64,000 bases of DNA from an uncultured delta proteobacterium (GTDB lineage: Bacteria; Desulfobacterota; Zymogenia; Zymogenales; Zymogenaceae). The stretch is taken from positions 352,001 through 416,000 of the forward strand of contig CAVTLK010000001.1 in assembly GCA_963735595.1 (NCBI GenBank), given 5' to 3'. Every line of letters starts with the position of its first letter. Position 1 is the stretch's first letter. Below the pieces are notes generated by a model. That model did no database searches. It saw only the letters and a program-made list of their open reading frames with translations, and was not told where the DNA came from. Position numbers and translations under genes: made by a program. This document shows, one piece after another, positions 1-64,000 of the stretch.

Positions 1-337
1 TTCCCAGCACGAGATCTACGTACGGGAACCTCCCCATGATCCGGGCGCCTCGCTGTTGTGCGACACAGCCAGATACAACGACAATTAACTCCGGTTTTCT
101 TTCCTTGATTGATCGATACTTACCGATGTCACTGTATGTTTTTTCTTCCGGTTTTTCTCGGATACTGCAGGTATTGATGATTATCACGTCCGCACGGTCG
201 GGATCGGCGGTCGTTGTGTACCCGGCGGCCGATAGGAGCCCAACCATCCTTTGCGAATCGTATTCATTCATCTGGCAGCCGTAAGTCCTGATATGGACGG
301 CACCGGTTTGGGGAATATGGTTTACGTATCCGTTCAT
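1..337 (-). CDS. miaB: tRNA-2-methylthio-N6-dimethylallyladenosine synthase MiaB, 5' part; runs off the window edge
   Basis: Manual translation from the ATG at 337 gives HIRTYGCQMNEYDS...ADVIIINTCSIREKPEEK...VVSGCVAQQRG...FPYVDLVLG, the UPF0004 N-terminal domain of methylthiotransferases. Not in the ORF track. Confidence 0.9.
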   Translation of the reverse strand, partial: MNGYVNHIPQTGAVHIRTYGCQMNEYDSQRMVGLLSAAGYTTTADPDRADVIIINTCSIREKPEEKTYSDIGKYRSIKERKPELIVVVSGCVAQQRGARIMGRFPYVDLVLG

Positions 338-345
338 ATTACACG

Positions 346-711
346 TTAGATGTTTTCGAGGATATATTTCGAGAGCAGCGCAACATCGTCGAGGTCCTTT
401 TCGTCCCCCGTAAGGTTCCCGATGTATCCCATCTCAACCTCATAGGCGTTGTTGTCTATGATAATTGAATCCATAAAAATATCGGGCTTTAGATGTTTTA
501 TGTCATCCTTTGTCTTTACCGTCCCGATTAGCTTTTCAGAATCAGAATCTCCCGACGTAAGTTTCAGGAATTTAAACGCCGGAATCAGATTGTAGCTCAG
601 TTTATTTCCAGTCAGGGTTGTGATGACGTTGTCCGATATCGTTATTTTCCCTTCCTGCACCCAAGCTTCGAGCTTTTCCTGCGGGATGAATATTTTTTTT
701 CTTGCTTTCAT
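346..711 (-). CDS. Hypothetical protein, 121 aa
   Basis: Clean ORF ending 8 nt upstream of miaB with protein-like composition; no motif I can assign. Confidence 0.7.
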   Translation of the reverse strand: MKARKKIFIPQEKLEAWVQEGKITISDNVITTLTGNKLSYNLIPAFKFLKLTSGDSDSEKLIGTVKTKDDIKHLKPDIFMDSIIIDNNAYEVEMGYIGNLTGDEKDLDDVALLSKYILENI

Positions 712-800
712 TTTCAGGATTGATACTAAATTCGTCCGTAAGATTCGTCTTTTTATTATAACACAGCGCCACAGGTTATCAAGCGGAATCCTCCCCGTGG

Positions 801-2243
801 TTACTCTTTGTCCTTTACCACAACGGCGTTGCCGACAATCGATTTCGTATATTCGGAGACCTTTTTCGGACGATCGTCATACTCCCTCAGTTTATCCTCG
901 AATCCGTTTCGACCCATGATTCCCCACGTATATTTTTTCCCTTCCTCGACACCCGGCTGATCAAACGGATTGATCCCGTAAAGGTAACCGGTAAATGTCG
1001 TTGCCATCTGGAAGAATGAAAAGAGAAGCCCCATCACCTCCGGCGATATATTCGGGACAGTCAGCGTCAGAGACGGTCTCCCCTGGCGGGACAGCGCCGC
1101 CTCTGTTGCCGACCGCTCCGCTTCAAACAGGTCACCGAGTGTCTTCATCCCCAGGTATTCCATGGATTGCCGCCCCGAATATATCGCGGGGATCGTAACG
1201 TCTGCCCCGTGGTTTTCCACATTCAAGAACGTGATTATCTTGTCGTGAGGGCCTTCCATGAAAAGCTGGAGCTGAGAATGCTGATCCGTGACGCCAACCG
1301 ACGCCACGGGAGTCTGTCCGATCCCTCCTTGTCCTTGCCCTCCCCCTTCTTTCTTTTTCCCCAGACTCTCGGCCCATAGCTGACAATACCAAAGGGAAAA
1401 GGAAAAAAGCCTGCCCGAATACGGCATCATAACCGAGATATTTCTTTGCCTTGCCGTCGCCGCGATATACTGTAAGGCCCCGTACAGGTATGCCGGGTTG
1501 TCTCTCCAATACACGTTATCTACGGAGGAAATGAATTCCCGTGCGCCCGCCAGTATCCCGGCCGAGTTTATTCCCATGCATTCGGCGGGAAATAGACCCA
1601 CCGGGGTAAGTACGGAGAATCTCCCGCCTATTTTAGGATCGACCTCAAGCGAAACGAGCTCCTCCTCACGTGCAATCTCCCTCAGCACCCCTTTTTCGGG
1701 GTCCGTTGTTATGATAACACGACGCCGAAAAGCCTCCTCGCCCAGTCCCTTTTTCAGGAGGTTAGCAATAATCATAAACTGGGCGAGTGTCTCAACCGTA
1801 CCGCCAGATTTGCTGATGACATTAAACGCGGTAGATCTCAGGTCAAGGGAATCGATAAGCCGCGCCATAGCGGCCGGGTCGATATTGTCGGCGACTATCA
1901 CCTCACAGCCGCCTTTCTCTTGATCATCGACCAGCGCCTCCTGTATAGCCCGTGCCCCGAGCGCTGACCCCCCAATGCCAAGAACGACAAGCTTCCTGAA
2001 GCTCCCCCGTATACTTGCGGCCGTACTCTTTATTAAGGGAATGTGCCTCTGAAGCGCCGCACTATCGAGAAATGCAAGCTCGCCACGCTCCCGTTCTTGC
2101 CGGATGCGCGCCGCGGCCTTTACCGCGTTCTTTTCTATGGCGTCAATACTCCCTTTGTCAATGCCATAGCTCGTTCCGATGATATCGGCCATTAAATAAT
2201 TGTAGTCGAGAGAAATTACGGTATTCATCTGTACCACATCCAA
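801..2243 (-). CDS. pgi: Glucose-6-phosphate isomerase (start may be the ATG at 2228)
   Basis: Motifs LGIGGSALG, ISKSGGTVET, IGGRFSVLT, QLWAESLGK, DQHSQLQ, NPFDQPGVEEGK. Confidence 0.93.
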   Translation of the reverse strand: MDVVQMNTVISLDYNYLMADIIGTSYGIDKGSIDAIEKNAVKAAARIRQERERGELAFLDSAALQRHIPLIKSTAASIRGSFRKLVVLGIGGSALGARAIQEALVDDQEKGGCEVIVADNIDPAAMARLIDSLDLRSTAFNVISKSGGTVETLAQFMIIANLLKKGLGEEAFRRRVIITTDPEKGVLREIAREEELVSLEVDPKIGGRFSVLTPVGLFPAECMGINSAGILAGAREFISSVDNVYWRDNPAYLYGALQYIAATARQRNISVMMPYSGRLFSFSLWYCQLWAESLGKKKEGGGQGQGGIGQTPVASVGVTDQHSQLQLFMEGPHDKIITFLNVENHGADVTIPAIYSGRQSMEYLGMKTLGDLFEAERSATEAALSRQGRPSLTLTVPNISPEVMGLLFSFFQMATTFTGYLYGINPFDQPGVEEGKKYTWGIMGRNGFEDKLREYDDRPKKVSEYTKSIVGNAVVVKDKE

Positions 2244-2255
2244 ATGACTTTTTAT

Positions 2256-2284
2256 AATTTACCGTATGGCTGCTGGAATGTCAA
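2256..2284 (-). promoter_or_regulatory. Candidate sigma70 promoter for pgi
   Basis: Minus strand TTGACA (2284-2279), 17-nt spacer, TAAATT (2261-2256). Confidence 0.5.
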
Positions 2285-2471
2285 ATTGATACGGATCGCT
2301 TGAATAGTCCACCGGAACTCAATGCACTATCGTGCGATGAACAGTTGTGGTGCTATTTGGATGGGCTGATATATAACGCAGTTACGGGTATTTGTGAGGA
2401 GCTCCGTACCTCATACCCTTAGTCTATTTCCGTGTATTTATCGAAAGATCTGGCGGGAAAGCAACCGCTAT

Positions 2472-2837
2472 TCACCCGACCCGAGCGCCGTTAGGAACCG
2501 TGGACTCCGGAACGGCTAAAACAGGAATAATTCCGTCTTGATAACCGATGTCGAACAACATCCCCTCCGAGGTTCGTCCGAACATAATACGGGGTTCAAG
2601 GTTAACGATAAAAAGGCTCTGTATACCAATTATTTCCGCGGGATTGTTCCGCTCCTTTTTCATCCCCACCAGTATGGTACGCTTTTTGTCGCCAAAATCT
2701 ACCGTCAGGCAGAGGAGCTTCTTTGACTCGGGAACATCCTCGACCGCCGTAATCGTCCCGACGCGGATATCGATTATTTCGATATCCGCCAATGTTATCT
2801 GTGGCTTGACCTCCGCGGGAACGAAGTCTTCACTCAT
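2472..2837 (-). CDS. tRNA-binding OB-fold protein (CsaA/Trbp111 family)
   Basis: DIRVGTI...KLL.L.VDFG...NLEPR.MFG..SEGML...VPNGARVG pattern. Confidence 0.85.
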   Translation of the reverse strand: MSEDFVPAEVKPQITLADIEIIDIRVGTITAVEDVPESKKLLCLTVDFGDKKRTILVGMKKERNNPAEIIGIQSLFIVNLEPRIMFGRTSEGMLFDIGYQDGIIPVLAVPESTVPNGARVG

Positions 2838-2992
2838 CGGGAATCCTCACGGATCGAGTGCTGTTTAGCAAAAAACCTGAGCATACGGTTCATATCAAAC
2901 TGTCTATAACCGCTGTCGAAGATCGCTAATATAAAATAGCTGAAAGAGGGGAGGTATCTGAGCGAATCGTCACGAAGTACCCTGAATATATG

Positions 2993-3655
2993 TTATTCCT
3001 TCTTTGTCTGGTCCCACGCTTCTGAAAAGCGTTTGAGCCCGAGGTCGGTAAATGGATGGTAGAAGCTATCACGATAGACCTCGAACCCGGCCGTGACGAT
3101 GTCGGCGCCGGACAGAGCCGCGTCGACTATCTGCTTTCCGTTTCTGAGTGCGGCCACGATAATCTCCGTCTCATATTCATACATATCAAATATATCTACG
3201 ATATCGGCGATAAAATCCTCGGTATCTTCCCCGCTGCTCTCCTTCCACCCAACGAACGGCGAAACGAATTCGGCCCCAATGCGGGCGGCGGCCAGCGCCT
3301 GTGAGGCGGAGAACACGAGGGTTACATTGGTTCGTATCCCCTCCTTCACAAGATTATACGCTGCGATAAGCCCCTGTTCCGTGCATGGAATCTTGATAAC
3401 GAAATTATCTGATACTTTGGCAAGTTTCGTAGCCTCAACGACCATATCCTCGGCCTTCTCGAGATGGGGATTTATCTCCACTGATATCGGGAATTTCACC
3501 CCCTTGAATTCAGCCGCGAGATTACCGACTACCGTCTTAAACGGCTTTCCCGAGGCGAGTATGTGCCGCGGATTTGTTGTGACACCGTCAATCGCCCAGT
3601 TCTTATAGGCGTATGTAATCTCCTCAAGTTTTGCGCTGTCCAGGAAATACTTCAT
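2993..3655 (-). CDS. Transaldolase family protein resembling sulfofructose transaldolase (SqvA/SftT type)
   Basis: FLDSA, GVTTNP and the Schiff-base KIP motif; TTNPRH, FVGW and AALR variants match my recollection of SqvA. Confidence 0.85.
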   Translation of the reverse strand: MKYFLDSAKLEEITYAYKNWAIDGVTTNPRHILASGKPFKTVVGNLAAEFKGVKFPISVEINPHLEKAEDMVVEATKLAKVSDNFVIKIPCTEQGLIAAYNLVKEGIRTNVTLVFSASQALAAARIGAEFVSPFVGWKESSGEDTEDFIADIVDIFDMYEYETEIIVAALRNGKQIVDAALSGADIVTAGFEVYRDSFYHPFTDLGLKRFSEAWDQTKKE

Positions 3656-3907
3656 ATCGACACCAATAAAAGATCACGAGGTTTTATAAATCCATGACGC
3701 GTTTCAGCGAAGGCACAGAACCCTTCGTCAGGAGAACTCCCTTCCCCTTCATATGCTCTTTTGAGGATTATGATAAATCCCGCGTAAACCCATCTTACAG
3801 CGATTCGCTACGGCCCGTTACCTATTTTGCCGCCGCGTACATGGGCGGTTTGAGCGTATTCTATCTCATCAAAACGGCTTCAGTAGCCTGAAGATGGCCC
3901 TCCACTG

Positions 3908-4150
3908 CTATCGCTTGTAGGAGGAGTCAAACCAGCTATCATTGATTATGCTTTCCAGCCGAATAAGGACCTCGCACGTCTTTTCTGTGTCGAGATTCTT
4001 AGCCCGAGAAAGGAGTGCGATCTTACTTTTAGCATCCCTCTCGGAGATATCGAACTTCCTCATGAGGATCTCTATCGCGAGGTCAAGTTTCCCTTCGGCG
4101 TTGAGTTCCTCATGGTTTTCGATACGGGTTTTTGCGGCCTTGCTCATCAT
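3908..4150 (-). CDS. Small stand-alone ANTAR-like helical protein
   Basis: LDLAIEILMRKFDISERDAKSKIALLSRAKNLDTEKTCEVLI resembles the ANTAR three-helix pattern; AGGAG ribosome-binding site upstream. Confidence 0.55.
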   Translation of the reverse strand: MMSKAAKTRIENHEELNAEGKLDLAIEILMRKFDISERDAKSKIALLSRAKNLDTEKTCEVLIRLESIINDSWFDSSYKR

Positions 4151-4284
4151 AATTCATCTCCTTGCGACGTCTGTTACCTCTTTGTGATTAAATGACTCAA
4201 GGAAAAAGTGCATTTAAACTCTAATTATGCATAATATTACATCACTTATCATATTCTTTAGTTATATTTTATATCTTTGTTACA

Positions 4285-4313
4285 ATAGTATGCGAAAATA
4301 ATTCGCCTGTCAA
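4285..4313 (-). promoter_or_regulatory. Near-consensus sigma70 promoter with a palindrome in the spacer
   Basis: TTGACA (4313-4308), 17 nt, TACTAT (4290-4285); spacer contains GCGAA-N5-TTCGC. Confidence 0.65.
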
Positions 4314-4530
4314 GTATTTTATTTAGATTGATTGTTTTTACTTAACCAGGTATTAGACACTGATGCGGCCGGGCGATAACCTATCCAATCCCGGTTATTT
4401 TAGAGGTACCTATCGATACGTGATGAGATATTTCACCGGGCGGGCGACCGACAACCGTTGCGGATCGAGGTATAGATTTCCGACAAAACAATATTTCGAG
4501 TTAATCTATTCATCATCACTACGCCGTATT

Positions 4531-5394
4531 CTACATGCTTTCCAGTCCGAGAATCCGTTTCGCGTCATCGCCGGTACCGACGGTCCGTCCCGCCAACCGC
4601 GCCGCCTTTACCGCCCACTCCACCTGCTCCCAACTGCCCCGCGCCTGACTACCGTCAGGCATCCTGACATTATCCTCAAGCCCTACGCGCATGTGACCTC
4701 CGTTGACTACCGCCGTTATATTCGCTCTAAACTGGTTAGGGCCCGCACCGCAGGCGCTGTACGTTGATCCCGAGGGAAGATGGCTTAGTATGCGCGAAAA
4801 CAGAGACGGGCGATACGGGACACCTCCGGCCGTTCCGAAGACCATCTGAAAGTGCATTGGCTCGTCGAAGATCCCCTGTCTCTTGAGCAGCAGCACGTTA
4901 AACAGACCGCCCATATCATAGATCTCAAACTCCGGCTTAATTCCGGCCTTCCTCATGAGATCGTTAAACTCTACGATCATGCTAAACGAGTTTTCGAAGA
5001 CCGTCTCACCCTTTATGATGCCGTTCTTCCAATCAACCAGGGCGAAATTCATCGAATTCGTGTTGAGGCTTGCCATGGAGGGGCGAAGTGATAGGATCGG
5101 ATCGATGCGCACCGACCGGTCAGCGGATGTCACGATGGCCGTGCTCATATTTATAATGAGATCGGGGCATCGTTCACGGACGGCCTGGATCGTTGTACTG
5201 ATTTTGGCCAACTCACGGGTTGGCGCCCCGGTATCGGGGTCCCTAACGTGAATATGGACGATGGATGCACCCGAGTCCCGGGCCTTTCGGGCCTCTTCAG
5301 CGAATTCCTCGGGGGTATAGGGGACGGCCGGGTTTTGCGCTCGTGTCGTTTCCGCGCCGGCAAGTGCCGCCGTTATGATTACCTTATCGTTCAT
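4531..5394 (-). CDS. Beta-keto acid cleavage enzyme (BKACE/DUF849, Kce family), copy 1
   Basis: IITAALAGAET, P.TPEE, metal-binding HIH, KPEFEIYD, HMRVGLEDN. Confidence 0.9.
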   Translation of the reverse strand: MNDKVIITAALAGAETTRAQNPAVPYTPEEFAEEARKARDSGASIVHIHVRDPDTGAPTRELAKISTTIQAVRERCPDLIINMSTAIVTSADRSVRIDPILSLRPSMASLNTNSMNFALVDWKNGIIKGETVFENSFSMIVEFNDLMRKAGIKPEFEIYDMGGLFNVLLLKRQGIFDEPMHFQMVFGTAGGVPYRPSLFSRILSHLPSGSTYSACGAGPNQFRANITAVVNGGHMRVGLEDNVRMPDGSQARGSWEQVEWAVKAARLAGRTVGTGDDAKRILGLESM

Positions 5395-5479
5395 GGTAAC
5401 CGGCCACGATCATCGAGTCTCTCCTTCGGGTCTGCCCGACAGCGGCGGCAGATATCCTTCCAGCAAAAATCGTCCGATC

Positions 5480-6034
5480 CTATGGACGTCGCTCTTTCAT
5501 GCTGTAGCGGAAGACGCAGAAATCTTCGCCCGTCGCCTGACGTTCCTTGAGATCGAGCCTTATATCAGGGTTGTATCCTTCCAGGATCTTATAGTCCACG
5601 TACCTGCAATATAGATGGGCCAATCCCTCGAGTCCCCACTGCCGGGCGGCATTATAAAAGGCGCAGTTATTCACGCGCACGACGAGGTCGTCGTCTTCTA
5701 TTGCCGGCAGCGCCTCGAAGTTAGCGGATGAATCGATGTCCGAATAGATCAGCCAATTCCTGAACGATAGGGGAAGCCCCAGGTCCTTTACCCGCGCTGC
5801 AATGTGCCGCCCCCGCTCGAAACCGAAGTCCTCGACCGCCGTCCGTATGACGGCGCCGCCCTCTTCCGCCCCGAGTTTATCGATTACCCTTCGCGCACAG
5901 CAGCAGAATAGCTGTGCCGCAAGGCCGAAACCGGGCGTCTGAAATCGGCTGCCTATATCGATCTTCTTTTGCGGCACCTCACCGAGATACGCAAAGTCGA
6001 AACCCTGTTCTTTTTCCCGCTTAATGTCGTCCAC
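5480..6034 (-). CDS. L-2-amino-thiazoline-4-carboxylate hydrolase-like protein
   Basis: AVEDFGFERG, CAFYNAARQWG, YCRYVD..ILEGYNP and GEDFCVF Cys pattern typical of this family. Confidence 0.65.
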   Translation of the reverse strand: MDDIKREKEQGFDFAYLGEVPQKKIDIGSRFQTPGFGLAAQLFCCCARRVIDKLGAEEGGAVIRTAVEDFGFERGRHIAARVKDLGLPLSFRNWLIYSDIDSSANFEALPAIEDDDLVVRVNNCAFYNAARQWGLEGLAHLYCRYVDYKILEGYNPDIRLDLKERQATGEDFCVFRYSMKERRP

Positions 6035-6124
6035 TATAGTGCTCCAGTAGTTGGTACGGCCGGTTACTTCAACGCCCGCGAGGTCTGTCGCTTATTTGAG
6101 GAGTGGTATGCCCGGGGCCAGTCT

Positions 6125-6919
6125 CTACGACGTTATCAGTCTCTCCGGACGTTTCCCCCACTCCACCAGCGCGTACGCGCTGTGATTGTGGATGCTTTCG
6201 ATATTCTCCGACTCCACAATAAACCAGTCAAACAACGACAATTCAATAAGGCGGCTCGCGACTTCTCTGACCATATCCTCCACGAACATGGGGTGCATAT
6301 ATGCCCGCTCAGTCAGCCATTTTTCGTCCGAACGTTTCAAAAGCGAATATATATCAGAGCTGGCGCACTCCTCCACTATCTTGACGATATCCTCTATCCA
6401 GAAAAACCTCTTATAGAGAACCAGAACGTTCACGTAGCTTCGCTGGTTATGGGCGCCGAAATCGGCGATTTCTTTTGAGCAGGGGCACAGTGTCGTAACC
6501 GGTATCTTAATGCCGACGATGAACTCCTTTGTGGTCCCGCTGTATCCAACGTATCGACACAGGTATTCCAGCAAACCTTCTTCACCCGAAACCGGGGCAC
6601 GTTTGTTTATGAAATACGGGAATTCGATTTCTATGTGGGCCGACCGGGCGTCAAGCCGCTCTCTCATCTTATCGAGGATAACGTCAAAATTCCTGATATT
6701 TATCTCCTGGTGATATTCGTTGAGGATCTCGACAAACCGGCTCATGTGCGTCCCCTTGAATCGATGCGGAAGGTCGACGTACATATTTATCGTCGCGATC
6801 GTATGCTGCCGTTGGTTGACCTTGTCAAATACGATGATCGGGTAACGGATACCCTTTACCCCAACCTTGTTGATATCAATCTTCTTAGGCGCGCGCCTAT
6901 TTTGAACTTCAACCGTCAT
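6125..6919 (-). CDS. folE2: GTP cyclohydrolase IB (FolE2); start corrected to the ATG at 6919
   Basis: KGTHMSRF, TTLCPCSKEI, GAHNQRS, LLKRSDEK, FVEDMVR, ESIHNHSA. Confidence 0.95.
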   Translation of the reverse strand: MTVEVQNRRAPKKIDINKVGVKGIRYPIIVFDKVNQRQHTIATINMYVDLPHRFKGTHMSRFVEILNEYHQEINIRNFDVILDKMRERLDARSAHIEIEFPYFINKRAPVSGEEGLLEYLCRYVGYSGTTKEFIVGIKIPVTTLCPCSKEIADFGAHNQRSYVNVLVLYKRFFWIEDIVKIVEECASSDIYSLLKRSDEKWLTERAYMHPMFVEDMVREVASRLIELSLFDWFIVESENIESIHNHSAYALVEWGKRPERLITS

Positions 6920-7295
6920 TTTTGTCTTCCCAGTAGGAAGCACGGGAGGTGTCCGACTCCCACACGTTAATCCGCACCCGGGCATCTATCTCCTCATGTT
7001 CGATCCTCTTTCTTATCTCGGCGTGTATAAAGCGGGCTATATGTTCAGAGGAAGGGTTATGGTCGGTAAATGGGACTATCTCATTGAGAAAGGTATGATC
7101 AAGCAGCTCAAGCGTTTCGCCCAGGTAGGACTTTAAGGCTCTAAAGTCGATAACGACGCCCTGGTCGTTAAGCCGCTCTGACGTGATAATCACCTCAACA
7201 ACGAAGTTATGTCCGTGGAGGTTTTCACATTTCCCACCTATCTCTTGAAGACTGTGGGCCGCCGAAAACGAACTCTTTACCGAGACCTCGAACAT
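6909..7295 (-). CDS. queD: 6-carboxy-5,6,7,8-tetrahydropterin synthase
   Basis: FSAAHSL, CENLHGHN, IDF, LDH..LN, PSSE.IA, WES. Confidence 0.92.
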   Translation of the reverse strand: MFEVSVKSSFSAAHSLQEIGGKCENLHGHNFVVEVIITSERLNDQGVVIDFRALKSYLGETLELLDHTFLNEIVPFTDHNPSSEHIARFIHAEIRKRIEHEEIDARVRINVWESDTSRASYWEDKNDG

Positions 7296-8222
7296 TTAAA
7301 CCTCTGAAACGTCGACCTTGGGTAATAACGCCTCCACGTCATCCCTCTTGCACAGCTCAGTCCCGCGAGACATTGCCGTTGCCGCCCCTGCCGCTACCCC
7401 GAACCTGAGGCACTCGGCAAGCCGCCTACCCTGAAAATGCGCGAGCACAAATCCCGCTAGCAGTGAATCGCCGGCCCCAACGGTGCTTCCTACCGTTATC
7501 TTCGGTGGAACCGCCAAAAGGCGCGCCGAATCGCTCACCAGGAGCGCTCCCTTGCCTCCCATTGAGACCAGAATAATATCGATCTCCTTCTTTTTTAGCT
7601 CGTTGGCGGCCGATAGCGCCCCCTCTGTATCGGTAATCTCTCGCCCCATCAGCCGACCGAGTTCATGAATATTCGGTTTAATGATAGAAGGGCCGCCCTC
7701 AATACCGAGTTTCAGAGGCTCGCCGTCCGTATCAAGTGCGATAAACGCCCCTTTCTTACGGGCGATATCCACGATTTGTCGATAAATACCGTCACCAACT
7801 CCCCGGGGGATGCTGCCCGATACGATCATATAGCTCACGTCTTCAAGTTCCCGAATCTTATCGAGGAGTTCCTTCGTTTCCACTTCGTTGACGTCAGGCC
7901 CTTTCGCGTTAAGGGTGGTATATGTCCCGGTGGAGCGTACGTAGATAATAATATTGGTCCTGGTATCTCCGCGCGTTTCTACAAAATCGCAACGCACCCC
8001 TTGACGTAACAGGCGCTGTTCGAGCTCCATTCCGTTGAACCCGCCGACGAATCCGAGGGCTATGCTCTGTCCGCCGAGTACCTGGATGACACGGGAGGCA
8101 TCAATTCCTTTGCCGCCGGCGTAGTTCTTCTCCGCCTCGATCCTGTTGGCATCGTCGCTACGAAGCTTCTCCACCTCAATAGACCTGTCTAACGCCGGGT
8201 TCAGAGTTACCGTATAGATCAT
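7296..8222 (-). CDS. 1-phosphofructokinase family hexose kinase (PfkB family)
   Basis: IYTVTLNPALD, AGGKGI, SGSIPRG, IKPN, STVGAGDS. Confidence 0.9.
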   Translation of the reverse strand: MIYTVTLNPALDRSIEVEKLRSDDANRIEAEKNYAGGKGIDASRVIQVLGGQSIALGFVGGFNGMELEQRLLRQGVRCDFVETRGDTRTNIIIYVRSTGTYTTLNAKGPDVNEVETKELLDKIRELEDVSYMIVSGSIPRGVGDGIYRQIVDIARKKGAFIALDTDGEPLKLGIEGGPSIIKPNIHELGRLMGREITDTEGALSAANELKKKEIDIILVSMGGKGALLVSDSARLLAVPPKITVGSTVGAGDSLLAGFVLAHFQGRRLAECLRFGVAAGAATAMSRGTELCKRDDVEALLPKVDVSEV

Positions 8223-8250
8223 ACGTTTTTCCTTCGTGTAACGGAATTAT

Positions 8251-8280
8251 ACTATAGTATACAGAGGGACCTTTTGTCAA
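8251..8280 (-). promoter_or_regulatory. Candidate sigma70 promoter for the pfkB-family/queD/folE2 genes
   Basis: TTGACA (8280-8275), 18 nt, TATAGT (8256-8251). Confidence 0.45.
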
Positions 8281-8377
8281 TTTTAACTTGATTAAATGCC
8301 CCTCCCCTGCTATAGTCCATATTGGGGCTTACCCTATTTTTTTTCCTTTTTACGAGATAACCTTTTTAGGATTACCT

Positions 8378-9762
8378 ATGCGCTGTCGTACGTATCTTTT
8401 TTCCGTTCTCGTGGCGCTCATCTCATCTTTACTCCCGCTCATTCCCCTCCCGGCCCTCGCCCAGGACGAAGGCGGCAAGCTTCCGCTGGCCTACACGTTG
8501 GAGGACTGCATACGGATTGCCGAGCGGCAGTCTCCGGCGATCATCGCGGCCTCCGCCGAGATGAAGCGGACCAAGGGCCTGATCTGGGAGGTCTGGACGA
8601 GCATCACTTTCGGTGAACGCGGACGGCACCTATACCTACTTCAACACGCCCCCCGGCACGACGTTTCCCGCCGGCATATTTGGTCCCGGCATACCGGCGA
8701 CCGATGTCTTTATGGGCCTGCCCACCCACGAGTCCTACAACGTGGGCCTGCAGGGGACGCTGCCGGTCTTCACGGGGGGACGGGTTGTCTCGGGGCTGGC
8801 GGTGGCCTATCTTTCGGACGACATCGCCGGTGAGCAGTACCGAAAGGCGGTAAACGACACGCTCTACAACGTGCGGGTCGCCTTTTATTCGATCCTGCTG
8901 GCCCGCGAGGTGGTCACCATCAGGACGGAGGCCCTGGACCTGTTGACGCGGCACCTGGAGACGACCCGGCTGAAGTACGACGTGGGGGTGGTATCGCGGT
9001 TTGACGTATTGCGCTCGGAGGTGGAGGTGGCCAACGCGAGGCCCCCGCTGATTTCGGCCAGGAAGGACCTGGTCCTGGCCGGGGAGACGCTCAAACGGGT
9101 GATGGGGGTGGACGTGAGCGAGCCCTTCGAGATCGAGGGTGAGCTGACGTTTGCCGAGGAGGCGGTTGATCTTGACGGGCTGTTGAAGGAGGCCGACGAG
9201 GCGAGCCCGGAGCTGATAATCGCCCGCAAGGCCGAGCGGATCGCGTCAAAGAACGTGAAAATGGCGTTTGGCGAGTTCCTGCCGATGATTACGACGTTTG
9301 CGCGCTACGAGGGGACGATCTACGATGATATTTCGTGGGAGCAGGACGACTGGGCAGTGGGACTGGACGGCGGGCGTGATGGTGTCCATGCCGATTACGG
9401 ACCTGCTGGTGACGGCCGCAAAGGTCAAGGAGGCCCGGGCAGAATACACGAAGGCGCGCGTGGGGGCGCTGGACACGGGCAATAAGATAAAGCTTGACAT
9501 CAAGGGCGCCTACTACGACCTGGTCGAAGCGCGGGAGATCGTCGATTCCCAGCGTCTGAACATCGAGGCGGCCGAGGAGGCGGTGAAGATCGCCGAGGTG
9601 CGCTACGACAACGGTATCAGCACGCTGCTGGAGCTGATGGACGCGCAGCTTGCCCTCACGTCGGCGCGCCTCAACTGGCTCAACGCCCTGTTCGGATACG
9701 AGGAGGCCAAGGCCCGTATCGAAAAGATCGTCGGCACGAAAGACGCTGGAAAGATAATATGA
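8378..9762 (+). CDS. TolC-family outer membrane efflux protein, split by two single-base indels (near 8609 and 9353)
   Basis: Signal peptide, TLEDCIRIA, PVFTGG, YDVGVVSRFDVLRSEVEVANA and RYDNGISTLLELMDAQ are spread over three consecutive frames. Confidence 0.85.
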
Positions 9763-9941
9763 ATCAGAAGATCACGACCTGCAGAACCGGAGGTTGTCAA
9801 CAGGCAGGTGCTTCCAGGAATCGGACATTATCGTAACGAGGGTATGATTTCTTTACTACCTGACGCGCATTTGAGCAAAATATATCGGCCGGTGCTGATT
9901 AATTGAATCAATGAGCCGGCAAGACCGGCCCGCACTACAAA

Positions 9942-11819
9942 TTACGACGCTTCTTTATCGGTGATCTCAGAAAAGAGGGGAAACGATAGCGTCACCTTCG
10001 TTCCTTCTCCCTTTACCGCGGCAATATCCAAGAGTCCGCCATTATTCTTCATGATATCCTTACATATGAATAACCCGAGGGCGACACGTCCCTTTTCTCC
10101 CATGTAGTCGGGGTTCTTTACCTTATCGAGGATCTTCTTATCCATCCCTATGCCCTGATCGTTCACTATTACCTGAACCGTGTTTCCCCTTTTTTGAGTT
10201 ACAATTTTTACTGTGCCGCCCTTGCGCATCGCATCGTCGGCGTTATTTATCAGGTGTACCAGGGCCTGTCTGATCATCGCGGGATACACGAAAACATCGG
10301 GGAGTTTCTTGCTGAATGCCGTATTGAGGATAATATTGTTATCTCTTAGTCTGGACTCGACAATCGGTATAAGACCCTCGATAATGCTGTTAATATTAAC
10401 CAGTTGTCGTTCTTCCTTCTTTGACAAATAGAAAACCCGGGACTGTTCGATGAGATTTCGGGTTCCTTCGAGCTCTTCGATGGTCCTCTTGAGCAGGCCT
10501 GCCTTGGGCGGTTCATTGCCGAGCCTTTCTATAAAGATATCCAGGTTGTGTTTTACCTTGAGTATCCGCTTATTAAGCTCCCGGACAAGGGTGGCAGACA
10601 TCCTTCCCGACGCCGCAAAGGTTTCCCGGGATATCAATTCCCGCATGAGTGTTTTTCGTTGCGAAATATTGTGCGCGAAGATCGCCACACGGTCTACTTT
10701 CCCTTTCGTATCGAAAACGGGGTATATCGAGTTATCCAGGTATAATCCGGCCCGCTCGTCCTCGAAACGAACCGGCCGTTTTGTTCGGATTACCTCCTGG
10801 CAAGACTCCCTCCTGCTCCTGATGACATCTTCCGAAAATATCTCGAACGCATTTGCCCCGATCATATCCTCGGCGTTTATCCCGATTAGCTTGGCCGCCG
10901 ATTCGTTAATAGCTATAATCGTACCGTTCACATCGACCAGCAGCGCTATGTCGGTGGTTGCGTTCAGGAGCACTTGTGCGGTTCTTTCGCTCTCTATAAG
11001 CGCCCGTTCAGCCTGTCTGGTTTCGGTAATATCTTGGATCATCACGACGATATCGTGCGAGCTGGTTTTTGGCGCATCGATAACCAGTCCAATGATGATA
11101 AGCTCCCGCTCCGTTCCATTCTTGTTCCGGTGCGTAATCTGGGTGGAATGGGCGCCGTACTTCAGGACTTCTCCGAAAAACGAATGGAACTCCCCATCCG
11201 TATCGTCGCCGAGTATGGTTGAAAAGTCGGTCCCAATCAGTCCGCTTCGCTTAGTGCCCAGTATGATCTCGAAGGCGGGGTTTGCTGCCATGACTATCTT
11301 TCTCTCGTCCAGTATGGATATCCCGATGGGCACATAATCGATGATTTCTTCGTATCTTCTCCTGGTCTTCTCGATTTCGGACTGCTTTTCCCCAACCCGT
11401 TTCTTCAATAACTCGCCCAGTTTCTCCAGGTGCCTCTCTATCTTTACCCTGTCCGAGACATCCTTGAAATGGAAAACCGCGCTGTTGCTTGTCGTATCCG
11501 GAAATGGGTAGATCGTTAACTCGAAAACGTGATTGCCCGTACCATTGGCTCGTTCCATATACTTGCATTCAAACCAGTGCGGACTCCCACTTTCTCCTTT
11601 AAAATAGCAAAATTCGCAGGGAGCGTCTTTGCTCAATAGACGCCGGTAACAACGGTCATCAAGGACACTCTTAATATCGGTGCCGAGTATATCGGCCATA
11701 GCCATATTAAGGCGTTTTATGGACAGGGTCTTGTCGATGATACAGATGGGATCGGGAATGCTATCGAAAACAATCAGGAGTTCCTTCTGCGCATTGATGA
11801 CTTTTTCCGACAACGACAT
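9942..11819 (-). CDS. Multi-PAS sensor with histidine-kinase-like C-terminus and degenerate H-box
   Basis: Three PAS-like segments; N box (LINNADDAM) and G1 box (DQGIGM) present; H-box reads LVRELNKR. Confidence 0.85.
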   Translation of the reverse strand: MSLSEKVINAQKELLIVFDSIPDPICIIDKTLSIKRLNMAMADILGTDIKSVLDDRCYRRLLSKDAPCEFCYFKGESGSPHWFECKYMERANGTGNHVFELTIYPFPDTTSNSAVFHFKDVSDRVKIERHLEKLGELLKKRVGEKQSEIEKTRRRYEEIIDYVPIGISILDERKIVMAANPAFEIILGTKRSGLIGTDFSTILGDDTDGEFHSFFGEVLKYGAHSTQITHRNKNGTERELIIIGLVIDAPKTSSHDIVVMIQDITETRQAERALIESERTAQVLLNATTDIALLVDVNGTIIAINESAAKLIGINAEDMIGANAFEIFSEDVIRSRRESCQEVIRTKRPVRFEDERAGLYLDNSIYPVFDTKGKVDRVAIFAHNISQRKTLMRELISRETFAASGRMSATLVRELNKRILKVKHNLDIFIERLGNEPPKAGLLKRTIEELEGTRNLIEQSRVFYLSKKEERQLVNINSIIEGLIPIVESRLRDNNIILNTAFSKKLPDVFVYPAMIRQALVHLINNADDAMRKGGTVKIVTQKRGNTVQVIVNDQGIGMDKKILDKVKNPDYMGEKGRVALGLFICKDIMKNNGGLLDIAAVKGEGTKVTLSFPLFSEITDKEAS

Positions 11820-12167
11820 GGCTGTAATGACCCCATTATTGGTATATGATCAATCGTACAAAATACCGGTGCGAACTAACAGGTGACCTTTTTGTATACT
11901 ACTATTCTTATCTTATATTCTGTGATATAGATCAAGTCCTATTAATTAAGGGCCTTTAGGACGGCGTATTACTCTAATTCAATTAGCACTTGATTCTCAG
12001 ATGTTATATGGTATCGGCCGCAATTAATGACTTCTATGAACCGGAGTGAAAATTCACCCGTCATATTCAATAACAGGCGGCTAACTCTTACGTTACTCTC
12101 CATTCAAGGTCATGACGCCGACGAGACATATCATGATCAGGATACCGGCGGTCAGGCGAACTCACTG

Positions 12168-13529
12168 TCATGTTCGTGTGAAATAATCCCAGATCTTCTT
12201 TATGGTCGAAAGCCCCACGCCGCGACCCCGAAACGGGCTTGCGAGGGCCGATAGTATCCGCTTCGGCGTAAAGTAGAAAGAGAAAAAGGCCCGCCTGAGC
12301 ATTCGTTGTATGTCCGCCGGCGAGAGATAATCCAGTTTCATGACCGAATGGAAGCAGTCGAACTTTTCCCAGTCCCGTTCGACTATTCGACTACGGTACT
12401 TATCGTAAATCGCCGTTCCCGGATAAGGAGTAAGAATTGAAAATTGTGCTCCACCAAGGCCGATGCGTTTTGAAACCCGGATCGTCTCTTTGATCATTTG
12501 ACGGGTTTCACCGGGCCATCCAATAATAAAGCTTCCCATCGTCTCTATCCCGTAATCTTTCAGCATTTTTATGGCCCGTACTGAGTCGGCGGATTTAATT
12601 GTTTTTCCGCAGTCCTCAAGGACCGAGTTATTGGCCGTTTCGATACCCATGAAGACATACCGGCAGCCCGATCGAGCCATATGCCGAACCATATCTTCGT
12701 TTTTTATGATAATATCTCCCCTGGAGAAGCACCACCAGAAGATATCGAGACGGCGGGATATAAGGCCTTCGGCGATGTCGATCACCCGCCTCGGATTCAT
12801 GGTAAAATTGTCATCCATGAAACAGACCGCCCCAAAATCGAAATCCTTCACGATCGATTCGATTTCGTCCAACACGCCGGCCGGAGATCGGCTCCTCCAC
12901 GTTGCGCCGGAGAAAACCGTAGATGAGCAAAAACCACAATTAAACGGACAACCGCGGCTGGTAACCATTGACGTTATGGCGCGCCCCCCAAGGCGGAGGC
13001 TCTTATATCGATTGATATTGAGCGCTTCCCTATCAGGATACGGGAGGGCGTCCAGGTTGTGTGGCGGCGGTCTATCGGGAGTATGGATTACCCGCCCCTC
13101 TCTCAAGAATGACACACCGTCGATCCCGGCGACATCTTCGCCAGTCGACAGGCAATGCAGGAGGTGTACGAAGGTCTCCTCGCCTTCTCCCCTGACGATA
13201 TAGTGCGCGTTTCCATCGGACAGGATATCATCCGCCACAAACGTTGCGTGGGGGCCACCCATAACAACGGTCGCACCCTCGTCTAATGCGGACCGCGCGA
13301 TCGACATGGCCCCGTTGTAGCGGGAGGTATCCAGCGATATTCCAACGACATCATAGTGACTGAGGTTCGGAAGGTTCTTTGCGTCATCCAGGTTCAGATC
13401 GCATACATCAACATCGTATCCCTCTCGTTTTGCGGCGGCTGCCAGATACCCGAGGCCAAGGGGCGGCAGGAGGAATCCCAGTTTATGAAATACGTCCCGC
13501 AGATATGGATAGACCAGTAGCAATTTCAC
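12168..13529 (-). CDS. Cobalamin-binding radical SAM protein (class B)
   Basis: PPLGLGYLAA, VVMGGPHAT, VRGEGE, TSRGCPFNCGFC, DDNFT, GIET, TPYPGT. Confidence 0.92.
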   Translation of the reverse strand: MKLLLVYPYLRDVFHKLGFLLPPLGLGYLAAAAKREGYDVDVCDLNLDDAKNLPNLSHYDVVGISLDTSRYNGAMSIARSALDEGATVVMGGPHATFVADDILSDGNAHYIVRGEGEETFVHLLHCLSTGEDVAGIDGVSFLREGRVIHTPDRPPPHNLDALPYPDREALNINRYKSLRLGGRAITSMVTSRGCPFNCGFCSSTVFSGATWRSRSPAGVLDEIESIVKDFDFGAVCFMDDNFTMNPRRVIDIAEGLISRRLDIFWWCFSRGDIIIKNEDMVRHMARSGCRYVFMGIETANNSVLEDCGKTIKSADSVRAIKMLKDYGIETMGSFIIGWPGETRQMIKETIRVSKRIGLGGAQFSILTPYPGTAIYDKYRSRIVERDWEKFDCFHSVMKLDYLSPADIQRMLRRAFFSFYFTPKRILSALASPFRGRGVGLSTIKKIWDYFTRT

Positions 13530-13604
13530 CGTCTATACACCCCTTGCCCGATGGACTTTCCCCGACAAAATACGCCTGGCGTGGATGAAGTCGTTTTGAG
13601 CATC

Positions 13605-16082
13605 TCACTTTTTGTCCCTGCCATCCGGCCGCCCTATCGCGATCAGAGAGGGAAGAAGGAAGATAGCCGTTACGAGACAAAGCGCCAAACCCATTACCGC
13701 CAGAATACCAATACTCTTGAGCCCGCTGTAACGCGAAAAAATGAGAGAACCGAAGCCTGCCAGTGATGTTAAGGTGGATATGACAACCGCCCGCCCCGTG
13801 AAAGACATTGCCCCGACAATCCCCTCCTCCGGATTTTCCCGATACCGGTGGTATAGGTGCGTATTGCTGTCTATCCCAAGCCCGATTACCATGGGGATGA
13901 CCACGATATTGGCGAAGTTCAGCGATATCCCGAACAGCCCCATACACCCCAGCATCCAGAGGATCCCAACACCCAGGGAGATGATACAGAACAACACCCC
14001 CTTGAGGCTCCTGAACTGTATGGAAAGGACGATAAGAACGCCCACTAAGGCCAGTATCGTCGCGACGGTAAAGTCCCTCGATATGATCTTTTTCAGCTGG
14101 CTTATTACCATCGTAATACTCGCCACCGATATTTCCGGGGATAGGCTCCTGATCTCTCCTACCAGGTCGCGGTCGATATCCTTTACCCATAGCCCTCCCT
14201 TAGGGTAGGCAAATATCGAGACGTACCAGGTATCACCGATTCTTGAGATATACTTCTTGACCATCTCTCCGGCAACCGAATCCGAGATACCTTCATAGGT
14301 TATCGGCTCGATTCGGCCGTCGGAAAAGCGTTCAAGCGAATCGATAAAGGGTTCAAACGGTTCCTGCCGAAATCCCACTTCTTCAAGGTCTTCGCGAAAG
14401 ACCTCTATTGTTTTATCCAGGCCAAGCGTCCGAGCGCGCTCGATATTTTCGCCCTGCTTTTTTGCCGACGGAAGGAAACTCCCCGGTCCTTCAACCGCTT
14501 CGATTTCGCTTCTTGCCGAGAGTATCGCCGTCGCCCGCTCCGATAGTATGAGCAGCTGCTCGAGATCAGTTCCCTGAGCGGTAACGATTATCTCGGGAGC
14601 GGGACTTGAGAATATGCTCGCTATCTTTGTCTGGACCTCAAGGGCCGGATTATCTTTTGGGCGCAGCTTGTTCGCGTCTACCTCGAATCCGACCCGAAAC
14701 GCGAAAATGATCGCGACGACCGTGACGGCCCCGGATGCCGCCAAGACAGCATATCTGCGCTTTACGACCCATGCCGCAAGCCTGCCGACACCGAAGGTCG
14801 GGACCTCAAGGTACTTAACGTTACCGCCTCTTATCTTCATATATCGTACGATTACCGACGGTAGAACCATAAAGTTTGACAAAAGCGTCAACAGGATACC
14901 GAATCCGCCGATTAGTCCCAGTTCCGAAAGACCGGTGAAACGCGTGAATACCATCGAAAAGAAGGCTATCGAGTTAGTCAGGGCCGCAGTCACGATCCCC
15001 TTTCCGGTTGTCATGAATGTCGTTTCGAGGGCCTTTTCGAGCCCTACTCCCTTAAAATTTTCTCCCAGAAATCCATTATAGAAATGGATCGAGTAATCAA
15101 TCCCGAGCCCGGCCAGAATCGCTCCGAATGCGGCCGTGACCATATTCAGATGGCCGAGCGTAAAACCGGCAAAACCGAGGGTCCAGAGTATTCCGAGATT
15201 GAGGCACGGGCCCACAAAAAAGAGAAACGAATACCTGCGAAAGACCAGGTAGAAGAGGATAAGTACCGAAACGAGCGCAATCATCAGTGTCCGCTGCAAA
15301 TCGCCCCGAATGGTCGACGCGTCCCCAAGTGCAATCGGATATCCACCGGTATACTCAACCGTTACGTCACTAAACTCAGAGTCGTGCCTAATTTCCCTCT
15401 CATATTCATCAAGCCGGGAAAAGAGCATTGAATCGAACTGGATGTCCTGCGGCGGCTTAACGGGGCGCGCCAGCATCAGGAGATGCTTTCCGTCTATTGA
15501 GAGGTAGTATCCTGAACCAGTATCGATCGAAAACCCTCCCTTTGTCGAGAATATCTCATCGTAGACAACCGAGAGGAAATCAAGGGGATCTGCTATAACG
15601 AACTCGGCGGTCGCGGAGGATATCGGAGTAAGCAGGAGGTTCTTATCGACCTTTAACGACTCTTTCATCGCACCCGGATCAAGTTTCCGCTCTATCCGCC
15701 CGAATGCCTCGTCGTCAAGATACAAAAAAATATTGGGTAGGTAGTGATGGAGAATGTATTGCTTGTCACGCTCGGTAATAGTATAACTGACTTCGGTGAC
15801 AAGTTCTGAACCGGATATTCTTTCGGCGAACTCGTCGGAAAAACTAATGAGGTCCTTTTTCTCGGGCGCGGATATGAGAATGACAAGGTAATCCAGCGTG
15901 CCCATTCGCTCCAGAGAATCCAAATAATCACTCACTGCCGGGTCATTCCGCGGAAGCATGAAGGCAACGTTGGAAACCATCGTGATCCTGGTCATGCCGA
16001 AGACTGCAAGTACTGTCAGAAGTACCGCCGCCAATAGGATGAGCAGATCGTGCCGATATATGAGGCGAGCCAATCTTTTCAT
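13605..16082 (-). CDS. MMPL/RND-superfamily transporter (HpnN-like architecture)
   Basis: Two repeats of a transmembrane bundle plus large extracytoplasmic loop, with GLGIDYSIH and GLGIDSNTH motifs. Confidence 0.88.
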   Translation of the reverse strand: MKRLARLIYRHDLLILLAAVLLTVLAVFGMTRITMVSNVAFMLPRNDPAVSDYLDSLERMGTLDYLVILISAPEKKDLISFSDEFAERISGSELVTEVSYTITERDKQYILHHYLPNIFLYLDDEAFGRIERKLDPGAMKESLKVDKNLLLTPISSATAEFVIADPLDFLSVVYDEIFSTKGGFSIDTGSGYYLSIDGKHLLMLARPVKPPQDIQFDSMLFSRLDEYEREIRHDSEFSDVTVEYTGGYPIALGDASTIRGDLQRTLMIALVSVLILFYLVFRRYSFLFFVGPCLNLGILWTLGFAGFTLGHLNMVTAAFGAILAGLGIDYSIHFYNGFLGENFKGVGLEKALETTFMTTGKGIVTAALTNSIAFFSMVFTRFTGLSELGLIGGFGILLTLLSNFMVLPSVIVRYMKIRGGNVKYLEVPTFGVGRLAAWVVKRRYAVLAASGAVTVVAIIFAFRVGFEVDANKLRPKDNPALEVQTKIASIFSSPAPEIIVTAQGTDLEQLLILSERATAILSARSEIEAVEGPGSFLPSAKKQGENIERARTLGLDKTIEVFREDLEEVGFRQEPFEPFIDSLERFSDGRIEPITYEGISDSVAGEMVKKYISRIGDTWYVSIFAYPKGGLWVKDIDRDLVGEIRSLSPEISVASITMVISQLKKIISRDFTVATILALVGVLIVLSIQFRSLKGVLFCIISLGVGILWMLGCMGLFGISLNFANIVVIPMVIGLGIDSNTHLYHRYRENPEEGIVGAMSFTGRAVVISTLTSLAGFGSLIFSRYSGLKSIGILAVMGLALCLVTAIFLLPSLIAIGRPDGRDKK

Positions 16083-16333
16083 GGGTGGGTACCCTTTGGG
16101 TAAGGAAGCGGGATACTCCGGGGACTCAGACTATACCTATCAGCGCGACCGCCGCCGTTTTGTTCTCCCCCGGTCCTATTTCGGTATTAGTTTTATACTA
16201 ACCGAAAAAGGGGATTTGTCAACTCCAATTAGAGGTGACATCCAGTTGTCCGGCCATCCGTTAACGTATTATATGCTGCTTTACATGTCGTATCAAAACG
16301 GCGTGTTTTTCCGATAAAGAAGAAACAAAATCC

Positions 16334-16362
16334 TTGACCGCCAACGGCCTATGCGTCATAAT
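16334..16362 (+). promoter_or_regulatory. Candidate sigma70 promoter
   Basis: TTGACC, 17 nt, CATAAT upstream of the ORF at 16395. Confidence 0.5.
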
Positions 16363-16394
16363 CCTACCTTCGCGAATTCCTACATTAGGATACC

Positions 16395-16778
16395 ATGATA
16401 ACCCGTCGCTTAGGCCGATATCGCTATTTCAAGGTCTTAGCCGCACTCCCTATTCTGGTGCTGATGGCATCCGCCGGCGCTACATGGAGCGCCGAGAATC
16501 CCTGCTCCTATTCAGGCTATCTCTGGGGAACCGGCGCGCGATCCTCGTTTGAGGTTTACTCTGATTCCGAAGAGCTTAGCGTCTTTTTTACCTGGCCTTC
16601 AGGTACTTCGGATTTCCGCATAAGGGTCACCGATAATGACGGCGTAGAGGAGCTTTCAGACAGATCCCTCAGCGAGGGTGACCTCTTTACCCTCACCGGG
16701 CCGGGTATATTCCACTTCGAAATCTACTCCAAATGGGGGGGCGGCTGTTGGAAGGCTACCGTCAAAAAAATTAAATAA
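16395..16778 (+). CDS. Hypothetical secreted protein, probably beta-rich, two Cys
   Basis: Signal-peptide-like N-terminus, AGGA ribosome-binding site, upstream promoter-like sequence. Confidence 0.65.
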   Translation: MITRRLGRYRYFKVLAALPILVLMASAGATWSAENPCSYSGYLWGTGARSSFEVYSDSEELSVFFTWPSGTSDFRIRVTDNDGVEELSDRSLSEGDLFTLTGPGIFHFEIYSKWGGGCWKATVKKIK

Positions 16779-16784
16779 AATATC

Positions 16785-16813
16785 TTGACATTTTATAGAA
16801 AAAGACATATATT
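16785..16813 (+). promoter_or_regulatory. Sigma70 promoter for rho
   Basis: TTGACA (16785-16790), 17 nt, TATATT (16808-16813); implies a leader of about 180 nt. Confidence 0.7.
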
Positions 16814-17002
16814 CACCGTAACCCCATAGTCAAACCACCAATTCCTCGCAGGTAGTACAAAAGGAACTATTTCCAAACAACGCACGTTCTAAATAGCACA
16901 CAATCGTTTGTAACAAAACAAGCTATTTTTTTATTTTAATCCCATACGATGTGCGATAACACATATCGCAACGAGTACCGCCACACATAAGGAAAAAGAC
17001 CC

Positions 17003-18298
17003 ATGGAAGAAAATGATATTGAGCTACCCGAAATCTCCCAGGATGTAATCATCAACCTTGTCGAGCTCAAGAGTAAAAAGATCAGTGAAATCCTCCATAT
17101 GGCACGGGATCTCAATATTGAGGGCGCCAGCACCATGACGCGCCAGGAGCTTATCTTTGCCCTCCTCCAGGCCCATACAGAGCAAAACGGCGTTATCTAC
17201 GGTGTAGGCGTCCTGGAAACGCTGCCCGACGGCTTCGGCTTCCTTCGCGCACCTGACTACAGCTACCTTCCCGGTCCTGATGATATCTACGTGTCTCCAT
17301 CACAGATCCGGAGGTTTTCTCTTAGAACCGGCGATACCATATCGGGCCAGATTCGTCCCCCGAAAGAGGGAGAGCGGTACTTCGCCCTTCTCAAGGTAGA
17401 ATCGGTAAACAATAGCCATCCGGATACATCCCGCGAGCGGATCATGTTTGATAACCTGACCCCGCTCTACCCGCAGGAAAAACTTAATCTCGAATACGAC
17501 AAGAAGAAATATTCCACCAGAATCATGGATCTCTTCACACCCGTCGGTAAGGGTCAGCGTGGCCTCATCGTCTCCCCTCCGAAGACCGGTAAGACCATGC
17601 TGCTTCAGGATATCGCCAACGCTATTACCTCAAACCACAAAGACATAACCCTTATCGTCCTCTTGATCGACGAGCGCCCCGAAGAGGTTACCGATATGGA
17701 ACGGTCGGTGGACGGCGAAGTGGTCAGCTCCACGTTCGATGAGCCGGCCTCCCGCCACGTCCAGGTCGCCGAGATGGTTATAGAAAAGGCCAAACGGCTT
17801 GTCGAGTATAAAAAGGACGTTATAATACTGCTTGACAGTATCACCAGGCTTGCCCGCGCCTACAACGCAGTCGTCCCACCGAGCGGCAAGATACTGTCCG
17901 GCGGTGTTGACTCTAATGCCCTTCATAAGCCCAAACGGTTTTTTGGAGCGGCCCGTAATATCGAAAACGGCGGAAGTCTCACCATCATAGCCACCGCCCT
18001 TATCGAAACCGGCAGCCGGATGGACGAGGTTATCTACGAGGAATTCAAGGGAACCGGCAATATGGAAATCCACCTCGACCGGCGTCTCTCGGATCGGCGG
18101 ATATTCCCGGCCATCGATCTTAACCGATCGAGCACCCGTAAGGAAGAGCTCCTCATGGATCAGGATGTGCTCAACCGCATCTGGATATTGAGAAAACTTC
18201 TGGCGCCCCTTACCTCCATCGACTCGATGGAATTCCTCATGGATAAGATCCAGGGGACCGAAACGAACGGCGATTTCCTCGCTAAGATGAATCAGTAG
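17003..18298 (+). CDS. rho: Transcription termination factor Rho
   Basis: [57 protein letters not shown]. Confidence 0.99.
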
Positions 18299-18383
18299 TA
18301 ATTGTACGGACGATGGGTTACCCCATCTACCGATCATAATAGCGTTACGTACGATAGCCCGCTACAAAGGAGCAAGGATTGCG

Positions 18384-18596
18384 ATGAAAAAAGATCTGCA
18401 CCCCGCGTATATTGAATCGGTAATTAAGTGCGCGTGCGGTAACGAGATCACGACCCGTTCAACACAAGACAAGATCGCGGTCGAAATATGTTCTCAATGC
18501 CACCCGTTCTTCACCGGCAAACAGAAGCTGGTAGACACCGCCGGCCGCGTAGAGAAATTCAAAAGGAAATACGCCAACGTCGCCAAGAAGTCATAG
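18384..18596 (+). CDS. rpmE: 50S ribosomal protein L31, zinc-binding type
   Basis: [30 protein letters not shown]. Confidence 0.98.
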
Positions 18597-18620
18597 GCTG
18601 TTCTACAAACAAGCCATTAC

Positions 18621-18647
18621 CTGCGGGCAGACTACGTTTGCCCGCAG
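18621..18647 (+). terminator. Stem-loop after rpmE
   Basis: CTGCGGGCAGAC-TAC-GTTTGCCCGCAG; weak T tract follows. Confidence 0.45.
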
Positions 18648-18744
18648 AAGTTTTGCCGGAGGATACGGCTATCGCCTGACTCGGGGTGTTGGCCGTCTTC
18701 TTTCCGGTTTTTGGCACCTACTATATTTCCAAACGACTCAACCT

Positions 18745-19689
18745 ATGTATACAATAGAAAAACTGAAGGTCGGCGGGCAGGCCGTCATAGAAGGCGTTAT
18801 GATGCGCACCGAGAGCGCTTTAACGATCAGCGTGCGCAAAGCCGACGGAACCATCAAGACAAAAGAGGAGTATATCACCCCCCTTTCTCAACGGTACCCC
18901 CTTCTCAAGAAGCCGGTACTCCGGGGAGTTGTCGTCCTCTTTGAATCACTTGTGCACGGTATCTCGGCCCTCACCTTTTCGGCCAATGAGGCCGCCGAGG
19001 GGGAGGTTGAGGCGCCGATTTCTGCATGGGCTATGGCGTTGACAATCGTTGTTTCTCTCGCTCTCGGTATCGCCCTCTTTGTGGTTCTCCCGCACTTTTT
19101 GACTGTTCTGATCGGTGAAGGGATCTCGGTACCGATGGGAGTGAACACGATACTATTTCACCTCGTTGACGGAATTATAAAGGTAGCCGTCTTCCTCCTG
19201 TACATCGTCGGTATTTCTCTTATGCCCGATATTCGCCGCGTCTTTATGTACCACGGCGCCGAGCACAAGTCGATCTTTGCTTTTGAGGCGGGCGAGGAAC
19301 TGACGGTTAAAAACGCGCGTAAATACTCTACTCTTCATCCTCGCTGCGGAACCTCTTTTATTATCGCCGTGCTTCTCATCAGTATCTTCATATTCGCCGC
19401 TGTTTTCCCCTTCATGCCGGTGCTTCCCGGTATTCCCGGTTTTGTGCGCAATCTCGTATATGTTTTTATAAAGATCCCCCTGCTTCTGCCGATCGCCGGA
19501 ATCTCATACGAATTCATACGGCTGGCCGGTAACCGTACGGACAGCCGCGTAATTGCGGCCCTCTCCCTTCCCGGAATGTGGCTTCAAAAGATAACAACCC
19601 GTGAGCCCTCCGATGATCAGATTGAGGTAGCACTCGCGGCCCTTTCGCGATCAATCGAGCTATACCGAGAGAAAACCACGGCGACATAA
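18745..19689 (+). CDS. DUF1385 membrane protein
   Basis: VGGQAVIEGVMM, YHGAEHK, HPRCGTSF, LQKITTREP; usual position between rpmE and prfA. Confidence 0.93.
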   Translation: MYTIEKLKVGGQAVIEGVMMRTESALTISVRKADGTIKTKEEYITPLSQRYPLLKKPVLRGVVVLFESLVHGISALTFSANEAAEGEVEAPISAWAMALTIVVSLALGIALFVVLPHFLTVLIGEGISVPMGVNTILFHLVDGIIKVAVFLLYIVGISLMPDIRRVFMYHGAEHKSIFAFEAGEELTVKNARKYSTLHPRCGTSFIIAVLLISIFIFAAVFPFMPVLPGIPGFVRNLVYVFIKIPLLLPIAGISYEFIRLAGNRTDSRVIAALSLPGMWLQKITTREPSDDQIEVALAALSRSIELYREKTTAT

Positions 19690-19710
19690 CGACGTGAGGT
19701 CAAGGACCAG

Positions 19711-20778
19711 ATGTTAGACAAGCTCAGAGACATTGAACTCAGATATGAAGATCTCGATCGGATCCTCTCTGATTCCGACGTCGCGAAGGACCCCGACCGA
19801 TACAAGAAGCTTTCTAAGGAGCGGTCGGATCTTGAGCCGATCGTTATGGAGTTTCGGCGATATCGAAGCCTTACCAACGAGCTTGCCGGTAACAAGGAAC
19901 TCATTTCTGACAGCGACGCCGAAATGCGGGAAATGGCCAAGGGAGAAATCGAGCGGATCGAAACCGACGTTGCGGCCGCCGAAGAGAATCTTAAACGCCT
20001 CCTCATACCCAAAGACCCCAACGATACCAAGAATATCTTTATCGAGATACGTGCGGGTACGGGGGGAGAAGAGGCAGCCCTTTTTGCCGCAGTTCTATTC
20101 AGGATGTATTCCCGCTATGCAGATCTAAACGGCTGGCGTATCGAAGTGATGAGCGCAAACGAAACCGGCGGCGGTGGATTCAAAGAGATCATTGCCCTTA
20201 TCGAGGGTGACCGCGCCTTCAGCCGTTTAAAATATGAGAGCGGTGTTCACCGCGTTCAGCGCGTTCCCGAGACTGAGGCCCAGGGGCGTATTCATACGTC
20301 GGCAGTTACCGTCGCCATTATGCCGGAGGCCGAGGAAATCGATGTGCAGATCGATCCCAACGATCTCAGGATCGATACGTACCGCTCCACCGGTCACGGC
20401 GGCCAGTCTGTTAACACAACCGACAGCGCCGTGCGCATTACCCATATCCCAACGAACCTCGTCGTAACCTGCCAGGACGAAAAGTCCCAACATAAGAATA
20501 AGGCCAAGGCAATGCGGGTCCTCAAGGCGCGTCTCCTCGATTTGATGACCCAGAGGATCGAGTCCGAACGATCCGAGACTCGCAAGAATCAGGTCGGCAC
20601 CGGCGATCGCTCCGAGAGGATTAGAACCTATAATTTCCCCCAGTCGAGGGTCACCGATCACCGCGTCGGTCTGACCATCCACCGTCTGGAGAGCGTGCTC
20701 ATGGGCAACCTCGACGAGATTATCGACGCGCTTGCCACCCACTATCAGGCCGAAGCCCTCAAGAGCAGGGCGGTATGA
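19711..20778 (+). CDS. prfA: Peptide chain release factor 1
   Basis: GTGGEEAALF, HRVQRVPETE (PxT), GGQSVNTTDSAVR, RTYNFPQ. Confidence 0.98.
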   Translation: MLDKLRDIELRYEDLDRILSDSDVAKDPDRYKKLSKERSDLEPIVMEFRRYRSLTNELAGNKELISDSDAEMREMAKGEIERIETDVAAAEENLKRLLIPKDPNDTKNIFIEIRAGTGGEEAALFAAVLFRMYSRYADLNGWRIEVMSANETGGGGFKEIIALIEGDRAFSRLKYESGVHRVQRVPETEAQGRIHTSAVTVAIMPEAEEIDVQIDPNDLRIDTYRSTGHGGQSVNTTDSAVRITHIPTNLVVTCQDEKSQHKNKAKAMRVLKARLLDLMTQRIESERSETRKNQVGTGDRSERIRTYNFPQSRVTDHRVGLTIHRLESVLMGNLDEIIDALATHYQAEALKSRAV

Positions 20779-21692
20779 TTACGGCCGACCGGATTCAGAC
20801 GACCCCGGATACGCCCCGTACCAGCTCTGCGCCCTCTTTTACCCTCCGGGACGCTGTTACGCGAGCTTCACACATCCTCAGAGAAAAGGGCATCGATTCC
20901 TACCGGCTGGACGCACAGTTAATCGTCGCCCATTGCCTCGGGTTGGACCCAATTGATATCTACCGGAAACCTGATCTGGCTATCGATCCCGGACGCGAAT
21001 CGGCGCTGCTGTCTCTCATTTCCAGGCGCGCATCGGGAGTCCCCACGGCCTATATTGTCGGGACAAAGGAATTCTGGTCACTATCTATCAGCGTTGACGA
21101 ACGTGTCCTCATACCCCGACCCGAGACGGAACTCCTCGTTGAAGAGTCGCTGGCGGCCTCACGTCTCTTCCCGGAACACCTCTCGATCCTTGAACTCGGC
21201 ACCGGGTCGGCAGCGGTTTCAATTGCGCTTGGTGTGGAACTTACAGGCGCTCGGATTGTCTCAACAGACGTGTCTGAAGAAGCCTTGAACGTTGCCCGTG
21301 TAAATGTTTTGACCCATAGGTTGGCCGATCGCATATCTCTCAGGCACGGAGACCTTTTTAGTGCGGTAGATCGCGATGATCGTTTTGACCTCATCGTATC
21401 CAACCCCCCCTACCTGACCGACGAAGAGATGGACGGACTCTCACCCGAGGTCAGGTCAGAACCGGGTCGAGCACTCCGTGCCGGTAAAGACGGCCTTTCG
21501 ATTATCAGGCCGATAATTGCGGGCGCTGTCGCTCATCTAAATCCGGGCGGATTTCTCATCTTTGAGATCGGGGCCGGCCAGGCGAGTGGAGTGCAACAGC
21601 TGATTGAACGGACTAAGGGTCTTTCTTTTATCCGGACGAGAAACGACTACGCGGGGCACCCCCGGGTTGTGATTGCGCAACGCACTAATTAA
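20775..21692 (+). CDS. prmC: Release factor glutamine methyltransferase
   Basis: VLIPRPETE, LELGTGS, SNPPY; overlaps the prfA stop codon. Confidence 0.95.
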   Translation: MITADRIQTTPDTPRTSSAPSFTLRDAVTRASHILREKGIDSYRLDAQLIVAHCLGLDPIDIYRKPDLAIDPGRESALLSLISRRASGVPTAYIVGTKEFWSLSISVDERVLIPRPETELLVEESLAASRLFPEHLSILELGTGSAAVSIALGVELTGARIVSTDVSEEALNVARVNVLTHRLADRISLRHGDLFSAVDRDDRFDLIVSNPPYLTDEEMDGLSPEVRSEPGRALRAGKDGLSIIRPIIAGAVAHLNPGGFLIFEIGAGQASGVQQLIERTKGLSFIRTRNDYAGHPRVVIAQRTN

Positions 21693-21713
21693 ATACTACG
21701 TGAGGTTATTGCC

Positions 21714-22973
21714 GTGCTCCAGAAGATGATCGTCACGGGAGGCAAGCCCCTTTCCGGCGAAGTCACCGTCAGCGGCTCGAAAAACGCCGCCCTTCCAATC
21801 CTGATCGCCTCCATTATGGCGCCGGGCCGTTTTGAATTCCGCCACGTTCCCGATTTGATGGATATACGAACGACCGCCGATCTCCTCCGCGAGCTTGGCG
21901 CCGAGGTCGATCATCGCGACACTTTCACCGTCGATTCCACCCCAATCAACAGCTATGAGGCCTCCTGGGAGCTGGTCAGGAAGATGCGCGCCTCGTTCCT
22001 GATCATGGGAGCCCTCATCGCGCGGTTCAGGAAGGCGCGCGTATCACTGCCCGGCGGATGCGAGCTGGGCCTGCGGCCCGTCGATCAGCACCTAAAAGGC
22101 TTTCAGTCTCTCGGGATTAAGATCAGCGAAGAGCACGGCCTGGTGATAGCCGATGCAACCGGACTTCGGGGAGGCAAGGTAGTTTTCGATTTCCCGACGG
22201 TTGGAGCGACGGAAAACCTCCTCATGGCGGCCGTTACCGCAAAGGGAGAGACAGTCATCCGGAACGCCGCCCGGGAACCGGAGGTCGTCGATCTTGCCGT
22301 AGCCCTACAATCAATGGGCGCCAGGATCGACGGGGCCGGCGAAGAGACGATCCGTATCCAGGGCGTTGATTCTCTCAACCCGATCACCCATACGATCATT
22401 CCCGACCGGATTGAGGCGGGGACATTCATGGCGGCCGCCGCCATTACCGGCGGGGACATCGTTATGAAAAACGTCCCGACCGCCATGCTCGTCTCCGTCA
22501 TAGAAATATTCAGGGAAGCCGGCGTTGAGTTCCAGGATTCCGCCGGCGGCCTCAGGGTAATCGGACCGAAAAGTATCCGCCCAGTCGATATCAAGACCTT
22601 GCCCTACCCCGGGTTTCCTACCGACCTGCAAGCGCCGATCACCTCCCTTTTGACGCTTGGAAAGGGTACCAGCATTATCACCGAGACGATCTTCGAAAAA
22701 CGTTTCGCCCACGTACCCGAGCTTATCCGCCTCGGCGCGGATATCACCATCGACGGAGGCAGCGCGGTCATCAAGGGCGCCAAGGGGCTGCTCGGCGCTC
22801 CGGTCATGTCTTCCGATCTCAGGAACAGCGCGGCGTTGATCATCGCGGGGCTAGCGGCCGAAGGCACCACCGAGGTCTATAGAATTTACCACCTCGATCG
22901 CGGATACGAGCGGATGGAAGAAAAACTAACCCGGTTGGGGGCAGAGATCAGGAGGGCGCCACAGGATGGTTAA
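21714..22973 (+). CDS. murA: UDP-N-acetylglucosamine 1-carboxyvinyltransferase
   Basis: SGSKNAALP, LPGGC.LG.RPVDQH, PDRIEAGT, PYPGFPTD.Q, HLDRGYE. Confidence 0.97.
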   Translation: MLQKMIVTGGKPLSGEVTVSGSKNAALPILIASIMAPGRFEFRHVPDLMDIRTTADLLRELGAEVDHRDTFTVDSTPINSYEASWELVRKMRASFLIMGALIARFRKARVSLPGGCELGLRPVDQHLKGFQSLGIKISEEHGLVIADATGLRGGKVVFDFPTVGATENLLMAAVTAKGETVIRNAAREPEVVDLAVALQSMGARIDGAGEETIRIQGVDSLNPITHTIIPDRIEAGTFMAAAAITGGDIVMKNVPTAMLVSVIEIFREAGVEFQDSAGGLRVIGPKSIRPVDIKTLPYPGFPTDLQAPITSLLTLGKGTSIITETIFEKRFAHVPELIRLGADITIDGGSAVIKGAKGLLGAPVMSSDLRNSAALIIAGLAAEGTTEVYRIYHLDRGYERMEEKLTRLGAEIRRAPQDG

Positions 22974-24267
22974 ACTGATTCGCAGTACCGATCCCGGCTT
23001 CCCCGCGTTCCTTAGGAAGATATCCACGAGGGGAGAAATAGTCCCTCCTGATATAGAAGAAACGGTACGCCAGATCATCCAGGACGTCCGCTCCCGGGGC
23101 GACGCAGCCCTTATTGACTGGACCCAGCGTTATGATTCCGTTCGGCTCTCTCCGGAAAAGCTCGAGATACAAAAGGAAGAGATCACCTATTCGGCGTCCC
23201 TTCTTCCGCAAAAAGATCGCGAGACAATTGCAGATGCCGCGGCCAGGATTCGCGCCTACCACGGCCACCAGTCATTGGATTCATTTACCTTCCTGGACGA
23301 GCACTCAAACCGGCTGGGGCAGATCGTCAGGCCGCTTGCCCGCGTCGGGGTCTACGTCCCCGGCGGCCGCGCACCTTACCCCTCGACGCTACTCATGAAC
23401 GTTATACCGGCCCGGATAGCCGGCGTTCGTGAGATAATTGCCGTACACCCGACACCCGGAGGCTCTCCCAGTCCTTCCGTTATGACGGCCGCCGACTACG
23501 CCGGCGTCGATAGGATCTTCAGGGTTGGGGGGGCGCAGGCAGTAGCGGCTCTTGCCTTTGGCACCGAGACGGTCCCCAAGGTTGATAAGATCGTCGGACC
23601 CGGCAATATCTATGTGGCAACCGCCAAGAAGATGCTCTTGGGTGTCGTGGATATCGATATGATTGCCGGCCCCTCGGAGATTGTCATCATCGCGGACGCC
23701 TCGGCAAATCCCGCGTATATCGCCGCAGACCTCCTCTCCCAGGCGGAGCACGACCCGCTGGCCGCCTCCATTCTTATTGTCACCGATGAATCCCTTGCCC
23801 GATACGTGATAGATGAGCTGAACCGCCAGATCGGCACCCTTAGCCGGGCCGATATCGCCCGTGATTCAATCACGAATTACGGTGCGATTATCACCGCCTC
23901 AGATCCGGCCGAGGCCGTCGCGATTGCTAACGATATCGCTCCCGAGCACCTCGAGCTTTTGGTACGTGAGCCCGTCAAGCTGGTAAGCAAGGTTGAAAAC
24001 GCCGGGGCTATCTTCATGGGCGCCCATTCCCCGGAACCGGTAGGTGACTACGCCGCCGGGCCAAACCACGTCCTTCCTACAGGCGGCACCGCCCGCTTCT
24101 CGTCTCCCCTGTCGGTCTACGATTTCTTAAAGAGGATTTCGGTAATTGAGATGAGCCCGCAAGGGCTGGAAGCGGTCGGTCGGACAGCGTACGACTTTGC
24201 AATGATCGAAGGACTCGACGCCCACGCGCGGTCGATCGGGATTCGCATTGGCAAGGGCAAACCGTAG
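22966..24267 (+). CDS. hisD: Histidinol dehydrogenase
   Basis: YVPGG, GGAQAVAALA.GT, GPGNIYV, IDMIAGPSE, QAEHD, APEHLEL, GPNHVLPT. Confidence 0.97.
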   Translation: MVKLIRSTDPGFPAFLRKISTRGEIVPPDIEETVRQIIQDVRSRGDAALIDWTQRYDSVRLSPEKLEIQKEEITYSASLLPQKDRETIADAAARIRAYHGHQSLDSFTFLDEHSNRLGQIVRPLARVGVYVPGGRAPYPSTLLMNVIPARIAGVREIIAVHPTPGGSPSPSVMTAADYAGVDRIFRVGGAQAVAALAFGTETVPKVDKIVGPGNIYVATAKKMLLGVVDIDMIAGPSEIVIIADASANPAYIAADLLSQAEHDPLAASILIVTDESLARYVIDELNRQIGTLSRADIARDSITNYGAIITASDPAEAVAIANDIAPEHLELLVREPVKLVSKVENAGAIFMGAHSPEPVGDYAAGPNHVLPTGGTARFSSPLSVYDFLKRISVIEMSPQGLEAVGRTAYDFAMIEGLDAHARSIGIRIGKGKP

Positions 24268-24383
24268 GATTCGTACTCTATTTCATCGACTATCGAAAGC
24301 CTCCGCCCTTACCATCCCGTACGGAAAGTAGAATACGTATGCTCATTGTGCGCTCATTACGCTTGGCCTATCGCGAGGATGTC

Positions 24384-25445
24384 TTAATTACCGGCCCGGA
24401 TCGAAAGGATATCCCCGTCCTTCACAATATACGTCTTTCCCTCGAGTCTCCAGAGCCCTTTTTTCTTGCATTCCGCGAAGCCGCCGTTGGCAATGAAATC
24501 AGAATACGACACCGTTTCGGCCCGAATGAACTTCTGCGCAAGGTCCGTATGTATTACCGCCGCGGCCTCCTGCGCGGTCGCCCCGTTCCTGATAGGCCAT
24601 GCGCGGCATTCGTCCTCGCCCACCGTTAGAAAAGAGATCAGCCCCAGGAGCTCGGATGCCGTACGAATAATACGGCCTCTGACCGATTGGCGTATCCCGA
24701 GTTCCTCCATGAATGCAGCCCGGTCTTCCTCGGTCATGAGCGCGAGTTCAGCCTCCAGCTTCCCGCATACCGCGAGCACCGGTATATGATCCGGGATTGT
24801 CTTTTTCAGTTCCTCAATTTCCGCCTCCGCTTCGGTGGTCTTTCCTTCCGCGTAATTTACCACTACCATCATCGGTTTCGCCGAAAGGAACTGGAAGTTA
24901 TTCAACTGCTTTTGACCGCTTTCAAAGGCAGCGGCCGTTGCGAGCGGTTTTTCCTCGCTCAGATGGGTCAGGCACTCAGTGAGCATCTTTTCCTCGAGCG
25001 CGACGGCGGCTGCGTTATCCTTTTTGCTTCCCTGCCTTCGTATTCGCTCCAGGCGGTTTTCTATCTGGATCATGTCTGCAATGATGCATTCGTTATAGAT
25101 AGCAAGGAATTCGTCTTTGAGGCGGATAGGACGCCCTTCATCGAAGTCGCGCAGCGTGAGCAACAGGGCGTCGCTGTCGCGCATCTGCTGGAGTTTTTTT
25201 GTTGCGGCGCTATCGTTCTTTATGTCGCCTTCGGCGATCCCAACCGTATCGGCCAGCGTTATACGGGTATATATCTTCTTCTTGGGTTTGAATATCTTCA
25301 CAAGTTCGTCAATACGGTCATCCGGCACGTCGATGACGGCTATATGGTCTCCCGCCGGCTTGTTTTCAACAGGAATCCCGCTCAGCGCCTGAAAGATCGT
25401 TGTCTTTCCGCACCCGGGGGCACCGATAATCGATAGGTGCATCAT
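24384..25445 (-). CDS. YchF/Obg-like NTPase paralogue with C-terminal TGS/DUF933 domain
   Basis: VPDDR, FLSAKP, SFLTVGEDECRAW, IHTDL...FIRAE, LEGK.YIVKDGD; G1 and G3 motifs diverged. Confidence 0.85.
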   Translation of the reverse strand: MMHLSIIGAPGCGKTTIFQALSGIPVENKPAGDHIAVIDVPDDRIDELVKIFKPKKKIYTRITLADTVGIAEGDIKNDSAATKKLQQMRDSDALLLTLRDFDEGRPIRLKDEFLAIYNECIIADMIQIENRLERIRRQGSKKDNAAAVALEEKMLTECLTHLSEEKPLATAAAFESGQKQLNNFQFLSAKPMMVVVNYAEGKTTEAEAEIEELKKTIPDHIPVLAVCGKLEAELALMTEEDRAAFMEELGIRQSVRGRIIRTASELLGLISFLTVGEDECRAWPIRNGATAQEAAAVIHTDLAQKFIRAETVSYSDFIANGGFAECKKKGLWRLEGKTYIVKDGDILSIRAGN

Positions 25446-25638
25446 ATCCTCCAGAGGTTAGGTCGGATTACGATACCTGATCCGACTGCCATTCTTCTTT
25501 GTCAGGGACTACTACATATCCCGATTAGTCACACGAGTAGTCCGTATTACGGAACGCGGCCCATTGAGGGATTCCTTGAGCCTTCGGACAAATAAAAAGG
25601 CCGGCTCCTCGGCCAACCTGATAATGACTCCAAACTAT

Positions 25639-25725
25639 TGGTGCCTGGGGCCGGAATCGAACCGGCACGACGTTGCCGCCGAGGGATTTTAAGTCCCTTG
25701 CGTCTACCTATTCCGCCACCCAGGC
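25639..25725 (-). tRNA. tRNA-Leu (TAA)
   Basis: Cloverleaf with long variable arm, anticodon loop CT-TAA-AA, GTTCGA T-loop, encoded CCA. Confidence 0.95.
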
Positions 25726-25733
25726 AAGGCAGA

Positions 25734-25807
25734 TGGAGGCGGCACCCGGATTTGAACCGGGGATGAAGGTTTTGCAGACCTTTGCCTTACCACTTGGCGA
25801 TGCCGCC
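25734..25807 (-). tRNA. tRNA-Cys (GCA)
   Basis: GGCGGCA acceptor stem, anticodon loop CT-GCA-AA, U discriminator plus CCA. Confidence 0.95.
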
Positions 25808-25819
25808 CGAGGAAAAAAA

Positions 25820-25894
25820 TGGAGCGGGAAACGGGATTTGAACCCGCGACCCTTGCCTTGGCAAGGCAATGCTCTACCGCTGAGCTATTCCCGC
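25820..25894 (-). tRNA. tRNA-Gly (GCC)
   Basis: GCGGGAA acceptor stem, anticodon loop TT-GCC-AA, TCCA end; classic Gly-Cys-Leu order. Confidence 0.95.
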
Positions 25895-25952
25895 TTATGT
25901 TAGGAAGTTTATATTTCTAACATTATCCGTCTTTTTTGTCAAGTATGAAACG

Positions 25953-26993
25953 TTACTTATTGTCTTTTCCCGCGATTTCGTTTTCCAATACCTTCACCTG
26001 ATACCGGTACGACTCGTTTTCCGGATCGACGACGACGGCCTTTTTCATATAGACGAGCGCCTCTTCAACGTTATCCATACGGTAGAGTATCCAGCCCGCA
26101 AGATATAGAAAACGGCCGTTGTCCGGCTCGTATTTCAATGCCTTTTCGGCGTACCCGAGCGCCGTTTTCAATTCATCGTCCTGCTGGGAATAGAGCTTCC
26201 CCAGGGCATAGTAAACTATTGGATCGTCATCGGCCAGATCCAGAGCCATGGTCAGGTGTTCTTCGGCCTTTTCGAAATCACCAAAGCTCCCATAGACAAT
26301 CCCCAAACCGTAATGCGCCTCGTAGGCGTAGTCCTTTTCGTCGACCAGCTTCTGATACTGCAATAGCGCCTTCTGGAACATCTCGGCCCTCGCATACAGA
26401 TCACCGAGGTGGAGAGCTACGTCGGGGTTCCAGACATTGCCGAGGATTAATGCCGCGAGCTCACCCTCCGTTAATGCCTCCGCAATATCGCCATCCTTAA
26501 GGTACACCTTCGACAGGTAGTAGTGGGAATAGGGATGATTCGAATCGAGTGTCACCGACAATCGCAGATATTTCTCGGCGTTCCCATAATCGCCCAGCAC
26601 CCAGTTGACCACGCCGAGATAAAAGTTCGTTGACGGTTTCTTTGAATCCAGCGCGATTGATTTTTTCAGATGATCGAGACTCTCCTGATACCGGCCCGCC
26701 AGGATAAGGGTCCACGCGAGATTATTGAGGATCAGGGTCTCGTTCGGCGCGACGGCCAGGGCCTGGCGGTATTTTTCCTGGGCCTCCTCATATCTACCCT
26801 TTATAGACAGGAAATTACCCTCATTATTGAGGATAAACGCAGGATTCCTTTCTTCGAGCACGAAGTACTCGTATGCCTCTCGCATTTTCGGGGAATCCCC
26901 TTTCGTTACGATCTCTTCTTCTTTGGCCGCCGCTGAAACGGCAATTAACGCGAACAGAATTACGGCTATAGTCCTTTTCATGGTTTGTCCCAT
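25953..26993 (-). CDS. Secreted tetratricopeptide-repeat protein
   Basis: Signal peptide followed by about eight TPR-like repeats (LNNLAW, AHYGLG, YYALG). Confidence 0.85.
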   Translation of the reverse strand: MGQTMKRTIAVILFALIAVSAAAKEEEIVTKGDSPKMREAYEYFVLEERNPAFILNNEGNFLSIKGRYEEAQEKYRQALAVAPNETLILNNLAWTLILAGRYQESLDHLKKSIALDSKKPSTNFYLGVVNWVLGDYGNAEKYLRLSVTLDSNHPYSHYYLSKVYLKDGDIAEALTEGELAALILGNVWNPDVALHLGDLYARAEMFQKALLQYQKLVDEKDYAYEAHYGLGIVYGSFGDFEKAEEHLTMALDLADDDPIVYYALGKLYSQQDDELKTALGYAEKALKYEPDNGRFLYLAGWILYRMDNVEEALVYMKKAVVVDPENESYRYQVKVLENEIAGKDNK

Positions 26994-26995
26994 TA

Positions 26996-28417
26996 TTACG
27001 TGGTAATAAACTCTTTTCCCGACCTCATGAGACGGTCGAGCCTCTCATCGCTTGAGGCCTCCCCGTATATCCTGACTACCGGCTCGGTACCGGATTTCCT
27101 AAAGAGAAGCCACGAACCATCTTCGAGCAGATATTTTGTTCCGTCGATCGTAACCGTCCCCGTCACCGGGATACCCGAGAAGGCCGGTGGGCACGATGCC
27201 ACCTTTGTCGAATAGGCGTCACTAAGCTCTTTGGTGAGCGTCAGGTTTTCCCGGCGAGTCCGGTACGTTCCGACACGTCCGTAGAGCTCTTCGAGCAGCT
27301 GCCGTACCGTCTTTTTCTCACGGCAGACCATCTCGAGGGTCAAAAGACAGGCAATAATCCCGTCTTTTTCCGGGACGTGTCCGAACATCGAAAAGCCCGC
27401 ACTCTCCTCTCCGCCGCCCACGATCTTGTCGGCGGCGATATATTCACCGATATACTTGAAACCAACCGGTGTCTCGAAGCATTCTACACCGTGGTAGCGC
27501 GCGACCGCGTCGATCATATGCGTAGTGGCCACCGAGCGGGCCGTCCCGCCGTGGTACCCCTTTCTTGTTATCAGATAATCCAGCAGGAGAGCAATGATAT
27601 AGTTCGGCTCAACAAACGATCCGTCCGCATCGACGACGCCAAAACGGTCCGCGTCCCCATCTGTGGCCAGGCCGATGACGGTTTTACTGTTACCTTTAAC
27701 AAGTTTGGCGAGCTCGCACAGGCGGGTTTCTGACGGGTCGGGGGCACCGCCCCCGAACAGCGGGTCCTCGGAATTGTGCAGCACGGTCACCGGGATTCCG
27801 TGTTCCAGGAGAATACGATCAAGGTAGCCCCGTCCTGCCGAAAAGAGCGGGTCATACGCAACGGCCGCGCCCGACTTCTTGATAACCGGAAAATCGATCT
27901 TTTCCGTAAGGCCCGCCAGATAGCTTTCGGCAAGATCCACGTCCTCCCATAGCCCCTTGTCCCTGGCTTCCTTCTCATCCATCCGATGTACTACTCCGGA
28001 CGCCACGATTTCGTTTGCCCGACGGCCGATCCATTCGGTTGCCTCGGGGAGCGCGGGCCCGCCCCATTTCGGAGAGTACTTCACCCCCGTGTACTGCGGC
28101 GGGTTATGGCTCGCGGTGATATTAATCGCCCCTCCCGCCTTCCCGTTAATAATAGCCCAGCTGATCGCCGGGGTTGGTACCTCTGCGGCAGATACCAGCG
28201 CCTTAATTCCGTTGCCCGCAAGTACCGACGCCGACTCTCGCACGAAGATATCTCCCATGAAGCGGCTGTCCCGCCCCACGATCATGCCGTCGTGCCCCTC
28301 ACGAACCCGGATAGCGTGTTCGGCTATCGCCTGTGAAACCGCCCGCAGGTTTTCGAAGGTAAAATCATCGGCAATGATCCCACGCCAGCCGGAGGTACCG
28401 AATTTTATCCCTGCCAT
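26996..28417 (-). CDS. Phosphoglucomutase/phosphomannomutase family protein
   Basis: FGTSGWRG, TASHNP, DGDADR, GEESAG, RKSGTEP. Confidence 0.93.
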   Translation of the reverse strand: MAGIKFGTSGWRGIIADDFTFENLRAVSQAIAEHAIRVREGHDGMIVGRDSRFMGDIFVRESASVLAGNGIKALVSAAEVPTPAISWAIINGKAGGAINITASHNPPQYTGVKYSPKWGGPALPEATEWIGRRANEIVASGVVHRMDEKEARDKGLWEDVDLAESYLAGLTEKIDFPVIKKSGAAVAYDPLFSAGRGYLDRILLEHGIPVTVLHNSEDPLFGGGAPDPSETRLCELAKLVKGNSKTVIGLATDGDADRFGVVDADGSFVEPNYIIALLLDYLITRKGYHGGTARSVATTHMIDAVARYHGVECFETPVGFKYIGEYIAADKIVGGGEESAGFSMFGHVPEKDGIIACLLTLEMVCREKKTVRQLLEELYGRVGTYRTRRENLTLTKELSDAYSTKVASCPPAFSGIPVTGTVTIDGTKYLLEDGSWLLFRKSGTEPVVRIYGEASSDERLDRLMRSGKEFITT

Positions 28418-28428
28418 TTGAATAACAC

Positions 28429-29085
28429 CTACTTCAGGAGATAATCGAATCCCGACTTAAAGCAATAGACAGAAAAGCCGAGGAGAAACAGTCCGCAGAA
28501 GGCCGCGATTCCCCGGTAGACTCCGTCGGTGAAAAACCTTCTGCCGAGGCTTATCGATACGGATACAACGCTATACCACAGGAAATCGGCCATCACGTGA
28601 CCGACGAAGAACACTATAATCCCGATAATCCCCAGTTTTACCGAGATGAAAATATACGTAAGCCCAATCGTGAGCCACCATACGCTCCAGTAGGGGTTTG
28701 CCAGGCTTACAATAACGCCGGCAGACAGGGGGTGTTTAAGTATTCTGGCGATAGTGCTCTTTGGAGTTCGGCTCTGTGCATCTGAGAGCGTAAGAAAACG
28801 CACGTTGCGTATCATCGAATATCCCATAGCGAGCATAACGACGCTGCCGATAAACGCGATAACCGAAAGGATAGTATCGTCCTGGAGTATCGTACCGAGT
28901 CCCCAGAGTATAATGATGATAAGGATTAGTTCGAGAATCGCGTGACCGATTATTAGTAGAGGACCCGTCCATGGTCCGCGCGTGACGCTCTCGTTAATCG
29001 TTACGGTCAACAGCGGACCGGGCATAAGCGCCCCGGACAGCGCCAGGAGAAATGATGTAATAAAGATTCCGATAAGAGGCGCCAT
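28429..29085 (-). CDS. LysE-family transporter
   Basis: ALSGALMPGP, GHAILE, SLANPYW..WW; six hydrophobic segments. Confidence 0.85.
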   Translation of the reverse strand: MAPLIGIFITSFLLALSGALMPGPLLTVTINESVTRGPWTGPLLIIGHAILELILIIIILWGLGTILQDDTILSVIAFIGSVVMLAMGYSMIRNVRFLTLSDAQSRTPKSTIARILKHPLSAGVIVSLANPYWSVWWLTIGLTYIFISVKLGIIGIIVFFVGHVMADFLWYSVVSVSISLGRRFFTDGVYRGIAAFCGLFLLGFSVYCFKSGFDYLLK

Positions 29086-29094
29086 AATCTTTTT

Positions 29095-29166
29095 ATTATA
29101 TCATTCCAAAAAGTGGAGGGTCAAGGAATAAAAACTTTTGACACGCTCTCGCGCCCGTGGTAGCAT
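29095..29166. promoter_or_regulatory. Back-to-back divergent sigma70 promoters
   Basis: Plus strand: TTGACA (29138-29143), 17 nt, TGG-TAGCAT (29161-29166). Minus strand: TTGACC (29124-29119), 18 nt, TGA-TATAAT (29100-29095). Confidence 0.65.
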
Positions 29167-29172
29167 TAAAAA

Positions 29173-29568
29173 ATGCAACCGCGGAATCCTTACCCGACCG
29201 TCGATATTATCATCCAATTGGGCGGGGGGATTGTCCTCATAGAGCGAAAGAACCCTCCTCCAGGTTGGGCAATTCCCGGTGGCTTCGTAGACTGGGGAGA
29301 GTCGCTGGAGGAATCGGCGGTTCGGGAGGCCGCCGAAGAAACATCATTGAACGTCACGCTCATCAGACAATTCCACACCTACTCCGATCCCCGGAGAGAT
29401 CCGCGACACCATACAATTACGACCGTCTATATCGCGGCGGCTGAAGGAACTCCACGCGCCGCCGACGATGCCGCGAGTATCGGTATCTTTACCGGGGATG
29501 CCCTCCCCTCTCCCCTAGCCTTTGACCACGCCGCTATTCTGGACGATTATTTCTCTAAACGGTATTGA
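29173..29568 (+). CDS. NUDIX hydrolase
   Basis: Nudix box [39 protein letters not shown]. Confidence 0.92.
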
Positions 29569-29570
29569 TT

Positions 29571-30959
29571 ATGTCCGATATCAAAGACATCGACTATGCA
29601 CGTGTGCTCAAAACGATCCTGCAAAACGGCGGAGAATATGCCGATATTTACGTTGAAAAGTCCGAGAGCACCTTTATTGTTTGCGAGGATAACAAAATCG
29701 AGAAGGTCATATCCGGCACGGATGCCGGCATAGGCCTCCGTTTGATCAGGAATTTCAAGACCGCTTACGCCTATACGAACGATCCTTCCGAATCTAACCT
29801 CACGTCTCTGGCCCGGGAGCTTGCTGACTCCTTTGGAACAAATCCGTTACCCGGTCCTGATATCGTTCTTTCCCGTTGTAAACCGCCGTTTCTGTTAACG
29901 GCCGCGATTGATCCGACCGACGTTGCCGTCAGCCGTAAAATCGAGTATGTCGTCCGCGCCAATGAAACTTCCCGCAACCGCAAGACAACACGGCAGGCAA
30001 AGGTCATCTATCGCGATTCGAAGAAGGACGTGACAATCGCCAACACTCTGGGAAATCTGACTTCCGAAGAAAAATCGGGCACAATCTTTGCCGTACATAT
30101 TGTAGCGCAGAAGGATGGTATTATCCAAACCGGTTACGAGCCGGTAGGTGGAACCCTCGGATTTGAGCTCTTCGATGAAAATCCTCCCGAGACGGTCGCG
30201 AATGCTGCTACGCAACGCGCCGAGTTGATGTTAGATGCCATACCTGCACCGGCCGGGAGATTCCCGGTCGTCCTTTCATCATCGGCCGGCGGTACGATGA
30301 TCCACGAGGCGGTCGGTCATGGTCTCGAGTCCGATCTGGCCGGTAAAATGCTTTCAGTATATTCAGGTAAAATCGGACAAAAGGTCGCCTCCGATTTGAT
30401 CACCGTGTTGGACGATTCCACCCTTCCCGGACGGCGCGGTTCCTTTACCTTCGATGATGAAGGAACTCCGTCCCAGCGGACGGTTCTCGTCGAAAATGGA
30501 GTCCTCGTCAATTTCATGTATGATAGGCTTTCCGCTCTCAAGGAAGGAAGACAAAGCACCGGAAATGGAAGGAGAGAGTCTTATCGTCACAAACCCATAC
30601 CCCGTATGACCAATACCATAATCGCGTCGGGCGCCCATAATCCCGATGAAATCGTTTCGTCTATTGACCGCGGGCTACTCGTTATAAAGATGGGGGGCGG
30701 GCAGGTCAACACCGTTAACGGCCAGTTCGTCTTCGAGGTGAGTGAGGGCTACATGATCGAGAAAGGCAAGGTCGGCGCGCCCGTGCGTGGCGCGATCCTG
30801 ACCGGTAAAGGACCCGAGGTCCTCAGCGAAATAGATATGGTCGGAAGTGATCTCGGTTTCGGTATCGGAACCTGCGGCAAAGACGGCCAGGGTGTTCCCG
30901 TTGCCGACGCCCAACCGACGCTGCGTATCCCCCAAATCACCGTCGGCGGCAGGGTGTAA
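29571..30959 (+). CDS. tldD: TldD-family metalloprotease
   Basis: HEAVGHGLE, FDDEG, TGNGRRESY, PRMTNT, GGGQV, GTCGKDGQGVPV. Confidence 0.92.
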   Translation: MSDIKDIDYARVLKTILQNGGEYADIYVEKSESTFIVCEDNKIEKVISGTDAGIGLRLIRNFKTAYAYTNDPSESNLTSLARELADSFGTNPLPGPDIVLSRCKPPFLLTAAIDPTDVAVSRKIEYVVRANETSRNRKTTRQAKVIYRDSKKDVTIANTLGNLTSEEKSGTIFAVHIVAQKDGIIQTGYEPVGGTLGFELFDENPPETVANAATQRAELMLDAIPAPAGRFPVVLSSSAGGTMIHEAVGHGLESDLAGKMLSVYSGKIGQKVASDLITVLDDSTLPGRRGSFTFDDEGTPSQRTVLVENGVLVNFMYDRLSALKEGRQSTGNGRRESYRHKPIPRMTNTIIASGAHNPDEIVSSIDRGLLVIKMGGGQVNTVNGQFVFEVSEGYMIEKGKVGAPVRGAILTGKGPEVLSEIDMVGSDLGFGIGTCGKDGQGVPVADAQPTLRIPQITVGGRV

Positions 30960-31131
30960 CAAAAGCGTCCGCCTGCCCATATTTTCGTCGCTATCATGGT
31001 GCTGAACATTCTTTCGTCGCCTTCTTCCGATAACCCTGTACTTCCCAATTGTGTGTCGTGATTTGCCGCCGTAGCGGCCTGCGTGCGCCCATATAATAGC
31101 AATACGACGAAGTCGCCCCGCTCCATCAAAT

Positions 31132-31159
31132 AAAAAACCGGTTCTCTTGAGAACCGGTT
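31132..31159. terminator. Intrinsic terminator between convergent genes
   Basis: AACCGGTTCTC / GAGAACCGGTT inverted repeat preceded by an A tract (T tract on the minus strand). Confidence 0.65.
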
Positions 31160-31220
31160 CTATCGATCCCAAACAGTGAGGGATCGTAGTCATTTTCCGC
31201 TTTTCGTTGCTTTCGTAATC

Positions 31221-31922
31221 CTATTTCTTCCCATTACCGAGAATGACCAGGGCGTCCACCGCCACGGGTTTATCCCCCGCGATGATGAGGGGATTGATAT
31301 CCAGTTCTTTAACTTCTTCATGTTCAAGGCCGATCTGGCCGACGGCTATCAGGGCTTTTGCCAGCACCGATCTATTAACCGCCGGTTTCCCCCTGAATTC
31401 GTCGAGTATCTTCTTAGCCTTTATCTCATCCATCATCTGCATGGCGTCAAACTCGGTCAGGGGCGCTACGCGGAATGACACGTCCCGGAGGATCTCGGTA
31501 TAGATCCCGCCGAGCCCGAACATGACGCAGGGGCCGAACTGAGGGTCGCGGGAAAGCCCGACAACAAGCTCCCTCTGCCCCTTGATCATTTCCTGTACGA
31601 GGATGCCGCCCTTCGGCACGACGCCGGTTTCCATGATGCGGTCATAGGCCTTACGCACCTCCTCTTCCGAGGAAAGATTCAGCTCGATGACGTTCATCTC
31701 GGTCTTGTGGGTGAGCTCGGGGGACTCCCCCTTGAGGACGACGGGAAATCCCATTGACTTAGCGATATTGACCGCCTCATCCGGGTTTGCCGCCATCTCC
31801 TCGCGCGTGACCGGTATGCCGTACGCCTTCAGGAAGAGTTTCGACTGGTGTTCGGACAGGTTCTTTTGTCCGTTCTTTACGGCCTGCGCAATTATGTCTT
31901 TGGCGGACTTATCCACGATCAC
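31221..31922 (-). CDS. ADP-forming acetate/acyl-CoA ligase, ATP-grasp (beta) subunit
   Basis: LSEHQSK.FL.AYGIP, GFPVVLK, HKTE, DPQFGP.VMFGLGG, ELDINPL. Confidence 0.9.
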   Translation of the reverse strand: MIVDKSAKDIIAQAVKNGQKNLSEHQSKLFLKAYGIPVTREEMAANPDEAVNIAKSMGFPVVLKGESPELTHKTEMNVIELNLSSEEEVRKAYDRIMETGVVPKGGILVQEMIKGQRELVVGLSRDPQFGPCVMFGLGGIYTEILRDVSFRVAPLTEFDAMQMMDEIKAKKILDEFRGKPAVNRSVLAKALIAVGQIGLEHEEVKELDINPLIIAGDKPVAVDALVILGNGKK

Positions 31923-31984
31923 TTCCCCCTTTCACAGTGAGGAGGGGGGGAATAATCCCCCCCTCATACGATTCTCAGTATCGC

Positions 31985-32716
31985 CTATTTCATGTCCTTG
32001 ATGACTTTAGCCAGAAGCTCTTTTGCCTCTGCCATATCTTTCTTGTCGTCCTTGGTCTCCGGCTTGCCGTTGGCGATTATGAACTCAAGCCGCTCCTTCG
32101 CCTTGGCGTATTCTTTCTGCTTGTAGTAAGACTTGCCAAGGTAGAGGTTTACCGCGATGCCGTCAGGGTTATACTTCAGGCCCTTATTGAAGTAGTCAAT
32201 ACCCTTCTTAAGGTCTCCACCCGGGACCTCGTATTCAAGCGCACCGAGGATCGTGTAGCCGCCGCCTTCCTCATAACCCGGGTCCTTTGCAACTACGTTG
32301 TTGCACGCGGTTTTCATCGGCTTCACCAGGAAGAGGCTCTTGAGCACGCCCTTGATTTTACCGTACTTGCCGGCGTTGAGCGCGAACCAGTAGTTGGTGT
32401 TTACGTCCTTGGTGCCCTTATTGAAATACGGTTCGAGGGCTTTGTATCCCTTGCTAAAGATACCTTCCTGCGTTTTTGCGTCATCCGTTCGTGCGCCGAC
32501 AAAATAGGAGGCCCGTCCGAATCTCCACGCAGCAGCCTCGTTGGAAGCGGCAAGACCCTCAAGGTCTTTCATGTTCGCTTTGACAGCGGCCACGTCTTTC
32601 TTCTTGTAGACGTCATCGGCTACTTTGAATATTTCTTCCGGTGTAGCCGCATAAGCCATAGCTGCAAACATTCCCACTATTACAGCAATCGAGATGAGAA
32701 ACAGAACTTTCTTCAT
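31985..32716 (-). CDS. Secreted TPR-like protein (TatT/TRAP-associated-like)
   Basis: Signal peptide; YWFALNAGKYG..KGVLKSL, DPGYEEGG.Y.ILG..Y..VPGG, NLYLG helical repeats. Confidence 0.6.
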   Translation of the reverse strand: MKKVLFLISIAVIVGMFAAMAYAATPEEIFKVADDVYKKKDVAAVKANMKDLEGLAASNEAAAWRFGRASYFVGARTDDAKTQEGIFSKGYKALEPYFNKGTKDVNTNYWFALNAGKYGKIKGVLKSLFLVKPMKTACNNVVAKDPGYEEGGGYTILGALEYEVPGGDLKKGIDYFNKGLKYNPDGIAVNLYLGKSYYKQKEYAKAKERLEFIIANGKPETKDDKKDMAEAKELLAKVIKDMK

Positions 32717-32797
32717 ATCTCCTCCTTATCGAATAAAGGAAACCAAGCACACCCCTTTTTGTATCATTAAAGCACAGTATTTTCAAGGTATTTCTTC

Positions 32798-33529
32798 TTA
32801 CGTCCCTAAAAAAAGTCGCCTTCCGAGATGCTGCGGAAGCCCTTCCCGGACAATCGCGTCTTTTACGGCGCTGACGTTATATTCAACGCGGTGAAACTCG
32901 ACGGTCATATCTTCGTCGTCATAGATTAGGAAAGATGCCCGCGGATCTCTATCCCGAGGCTGGCCGATACTGCCCGGATTGACCAGACAGGCGCTACCCC
33001 TCTTAAGAGAGAACGTCCGCCCGACGGTCGGAGTGTTGTCGTATATCCTATCGAAAATCCCCGAAACGTGCGTATGACCAAAGAAACAGAGGTCGGACCC
33101 GAGCCGATCTCGCATAAAGGCCATGTTCTCGCGGGCGATTGACAACGTGAGGATATATTCGTTAGGGTCACGGGGAGACCCGTGAACCAGGATCGTCGAG
33201 CTATCAATCGCCCGCCGATCGGGGAGTTTCGCAAGAAAACTGCTATGCGCTTGTGTGAGGATGCCGCGGGTCCAGAGGATTGCCTCCCTGGCAAGGGCGT
33301 TAAAGTCATCGGGTTCCTCGAGTCCGGCCGCCACCCTGTCGTGATTACCCATTACGCAGGGAATCGATCTCTCCCTTATAACCTGAACGCATTCGTTCGG
33401 CCACGGATTGTATCCGACGATATCACCAAGACAGAATATCCTCTGGACGTTCAGCTGCTCCACGGCATCCAGAACGGCCCGGAAAGCTATAAGGTTTGCA
33501 TGAATGTCAGAAAGTATCGCCGAACGCAT
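32798..33529 (-). CDS. Metallophosphoesterase (calcineurin-like)
   Basis: SDIHAN, GDIVGY, GNHD, HGSP, GHTH, NPGSIGQPRD. Confidence 0.92.
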   Translation of the reverse strand: MRSAILSDIHANLIAFRAVLDAVEQLNVQRIFCLGDIVGYNPWPNECVQVIRERSIPCVMGNHDRVAAGLEEPDDFNALAREAILWTRGILTQAHSSFLAKLPDRRAIDSSTILVHGSPRDPNEYILTLSIARENMAFMRDRLGSDLCFFGHTHVSGIFDRIYDNTPTVGRTFSLKRGSACLVNPGSIGQPRDRDPRASFLIYDDEDMTVEFHRVEYNVSAVKDAIVREGLPQHLGRRLFLGT

Positions 33530-33623
33530 AGGCCGGTTCCAATCCCCTCCTATCGCGTAATTATCGTATCACGTTCCCGTTAACTTCGACGGTTGTCGCC
33601 GGGAACACGCCGGCATCATGGTA

Positions 33624-35558
33624 TCACTTATTCTCGGGCACATCACTGCAGTCTGTATCAGTTCCACACGTATCCGGAACCTCGATTCCGAGTTCTGCGA
33701 TCCTTTCGGCCGTCGGGTATCCAGTATCAGTATCCCATCCCATCTCGTCGTAGAAGTCAGATCGCATTGTATAAAAACCGTTTTTCTCTATGCCGAGCCG
33801 GTCTCGGTACGGGCCGTCTTTCATATCTCGGGTGAACTGTTCGGGGAGTAAATCGTCGCGTTCCGTAAATCCTTCCCGGTGGTTGTAGATACGGGAGAGC
33901 GTCATTGCCCGTTCGCCGGCGGTAAGGAGCTCGTCGATGTCCGTATTCCACCCGGTTATAGCATTAATCATCTCGACGAGTCTCTCAATATTCATCGGCC
34001 CTCTCGGAGCAAAGCCGAAGTGGCAACAGCCCAGGCAGTCCTGCATCCTCCAGTATCTGGCAGCAATCGCAAAGTTACGCGCTTTGTTGCGCGTCATCTC
34101 GAAGATGTCGGCCGGGTGCTCTATCCCGAGGTGCTTCAATCCAAGAAACACAGCGGACTGGCCGTCGGCAAAGAATGGGTCGTGGGCCGACACCATATGA
34201 TCGGCGCCGATATCGGAGACTGCGTATCCGATGCCGACCCCGGTCTTGATGCGCGGGTCGTGCATCGGGACTTCCTGCTTCTTTACCGTAATAAGGAATT
34301 CATCGGCTCCCCTTCCTATCCGCTCGGCGGCCCTGAAAGACCCCTCCGCCAGAATATCACCAAGCCCCTCGCGGCGAGCAATCAGATCGATTATCGCGAG
34401 AAAGGCATCGCCGTTGCCGAATTCAAGCTTGATTCCGCCCGTATCGTCATCGGTGAGTATTCCCTCACGATAGCATTTCATGGCAAAGGAGATCGTCATT
34501 CCCAGGGAGATGGTGTCCATCCCGTATCGATTTGCCAGCTCGTTTCCCTTGGCAATAACGGTAAAATCATATATACCGCAGTTGGAGCCGAGGGCCGCGA
34601 TTGTTTCGTATTCAGGCCCTCCGTACCGTGAATCGACCGCACGTTTGTCTTGTTTCACGGATACGACACGCTTACACCTGATCGCACAGGCAAAGCATCC
34701 CTTTCTTCCCGTAAGGATCTCTTCGTTATACCGGTCACAGAAGAGCCGCGGACTTTCGTCGGTCACGCCCGTTTCCCAGTTATTAGTCGGCAGGGCCCCG
34801 AACCCTACGAGGGAGTCGACCGTTGCCGCGGTCCCGTACTCGTAGAGCGTCCACCCCTGCTTATTTTCCTTGAACGTCCGCGCGAACTCCCGGGTAATCT
34901 CCCTGAACGCCGCTTCGTCGGCTATCGGCACCTTGTTTGTCCCCCTGACGGCCACCGCCTTCAGGTTCTTGCTTCCCATAATCGCCCCGAGCCCGTTTCT
35001 CCCGTTGTAGTGACCGAACTCGTTTCCGATATTCGCGAAGCGGACGAGCCGCTCCCCGGCCGGCCCGATCATAAGCACACGGGTCTTTACGTCCCCCAGC
35101 TCGTCCCTGATTGTTGTGTCGGCCGGCAGCGCCTCAAAACCCCAGATATGCCGCGCGTCCCGTATCTCGATAGTATCGTCGCGAATCGATATGTAGACCG
35201 GATTTAGCGCTCGTCCTTCGACGATGAGAGCGTCGTACCCCGCAAATTTCAGCTCCGGGCCCCAAAATCCTCCGGCCTCCGACGCCCCGAGCCCTCCCGT
35301 CAGCGGTGATTTCGAAACTGCCGTATAGCGTGGAATGGCCGGTCCCGCCGCACCCGTGAGCGCGCCGGTGGCAAGGATGATAGGGTTTTCAGGAGAGAAT
35401 GGTTCAAGTCCGGGGCGTGTCTCTCGGAGCAGATACGGGAGGGCGAGTCCCCTTCCCCCGAGGTACTTCCTCATGACGCCGTCATCGAGTTGTTCGGTTC
35501 GGCGGCTCCCATCGGCAAGATTAATACGAAGAATCCTGTTCCAGTATCCCCAGGCCAC
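33624..35558 (-). CDS. Tungsten-dependent aldehyde:ferredoxin oxidoreductase family protein
   Basis: YLGGRGL, KSPLTG, GPAGE.LV.FA, GR.GLGA.MGSKNLKA, CFACAIRC, GPEYET, GMDTIS, VKKQE.P.HDPR. Confidence 0.93.
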   Translation of the reverse strand: MAWGYWNRILRINLADGSRRTEQLDDGVMRKYLGGRGLALPYLLRETRPGLEPFSPENPIILATGALTGAAGPAIPRYTAVSKSPLTGGLGASEAGGFWGPELKFAGYDALIVEGRALNPVYISIRDDTIEIRDARHIWGFEALPADTTIRDELGDVKTRVLMIGPAGERLVRFANIGNEFGHYNGRNGLGAIMGSKNLKAVAVRGTNKVPIADEAAFREITREFARTFKENKQGWTLYEYGTAATVDSLVGFGALPTNNWETGVTDESPRLFCDRYNEEILTGRKGCFACAIRCKRVVSVKQDKRAVDSRYGGPEYETIAALGSNCGIYDFTVIAKGNELANRYGMDTISLGMTISFAMKCYREGILTDDDTGGIKLEFGNGDAFLAIIDLIARREGLGDILAEGSFRAAERIGRGADEFLITVKKQEVPMHDPRIKTGVGIGYAVSDIGADHMVSAHDPFFADGQSAVFLGLKHLGIEHPADIFEMTRNKARNFAIAARYWRMQDCLGCCHFGFAPRGPMNIERLVEMINAITGWNTDIDELLTAGERAMTLSRIYNHREGFTERDDLLPEQFTRDMKDGPYRDRLGIEKNGFYTMRSDFYDEMGWDTDTGYPTAERIAELGIEVPDTCGTDTDCSDVPENK

Positions 35559-35813
35559 TTACCCTCCGGTTACCATGGGATATATTTCCACTACATCGCC
35601 GTCTTTGAGCGGATAGGGTATAATCAGTAACGATTCTACAGGCTGTTTGTTGACGAGCACCAATCCCACTTCCCCGCGATCGATAGGAAGCCCAAAGAGC
35701 ACATCCCGAATATCGGCGGCTTGAAACGACAGGGTGTGTCTTCCTTTCATGTATCGTCGAAAGGAACCGTACAGGTTCACCTTAACTCTCGGGGATGATG
35801 CGTCAGTTGTCAT
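35559..35813 (-). CDS. MoaD/ThiS-family sulfur carrier
   Basis: Ubiquitin-like pattern ending LKDGDVVEIYPMVTGG; abuts the AOR gene. Confidence 0.88.
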   Translation of the reverse strand: MTTDASSPRVKVNLYGSFRRYMKGRHTLSFQAADIRDVLFGLPIDRGEVGLVLVNKQPVESLLIIPYPLKDGDVVEIYPMVTGG

Positions 35814-35863
35814 ATATCCTTTTTCTGTTATTCTGCCGATCGATACGATAGCAACGACGTTTC

Positions 35864-37105
35864 TCAGTGTTGGGCCCTGAGGCTCTCGATGAACGCCTCG
35901 ACCCTCGTCCTGGTCTGCGCCTCGGAGAAGGACCGCTCATCGGTCATGTCGGCTTCGATAATTATCGTCGGTATATCGAGGTCCTTCTGGATTATACGCG
36001 CTATATCCAGCTGGCCCAGCGAATAGGGCTTACATGAACGGTTCGAATGCATAACAAATCCGTCGGCGGAGTATCGCTTTATGAGCGCTTTTATCTCCGA
36101 GACCATCTGCTCGATGTCGATATTAAGGTATACCTCGGTATAGGATCGAGACATCGTCTCGATTAGGTTATCCGGGTCAAGGCAGGCCCTGGCCCACGCG
36201 TTAGTATACGTATCTGCGACCAAACACGCCCCGTTAACAGCGAACAGCTCCGATAGGGGCCGGAGCGCGAACCAGACCGGAATATTGTCCCAGAGGAGGC
36301 GGTATTTCTCGTTATCGACGGCCGCGATCCCGTCGGTAATCCGCTTCCTGAGCTCGGCAAGTAGCCCTACGTAGAAATCGTTACACTGGGTTGTGCCCCG
36401 CAGCGTGACGATGGGTGCGATAAAGAAGAAGGCATCAAAACAGCTCATGGGAGACGGCCGATTCTCGCACGTCGAGAGGACTTCGTTCCAGAGACCGACT
36501 CCCTCAACGGAGAGACGGCCCACCTCTTTGAGGCGGTCGCGGTCCATCTTCTTGCCGCACTGTTCCTCCAAAAAACGGATATACTCCTCCATCTGGCTCG
36601 TCACGTAGCGATGTGCCGATTCGGTCTTATGCTGGTGGATGAAGGGAGTGTCGATAAGAAACATCGGAACATCAAAGTGCCGGGCCAGGATCTCGTACCA
36701 CTTGGTGACGGTTCCGCAGATGTTGTTGCACGCTATCACGAAGTCGGGCTTCGGAAGGCCGCCGGGAATCGGGCTCTTCTTAGTGACGGCGCTCCCGATA
36801 TCTCCCCGAAAGTATGAACACAGGTCGCGGGAATATCCCATATCTTCCGAAATCCCGCACATCTCCACGCTCATCTTCGACGCCCCCAGCATCGCCCCGT
36901 GGTTCTCCGGATAGATTGGAATGATATCCATGGCGTGCAACGGCTCCACCGGCCCCCCGGAGGTGATCCACGCAATCTTCTTATTCCCGCTTGCCTCGGC
37001 GACCTTGGATTCGGTATAATACGCCGTCATCAGGTCCCGCATCGTCCGGGCCGATTGAAATTTCTTTTTTTCTTTTTCCGGGTCTTTTATTTTTTCATCT
37101 GCCAC
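35864..37105 (-). CDS. 2-hydroxyacyl-CoA dehydratase / class I benzoyl-CoA reductase family subunit (BcrB/HgdA-like)
   Basis: YPENH, GYSRDLCSY, LPKPD...CNNIC..V.KW, HSNRSCKP, IEADM.D.R.FS. Confidence 0.88.
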   Translation of the reverse strand: MADEKIKDPEKEKKKFQSARTMRDLMTAYYTESKVAEASGNKKIAWITSGGPVEPLHAMDIIPIYPENHGAMLGASKMSVEMCGISEDMGYSRDLCSYFRGDIGSAVTKKSPIPGGLPKPDFVIACNNICGTVTKWYEILARHFDVPMFLIDTPFIHQHKTESAHRYVTSQMEEYIRFLEEQCGKKMDRDRLKEVGRLSVEGVGLWNEVLSTCENRPSPMSCFDAFFFIAPIVTLRGTTQCNDFYVGLLAELRKRITDGIAAVDNEKYRLLWDNIPVWFALRPLSELFAVNGACLVADTYTNAWARACLDPDNLIETMSRSYTEVYLNIDIEQMVSEIKALIKRYSADGFVMHSNRSCKPYSLGQLDIARIIQKDLDIPTIIIEADMTDERSFSEAQTRTRVEAFIESLRAQH

Positions 37106-38250
37106 GGCCGTCTCCTATCATCTCCATGAATGCATCGATACGTGTTTTTATCTGACCAAGTGAGGGATTGTCCATCTCCGTTTCGAGGAGCATATGGGGG
37201 ACCTTGAGCGAATCCACCGACTCCTTCAGGTAAGGGTAGTCAAAGGAATGGGGATCGCAGAATTTTATCATCAGGAATATAACCCCCTGCGCTCCACTGT
37301 CCTGCACCATCTTTTTGAGATAGGCTCCCCGATCGAACTGCGGATTATGTTTGGCCGCACAGATCGGCCGCCGTATGATTCGATCGGCGAGCGCTTCAAT
37401 CGGCTTTGTGCCCTTTTCATCCGCGTTAACGACAAAATAGCGTGAGCCGGTACACATATCGTCCCCGACGACGGTTCCTCCGGCCGATTCGATATAGTCA
37501 TATATTTCGTTAAAGACGCAGAGGTTGCCGGCGAGGAAAATCCTTGTCGGATGCCCTCCTCCCGCCGTATTATCGAGATCCGTCAGCAACGATTCCATGA
37601 GGAGGTTATGCTCCTCAACCGGCATAAACATAGCGGCCTGTACGCAGTCGTTGAGGGCTGAGGATGGCAGTATTGCGGGATTTTCCTTCTTGGCCTCGTA
37701 GAGCCGCGCGAGATTTCCCCTCATGCGGTTATAGAGTTTGATCGCCTCGACGAGCGAGTCGTCACCGATCGTTCGTCCGGTGAATGCCTCGATCTTCTTG
37801 ACAAATGACCCAAGCTCTTCAATCAGATAGGTTCGTGCGCTCTCGGTCTGGAGTTTAACGGGTAGGACGATGTCGGCGTGAAACGAATAGCCTGTATTGA
37901 TTCTCCAGATATCCGAAAGCCGCTGAATAGAATCACAGGTATGCGGGAAAACCGCCCCCTCCAGGAAATCGAGCTGGTTGGTCAGGGCCATGTCAAGGCC
38001 CGTTCTAACGAGTGAACATGAGTAGCTCTGGAGGTGAGAATCGGAACATACGACGCTCTTTTTGCTGACCTATGATGCGAAAGGGAATCCCCCCCCCCGC
38101 GTGGATGATCTCTTCGGGTGTGTAGGTGCAGAAATATCCGAATACCGGGCGCTTGTAGCGATCCTTGTATTTCCTCGCGGCACCGACGGGATCTTCTACG
38201 GTATTCTTCATGATAGCAAGCACTTCATCACGTGTCATCCGGTACCTCAT
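37095..38250 (-). CDS. 2-hydroxyacyl-CoA dehydratase / benzoyl-CoA reductase family subunit (BcrC/HgdB-like), one indel near 38060
   Basis: GYFCTYTPEEIIHA in the first frame continues as DSHLQSYSCSLVR, HTCDSIQR, DDMCTGSRY, KFCDPH.FD after a shift in an A run. Confidence 0.85.
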
Positions 38251-38253
38251 TTA

Positions 38254-39222
38254 TTAGGCATGCATAAGATATCTATTAATCGGGAGCGTTTTCAGTCTCA
38301 GGTTCCCGGACTCGTCGGGACCGACCTGGAAATGGCTCCCTCCCGTCTTTTTCGAGAGGATCCGGAGGATTTCCGGCGATTCCTTTTTACCTATGTAGAT
38401 TGAGTGAACCGCGATCCCGTCGGCATGAGCAAGCCTTATTTCCCGCGAGATTTCCCGGTCTCCCTCCGTCGGTCTTCCGTCGGTAATGAACACGACGTGT
38501 TTTATCCGGTCATAAACCGCCCTGAACTCCTTTATTGCGTCAAGGAGCGGTAGCTGGTAATTTGTAAAACCGCTGCATCGACATCGGGAAGCCATATCGC
38601 CGATCATCGCATAAGAACGATTGAAGAAGACTCTGCTTTTTAAAAACTTGGTTGACTGGTGGTTGAATTCAAGATACCCGATACGCATACGCCTCTTGCG
38701 CGCTATCCTGATAAGCCCGAGAATGAGCATCGAAGACCACTGCGCCCGGCTTCCGGTCATGGAGGAACTGATATCCCTGATTATGGCCAGCGCGCCTCCC
38801 TTGAGCTTACGCTTTCGCAGCATCGCCAACGGCATTTTTGGGTTGAGGTGGGCCAGCCATACCGCCGAATCGACCGGGTCCACGTCGTCAAACAGGGAAA
38901 AGTCCTCAAGATGCGACCAACTCCGTGGGGATCCGCCGTAATCCTTCATCAGGTCTTCGGTTTTTTGGACTATATTTCCTTCGATGACCTTGAGAATCGG
39001 GTAAACATCGGTGAGAGATTCCTTATTTACCTCTTCCTCTCCCCGATCGACGACCTCTTCCCCGGTCTTTTCTCTGGTCGGCAGCAAGTCCTTAACAATG
39101 AACGACTTGTCCGGGAACTGGTCGAAATCCTTATCGGAGAGTTCCGTGGGCTCCGCCTGACCCTCGTTTATCTCCTGGGGCTGGGCGTCTTCTTCACGCT
39201 CCTGGAATTCGGGCGGATTTAG
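38254..39222 (-). CDS. VWA (MIDAS) domain with acidic linker; frame is open up to the A10 run of the upstream ATPase gene
   Basis: DISSSM (DxSxS), GFTNY, FITDG; no ATG in the first ~90 codons of the frame. Confidence 0.8.
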   Translation of the reverse strand, partial: LNPPEFQEREEDAQPQEINEGQAEPTELSDKDFDQFPDKSFIVKDLLPTREKTGEEVVDRGEEEVNKESLTDVYPILKVIEGNIVQKTEDLMKDYGGSPRSWSHLEDFSLFDDVDPVDSAVWLAHLNPKMPLAMLRKRKLKGGALAIIRDISSSMTGSRAQWSSMLILGLIRIARKRRMRIGYLEFNHQSTKFLKSRVFFNRSYAMIGDMASRCRCSGFTNYQLPLLDAIKEFRAVYDRIKHVVFITDGRPTEGDREISREIRLAHADGIAVHSIYIGKKESPEILRILSKKTGGSHFQVGPDESGNLRLKTLPINRYLMHA

Positions 39223-40163
39223 TTTTTTTTTTCGACGAGGTCCACGAGCATTTCATCGAGCCGCTGGGCGACTTCCGGCGGAACACGGAAGGTCATAAGA
39301 TATTTCATGACGGAGAGGTCCTTGGGTAGGACCTCGGTGCGACCCTCAAGGATCGCCTTTGCCTTGAGAATGCTGATCGCCTTAACCAGGAAGGTCCTGT
39401 CGGTTAATAGCGAGTTCGTTTCGTTGAGATGGAAGTTCGTTATCAAGTGTTCGAGAAGCGCGATAAGCTGCTGTTTGACCTTAGCTCCGACCTTTATATC
39501 GAGTAAATATCCTGCCGGACGCTGGAAAACGGCATCCTCAAATCCCTTTACCGTATCCTTATCAAAGACGTGCTCGGTATAGTAATCCATGACCGAGATC
39601 GCTTCTTCCCAGTTTCCCCGGTTGATAAGCCCGGACGACCTGAGCTGAATCGTGAACCGGTCAAGGTTCGCCAGGTCCAGCGGCTCGTTATAGTAGTCAT
39701 CCTGGGTCGGGTTGCTGGTGGCGATGGCCGTTAACAACGGGAGTTTTGTTCCCTTATATTCCCGTTCGTTGAGGAGCCGCAACATGATATTGAGGGCTTC
39801 ACCGGGCGCGCGGGTAATATCATCAAGGACTACCAGTTGCGCCGTAAGTATGCCGCCGGGGATGAGTTTCTGGCTGATGAGTTCACCTCCGCCGTTCCCC
39901 GACTGGGGTTCCCTGCAGATGATATAGTCACCGATCAGCTCTGAGAGTCTCGTATCCCGATGGAACTGATAGAAATAGAAATTGAGGTTTGCCGCCTTGG
40001 CGGTGAGCTCGGCCAACATCGTCTTCGCCGTTCCCGGGGCGCCCTCGATATAGACGTGCTCCCTGGCAATCAGCGCCAGCAAAAGCCCTTCCTTGATATC
40101 GTTATGGCCAATAACGTATCGGTCCAGAATTTCCTTGATCTTTACGGCCGTATTGAGCATCAC
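39219..40163 (-). CDS. MoxR/RavA-like AAA+ ATPase
   Basis: EHVYIEGAPGTAKT (Walker A), LVVLDD (Walker B variant), LN..L.LLNER, ATSN, LDRF. Confidence 0.88.
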   Translation of the reverse strand: MMLNTAVKIKEILDRYVIGHNDIKEGLLLALIAREHVYIEGAPGTAKTMLAELTAKAANLNFYFYQFHRDTRLSELIGDYIICREPQSGNGGGELISQKLIPGGILTAQLVVLDDITRAPGEALNIMLRLLNEREYKGTKLPLLTAIATSNPTQDDYYNEPLDLANLDRFTIQLRSSGLINRGNWEEAISVMDYYTEHVFDKDTVKGFEDAVFQRPAGYLLDIKVGAKVKQQLIALLEHLITNFHLNETNSLLTDRTFLVKAISILKAKAILEGRTEVLPKDLSVMKYLMTFRVPPEVAQRLDEMLVDLVEKKN

Positions 40164-40191
40164 TCAGTCCGTTTTAGGTATATGAATAAAC

Positions 40192-40220
40192 AGTATACCA
40201 AATGAGACTACGTTTATCAA
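40192..40220 (-). promoter_or_regulatory. Candidate sigma70 promoter for the AAA/VWA-dehydratase genes
   Basis: TTGATA (40220-40215), 17 nt, TGG-TATACT (40197-40192). Confidence 0.55.
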
Positions 40221-40227
40221 GTCAAAT

Positions 40228-41325
40228 CTAAAGCTCCGAACAATCCATGTTGAAGGCCTCGGCCACGGCTCGATAGGTTACCTTCTTGTTGAGTATATTG
40301 ACGCCCTTCTTGAGGGCCGGGTCCTCACTGATCGCCCTGTCCAAACCCTTATCTGCGAGGGCAAGGGCATACGACAACGTTGAATTGGTCAACGCAAAGG
40401 TCGAGGTCCGCGGCACCGCCCCCGGCATATTCGCCACCGCGTAGTGAACAACGCCGTCGACTATGTACGTAGGATCTTTATGCGTGGTGGGCTTGGTGGT
40501 TTCGGCGCATCCGCCCTGATCCACCGAGATATCGACGATGGCCGATCCCTTCTTCATCCTCTTGACCAGGTCTCTCGTTATGAGCTTTGACGCCTTCGCG
40601 CCGGGTATGAGTATCGTCCCTACCACAAGATCGGAAGATATGACTTCTTCCTCGATATTGGCCCTGTTGGACATGACCGTTACCACATGCCCGCCCATGA
40701 CGTCATGGATATATCTGAGCTTTGCCGGATTGATATCGAGGATACTTACCCTGGCCCCCATCCCCACCGCCACGAAACAGGCGTTGGAGCCGGCAATCCC
40801 CGCTCCGAGAATCGTAACTTTTGCCGGCGGTACCCCGGAAACCCCTGAAAGGAGGATCCCTTTGCCTCCGCCGATCGACTCCAGGCAGCGCGCCCCCATC
40901 TGTATGGAGAGCCTCCCGGCAACTTCGCTCATCGGGGCCAAGAGCGGCAGCGACCCATCCGGCAGCTGGATCGTCTCATACGCGATCGCCTTGACGTTTG
41001 TGGCGAGCAGTTTCTTGGTCAGATCTATGTCAGCCGCCAGGTGAAGGTACGTAAATAGTATGTGGTCTTTTATCAGGCCGAACTCGGGACCGAGCGGCTC
41101 CTTGACCTTGATGATCATCTCCGCCTGATCCCAGACGTCTTCCTTAGTGGGAAGGATCGTGGCGCCCATCGATGTGTATTCCTCATCCGACAGACCGCTA
41201 CCGATACCGGCCCCCCTTTCCACCAACACCGAATGACCGTGTCCTACCAGCGCCGATACTCCCGCCGGCGTGAGGGCAACGCGGTTCTCTTCGGCCTTGA
41301 TTTCTTTTGGAACCCCTATTTTCAT
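40228..41325 (-). CDS. ald: Alanine dehydrogenase
   Basis: IGVPKEIK..ENRVALTP, KVKEP, FTYLHLA, LPLLAPMSEVAGR, VDQGGC.ET, HYAVANMPGAVPRTST. Confidence 0.96.
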   Translation of the reverse strand: MKIGVPKEIKAEENRVALTPAGVSALVGHGHSVLVERGAGIGSGLSDEEYTSMGATILPTKEDVWDQAEMIIKVKEPLGPEFGLIKDHILFTYLHLAADIDLTKKLLATNVKAIAYETIQLPDGSLPLLAPMSEVAGRLSIQMGARCLESIGGGKGILLSGVSGVPPAKVTILGAGIAGSNACFVAVGMGARVSILDINPAKLRYIHDVMGGHVVTVMSNRANIEEEVISSDLVVGTILIPGAKASKLITRDLVKRMKKGSAIVDISVDQGGCAETTKPTTHKDPTYIVDGVVHYAVANMPGAVPRTSTFALTNSTLSYALALADKGLDRAISEDPALKKGVNILNKKVTYRAVAEAFNMDCSEL

Positions 41326-41373
41326 GGTTTTAACCTCTCTTGAAGTACTTGTTTTATATCCTGGGTATATCGC

Positions 41374-42723
41374 TTAGTCGGTTACACCCGGCCTCCGGCG
41401 GCGCGGTACGCGTGCTGCCATTCTTTTTTCGTAGGCCGACCGCAGCCGAGGGGGTACAAGAAACGTATATATCAGACAAAACACAAAGACCCCCGCCATT
41501 ATATAGAGGACGGTAATGTCCTCTACGTATATCCCCGCCAGCAGGACCAGGAAAAAGACCACGGAGATAATGGGGATAACAAGACCGCCCGGAACCCGAT
41601 AGGACCTTGTGGCCCCGCGCATCGTGAATCGGAGCCGGATAACCGAGAGGGCCATCACTGTATAGATGATCACCTCGATGGCGGCGGCCACCAGGATCAG
41701 GCGCATATATTTCCCGGTAAGGTGGCAATAGATAGATATTAAGAACGCCAGTGTAAACGCAAAAAGGATGGCGAACCACGGTGTCGCGTAGCGGTCACTG
41801 ATCCGTGAGAATATCCTCGGCAATACATTATCCCGACCCATGGCGTATATGAACCGCGAAAAATTCAAAAAACCCGCATTGTAGGAGGTCAGCGACGCAA
41901 GGCAGCTCATGAAGACAAACGAGTAGATACCGACCTTCCCGAACAATGCGTTACCGACAATAATATGGGGGATTTTTGACACCGCGAGCGTTTCCTTGGG
42001 CACTACCGCGGTCATTCCCGTAATAAAGATCACGTACGAAAGACAGAGAAGCCCGATTGCGATCATCATTCCCTTCGGAATCATGCTGCTTTCAGTGACC
42101 TCTTCGGCCAGCGGCGTTACCCACTCGAATCCGACGTAAAGAAAGACGCCGACGGCCGCCGCCTGGAAAACGTTCGTAACTCCCCCCGTGTTAAACAGCT
42201 CCGGGGCTGAGACGCCTGATGTCGAAATAGCATATATACCGACGACTATCATAAAGGTGAGCATAGTGTATGTCATGATGTCTTCAGCCAGACCGGCGAG
42301 AACGACTCCCCTCAAATTTAGCAGTGCAATGAGTCCAAGGAAAACCACGACCCACGTAAAGGGAGGAATACCGGGGAGTACCGTGGCGATGACGCCGCTG
42401 AGGATATGCGTTTCCGGGCCGACCATAGCGATGGCGCAGCCCAGGTAAAAGGCCCCGATGGCAATAGCGGCCTTTTCCCCGAAGGCCCGCTCAATAAAAA
42501 GTCGAATCCCCGCCGCCGACGGGTACATCCCGTTGAGCTCCGAAAAGCACATGGAAGCCAGGATGCACATAATACCCGCGACAAGTATCGATATCCAGGC
42601 CGACTGGCCGGCGACGAGTATCGCGACCTTTACTCCGGCAGCGTAACACGAAGTCGCCATCGCCATGCCGGCGCTCGTGGCGATCACCGTCCTGAGCGTT
42701 ACGACCTTCTTCAGACCGGTCAT
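41374..42723 (-). CDS. APC-family amino acid/amine permease, copy 2
   Basis: About 12 transmembrane segments; FSEL..MYP.AAG, YVGFE...AEEV, SRFIYAMGRD..LP, TPW. Confidence 0.9.
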   Translation of the reverse strand: MTGLKKVVTLRTVIATSAGMAMATSCYAAGVKVAILVAGQSAWISILVAGIMCILASMCFSELNGMYPSAAGIRLFIERAFGEKAAIAIGAFYLGCAIAMVGPETHILSGVIATVLPGIPPFTWVVVFLGLIALLNLRGVVLAGLAEDIMTYTMLTFMIVVGIYAISTSGVSAPELFNTGGVTNVFQAAAVGVFLYVGFEWVTPLAEEVTESSMIPKGMMIAIGLLCLSYVIFITGMTAVVPKETLAVSKIPHIIVGNALFGKVGIYSFVFMSCLASLTSYNAGFLNFSRFIYAMGRDNVLPRIFSRISDRYATPWFAILFAFTLAFLISIYCHLTGKYMRLILVAAAIEVIIYTVMALSVIRLRFTMRGATRSYRVPGGLVIPIISVVFFLVLLAGIYVEDITVLYIMAGVFVFCLIYTFLVPPRLRSAYEKRMAARVPRRRRPGVTD

Positions 42724-42843
42724 ATCCCTTACCTCGCACTGGAATCCTTTCTCACAGACAGATATCTGATCTCACGGAACGCGCCCATCCACGCGGCGTG
42801 GGTGTGCGCGTTCCGTTCCGCAGTAGTTTCAGGGCCGTCTAGC

Positions 42844-43621
42844 CTACGTCTCCTTAATCCAGGCGTCTATTGTGAGCATGAACTTACCAAGGTCCTTGCC
42901 GTATTCAGGAGAGCCTTCCTGCGCCAGGTATCCCAGGACGATAGCCTGGACGAGGTCAACCTGGTTGGTAAGGACCTTTATCGCGTTGTCGACTCCCATG
43001 AATTGCATGTCGATAAACGGGCGCCGTCGCGTATAGAGTCCCCTGCCCGCCTTTGTCTTCCCGAACTTGATCCGAAGATAGGCGTACGGGCCGTCCGGCA
43101 GGCACGTCCACTGGATGACCCTGTCGGGCATCTTTTTGGTGAATTCGTTAAACTCCTCGTAACCCGCCTTGTTCATCTGGGACAGCCCGGAGCTGAGCAT
43201 ATAGAAGAGGAGCTTTACCTTGAGGGCCTTCTTCTCCGGGTCCTTCGGGAGCTTCGTCGGCAGCAGCAACGTCAGACCCAGCAGTAGCGGGCACGACCTT
43301 CAGCAATAGGCCGATTTTCGTCAGCCCCTTGATTTTAGGGACGGCCGCTTTACCCGCGAAGAAGGCATTGAGCTGCCTGGCGCTCTTGAAGATGAAGGCG
43401 AGATCAGGATTCTCGGCACGCTCGAAAGACGTTTTGGGAATTCCATCTTCGAATTTCAACTGAGTGACGAGATCGTCGTTTCCTTTCACCTCGAACTGGA
43501 CAATCTTATTGAAACCACGGTACTTTTCGCGCGTCTTCGGGTCGTCTTCGATCAAGACTTTAACGAGCGGCACCGCGGCCCGAAGCATGATCCTTGCCAG
43601 GATATAGTCTTTGTCGGGCAT
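42844..43621 (-). CDS. Probable tandem SCP2-like (lipid-binding fold) protein, one indel near 43290
   Basis: Two segments fit the SCP2 pattern (IVQFEV...LKFEDG...PDLAFIF and VIQW...YLRIKFGK...VDLVQAI..G.L..EG); removing one C from GTGCCCG joins the frames. Confidence 0.6.
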
Positions 43622-43636
43622 AATGCCTCCTTTTGT

Positions 43637-44656
43637 TTATAGCTCGTCCTGCCAGTCTTCGTCTTCCTCGAATTCCTTCCCCATGACTTCCCGCACCGTT
43701 TCGATGATGCCGTCTGAATCAAGCTTGTAGTGGTGGTACAGGTCCTCGGGATATCCGACCGGCGAGAACTCGTCGGGTACCCCTACACGCTTAAAGGCGC
43801 ACCCCTTTCCAAGGTCCGCGATGACCTCGGCCACCGCGCTGCCGAGCCCCCCGACGATGCTGTGATCCTCGAACGTGATGATCCGTCTGGTATCCATGAC
43901 CGCCTTTTCGATCGCTTCCCGGTCAATCGGCTTGATCGTGTGCATGTTGAGCACCCGCACCGAAAGACCGTCGTTCTTCTTGAGAAAGTCGGCGGCATCG
44001 ACGGCCGCCACCAGCGGCGTGCCGCACGCGATTACGGTAACGTCCGTGCCGGGCCGCATCTCGTGCGCCTTTCCGATAGTGAAATCGAACTTGTCGTCCT
44101 TATAGACCCGGGGCTCAAAGCCGCGGCCTATCCGAATATATACCGGGCCCTTCCAATCGACGCACGCAGTAACCGCCTTGGCGGTTTCGAAACCGTCGGC
44201 CGGGGCGATAACGGTCATGTTGGCAAACGACCGGAGAATCGCCAGGTCCTCGGTACAGTGATGCGTTGTGCCGGCCTGTCCGAACGAAATACCTGAGTGG
44301 GTTGCGATTATCTTGCAGTTCAGCTTCTGGTAGCAGATATCGGTCCGCACCTGTTCACCGGCCCGCATCGCCACGAAAACCGCAAACGTAGAGATGAAGG
44401 GCATAAATCCCGCGAGCGCCAGGCCCGCCCCGATCCCGAACATATCCTGCTCGGCAATTCCAACGTTGAAAAACCGGTCCGGGTATTTTTCTCCGAATCT
44501 TCCAATTTTAGTGGACTTCGCGAGATCCGCGCTCAGCGCAACGATTTCGGGACGCTGGTCACCGAGCTGGGTCAACACATCGCCGTAGATCTCGGCTGCC
44601 GTCATCTTATCGGCATCATAGACCGTATATGTCAAGCCTCCAACTTGCTCTGCCAT
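43637..44656 (-). CDS. Split transketolase, C-terminal (pyrimidine-binding plus C-terminal domain) subunit
   Basis: SADLAKS, RFFNVGIAEQ, R..EQVR, GPVYIR, NMHTIKPID, EDHS..GGLGSAVAE. Confidence 0.92.
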   Translation of the reverse strand: MAEQVGGLTYTVYDADKMTAAEIYGDVLTQLGDQRPEIVALSADLAKSTKIGRFGEKYPDRFFNVGIAEQDMFGIGAGLALAGFMPFISTFAVFVAMRAGEQVRTDICYQKLNCKIIATHSGISFGQAGTTHHCTEDLAILRSFANMTVIAPADGFETAKAVTACVDWKGPVYIRIGRGFEPRVYKDDKFDFTIGKAHEMRPGTDVTVIACGTPLVAAVDAADFLKKNDGLSVRVLNMHTIKPIDREAIEKAVMDTRRIITFEDHSIVGGLGSAVAEVIADLGKGCAFKRVGVPDEFSPVGYPEDLYHHYKLDSDGIIETVREVMGKEFEEDEDWQDEL

Positions 44657-44666
44657 GGCTTACCTC

Positions 44667-45509
44667 CTACTTTTTGGCGTACATCTTATCGATGGACTCA
44701 AGTGCCTTTTTCGTCTTGTCCGCGTCAAGCCCGCCGTAGTGCCAGCCGGCGACATCTTCCATGAAGTCGACCCCTTTGCCCTTGACGGTATGCGCAATGA
44801 TGACACACGGGCCTTTCTTATAGGCTATTGCCTCATCAATTGCCCCGCATAGCTTTACAAAGTCGTGGCCGTCCACATCGATGACCTTCCAACCAAACGC
44901 CTCCCACTTCTTTGCCAGCGGCTCGATGCCCATGACATCCTGGCACGCACCGTCGATACAGAACTTATTGTTATCGACGAATCCGACGAGATTCGAGAGT
45001 TTGAAATGGCTGGCGCACATCGCGGCTTCCCAAATCGTTCCCTCATGCTGTTCGCCGTCTCCCATGATGCAGTAGGTTAGCCAGTCTTTCTTCTTGAGCC
45101 TGGCCCCGAGGGCAAGCCCAACCGCGATCGGCAATCCGTGACCGAGCGAACCTGTGGAGGCGTCCACCCCCTTTACTTTCAGGCTGTCCAGGTGCATGCC
45201 GAAGGGAGAGCCGGTGTGGTTGAAATCCTTAAGGAGCTCCTTATCGAAATACCCCTTGTCGGCCAGAACCGGGGCATACCCGATCCCGCCGTGCCCTTTT
45301 GAGAGCACGACCCGATCTCGATCCGCCATGTCGGGGCGCTTCGGGTCGATGTTGAGGTATTTGTAATAGAGACTCACCAGAATTTCTACCTGGGACAGGG
45401 CTCCTCCGGCATGCCCGCCGCCGGACCAGATCAGCGTCTGGATTATGTCCTTTCTGATCTGCCAGGCCTTTTCCGTTAGTTTCTTCAATTCGGTGTCGGA
45501 AAGTGCCAT
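44667..45509 (-). CDS. Split transketolase, N-terminal ThDP-binding subunit
   Basis: GH.GG.LS, DRVVLSKGH, STGSLGHGL, GDGE..EG.IWEA...DNN, DGHD, TVKGKGV. Confidence 0.93.
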   Translation of the reverse strand: MALSDTELKKLTEKAWQIRKDIIQTLIWSGGGHAGGALSQVEILVSLYYKYLNIDPKRPDMADRDRVVLSKGHGGIGYAPVLADKGYFDKELLKDFNHTGSPFGMHLDSLKVKGVDASTGSLGHGLPIAVGLALGARLKKKDWLTYCIMGDGEQHEGTIWEAAMCASHFKLSNLVGFVDNNKFCIDGACQDVMGIEPLAKKWEAFGWKVIDVDGHDFVKLCGAIDEAIAYKKGPCVIIAHTVKGKGVDFMEDVAGWHYGGLDADKTKKALESIDKMYAKK

Positions 45510-45671
45510 AATGCTACCTCCAAGAATTGTTAGTACTCTGGATTACTCGTGCTATATCTCTTTTGCGGTTCGGCTTGCCGGCCTCCCGATCGGACACCGC
45601 CGATCCAATCACGGCATACGCCCAAACAAAATCCGGGAACAATAACCGCCGGTTCATACCCGTTCGTACCC

Positions 45672-47081
45672 TCAATCGCCCTCCGGCGCCACCCCTCCTT
45701 CTCTTCTGCGACGTCTGGGCACCCGTTCGTCCGCTATCTTCTTGTATCTCGCTCGAAGCCGCGGCCATACCGTGAAGACGTAAAGCGAGTTGAGCACAAA
45801 CAGGCCGACGATGAAGAAGAGGCAAATACGCTGGTCCATCACATCCTCGGGTTTTACCGGCCCAAAGAGAATAAAGCCCGCCACAACGCTGTAGATTACG
45901 ATAACGATGATCGGTACCGCGATGCCTCCTTTTAATTTAAAACTTCTCTCCTTGTCCGGCTCCTTGTAGCGAAGGCGGATAACACACAGGGCCATCACCA
46001 CGTAGATCAGGCATTCGGTCGCGGCAATTATGAGAATCAGCGAGAGGACGAAATTAGTCATGAATCCGTATACCGTAACCGCGACGCAGTAGGCGAGGAT
46101 GACAATCATGGCGACCCAGGGGGTCGCATATTTCGGGTGGAGCTTGGCAAGAAAGCGGGGTAAAGACCAGTCACGCGCCATGGCATAGATAAATCGCGAC
46201 GAGGTCATGATGCCGGCATTGAGAGACGTCGTAGAGGCCAACAGCCCCATGATAATCATGAAGTAAAGCCCGAAATTACCTAACAGGAATTTGCCGTAGA
46301 ATACATGGGGAGCCGGGATACCATCGGGCGCGAGGACCGGGTTAAGCACCTCCCAGCCGAGGACGGACGTCATGGCGGTTGAAAAGATAGCGTAGGTAAT
46401 CCCCAGGAGGCCGAGGGCAATCATCATCCCCTTCGGAACCAGCTTTACGTCCGTCACCTCTTCCGATACGGTGATGACCCACTCGAAGGCAATGTAGGTT
46501 GATATACCGATAGCTACCGCCTGTATAAATCCGTCGAACGATCCGATGGCAAAGGGGTTGGTGATATGGAAATCGATCGTATAAAAGCCGTAGAGGGAAA
46601 CGAGGATAAGGCCGACAAACATAGTGTAGGAGAGGATATCCTGGGCCATTCCTGCTATCGTAATCCCCCTGAAGTTGAGATAGAGGAGGATCAGTATACA
46701 CGCCCCCGCCCATATAAACGGCGGGACTCCCGATACTCCCATGGATACGGCCTGGGAGAGTATATAGATCTCTGCGCCGACGATGGCAAGCTGTCCGAGG
46801 ACATACACTCCCGAAATAATAATGGCCGTTCGCTCGCCAAAGGCGCGCTCAATAAAGAGCTTGATACCCGCCGCCGTCGGGTACATTGAATTCAGCTCAC
46901 AAAAACACGACCCTGCCAAAACCGCCATGATACCGGACGTCAAGATTGCAATCCAGGCGGAATTACCCGTCAGATAGCTCGCCAGCTGAATAAACGAGAT
47001 ATATGTAACCGATGCCAGGGCCATTCCGGCCCCCGTGGAGATTACCGTTCGAAGTCCGATCGCGCGTCTGAGCTGGGTCAT
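45672..47081 (-). CDS. APC-family amino acid/amine permease, copy 1 (start set at the ATG at 47081, which has a GGAGG ribosome-binding site)
   Basis: Same motifs as copy 2: FCEL..MYP.AAG, YIAFEW...SEEV, SRFIYAMARD..LP, TPW. Confidence 0.9.
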   Translation of the reverse strand: MTQLRRAIGLRTVISTGAGMALASVTYISFIQLASYLTGNSAWIAILTSGIMAVLAGSCFCELNSMYPTAAGIKLFIERAFGERTAIIISGVYVLGQLAIVGAEIYILSQAVSMGVSGVPPFIWAGACILILLYLNFRGITIAGMAQDILSYTMFVGLILVSLYGFYTIDFHITNPFAIGSFDGFIQAVAIGISTYIAFEWVITVSEEVTDVKLVPKGMMIALGLLGITYAIFSTAMTSVLGWEVLNPVLAPDGIPAPHVFYGKFLLGNFGLYFMIIMGLLASTTSLNAGIMTSSRFIYAMARDWSLPRFLAKLHPKYATPWVAMIVILAYCVAVTVYGFMTNFVLSLILIIAATECLIYVVMALCVIRLRYKEPDKERSFKLKGGIAVPIIVIVIYSVVAGFILFGPVKPEDVMDQRICLFFIVGLFVLNSLYVFTVWPRLRARYKKIADERVPRRRRREGGVAPEGD

Positions 47082-47150
47082 GAATCGTACCTCCTGCGTT
47101 TTCTGATCACGGTGATAAATATCATTGAAGATACGTATCACACGGCTATT

Positions 47151-48506
47151 CTATGTAGCTTTTCCGGACCTTCTCCGGCGTTTCCCTGCACCCGGTACAT
47201 CGTCTCCCGGCACACTGCCGGGACCATTGTTTTCCTCCTGTTTTGTGATTTCCGCGAGCGACCGGTCGAACGCCTCCAGCACAAAATCGACCTCCTGCTC
47301 GGTAATCACAAGGGTCGGCATAATACGAATGATCCGCGGATTATTGAAGGTATAGATCGATATAACGCCGTTTTGTTTGAGCTGGTAGGCCATACGGGGG
47401 CCGATACTGTCCTCGGGAAACTCCATGCCGAGCATCAATCCCCTGCCCCGGACGTCCAGCACGAGGCTCGGGTACTTATCCTTCAGCGTGGAGAGGCCCT
47501 TTTTGAACCGATCTCCCATGCGGGCCGCGTGTCCCGGCAGGTCGTTCTTCTCAATATACTCAATCGTCGCCAATGCCACGAGGCATGCCAGCGACGTCCC
47601 TCCGAAGGAATTGATGATAATGAAGGGGTGCGTCATGAGAAATTCAGCGATTTCCTCGGTAAAAACCGCACACGACAGGGGATACAATCCGCCCGATAGC
47701 GATTTTGCCAGGACCATAATGTCGGGCGCAACCCCCGAGTATTCGGCGCAAAACATCTTACCGGTGCGGCCGAATCCGGTCTGGACCTCGTCAAAGACCA
47801 GGAGAATCTCATTTTCCGTACAGAGCTCTCTCAATTGACGCAGATACCGATCGTCGGCGGGAATGATACCCCCCTCCCCCTGGATGGGCTCCAGCAGCAC
47901 CGCCGCCGTTTCTTCGGTAATCGCCTCTTCTACCGCCCCGATATCGTTGTATCGGACGTGCCGGTAACCGGGCGTCAGCGGGGCAAAGGGCTTTTTATAC
48001 ACGTCCCGTCCGGTGGCCGGAAGGGCAAAACCGGTAACCCCGTGGTAACCGTTTTCCATGCAGATGATCTCGGTCTTATCGGTATGTCCGCGCGCGAGCT
48101 TTACGGCCACCTCAATGGCCTCTCCGCCGCCGCAGCAAAACAGCGAGTATTTCAGATCCCCGGGAGTGATCTGGGCGAGCTTTTTTGCCAGAAGCCCCCG
48201 TTCCCTCACGATCGATATCCAGCCGCCCATGTCGTAGGTATCCAGCGCCTTCTTGAGGCCTTCAACGATCTCCGTATTATGCCTGCCGACGTTGAATATC
48301 CCCGCCCCGGTGACGCAATCGATATATTTTTGCCCCGAGATATCCCAGACCGACGCGCCCTCCCGCCTCCCCTCAATAATGTCGAGGCTGGCATTTTTAA
48401 ACATCCGCAGCGCGAAGGGATTTACGTACTGCCGGTAGTTCTCCTCGGTCTCCTTTCTGATTTCATCCACGTTAGTCTGAGAGAGGATGTCGTCGATTAT
48501 TGACAT
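47151..48506 (-). CDS. Class III PLP-dependent aminotransferase, copy 2
   Basis: YIDC, GGEAIE.A.KLAR, YHG.T, EPIQGEGG, DEVQTGFGRTG, PDIM.LAKSLSGG (PLP lysine). Confidence 0.93.
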   Translation of the reverse strand: MSIIDDILSQTNVDEIRKETEENYRQYVNPFALRMFKNASLDIIEGRREGASVWDISGQKYIDCVTGAGIFNVGRHNTEIVEGLKKALDTYDMGGWISIVRERGLLAKKLAQITPGDLKYSLFCCGGGEAIEVAVKLARGHTDKTEIICMENGYHGVTGFALPATGRDVYKKPFAPLTPGYRHVRYNDIGAVEEAITEETAAVLLEPIQGEGGIIPADDRYLRQLRELCTENEILLVFDEVQTGFGRTGKMFCAEYSGVAPDIMVLAKSLSGGLYPLSCAVFTEEIAEFLMTHPFIIINSFGGTSLACLVALATIEYIEKNDLPGHAARMGDRFKKGLSTLKDKYPSLVLDVRGRGLMLGMEFPEDSIGPRMAYQLKQNGVISIYTFNNPRIIRIMPTLVITEQEVDFVLEAFDRSLAEITKQEENNGPGSVPGDDVPGAGKRRRRSGKAT

Positions 48507-48507
48507 A

Positions 48508-48867
48508 TCAGACCTCGGGCCAGATAACGGCCGATATGACGTCGATGCGCATGACATCCTCCTGGGTCCCCTTGACCTTGATCTCGCCCCTCAGGTACTT
48601 CTGGGTGGGATTTATATCTCCCCAGAACATGTCGCACATCGTTTCGCTGTCCGTCTCCACGATGATATCGGGCGTTCCGTCCGACCCCTTGTCGTTCTTC
48701 ACGATCTCACCTTCTACCACCTTCATGGTAAAGGAATCACCCGTGTCGACGGCCTTGAAATGGAGCAGCTTAGTCCAGTCTCGCTGCATTTTGCGCAGGC
48801 GCTTATTGGTGTTGCACTGCTCCGTGAAATCGGCCAAGGCTTCCCATATCTCGTCAGCGGTCGCCAT
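48508..48867 (-). CDS. SCP2 sterol/lipid-binding domain protein
   Basis: PDIIVETDSET..DMFWGDINPTQKYLRGEIKVKG, the SCP2 C-terminal signature. Confidence 0.85.
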   Translation of the reverse strand: MATADEIWEALADFTEQCNTNKRLRKMQRDWTKLLHFKAVDTGDSFTMKVVEGEIVKNDKGSDGTPDIIVETDSETMCDMFWGDINPTQKYLRGEIKVKGTQEDVMRIDVISAVIWPEV

Positions 48868-48885
48868 ACAAGAACCTCCTGTCTA

Positions 48886-50165
48886 TTAGTACTTTTCTAT
48901 TCCGCCCTGTTTCATTATCTCGACCATCGATTTATCGAGGGCATCTAAGACAAAGTCAACCTCCTCGGGCGTGATCACCAGCGACGGCATTATCCTCATC
49001 ACCGAGGGCTCGTTGCCGGTATAGATAGCCATAACACCATGCTGCGCCAGCTGGTAGCTCATCCGCGGACCGATGCTGTCGTTGGTGTACTGTAATCCCA
49101 TCATAAGGCCTTTACGCCTCACCTCCGTGAGAAGCTCGGGGTATTTCTTGATCAGCTCATCGAAACCTTTTTGGAAGCGCTCTCCCATCTTTGCCGCATG
49201 CTCGGGGAGCTTGTTTTTTATGAGATAGTCAATAACCGCCAGCCCGACTATACAGCCGATATCCGATCCGCCGAAGGTAGACAGATGGGTAAAGGCGTGC
49301 GTCATGACGAAATCGCCCAACTCCTCCCGGTAGATTGTCGCAGAGATCGGATAGAGCGCCCCCCCAGTGATTTGGCGACGGTAATGATATCCGGAACGAC
49401 GCCGGAATGCTCGCAGCAAAACATCTTTCCCGTCCGCCCGAATCCGGTTTGAATCTCGTCGAAGATAAGCATCACATCATGGTCGTCGCAGAGCTTTCTC
49501 ATGCCTTTTACGTAATCGTCTGTTGCAAGGTGAATACCCCCCTCCCCCTGCACAAGCTCGATGATAATCGCCGCCGTATCCTCGGTGATCGCCTCTTCCA
49601 GCGCCGAGAGGTTATTATACGGGACATGTTTATACCCCGGCACCATCGGGCCGAAGGGCTTCCGGTATTCATCCCGGCCGATCGCCGCCAGTGAAAATCC
49701 CGTATGTCCGTGGTAGGCCTTGATCGTCGAGATTATCTCGTTTTTCATGGTATAGCCGCGGGCGAGTTTTATGGCAAAATCATTGGCCTCCCCGCCGCCC
49801 GACCCGTACATGACATACTGGAGGTCGCCGGGCGTGATCTCGGCGAGACGCTTGGCCAGGTCGGCCTTGGGCTTGCTGCAGAGCAGAAAGACGCCGAGAT
49901 CATAGTCGTCCAGCGCCTTTTTCAGGGCATCGATAATCTCGGGGTTTCTCCTGCCGACGTTAAATGATCCCGCGGACGTGATGCAATCGATGTACTTCTT
50001 CCCGGTAATGTCCCAGACGGCCGCTCCCTCGCGCTTCCCCTCTATGATATCCAACCCGGCGTTTTTCAATACCCGTGCCTTCTGCGGATTGACGTATCGC
50101 GAGAAGTCAGCCAGCGCTTGTTTCTTTATTTCCTCCAGCTTTTCCTTGGAATCCTTACCGCCCAT
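48886..50165 (-). CDS. Class III PLP-dependent aminotransferase, copy 1, one indel in a G7 run near 49360
   Basis: DEIQTGFGRTG...PDIITVAKSLGG continues as ALYPISA...STFGG...PSLVIT if one G is added. Confidence 0.9.
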
Positions 50166-50296
50166 GTTTTTCTCCGTACTAGATCCTTTCAAAATAGTGT
50201 GCTATATGTCTATGAAAATATCTATTTATCACGAGACCGGCACGTATCTATTGCATCAACCTCGCTCTTTCGCTCAATATCTCGCGCCAAAACGCC

Positions 50297-50956
50297 CTAT
50301 TTCGGTGATCGTGCCATGACTCCTCTCAGCAGTATTTCCAGCTGAGAGGCAACCAGCGCTTCCAGGTTCAGATTAAAGCCCTTCAGATACCCCATGAGAT
50401 CAAGGATGAGTATCCCCTCTAATCCCGCCCAGAGATTAAAGCTGGCCTCTATGCTGTTAAGGTCGGATGAAAAATCTCCGGCGGACATCCCATCTGCCAC
50501 AACGCCTTCGATGATAGTAACGGCCTGGGTCGTTAAATCTCTGAGCCGTTCTCTGAGATGCTCCGATTGACCCCGCTTGGTGAAACCAAGATCATGAAAA
50601 GTGAGCATCTCGAAATATTCGGTGTAGTCGGTATAGAAGGTAACGTACTGGCGGGCGACGGCCCGTATGCGGTCTTGCGGCGTGCCGTCTATCAGGGCTG
50701 CCTTTTTAATGAGGCCGATAACTACCATGAAGGCCTCTTCGCAGACTTTCTCGTAGATCTCGTCTTTTCCGGAGAAATAGACGTAGATCGCCCCGGTGGA
50801 AAGCTCCGCGCCAAGGGCTACATCCCGCATCGTGGCGCCGAGGTAGCCCTTTTCGAGAAATAGTTTGCGCGCGGAATTCAGGATGCGCTCTACACGCTCC
50901 TGCTTTTCGACCTCAATCCGTTGAGCGATGACGCTTTCCATATGCAGGACACTCAA
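50297..50956 (-). CDS. TetR/AcrR-family transcriptional regulator
   Basis: IL.SA..LF.EKGY...TMRDVA..AELSTGAIYVYFSGKDEI helix-turn-helix. Confidence 0.93.
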   Translation of the reverse strand: MSVLHMESVIAQRIEVEKQERVERILNSARKLFLEKGYLGATMRDVALGAELSTGAIYVYFSGKDEIYEKVCEEAFMVVIGLIKKAALIDGTPQDRIRAVARQYVTFYTDYTEYFEMLTFHDLGFTKRGQSEHLRERLRDLTTQAVTIIEGVVADGMSAGDFSSDLNSIEASFNLWAGLEGILILDLMGYLKGFNLNLEALVASQLEILLRGVMARSPK

Positions 50957-50983
50957 TGGGAATTACTAAAAAGGCCGGTCATG

Positions 50984-51021
50984 AACATCGTTATGCTACA
51001 AAACAGCGTTACATAAGTCAA
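50984..51021 (-). promoter_or_regulatory. Sigma70 promoter of tetR with two AACGnTGTT boxes
   Basis: TTGACT (51021-51016), 17 nt, TAGCAT (50998-50993); TAACGCTGTT in the spacer and TAACGATGTT just after the -10. Confidence 0.65.
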
Positions 51022-51199
51022 GGTTTTTTTATTGGTCAATCCCGCTATTCTTCCCAAATCACGGAAATCACTCCTCATAAAAACCTACACGCGCTCAAGG
51101 AGTCCGTTCCGCATCGATGCATCTCTGATACTATCTGCTATTACCCGATTGTCACGCACCCGGGATTTCTCGGAAAAATAATGCCCTGGCATTTTAAGT

Positions 51200-51439
51200 C
51201 TATCCGCCGATAATTGGCGGGAGGATCGTGACGGTGTCCCCATTTTTGAGGGGCCTGTCTCTCGTAACCCGCTCGGAGCCGACAAAGAGCAGATATTCAC
51301 GGTCAGACGGCACGCCGAGAGCAGTGAGGGCTTGGCCGAGAACTGCGCCGTCAGCCACGGTGAGGGTAAACGGCTCCCTGTAGTCTTTTCCGGGCGCGTA
51401 GGCTTTCAGCACGTAATGGAGCTTTATCATGATTTCCAT
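51200..51439 (-). CDS. MoaD/ThiS-family sulfur carrier (start at 51439 or 51430)
   Basis: Ends LKNGDTVTILPPIIGG; about 79 aa. Confidence 0.85.
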   Translation of the reverse strand: MEIMIKLHYVLKAYAPGKDYREPFTLTVADGAVLGQALTALGVPSDREYLLFVGSERVTRDRPLKNGDTVTILPPIIGG

Positions 51440-51545
51440 CACTACCCAACTACTTATCGCTATCGATCGACCCTGCCCCGTATATGGAATCCGTCCTCTG
51501 GAAACGATACACAATGACCGTTCGCCGGATAGGCGGGGAAAGCAT

Positions 51546-52163
51546 TCATTCTTCAAATATGATGGAGGTATCTCCCTTGCCTTCCCTTATTACCGTTGGG
51601 GTATCGCCGGATAGATCAATAATGGTAGAGTGATGCGCGGCAATCCTTCCCCCATCGACTACCAGGTCTACTGATCGCCCCAGTCTCTCAGCGATCTCTT
51701 CAGCATCGTTGAACAGCTCATTTTCGGCATTCTTGACACTTGTAGTAATGATTGGGTTACCGAGGAGTTGAACCATCATGATGCAAATATTGTTATCAGG
51801 AATTCGTATTCCGACCGTCTTATGTCGTGTGAGCATGATCTTCGGAACATTACGGGAGGCCTCGAGGACAAACGTGTATGGTCCCGGGATCAGTCGCTTC
51901 ATGATATTGAACGCCTGGTTGCTCACCTGGGCATACGTGCTGATATCGGTAAGGTTTGGGCAGAGAAAGCTGAGTGGTTTGTTCGGGTCTTTACCCTTGA
52001 TTTTATAGAGCCGTTCGATGGCTCCTTTCTGGAGGATATCGCACCCGATACCGTAAATCGTATCGGTCGGATAGGCAATAACATCGCCCTTCCGAAGTCT
52101 CTCGACGACAAGCCGGATAAGCCGTTGCTCGGGATTGACTGGATTGATCTTCTGGATCTGCAT
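51546..52163 (-). CDS. L-threonylcarbamoyladenylate synthase family protein (TsaC/YciO-like)
   Basis: AYPTDTIYG.GC, KPLS, PGPYTF, VGIRIPD, STIIDL. Confidence 0.9.
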   Translation of the reverse strand: MQIQKINPVNPEQRLIRLVVERLRKGDVIAYPTDTIYGIGCDILQKGAIERLYKIKGKDPNKPLSFLCPNLTDISTYAQVSNQAFNIMKRLIPGPYTFVLEASRNVPKIMLTRHKTVGIRIPDNNICIMMVQLLGNPIITTSVKNAENELFNDAEEIAERLGRSVDLVVDGGRIAAHHSTIIDLSGDTPTVIREGKGDTSIIFEE

Positions 52164-52277
52164 GTCCCTCCCTCTCCTGTCATTGCACGTGTATCATCTA
52201 TCACACTGCCCCATAAATGTCAACAACGATACCAAGAAACCCGCCCTATATCAGAATTCCGCGCCTCCGTTATCTCC

Positions 52278-52307
52278 TTGACATAAGCGCCTGTAATCAC
52301 CTATAAT
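52278..52307 (+). promoter_or_regulatory. Consensus sigma70 promoter
   Basis: TTGACA (52278-52283), 18 nt, TATAAT (52302-52307). Confidence 0.7.
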
Positions 52308-52332
52308 TTAGTAATACTACGGTAATAGTTGC

Positions 52333-53001
52333 ATGAGCCTGATAGAAACCCATTGCCCGAAATGTAGGAAAAAGATATTCCTCGATCTCGAAGAGGTTGT
52401 CTCCGACAGCGCCGTTCGCCCGATTAAATGCTCCCAATGCGGCAACGAGTTTATGTTCGGATTCGACTCGGAGGCATATCCGGTTTCCTCCGAAACCTCT
52501 CCCGACATACCCTCTCAGCCAAAAAGCGATTCCCCGGGGCAAGAACAGGGACCTTCGGACCCACAAACCCCAAAGACACGGCTTGTAAAAAAGTTCGTAG
52601 TCAAACGGGTCCCCAAGGCGCGCCCTAAAGCCGATAAACGTGTTCTTATCATCGAGGATTCGGTAATTACCAGGCAGCAGGTGGCCGACCTCTTCCTTGA
52701 TGACGTCCAAACGGTCATAGCCCACGAAAAAGCCGAGGATGGTCTCAGGGAACTCTCGAGGGGCGTACCCGACCTCCTCATCGTTGACCTCGTACTCCCC
52801 CGAATGTCGGGAGATGAATTCATCACTATCGCGAGGAAGCACGTCCCGACAAAAAATATTATAATCTTCACCGCGACTCACGCAACGAACCTGGACATTT
52901 TCGACGAGCGCATGGAGGGGATGAGCCTGGTTTTTAAGGAAGGCCCCGACTCATTTGAGGAACTCAGAGAAAAGGGAATGCAGATATTAGGACTCGAGTG
53001 A
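52333..53001 (+). CDS. Zinc-ribbon plus receiver-domain response regulator
   Basis: CPKC...CSQC, Pro/Ser-rich linker, then VLIIEDS, LIVDLVLPRMSG (phospho-Asp), IIIFTA and the conserved Lys. Confidence 0.85.
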   Translation: MSLIETHCPKCRKKIFLDLEEVVSDSAVRPIKCSQCGNEFMFGFDSEAYPVSSETSPDIPSQPKSDSPGQEQGPSDPQTPKTRLVKKFVVKRVPKARPKADKRVLIIEDSVITRQQVADLFLDDVQTVIAHEKAEDGLRELSRGVPDLLIVDLVLPRMSGDEFITIARKHVPTKNIIIFTATHATNLDIFDERMEGMSLVFKEGPDSFEELREKGMQILGLE

Positions 53002-53026
53002 AGACCGTTATCGTGTCTTTGCGGAT

Positions 53027-53057
53027 AAAAAAACCCGGCACAGAGTCCGGGTTTTTT
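53027..53057. terminator. Bidirectional intrinsic terminator
   Basis: AAAAAACCCGG-loop-CCGGGTTTTTT between convergent genes. Confidence 0.8.
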
Positions 53058-53073
53058 CGTTTATTTTATCTTT

Positions 53074-53403
53074 CTAGTTGGACGATTTGCGCCGCTTAAG
53101 AACCGCGCCTACCCCCCAGCCTAACCCGAAGAGCACGAGCGTTCCGACGAGACTTGCCGCCATGCCGGAGATCGGCCTCTCTCCCAGTAAGGGAATCGTA
53201 TAATCGGGCATGAGCGAATGTCCCCAGGCAAGAACTTCACCGAGGTGCAGAAAACCGAGCTTTTCCGCAGCCTTCTCCAGCCCGTCGGGGCTCGATGAAG
53301 CAAAGGGCGACAGAAAAAACGCGATCACCAGGCAAATGCCAAGGGCAACGACAATAAACCCCGTATTATTTTTCTTAACCCCCGTAGCGTTCTTTTTACC
53401 CAT
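53074..53403 (-). CDS. PDGLE-domain protein (NikN-like ECF component)
   Basis: SPFASSSPDGLEK, PDYTIP, two transmembrane helices; start overlaps the upstream stop. Confidence 0.88.
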   Translation of the reverse strand: MGKKNATGVKKNNTGFIVVALGICLVIAFFLSPFASSSPDGLEKAAEKLGFLHLGEVLAWGHSLMPDYTIPLLGERPISGMAASLVGTLVLFGLGWGVGAVLKRRKSSN

Positions 53404-54076
53404 TTTCCGCGACCTCCCCTCCGATGAGCCCGGTCTTTCCCCCAGACCACGCATATACCAGATCCGGCCTGGCGTTGAGCATGTACGAGAGAACGGCCGT
53501 TGTCACCACCGCATCCCCCAGCCCGATGAGGACGTGAAACACCGTCATAACCGGAATCACCACCGCAAAGGGGATTGTCCCCGATACGCCGAGCTCTATG
53601 CTGCACACAAACGCGGCCAGGACCACGGCCAGCCATGAAACGCCGAAGGTCACCGCCAAGAATGAGCCTTTCGTTTTGGGAAGAACCTTGACGATCAAGG
53701 CGAAGATCGCGTAGGGAATTATCCCTCCAATGATCCCCATGTTCAGGACGTTGGCCCCGAGGGCGGTAATCCCGCCGTCGGCAAACAGGAGACACTGCAT
53801 AGCCAGCACCAGCGTCATAATCCAGAATCCCACCGACGGTCCCAACAACAGGCAGGCCAGCATCGCCCCCAGGAAATGGCCGCTCGTTCCCCCGCCAATC
53901 GGAAAATTGATCATCTGTGCGGCGAAGATGAAGGCGGCCGATATCCCCGCCAGGGGGACAAACCGGTCAGCGAATCGACGCTTGGCCTGCACGATCGTCG
54001 CGGCGCCGACCGCGGCAGACACCCCATATGTCGCCGCCGCAACCGGCAGAGAAAGAAATCCATCAGGTATGTGCAT
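53396..54076 (-). CDS. ECF nickel/cobalt substrate-binding component (NikM/CbiM family)
   Basis: MHIPDGFL metal-binding N-terminus, FAAQMINFPI.GGTSGH, FADGG.TALGAN. Confidence 0.92.
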   Translation of the reverse strand: MHIPDGFLSLPVAAATYGVSAAVGAATIVQAKRRFADRFVPLAGISAAFIFAAQMINFPIGGGTSGHFLGAMLACLLLGPSVGFWIMTLVLAMQCLLFADGGITALGANVLNMGIIGGIIPYAIFALIVKVLPKTKGSFLAVTFGVSWLAVVLAAFVCSIELGVSGTIPFAVVIPVMTVFHVLIGLGDAVVTTAVLSYMLNARPDLVYAWSGGKTGLIGGEVAENG

Positions 54077-54087
54077 CATTGCCCTCC

Positions 54088-54513
54088 TTAAGGTAAATCT
54101 TTTCCGGTAGTGGTCAGTATCATTTTGCCGTGCCTGACGCCGCGCGTACTGATAAGTTTATTACCAAGATCGAGGATGGACCCGGCCGGGCCCCTGAGGA
54201 CGAGAATTTCGAGGCAGTTATGCCGGTCGAGATGGATATGCAGGGCCGAGTGGACTACCCCGTGCCGTTCGTGCTGTAGTTCCGTAAGCTTCGAAGGTAA
54301 ATCCGACTCGTGATGGTCATACACGATGGACACGACGGCCATCCGCTCTTCATCCCGGTCGGGCGCCTCCCATTCCTGGCCGACCAGGGTATCCCTTATC
54401 AGGTCACGGATTGCCTCCGACCGGTTTTCATACCCTTTCCCGGAAAGATAGGTGTCGAACAGCTCGAGGAGCTGCCGGTCAAGCGAAACACCGAAACGAA
54501 TCAGATCGCTCAT
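54088..54513 (-). CDS. nikR: Nickel-responsive regulator NikR
   Basis: RFGVSLD, GY.NRSEAIRDLIR (ribbon-helix-helix), YDHH, QH, HIHLD.HNCLE. Confidence 0.96.
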   Translation of the reverse strand: MSDLIRFGVSLDRQLLELFDTYLSGKGYENRSEAIRDLIRDTLVGQEWEAPDRDEERMAVVSIVYDHHESDLPSKLTELQHERHGVVHSALHIHLDRHNCLEILVLRGPAGSILDLGNKLISTRGVRHGKMILTTTGKDLP

Positions 54514-54526
54514 AGTACCCTCAATC

Positions 54527-54582
54527 GTGTTACTAATTTTGCTTTCGTGTTACCATTGTAGCGCCATGCATATTTTTGTCAA
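54527..54582 (-). promoter_or_regulatory. nikR promoter with putative NikR operator
   Basis: TTGACA (54582-54577), 16 nt, TACAAT (54560-54555); GTGTTAC-N13-GTGTTAC at 54527-54553. Confidence 0.7.
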
Positions 54583-54655
54583 GATAATTTTTGTGGCTCA
54601 AATTCCGTTGTGTTATTCCACCATTTCGTCTACAATCTTTTAGTAGGATATTAGA

Positions 54656-55621
54656 ATGAAAGAACTACTGCGTATAGAGGATCTCAGGACCTATTTCTTC
54701 ACCGAGCAGGGCGTCGTCAAAGCAGTCGATGGTGTTGATCTTTCGGTCAACACCTCACAGACGATCGGACTTGTTGGGGAGAGCGGGTGCGGCAAGAGCA
54801 TGACGGCCCTCTCTATCCTCGGCCTGGTCCCCTCCCCCCCGGGAAAGATCGTATCCGGCAAGATTCTCTTCGAGGGAACCGACCTTGTGACCCTCGGCGA
54901 GGCCGAAGTTCTGAGAATCCGGGGAAATCGAATCTCCATGGTATTCCAGGAACCGATGACTTCCCTTAATCCCGTTTTTACCGTCGGAGAACAGATTGCC
55001 GAGGTCTTTTGCTATCATACCGACCTGCCAAAGCGCGAACGTCATCTGCGGGCGGTCGATATCCTTAAGCAGGTGGGAATTCCTTCCCCCGAACGGAGGT
55101 TTTTTGACTACCCTCACCAGCTATCCGGAGGGATGCGGCAGCGTGTCATGATTGCCATGGCGCTTGCCCTATCCCCCACGCTGCTGATAGCCGATGAGCC
55201 GACAACCGCACTTGACGTTACGATTCAGGCGCAAATACTGGAGCTGATCGACGCCCTGAAAAAAGAACATACGATGTCGATGGTTCTGATTACACACGAC
55301 CTGGGCGTCGTATCCGAGGTGGCCGAGCAGCTCTTCGTTATGTACGCGGGAACCATCGTTGAGGCCGGTCCCGTAAAATACATATTCGACACACCGCTTC
55401 ATCCCTATACCCAGGGACTCCTCAAGGCTTTGCCCGCCCTTGGGTCGGGAGGCAAGGCCCTCTATACCATACCGGGAAACGTCCCGAGGCTCTCGGAAAT
55501 ACCAGCCGGATGCAGGTTTTCGCCGCGCTGCCCGTACGTCTTCGACATCTGTAAACGGGAAGAACCGCCGATGTTTCGGCAGGATGCCGCCGGCCTGGTA
55601 AAGTGCTGGCTTTTCAGGTAG
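54656..55621 (+). CDS. Oligopeptide/dipeptide ABC transporter ATPase (OppD/DppD-like)
   Basis: [43 protein letters not shown]-terminal Cys cluster. Confidence 0.93.
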
Positions 55622-55627
55622 GACGCA

Positions 55628-56591
55628 ATGGAACCGTTGATCGAGCTTATTGCCGTTCGGAAATACTATCCGGTCAGCCGCGGATTCTTTAAACGCAAGG
55701 ATCTCACCGTAAAAGCGGTAGACGATGTCGACATGGTTATCTATCGGGGTGAGACGCTCGGTATCGTGGGCGAGAGCGGGTGCGGCAAGAGCACCCTCGG
55801 GAGGCTGATCCTCCGGCTTGAGGAACCGACCCGGGGGAAAATTATATATGCGGGTCAGGACATGGCCTCGTTTTCACCGGGACGGCTGCGGAGGCTTCGC
55901 GCCAGGCTCTCGATAATCTTTCAAGACCCCTACGCCTCACTGAATCCGAGAAAAAGCGTCTATTCAATAATCGCCGAGGGAATGACGAATCCATCGGCTT
56001 TCCGACCGTTCGGGATTGCGCCGGCGTGCCGCCGATCTCCTTGAGCAGGTCGGTATGTCCGAGGACGACCTTGACCGCTACCCGCACGAGTTTTCCGGCG
56101 GTCAGCGACAGAGAATCGGGATTGCCCGCGCCCTGGCGCTCTCGCCGGAGCTGATCATCGCCGATGAGCCGGTATCGTCGCTCGATGTCTCTATTCAGGC
56201 GCAGATCATTAACATTCTGATGTCCCTCAAGGAGCGCTTCGGCCTTACCTATGTGTTTATATCTCACGACCTTTCAGTGGTTCGGTATATGAGCGACCGA
56301 GTGGGGGTGATGTATCTCGGAAAGATCATGGAGCTTTCCGGCAAGGATGAGCTGTACGAAAAGCCCCTCCATCCCTATACCGCCGCCCTCCTTTCCGCGG
56401 TTCCCACAATACGTGGAAACGGCCGTAAGCGGCGCATTATCCTCCGGGGCGACATCCCCAGCCCTATCTTCGTGCCGACCGGATGCCGATTTCATACCCG
56501 ATGCCCGGAGGCCCAGGGTATATGCTCACAAGAAACGCCGCTCCTTTTAGATAAGGGCGGCGGAAGGTTCTGCGCATGTCATTTCAGGTAA
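55628..56591 (+). CDS. Oligopeptide/dipeptide ABC transporter ATPase (OppF/DppF-like), frameshift near 55990
   Basis: GESGCGKST and [11 protein letters not shown] in the first frame; [13 protein letters not shown] and DEPVSSLD in the second. Confidence 0.9.
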
Positions 56592-56639
56592 GTTGTAGCC
56601 CGACAGGACCACGGTAGGGTCGGCATCGGGCGCTTATCG

Positions 56640-57485
56640 CTATTTCAAGAGACGCGGGCCGATCCATTTCTCGATATCCTTGTAGACGGCAACGCGCTCT
56701 AACTCGTTCAATATCTCGTGGTACATCCCCGAATAAATAGAAAGCTTCTTATCGGTTGAAGCGATGGCGTCAAAAAACCGCTTGCTCCCGTCAGGCGAAA
56801 CCACCTGATCCGCGCCAGCATGCATGATGAGGAACGGGAGAGTCACCGTTTCGGCCTTATGGAAGGCCACCTTCATCGCGGATGAGCACTCGGTGAAAAA
56901 CCGCGCCGTGACCTTGTTGTGGACGAGATCGTCTTCCATATACTTCTTGACAACATCCTTGTCGTGCGAAAGGTTAACCGGATCGATCTCATTGGTCAGG
57001 GAAAACCGCGGAAGATACCTGGATAGCTTATCCCCGACGTAGGCCATGAACGGGGATACAGTATGCCTCAGTTTGAGCGCGGCCGACGAGATAATAGCGC
57101 CGGCGAATAGGTCGGGATGCTCCTCTATATACCTTACGATGATGAGCCCCCCCAGCCCGTGGCCCATAATAAAAAACCGTTTATCGCCTTCACGCTTACG
57201 GACTATATTGACGAAGGTCGATAGGTCATCGAGGTAATCGGAGAAGGAGTCTATGTGTCCCCTCTTACCCGTGGATCTCCCATGACCTCTATGATCAAGA
57301 CCATAAAACGCGACTTTTCTATCTACGAAATACTCAATGGGAAAGAGATATCTGCCGCTGTGCTCACCCATGCTGTGGACATATATAACGACGTTATTAT
57401 ACGCCTTGGGCTTGAAAAACTGAAAAAAGATCTTCTCTCCTCCTATCCCTTCGAAGCTTCCCTCATCGTGAATATACTGCGACAT
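56640..57485 (-). CDS. Alpha/beta hydrolase of the monoglyceride lipase/lysophospholipase type with an atypical nucleophile elbow
   Basis: GEHSGRY, DHRGHGRS.G.RG, D.VV (Asp) and YHEI.NE (His); elbow reads GHGLGG. Confidence 0.88.
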   Translation of the reverse strand: MSQYIHDEGSFEGIGGEKIFFQFFKPKAYNNVVIYVHSMGEHSGRYLFPIEYFVDRKVAFYGLDHRGHGRSTGKRGHIDSFSDYLDDLSTFVNIVRKREGDKRFFIMGHGLGGLIIVRYIEEHPDLFAGAIISSAALKLRHTVSPFMAYVGDKLSRYLPRFSLTNEIDPVNLSHDKDVVKKYMEDDLVHNKVTARFFTECSSAMKVAFHKAETVTLPFLIMHAGADQVVSPDGSKRFFDAIASTDKKLSIYSGMYHEILNELERVAVYKDIEKWIGPRLLK

Positions 57486-57637
57486 GAGACCTCCATAACA
57501 CCCTCCGAAGACCCTGTCTTCGCGGGGGCCCCGACAAAAACCAAGAAACCAAAACCGTCATGGGTAACCGTATTACCCTTTTCTTTCGAATAGATCCATT
57601 CCCCGGTAACCACGCCGATGGTGCGTGCTATAGCGCC

Positions 57638-58561
57638 TTACAGAAAATCCATCTTTACCGGAACCGGAATGAAGGTAACGATAAATAGCAGGAAACAAAA
57701 CCATCCGATAACCCTGCGCCTGCGGTCAAGCCCAACGTCATCGTCGGAGACCGGCGGATGATCGACTCCGATAATAAGCACCAGCGCGGCCCAGACAAGC
57801 CATCCCGCATAGTAGACGATCCCCAGCACAACTAACACTCCGACGAATACCCTTGAAACGATGCGCTGTCTCCGGCCGAATAGGGCGTAGGCAATGTGCC
57901 CGCCGTCAAGCTGACCCATCGGCATTAGATTGAGGCTCGTCACCAGGAAACCGACCCACCCCGCAAAGGCGATGGGGGACAGCATAATATCATATCCCTC
58001 AGGAATCGTACCGACTATAAGATAAGACAAAAGCTTAAACAGGAGGGAATCGCCGAAAAATAAATACGATTGTTCTCCCGCAGTCACCTGGATCAGTTGG
58101 GATTGATACAGACCCCAGATTACCAGCGGCAAGGCGATTACGATCCCCGCCAGGGGTCCTGCGGCCCCGATATCCAGCAGCATCGTCTTCTTTCGGATTG
58201 CCGAGCGCATTTTGATGACCGCACCCAGCGTGCCGAACAGTGTTGGAGCGGGGATAAAATACGGGAGTGTCACGTCTACCCGATAGCGCCGTGACGTGAT
58301 GAAGTGCCCCATCTCGTGGGCCAGAAGAATCGAAAGGAGCGAACAGGCAAATGGGATTCCGGTTGCGATGAGACGGGGACTATTAATGAGATCCTCATAG
58401 GATACGTAAAAGGAGCTGCCCGCTATCAACGTAGTTATGACGGTCAAGAGAAAGAGTAGAACCGGCACTCGATACGCGGTTTTCTTCGGTTCGTGGGCTA
58501 TGCTCGTTATGCGGCTTTCTTGCCGGTCTTCCGTACCGTTATGGAACGTGTTATCGGTCAA
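57638..58561 (-). CDS. Site-2 protease family (M50) membrane metalloprotease; start uncertain, TTG at 58561 chosen
   Basis: HEMGH, LPYFIP, GTLGAVI, AGPLAG, NLMPMGQLDGGH. Confidence 0.9.
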   Translation of the reverse strand: MTDNTFHNGTEDRQESRITSIAHEPKKTAYRVPVLLFLLTVITTLIAGSSFYVSYEDLINSPRLIATGIPFACSLLSILLAHEMGHFITSRRYRVDVTLPYFIPAPTLFGTLGAVIKMRSAIRKKTMLLDIGAAGPLAGIVIALPLVIWGLYQSQLIQVTAGEQSYLFFGDSLLFKLLSYLIVGTIPEGYDIMLSPIAFAGWVGFLVTSLNLMPMGQLDGGHIAYALFGRRQRIVSRVFVGVLVVLGIVYYAGWLVWAALVLIIGVDHPPVSDDDVGLDRRRRVIGWFCFLLFIVTFIPVPVKMDFL

Positions 58562-59069
58562 AGTGAATGTTCTTTCCGGTAGCCGACAGGGGGATTCCCA
58601 TTGCAAAATCCCAATCAACGATGCCCATATTTCGGGCGACCGCTCCGATACGATACATAATCCGATTGTCAACGTTCAGTATCGAGGCGGTTTTTACGGC
58701 CGATCCGAGGGCAATCCCCATATCGAGGAGGCGGAACGCACAATGGGGGCCGGCAAATTCCGGCCCCTCTTTCTTTTCAAGCAACGTACACGTTTCATAG
58801 CCGCACGCGCCGCAGTTCAAAGAGATCGGGGTAGCGTTCTGTAACCCGATCAGCAGCAGTACCGCCGAATTCCTGACGCTCTTGGCATCCCGATCGAAGT
58901 TTGTCTTCCCGGTCTTCTTACCGAATTCCTCCATGGAATCGGCAATTTCCCCGAGCAGGTCGCCTTCGATAATTTTTGTGACAACGAAGTTCTCGCCCCT
59001 CGATTTAGGGGCAGTCACCGCAGAGAGCTCCATGAGCTGGGCGGCAATTCCCAGGGCCTTGTCGCTCAT
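58551..59069 (-). CDS. DUF2148 ferredoxin-like/nitroreductase-like protein
   Basis: TAPKS.G, F.RDA, NCGACG..TC, C.F..LD.GIALGSA, VDNRIMY, GKNI.FDR. Confidence 0.82.
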   Translation of the reverse strand: MSDKALGIAAQLMELSAVTAPKSRGENFVVTKIIEGDLLGEIADSMEEFGKKTGKTNFDRDAKSVRNSAVLLLIGLQNATPISLNCGACGYETCTLLEKKEGPEFAGPHCAFRLLDMGIALGSAVKTASILNVDNRIMYRIGAVARNMGIVDWDFAMGIPLSATGKNIHFDR

Positions 59070-59073
59070 CGTA

Positions 59074-59829
59074 TCACTTCTTCTCCGCGAGAAACTTCTT
59101 AAACGGCTCGAAGATATCTATGGGCACGGGGAAGATCGTGGTGGAGTTATTCTCCGTGGCTATCTCCGCCAGGGTCTGCAGATACCGCAATTGAAGGGCG
59201 ATCGGGTTCTTTCCAAGGACAACCGCCGCCTCGGCAAGCTTAGCGGAGGCCTGGAACTCACCGTCGGCGTTGATGACCTTTGCCCTCCTGATCCGCTCGG
59301 CCTCGGCCTGACGTGCGATGGCCCGCTGCATCTCCTGGGGCAGATCGATGTGCTTGATTTCCACGTGGGAAACCTTCACACCCCACGGATCCGTGTTCTT
59401 GTCGAGGACTTCCTGAATGCGGTTGTTGATCTTTTCCCGCTCGGCCAGCATATCGTCGAGTTCCTCCTGGCCGAGGATGCTCCTCAGCGTCGTCTGGGCG
59501 AGCTGGGAAGTAGCGTACATGTAGTTTTCGACTTCGACGATGGCCCTGTTCGGATCCATAACCCTGAAGTAGACGACGGCGTTTACCTTTACCGAGACAT
59601 TATCCCTCGTAATAACGTCCTGAGGGGGTACGTCCATCGTGATCGTCCTGAGTGAGACCCGAACCATTTTATCGATAACGGGGATCAGGAAGATCAGGCC
59701 CGGACCCTTGACGTCGATAATCCGGCCCAATCTGAAGATAACGCCCCGCTCGTATTCATTGAGCACCCTGATGGCCGAGAAGAGTATGGCCAAAAAGATA
59801 CCAACCAGAATAAGGATACCTACACCCAT
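59074..59829 (-). CDS. SPFH/stomatin-like (slipin) protein
   Basis: [49 protein letters not shown]. Confidence 0.95.
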
Positions 59830-60003
59830 GAGAGACCTCCTGTTTGATTATACTTTTAGTGATTATAGTATAGGTACTGCTCTCGAGTCAATGAATTTAT
59901 AGAGGGAGGCCGGCAGATGCAGACGAAAAACCATCCGTGAGGTTTTCTTTCATTACCTCGACGAAATCCCTATTCGAGCCGGAAGCCGTCGCTTCATATA
60001 AAC

Positions 60004-60032
60004 AAAAAGGCCGCCGGTCCATACCGGCGGCC
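60004..60032 (-). terminator. Intrinsic terminator after the V4R gene
   Basis: GGCCGCCGG / CCGGCGGCC stem with a T tract on the minus strand. Confidence 0.75.
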
Positions 60033-60049
60033 CGACGATCTTCCCGACT

Positions 60050-60598
60050 CTATTTAATAACCTTCCTCGTTTCTCCCATTGGTGTCAGGAGAAAACGGCA
60101 TACCTGATCCCCCTTGCTGACGCATGTTTCTTCCGTCGACTCATAGGGTATTTCAAAGGCACCTTCCGCAGCGCCCCCGGCCAAACCCGCAGAGAAAAGG
60201 CAGGTAGTGGTCTTGGTCTTGGTATCTCCGTGAATCTCGCGGTGTCCACCCGATTCCCAGGTATTCAGGTATTCAAGAACTATCTTTCCACTGCCCTCAT
60301 CATGCTCGACTTTATGGATCTTTCCCCAGCCAAGGGTGGTGCTGAGATTAACGTGTTGTTTGAACTGCTCAATTCCCCCCTTAAATATCTCGCGCATCCT
60401 CTGGCCGCCCAGCTTCCCGGACGAGTATCCCACCTCGTAAATCTGGCGCTTCGCGACGGGACCCAGGATGGACTCCATTCTGTCCATCATATTAATCAAT
60501 AAGGCATTAGAAAACAGGACCCAGCGTCTGTTCAATCCCCAGATCTCTTCGTCGTCCTTCACCTCAAACATTCCAGAACCGACAACCTTATCAGCCAT
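60050..60598 (-). CDS. Stand-alone V4R (4-vinyl reductase) domain protein
   Basis: LGWG, NTWES, C.F.AG..GG, EETCVSKGD..C.F. Confidence 0.82.
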   Translation of the reverse strand: MADKVVGSGMFEVKDDEEIWGLNRRWVLFSNALLINMMDRMESILGPVAKRQIYEVGYSSGKLGGQRMREIFKGGIEQFKQHVNLSTTLGWGKIHKVEHDEGSGKIVLEYLNTWESGGHREIHGDTKTKTTTCLFSAGLAGGAAEGAFEIPYESTEETCVSKGDQVCRFLLTPMGETRKVIK

Positions 60599-60893
60599 GA
60601 CGTCCTCCGATAATGAAAATGATGCGCTAAATATAAGCGGCTGGTTGAATCTAAATATACTATTTTATTTTTTATAGAAGATCAAGAATTATCATGCTGT
60701 ATGTACTATACGATATCTCATCCCGTGGATATGTCCATCGTCTCTGACATCGGCGCCCGTTGTTTCCTCTCCAAATCCCGGTCCCGGTATGTTGCGATGG
60801 CCCTCCCTGGGCAGTGACAACCCGCCTTCGGTCGCGTCCCATGAGTTCCCGGGTGTTTACGGGCCCTGGTCTTGAACGCGCTATTGAAGAAAT

Positions 60894-60935
60894 AAAAAAG
60901 AGACTGCCGTGAATACTTACTCGGCAGTCTCTCTT
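60894..60935 (-). terminator. Intrinsic terminator after the CoA-transferase/BKACE operon
   Basis: AGAGACTGCCG / CGGCAGTCTCT stem with a T tract on the minus strand. Confidence 0.75.
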
Positions 60936-60975
60936 CAACAATCGTTCGGAGTCGAACCCGATAGGGACCGGAACG

Positions 60976-61839
60976 CTACTTATTCTTGAGGTGGAGTATT
61001 GTGCGCGCCTCGTCGGGTGACGCTACCTCGCGTCCGGCCAGTTTGGCCACCTTAACCGCCCATTCCACCTGCTCCCAGCTTCCCTTGGCAAGCTCGCCGT
61101 CGGGCATTCTTGTATTGTCCTCGAGGCCCACGCGCATGTGCCCGCCGTTGACGACCGACGTCATATTGGCGAGAACCTGATTCGGCCCCACACCGCAGAC
61201 GCTGTAGGTCGCGCCTTCGGGCAGATGCGCCAGCATCTCCGAGAACATCGACACCTCATAGGGAACGCCGCCGGCAACGCCGAATACCATCTGGAAATGC
61301 ATCGGTTCCTCGAATATATTCTGTTTCCTGACCAGGAGAACGTTGAACAGGCCGCCCATGTCGTAGATTTCGAGCTCGGGTTTTACGCCGTTTTCCCTCA
61401 TCTGCCTGTTGAAGTCAACGAGCATAGCGAACGTGTTCTCGAAGACGATCTCCATCGGTACCTCGCCCGTCTTCCAGTTGGCAACCCCGAAGTTCATGGA
61501 GTTGGTATTGAGGCTCGCCATCGGGGGTTTTATTGCTGCAACCGGGGCAATCCGCTGCTCCTTCGTAACCCAGGGGCCGATAGCCGAGCTCATATTGATG
61601 ATGAGCTTCGGGCATTTTGCCCGGATCGCATCGATCGTTGTCTTGATCTTGTCGATCTCGTGGGTGGGGACTCCGCTCTCGGGATCGCGTACGTGGATGT
61701 GAACAATCGAACCGCCGGAGTTGTAGACCTTGTATGCGTCTTCGGCGAACTCCTCTGGCGTGTAGGGAACGGCCGGGTTCTGTTCCTTTCTGGTTACCGC
61801 ACCGGTCAGCGCGGCGGTGATGATGACTTTATCGCTCAT
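60976..61839 (-). CDS. Beta-keto acid cleavage enzyme (BKACE/DUF849), copy 2
   Basis: IITAALTGA, HIH, KPELEIYD, HMRVGLEDN; close paralogue of 4531-5394. Confidence 0.92.
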   Translation of the reverse strand: MSDKVIITAALTGAVTRKEQNPAVPYTPEEFAEDAYKVYNSGGSIVHIHVRDPESGVPTHEIDKIKTTIDAIRAKCPKLIINMSSAIGPWVTKEQRIAPVAAIKPPMASLNTNSMNFGVANWKTGEVPMEIVFENTFAMLVDFNRQMRENGVKPELEIYDMGGLFNVLLVRKQNIFEEPMHFQMVFGVAGGVPYEVSMFSEMLAHLPEGATYSVCGVGPNQVLANMTSVVNGGHMRVGLEDNTRMPDGELAKGSWEQVEWAVKVAKLAGREVASPDEARTILHLKNK

Positions 61840-61989
61840 GAGTTCCTCCTCTGTGAAATGGTAAACAGTACCGGAAGATATACATCCTTTACCTTTGTCG
61901 CATCCTGACGATGTCCGCGGTATTCGGTACCCGGTTGTTCAGGGCCTACTCGCCGGTCGAAACGCCGCCGAGAGTCGCCGTCACACGAC

Positions 61990-62762
61990 CTACCTGCCGA
62001 TGATGTACCGATACGGATCGATCTCCTCCCGCAGCAGCCTCAGCGCCTCGGCGGTCGGGGGCGGTGTCTCGGAGACCTTCGGGGCCTTCAAGAGCTCGAA
62101 TCCGCAGTTATCGCGGACGTCTTTTTCCGTATAACCGTGGTTGATCTGGGCAATCCGCATCCGCTTGGACTCCGGATCGAAGTCCATGACGGCCATATTC
62201 GTTATGATCTTGTAGGGTCCCGATCCCTTCGGAAGGCCCGATTTCATGCCGCGAATCGCCCCCCGTGAGATAGCCGGGAGTGGTGATGAACTCGCATCTT
62301 TCCACGAAACGCCGGGCGTCCTGCGCCGTGATGACCATCATTTTCCAGCAGAAGGACGCGAAATCGTTGGCGCCTCCGCTGCCGGGAAGCCTTACCTTCG
62401 GTTTCTGCTGGTCGCCCGCCGATCCTGGTGGAGTTGAGGTTGCCGTACATGTCTATCTGGGCTCCCCCGAGGAATGTGTAGTCAACGAAGCCCCGGCAGC
62501 ACGTTTCCATGACCTCGCACATGCCCGCGGCCATGTTGGCCTTCCATGTCGTTCGCGAATCCCCCACCGAAATGGGCATCACCGGGATCAGCGGGGCCAC
62601 CCCTCCTGCCTCGAAGAATATCACGAGGTTGGGGGCGGTCGTCTTCTGGGAGAGCATCGCCGCGGCGCACGGCGCGCCGGTACCGACGCCGACGGTTGCG
62701 CCGTCTTCAAGTTCCCGCGCGGCGGTGCAGATCATCAGTTCCATCGTATTAAAGTCAGCCAT
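61990..62762 (-). CDS. Family I CoA-transferase beta subunit (GctB-like), two indels (near 62417 and 62248)
   Basis: VGTGAP, FFEAG (catalytic Glu), FLGGAQID.YGNLNST, LPGSGGAND, FITTPG, IITNMAV.DF across three frames. Confidence 0.85.
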
Positions 62763-62778
62763 GAGTGACCTACCTCCA

Positions 62779-63779
62779 TTATTTCTTGGCGGTGTTGTTA
62801 TCGACCAGGTATTCCTTGTCTCTGAGCTCCTGCATCTTCTTGAGACCGCCGTTAATTTCTATATACTCCGTAAATTCCTTGACGCCGTAGATATTCTTGT
62901 CAAGGAACTTCTTGAGTTCTTCCGGATCCTTTTCGACCGTCAGCCATTCCCTCAGGTGTTCCTCGTCCGAGTAGTATTCGTACGGCATGTTGCCCGGATA
63001 GCTCCCGTACGGCACCTCGCAGACGGCGTCCACGAGGTAGAACGGGATAACCGTCAGGGACGGGTCGCTCCTGATCTGCTCGTTCGAGATGATCCGCTCA
63101 CAGGTGATCACGAGGCGCTTGGAGGCGCGGGCCAGCTCCAGGTCGGCAATGGTTATTCCCCTGATCCGGCAGTTGCCGTAGACGTCCGCCTCGTGCACAT
63201 GGATTGCCGCAGAAATCCGGGTAGAGCGCCGGCGCCAGGACGTAGTTATCTCCCGTGTAGGGGCATTGATCTTCTTGGAGGCGCTGTACTTGAAGGTATC
63301 GGTTCCCATCATGTTCCTGATCGGTATGAACGATATGCCCATCGCCGCGGCCTTGAGCCGCGCGGCCATGGCGTAATTGGTCCATTCGGTAACCTCCACC
63401 TCGCCGCTCTCCATGTAGCGCCGGGCGTTTGGCGGAGAGCCCCCGTGCTTCCAGCCCTATGATGTAGGCGATGTCGCACTTGGTAAAGACCTTGCCCGCC
63501 GCCAGGATTTGAAAATCGTGCGTTGACGTATGACCCGCGAAGGCCAGGTTTTTCTTCTTCTGGCGTAAGAATCTCGTGGCAGATCGCGGTGGGAATTCGG
63601 TTTGCGCCGAACCCGCCGATCGCGAAATAATCGCCGTCGTGAAGCAGCGTCTTGACCGCATCCGAAACGGTCGTCAGTTTATTCTTGAGTTCCCGCGACT
63701 TCTTCCTGAAAAACTCCCGGGCCTTATCGGGATCGGGGTCGGTGAAAAGCCTGCCGATTCCTTCCTCTAATACGTCCAC
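62779..63779 (-). CDS. Family I CoA-transferase alpha subunit (GctA-like), about four indels
   Basis: DGD..AIGGF...RIP, EWTNYAMA.RLKAAAMG..F, GTD, CPYTG, IHVHEAD.YGN, VDAVCEVPYG.YP across frames; GGAGG ribosome-binding site before GTG. Confidence 0.85.
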
Positions 63780-63840
63780 TGAAAACCTCCTCCTTACTGT
63801 TTCCTAATTGAGAATATAGTGTTAACCATTTTCGCGTTAG

Positions 63841-63924
63841 GTAGTACGCGAGTTAAAACGGTACTACGTGATCTTTGCGGTATTAGTGTCGTGTATCTAT
63901 AACAGAGTCATGCCGGCAAGTCAA
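63841..63924 (-). promoter_or_regulatory. Sigma70 promoter and 7-13-7 inverted repeat upstream of the CoA-transferase operon
   Basis: TTGACT (63924-63919), 17 nt, TATAGA (63901-63896); GTAGTAC-N13-GTACTAC at 63841-63867. Confidence 0.6.
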
Positions 63925-64000
63925 GCTCCCAGATGCCGGCGCCCGTCTGATCGGGCATGTCGATTCGGGAGAGGTATAAACTATCTCGATACGTATCGTA

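What the first reader, a model, noticed from the sequence alone, without database searches (positions are those of the whole stretch)
40228..50956. Candidate new pathway: transaminase, transketolase and SCP2 cluster for a lipophilic amino-diol (possibly sphingoid bases)
Seen: ten co-directional genes in the order tetR, aminotransferase III, SCP2, aminotransferase III, APC permease, transketolase N, transketolase C, tandem SCP2-like, APC permease, alanine dehydrogenase. The cluster has no kinase, sugar isomerase or glycosidase. Established: aminotransferase plus Ald is a pyruvate/alanine deamination loop (as in taurine catabolism); SCP2 domains carry long-chain lipids; transketolase acts on HOCH2-CO-CHOH-R ketols; engineered transketolase/transaminase cascades make 2-amino-1,3-diols from aldehydes. 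Inference: an imported 2-amino-1,3-diol with a hydrophobic tail (sphinganine-like) is transaminated to the 2-keto-1,3-diol, then cleaved by transketolase to a fatty aldehyde and a C2 unit. That would be a kinase- and lyase-independent anaerobic route, and the nearby tungsten AOR could oxidise the aldehyde. The reverse, biosynthetic direction is chemically possible, but importers and a TetR favour catabolism. I know of no described operon with this composition.
Basis: partly seen in the sequence, partly recalled or inferred. Interest (0 to 1): 0.87.

Follow-up and report, generated by a model that had tools for sequence, protein, structure and literature searches.

The report
Lipid-amine operon with remodelled transketolase
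A ten-gene row in uncultured anaerobic bacteria joins two separately widespread gene modules, one predicted to import a greasy amine and remove its nitrogen and one predicted to cut the resulting carbon chain with an altered transketolase, so it likely encodes an undescribed breakdown route, possibly for sphingosine-like lipids, whose substrate is untested.

Summary
The ten genes are real and in the stated order. Two carry single-base frameshifts that look like assembly errors. The complete row is confined to the window's own family and is a fusion of two modules.

Module 1 (putrescine-aminotransferase-like enzyme, 119-aa SCP2, APC permease) spans several phyla; the split transketolase follows it in only 5 of 80 loci. 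Module 2 (split transketolase plus tandem SCP2) is equally tight (72 of 80). Elsewhere it usually follows a different, FumI-like aminotransferase (24 of 36 informative loci); FumI deaminates a sphinganine-like amino-polyol. This transketolase lacks the Asp469 equivalent (94 of 94) and mostly Arg358, and usually coexists with a housekeeping transketolase. An SCP2-fused E1 enzyme also recurs beside these aminotransferases.

Deamination followed by thiamine-dependent cleavage of a lipophilic amino-alcohol is therefore likely. Sphingoid bases remain only the leading guess. The window's aminotransferases resemble terminal-amine enzymes, most single-aminotransferase modules lack the transketolase, and sphinganine's C3 configuration is opposite to normal transketolase preference. 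No searched paper describes the route. This scan noted the same system before on other genomes.

The parts
50984..51021 (-). Sigma-70-like promoter (-35 at 51021, -10 ending 50993) overlapped by two 9-bp palindromic boxes (51010-51002, 50992-50984); likely TetR operator
   Evidence: Promoter scan. Promoter and both boxes align in 7 of 7 upstream regions compared. It is the only perfect double box in the genome (1 further site at one mismatch, 8 at two). TetR binding is inferred.
50297..50956 (-). TetR-family regulator (likely start ATG 50941)
   Evidence: PF00440. Present in some family members; absent from this position in G007 and G008.
48886..50165 (-). Class III aminotransferase AT1, PatA/PigE-like; one-base frameshift near 49360, likely an assembly error
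   Evidence: PF00202 on both halves. Closest solved structure is E. coli PatA, 291 bits (intact relative). Frameshift.
48508..48867 (-). 119-aa SCP2 protein, unusually conserved across phyla
   Evidence: PF02036 26.4 bits. Mean column identity 74% in 32 rows. Model pLDDT 93 with SCP2 fold hits. Aminotransferase directly upstream in 79 of 80 loci.
47151..48506 (-). Class III aminotransferase AT2, about 57% identical to AT1, with fixed differences at five pocket positions
   Evidence: Forms its own clade, SH-aLRT 95-100.
45672..47081 (-). APC-superfamily permease 1
   Evidence: PF13520; below all specific NCBIfam cut-offs. An APC gene follows the SCP2 gene in 77 of 80 loci.
44667..45509 (-). Split transketolase, N subunit; catalytic histidines and ThDP motif kept
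43637..44656 (-). Split transketolase, C subunit; Asp469 and Arg358 equivalents (E. coli numbering) are Ala; Ser385, His461, His473 and Arg520 equivalents kept
   Evidence: Alignment to C. hydrogenoformans and human TK; family counts.
42844..43621 (-). Tandem SCP2-fold protein (258 aa when intact); one-base frameshift near 43290, likely an assembly error
   Evidence: TK-C lies directly upstream in 72 of 80 loci.
41374..42723 (-). APC-superfamily permease 2, 43% identical to permease 1
40228..41325 (-). Alanine dehydrogenase
   Evidence: TIGR00518 over cut-off.
40192..40220 (-). Promoter-like site before the downstream MoxR gene; likely boundary of the ten-gene unit
   Evidence: 10 of 12 consensus matches with extended TG. 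It is a consensus match only; the scan found 20 sites against 13.9 expected.

Best explanation
This is a ten-gene row, likely one TetR-controlled catabolic operon, that joins two separately conserved modules and likely deaminates an imported lipophilic amino-alcohol and then cleaves the resulting ketol with an SCP2-assisted transketolase. Shown: gene content, modular conservation, SCP2 folds, remodelled pockets. Inferred steps: (1) the APC permeases take up the amine; (2) AT1/AT2, with the small SCP2 as carrier or subunit, move the amino group to a 2-oxo acid, and alanine dehydrogenase releases ammonia from alanine and regenerates pyruvate; (3) the transketolase with the tandem SCP2 splits HOCH2-CO-CHOH-R into an aldehyde R-CHO and a C2 unit passed to an aldose or released as glycolaldehyde; (4) an aldehyde oxidoreductase and beta-oxidation consume R-CHO. 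A sphingoid-type base is the single most likely substrate class, at about 0.25-0.3 overall.
For: Both modules are tight: aminotransferase next to the small SCP2 in 80 of 80 loci and APC in 77 of 80; TK-C before the tandem SCP2 in 72 of 80, with 7 of the 8 exceptions having under 900 bp upstream. In 24 of 36 loci with at least 1.3 kb upstream of TK-N the cassette holds a different class III aminotransferase whose best solved match is FumI (317.7 bits against 170.4 for the next). FumI turns a sphinganine-like amino-polyol into its 2-keto form and prefers pyruvate (PMC3136697). A second ThDP enzyme, an SCP2-E1(alpha/beta) fusion, sits directly before AT1 in L029, L034, L042 and L049, two genes before the FumI-like gene in this genome, and next to a third PatA-like gene in G007. 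Outside the family, 12 of 14 genomes with the two-aminotransferase form hold the TK module (8) or the fusion (7). The phylum background outside the family is 5 and 8 of 291. Asp469 is Ala in 94 of 94 and Arg358 is Ala in 72 of 90 aligned hits. E. coli D469A raises the propanal/glycolaldehyde activity ratio from 0.04 to 0.20 (PMC3657141). A full-length housekeeping transketolase coexists in 7 of 10 genomes tested. The PatA gate residue Phe91 is Ala/Ser and the distal-amine ligand Gln119 is Phe/Trp in 40 of 40 rows (PMC4244111). AOR genes flank the TK module in G074, G082 and G084, and alanine dehydrogenase does so in G044, G047 and L145. The genome has 18 acyl-CoA dehydrogenase matches but only 5 Pfam SCP2 matches, so SCP2 genes are not scattered at random.
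Against: The two modules are adjacent only in the window's family (5 of 80 loci; one clade, 95/91), so their joining is one event. Only 6 of 35 single-aminotransferase genomes hold the TK module and 1 more a partial E1 fusion, so module 1 usually works without it. PatA acts on terminal amines, which would give an aldehyde rather than a transketolase donor. Glu243 and Arg426 are kept in 40 of 40 rows, which fits 2-oxoglutarate as acceptor; alanine dehydrogenase is adjacent in only 9 of 80 loci. All 9 family relatives already have a FumI-like gene elsewhere. Wild-type split transketolases keep (S) selectivity (PMC13663882), whereas sphinganine is 3R (own knowledge). Loss of Asp469 is not lipid-specific: plasmid split transketolases beside sugar and other ABC transporters also lack it. 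Arg358 is kept in 11 of 90. No full-length transketolase was found in G000, G001 or G101. I know of no APC permease shown to carry a long-chain base (own knowledge). MAGs are incomplete, kin are not independent, and several metagenome loci are near-duplicates.
Confidence: 0.5

Rival explanations
1. Two independent lipid-amine functions were gathered under one promoter. AT1/AT2-SCP2-APC deaminate a hydrophobic terminal amine (long-chain, aryl-alkyl or acylated polyamine) to an aldehyde that goes straight to oxidation. The transketolase gets its ketol from the FumI-like enzyme on contig C5 or from a dehydrogenase.
For: Module 1 lacks the TK module in 29 of 35 single-aminotransferase genomes. PatA/PigE are the closest characterised relatives. 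A tandem-SCP2 + FumI-like pair lies at C5:474531-476569. In L163, L204, L208 and L210 a zinc dehydrogenase precedes the transketolase and an NAD-dependent epimerase-family gene follows the tandem SCP2.
Against: Four genomes with the two-aminotransferase module and the TK module had no FumI-like match at E<=1e-80 (G043, G046, G049, G052; G052 keeps a short remnant before TK-N). AT1 is also adjacent to the SCP2-E1 fusion in four loci.
Confidence: 0.3
2. The substrate is a small water-soluble amine or amino-polyol (polyamine, serinol, amino-alditol). The SCP2 proteins are structural subunits rather than lipid carriers, and the transketolase acts on short unphosphorylated ketoses.
For: APC permeases typically carry soluble amines. 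Split transketolases lacking Asp469 occur without SCP2 next to aminotransferases and ABC transporters (L298, L287). Strong conservation of the small SCP2 fits a protein interface.
Against: Every enzyme type in this network carries its own SCP2 (small SCP2, two tandem SCP2 families, SCP2-E1 fusion). The aminotransferase pocket is widened and more hydrophobic than PatA's. NCBIfam putrescine aminotransferase cut-offs are missed (397.7 of 612).
Confidence: 0.1
3. The route runs biosynthetically: the transketolase adds a C2 unit to a fatty aldehyde and the aminotransferase makes a 2-amino-1,3-diol, a serine-palmitoyltransferase-independent route to sphingoid-like bases.
For: Both reactions are reversible, and engineered cascades give (2S,3S)-aminodiols (reference title in PMC3657141). 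Many FumI-type cassettes have no transporter or regulator next to them.
Against: Two importers, a likely repressor operator and AOR neighbours point to catabolism. No acyl- or glycosyltransferase cluster recurred among the neighbours (clusters in at least 4 of 80 loci).
Confidence: 0.07
4. The substrate is an amino-hopanoid side chain, and the aminotransferases act as a reverse HpnO.
For: HpnO is an aminotransferase that converts ribosylhopane to aminobacteriohopanetriol (PMC12583986). SCP2 folds can bind polycyclic lipids (own knowledge).
Against: Deamination would give an aldose-type aldehyde that needs an isomerase, and none is in the cluster. The Asp469 loss is not expected for a 4-hydroxylated donor. 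Similarity to HpnO itself was not tested.
Confidence: 0.03

Closest known systems
FumI aminopentol aminotransferase and the fum cluster of Sphingopyxis sp. MTA144 (PDB 6HBS; PMC3136697)
   Same: Class III aminotransferase that deaminates a long-chain 2-amino-3-ol to the 2-ketone with pyruvate. It is the best solved match of the aminotransferase that usually precedes this transketolase.
   Different: The window's own two aminotransferases are only about 25% identical to the FumI-like family. The passages I read describe no transketolase or SCP2 for FumI.
E. coli putrescine aminotransferase PatA/YgjG (PDB 4UOX; PMC4244111) and Serratia PigE (PDB 4PPM)
   Same: Closest solved relatives of AT1/AT2. 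Lys300, Glu243, Arg426 and Phe327 are kept, and there is no carboxylate-binding Arg at position 183.
   Different: Phe91 is Ala/Ser, Gln119 is Phe/Trp, Lys183 is His/Val and Leu419 is Gly/Phe. There is an obligate SCP2 neighbour, and scores are below family cut-offs.
Split transketolase of Carboxydothermus hydrogenoformans (PDB 6YAK/6YAJ; PMC7661550) and other split transketolases (PMC13663882)
   Same: Two-gene architecture, ThDP motif and catalytic histidines.
   Different: The Asp469 and (mostly) Arg358 equivalents are lost, there is a dedicated tandem SCP2 partner, and the SCP2-linked enzymes form their own clade (99/95).
Sphingosine kinase / sphingosine-1-phosphate lyase route (figure legend in PMC8954241)
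   Same: Would end in a fatty aldehyde plus a C2 fragment.
   Different: Needs a kinase and a PLP lyase and releases phosphoethanolamine; the cluster has neither enzyme.
Sulfoquinovose transketolase pathway (PMC11659671, search listing only) and taurine aminotransferase/alanine dehydrogenase loops (recalled)
   Same: Catabolic transketolase on a non-standard ketose; aminotransferase coupled to alanine dehydrogenase.
   Different: Those need glycosidase and isomerases, act on sulfonates, and have no SCP2.

Membership tests
Putrescine aminotransferase (PatA) | NCBIfam NF008570 / TIGR03372 cut-off | tested here: not met
   AT2 scores 397.7 of 612 and 330.6 of 658.65.
Putrescine aminotransferase (PatA) | Gln119 (distal amine) and the Phe91/Leu419 narrow entrance | tested here: not met
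   Gln119 is Phe 29 / Trp 11; Phe91 is Ala 27 / Ser 13; Leu419 is Gly 29 / Phe 11.
Class III aminotransferase | PF00202, catalytic Lys, Glu/Arg pair | tested here: met
   (40 of 40 rows).
FumI-type aminopentol aminotransferase | Sequence kinship of the window's AT1/AT2 with FumI | tested here: not met
   FumI is not among the 60 shown of 63 PDB matches of AT1; AT1/AT2 match the FumI-like query at 24-26%.
FumI-type aminopentol aminotransferase | Deamination of a long-chain 2-amino-3-ol with pyruvate | not testable with these tools
   Needs an enzyme assay.
Canonical (pentose-phosphate) transketolase | ThDP motif and His26/66/100/261/473 | tested here: met
Canonical (pentose-phosphate) transketolase | Asp469 and the full phosphate site (Arg358, Ser385, His461, Arg520) | tested here: not met
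   Asp469 is Ala in 94 of 94; Arg358 is Ala in the window and in 72 of 90; the other three are kept in the window.
SCP2 lipid-binding fold | Fold | tested here: met
   AlphaFold2 models and Foldseek.
SCP2 lipid-binding fold | Binding of a long-chain ligand or of the partner enzyme | not tested
Alanine dehydrogenase | TIGR00518 cut-off | tested here: met
   488.8 against 391.85.
HpnO aminohopanoid aminotransferase | Sequence kinship with HpnO | not tested
   The profile I recalled proved to be another family; no HpnO sequence was obtained.

The most novel reading that the evidence does not exclude
Anaerobic necromass degraders break down sphingoid bases without kinase or S1P lyase. SCP2-assisted aminotransferases make the 2-keto derivative, a lipid-adapted transketolase cleaves 1-hydroxylated bases, and an E2-independent SCP2-E1 fusion cleaves 1-deoxy bases, each giving a fatty aldehyde. 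This operon is the version with its own importers and PatA-derived aminotransferases.
Probability: 0.27. Interest if true: 0.85.

Novelty: new variant of a known kind. Interest (0 to 1): 0.62.

Why it matters
If right, it gives a testable gene set for how anaerobes recycle long-chain amino-alcohol lipids, a route I did not find in print. It would also be a natural counterpart of the engineered transketolase/transaminase cascade, and would supply a transketolase and aminotransferases adapted to long-chain substrates with dedicated SCP2 partners. Even if the sphingoid guess fails, two widespread unannotated modules are defined: aminotransferase-SCP2-APC (211 matching stretches in a one-genome-per-species collection) and transketolase-tandem SCP2.

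Tried and rejected
The ten-gene row as the conserved unit: rejected, it is family-specific.

Real pseudogenes: unlikely, though L024 shares the AT1 indel.

The window's AOR as the proven downstream step: not supported. It is linked only within the family, lies past a separate promoter-like site, and the AORs beside the TK module elsewhere are 28-34% identical to it.

The downstream 2-hydroxyacyl-CoA dehydratase genes as part of the route: the one such neighbour of the TK module outside the family (L121) is only about 30% identical, like ordinary paralogs.

Aminotransferase-SCP2 fusion: the search of longer proteins gave 3 hits, one with an aminotransferase domain at 245 aa, which I did not inspect and take to be a likely frameshift product; no support, weak search.

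Peptidase C69 neighbour (6 of 80 loci) as a ceramidase: the Atlas returned only C69/secernin clusters.

HpnO profile: wrong accession, uninformative.

Shared regulon with the SCP2-E1 operon: one box is present in 3 of 7 upstream regions, close kin only; 167 such single boxes occur in the genome.

Expression: two metatranscriptome runs gave short, low-depth contigs of relatives; no evidence either way.

Literature: searches listed no paper on such a cluster. Most subscription journals are not in the library, and I read no supplements.

Full report
OBSERVATION. The ten genes are present on the minus strand in the order given. The first aminotransferase (AT1) and the tandem SCP2-like gene are each broken by one base. 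Three relatives have AT1 whole and four have the tandem gene whole, while the nearest relative (L024) shares the AT1 indel. Short-read contigs lack the extra base at 43288 in 4 of 4 runs and carry the missing base at 49358 in one of them. I treat both as assembly errors, the AT1 case with less certainty. Both SCP2-type proteins fold confidently (pLDDT 93 and 95) and match SCP2 structures. A promoter-like site precedes tetR and is overlapped by two palindromic 9-bp boxes. These align in 7 of 7 upstream regions and are the only perfect double box in the genome; a TetR operator is inferred. Another promoter-like site follows ald, so the MoxR-VWA-dehydratase-AOR genes may be a separate unit. A locus about 90% identical in protein is titled Candidatus Zymogenaceae; passages of bioRxiv 10.1101/2021.03.22.436540 describe that class as fermentative anaerobes and contain no mention of transketolase, aminotransferase or lipid.

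TWO MODULES. All 9 family relatives have AT2 orthologues, and 0 of 31 other phylum genomes in that sample do. A profile of the small SCP2 found 211 matching stretches in the species-genome collection, of which the best 80 were kept. An aminotransferase flanks it in 80 of 80 loci (directly upstream in 79) and an APC permease follows in 77. Alanine dehydrogenase is near in 9, and the co-directional split transketolase in only 5, all of the window's family. Record titles span Desulfobacterota, Spirochaetota, Actinomycetota, Myxococcota, SAR324 and Bacillota. A profile of the tandem SCP2 found 286 metagenome stretches, of which 80 were kept. TK-C is directly upstream in 72, and 7 of the other 8 end within 900 bp. 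Of 36 loci with at least 1.3 kb upstream of TK-N, 24 hold a different class III aminotransferase, usually with a second tandem SCP2 gene; 3 hold the window's module, 1 a zinc dehydrogenase and 8 none of these (several loci are near-duplicates). That other aminotransferase matches FumI best among solved structures, 317.7 bits against 170.4. In a 39-row tree (38 chosen loci plus the window) the SCP2-linked TK-C proteins form one clade (99/95). The FumI context is spread across it, and the window's arrangement is a single clade (95/91). The ten-gene row is thus most simply a family-specific joining of two modules.

A NETWORK OF SCP2-TAGGED ENZYMES. An 846-aa protein with an N-terminal SCP2 domain fused to E1 alpha and beta lies directly before AT1 in four loci. 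In this genome it lies upstream of a tandem-SCP2 + FumI-like pair on contig C5, and in G007 next to a third PatA-like aminotransferase. No E2 domain was found in 4 of 5 family genomes, so it may act as a lyase; that is inference. I tested 50 of the 80 genomes behind the first locus set. Among 14 two-aminotransferase genomes outside the family, 8 hold the TK module, 7 the fusion and 12 one or both. Among 35 single-aminotransferase genomes, 6 hold the TK module and one a partial fusion; one further two-aminotransferase genome (G068) has neither. In a phylum sample, outside the family, 8 of 291 genomes have the small SCP2, 5 the tandem SCP2 and 2 both; 8 have the fusion or a close E1 (a lower bound, as only 3 candidates were scored per genome). 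Kin are not independent and the MAGs are incomplete. AOR genes flank the TK module in three genomes and alanine dehydrogenase does so in three loci.

ACTIVE SITES. The transketolase keeps its ThDP motif and histidines. The Asp469 equivalent is Ala in 94 of 94 aligned hits of at least 58% identity, and the Arg358 equivalent is Ala in 72, Arg in 11 and another residue in 7 of 90. Passages of PMC3657141 report that E. coli D469A raises the propanal/glycolaldehyde activity ratio from 0.04 to 0.20, and that D469Y reverses enantioselectivity while D469S/T do not. Passages of PMC7661550 name R358, S385, D469 and R520 as positions that widen acceptor range. Against over-reading this, plasmid split transketolases beside ABC transporters also lack the Asp. 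PMC13663882 (parts 1-2 of 3 read) finds (S) selectivity in almost all cases among ten wild-type split enzymes, including one with Leu at 469. A full-length transketolase coexists in 7 of 10 genomes tested, but was not found in G000, G001 or G101. AT1 and AT2 are closest to E. coli PatA but miss its cut-offs. Using the residues named in PMC4244111 (passages), Phe91 is Ala/Ser and Gln119 is Phe/Trp in 40 of 40 rows, Glu243 and Arg426 are kept, and AT1 and AT2 differ invariantly at five pocket positions. AT2 is its own clade. This fits a bulkier, hydrophobic amine without a carboxylate, but it does not show that a secondary-carbon amine is accepted, and the Glu/Arg pair fits 2-oxoglutarate at least as well as pyruvate.

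MECHANISM. I commit to uptake, deamination and ThDP-dependent cleavage of a lipophilic amino-alcohol, giving an aldehyde for oxidation (0.5), with sphingoid bases as the leading named substrate (about 0.27). Every chemical step is inferred. The main rival (0.3) is that the aminotransferase module handles a terminal hydrophobic amine by itself and the transketolase is fed by the FumI-like enzyme that all 9 relatives carry elsewhere. Small soluble substrates (0.1), biosynthesis (0.07) and amino-hopanoids (0.03) are weaker. The genome has 18 acyl-CoA dehydrogenase matches and an SCP2 gene directly before another AOR gene on C5, which is a better candidate for oxidising a fatty aldehyde than the window's AOR.

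KNOWN SYSTEMS AND NOVELTY. It works like the FumI step of fumonisin catabolism (PMC3136697, abstract and passages; PMC9858248 and PMC8954241, passages) followed by a transketolase. The window's aminotransferases are not FumI members or true PatA, and the transketolase is not a canonical pentose-phosphate enzyme. Searches listed no description of this cluster or of a transaminase/transketolase route for sphingoid bases. The library lacks most subscription papers, and I read no supplements. Earlier notes of this scan reached a similar reading on other genomes. I had formed mine before opening them, they are not independent support, and one is marked as partly fallen on later check, without details. 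Whether the SCP2 proteins bind their enzymes remains open.

VERDICT. This is a real, undescribed, modular system with a plausible lipid amino-alcohol function and an unproven substrate. Interest 0.62.

Noticed in passing
G000:C5:474531-480336 (L215): SCP2-E1(alpha/beta) fusion (frameshifted in this assembly) followed by a tandem-SCP2 gene and a FumI-like aminotransferase; no E2 domain found in the genome.
   Followed up: partly
G000:C5:35126-42792 (L214): Zinc dehydrogenase, glycyl radical enzyme with an N-terminal extension that looks SCP2-like by eye (no Pfam SCP2 hit), second dehydrogenase, and a second atypical split transketolase that also lacks Asp469 and Arg358. The first dehydrogenase is 66% identical to the one preceding the TK module in L204.
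   Followed up: partly
G000:C5:327214-330975: Apparent alcohol dehydrogenase, SCP2 and AOR genes in a row behind a TetR; candidate fatty-aldehyde oxidation unit.
   Followed up: no
window 33624-40163: MoxR, VWA, two 2-hydroxyacyl-CoA dehydratase subunits (one apparently frameshifted near 38000), MoaD-like and AOR genes continue the row and are kept in family loci L106, L108 and L112.
   Followed up: partly
L018:9467-11474 and L032:8530-10651: Three tandem V4R-domain genes are inserted between permease 1 and TK-N in two relatives that lack the TetR; a fourth follows permease 2 in L018.
   Followed up: no
L287:9182-12358 and L288: In two actinobacterial genomes a FumI-like aminotransferase lies next to or near a different split transketolase without SCP2; L298 (plasmid) also has aminotransferases around a split transketolase.
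   Followed up: partly
L291:4440-10561; G007:C20:12976-17771: In G006 and G007 the full-length transketolase lies about 2 kb from the tandem-SCP2 + FumI-like pair.
   Followed up: no
L203:9551-9712; L040:2371-2691: Short remnants of a FumI-like gene before TK-N, and of AT2 after SCP2, suggest partner genes are being lost or swapped.
   Followed up: no
L052, L072, L083, L084, L088, L095: A peptidase C69/secernin-like NTN hydrolase recurs beside the aminotransferase-SCP2-APC module (6 of 80 loci); it could release the amine from an amide.
   Followed up: partly
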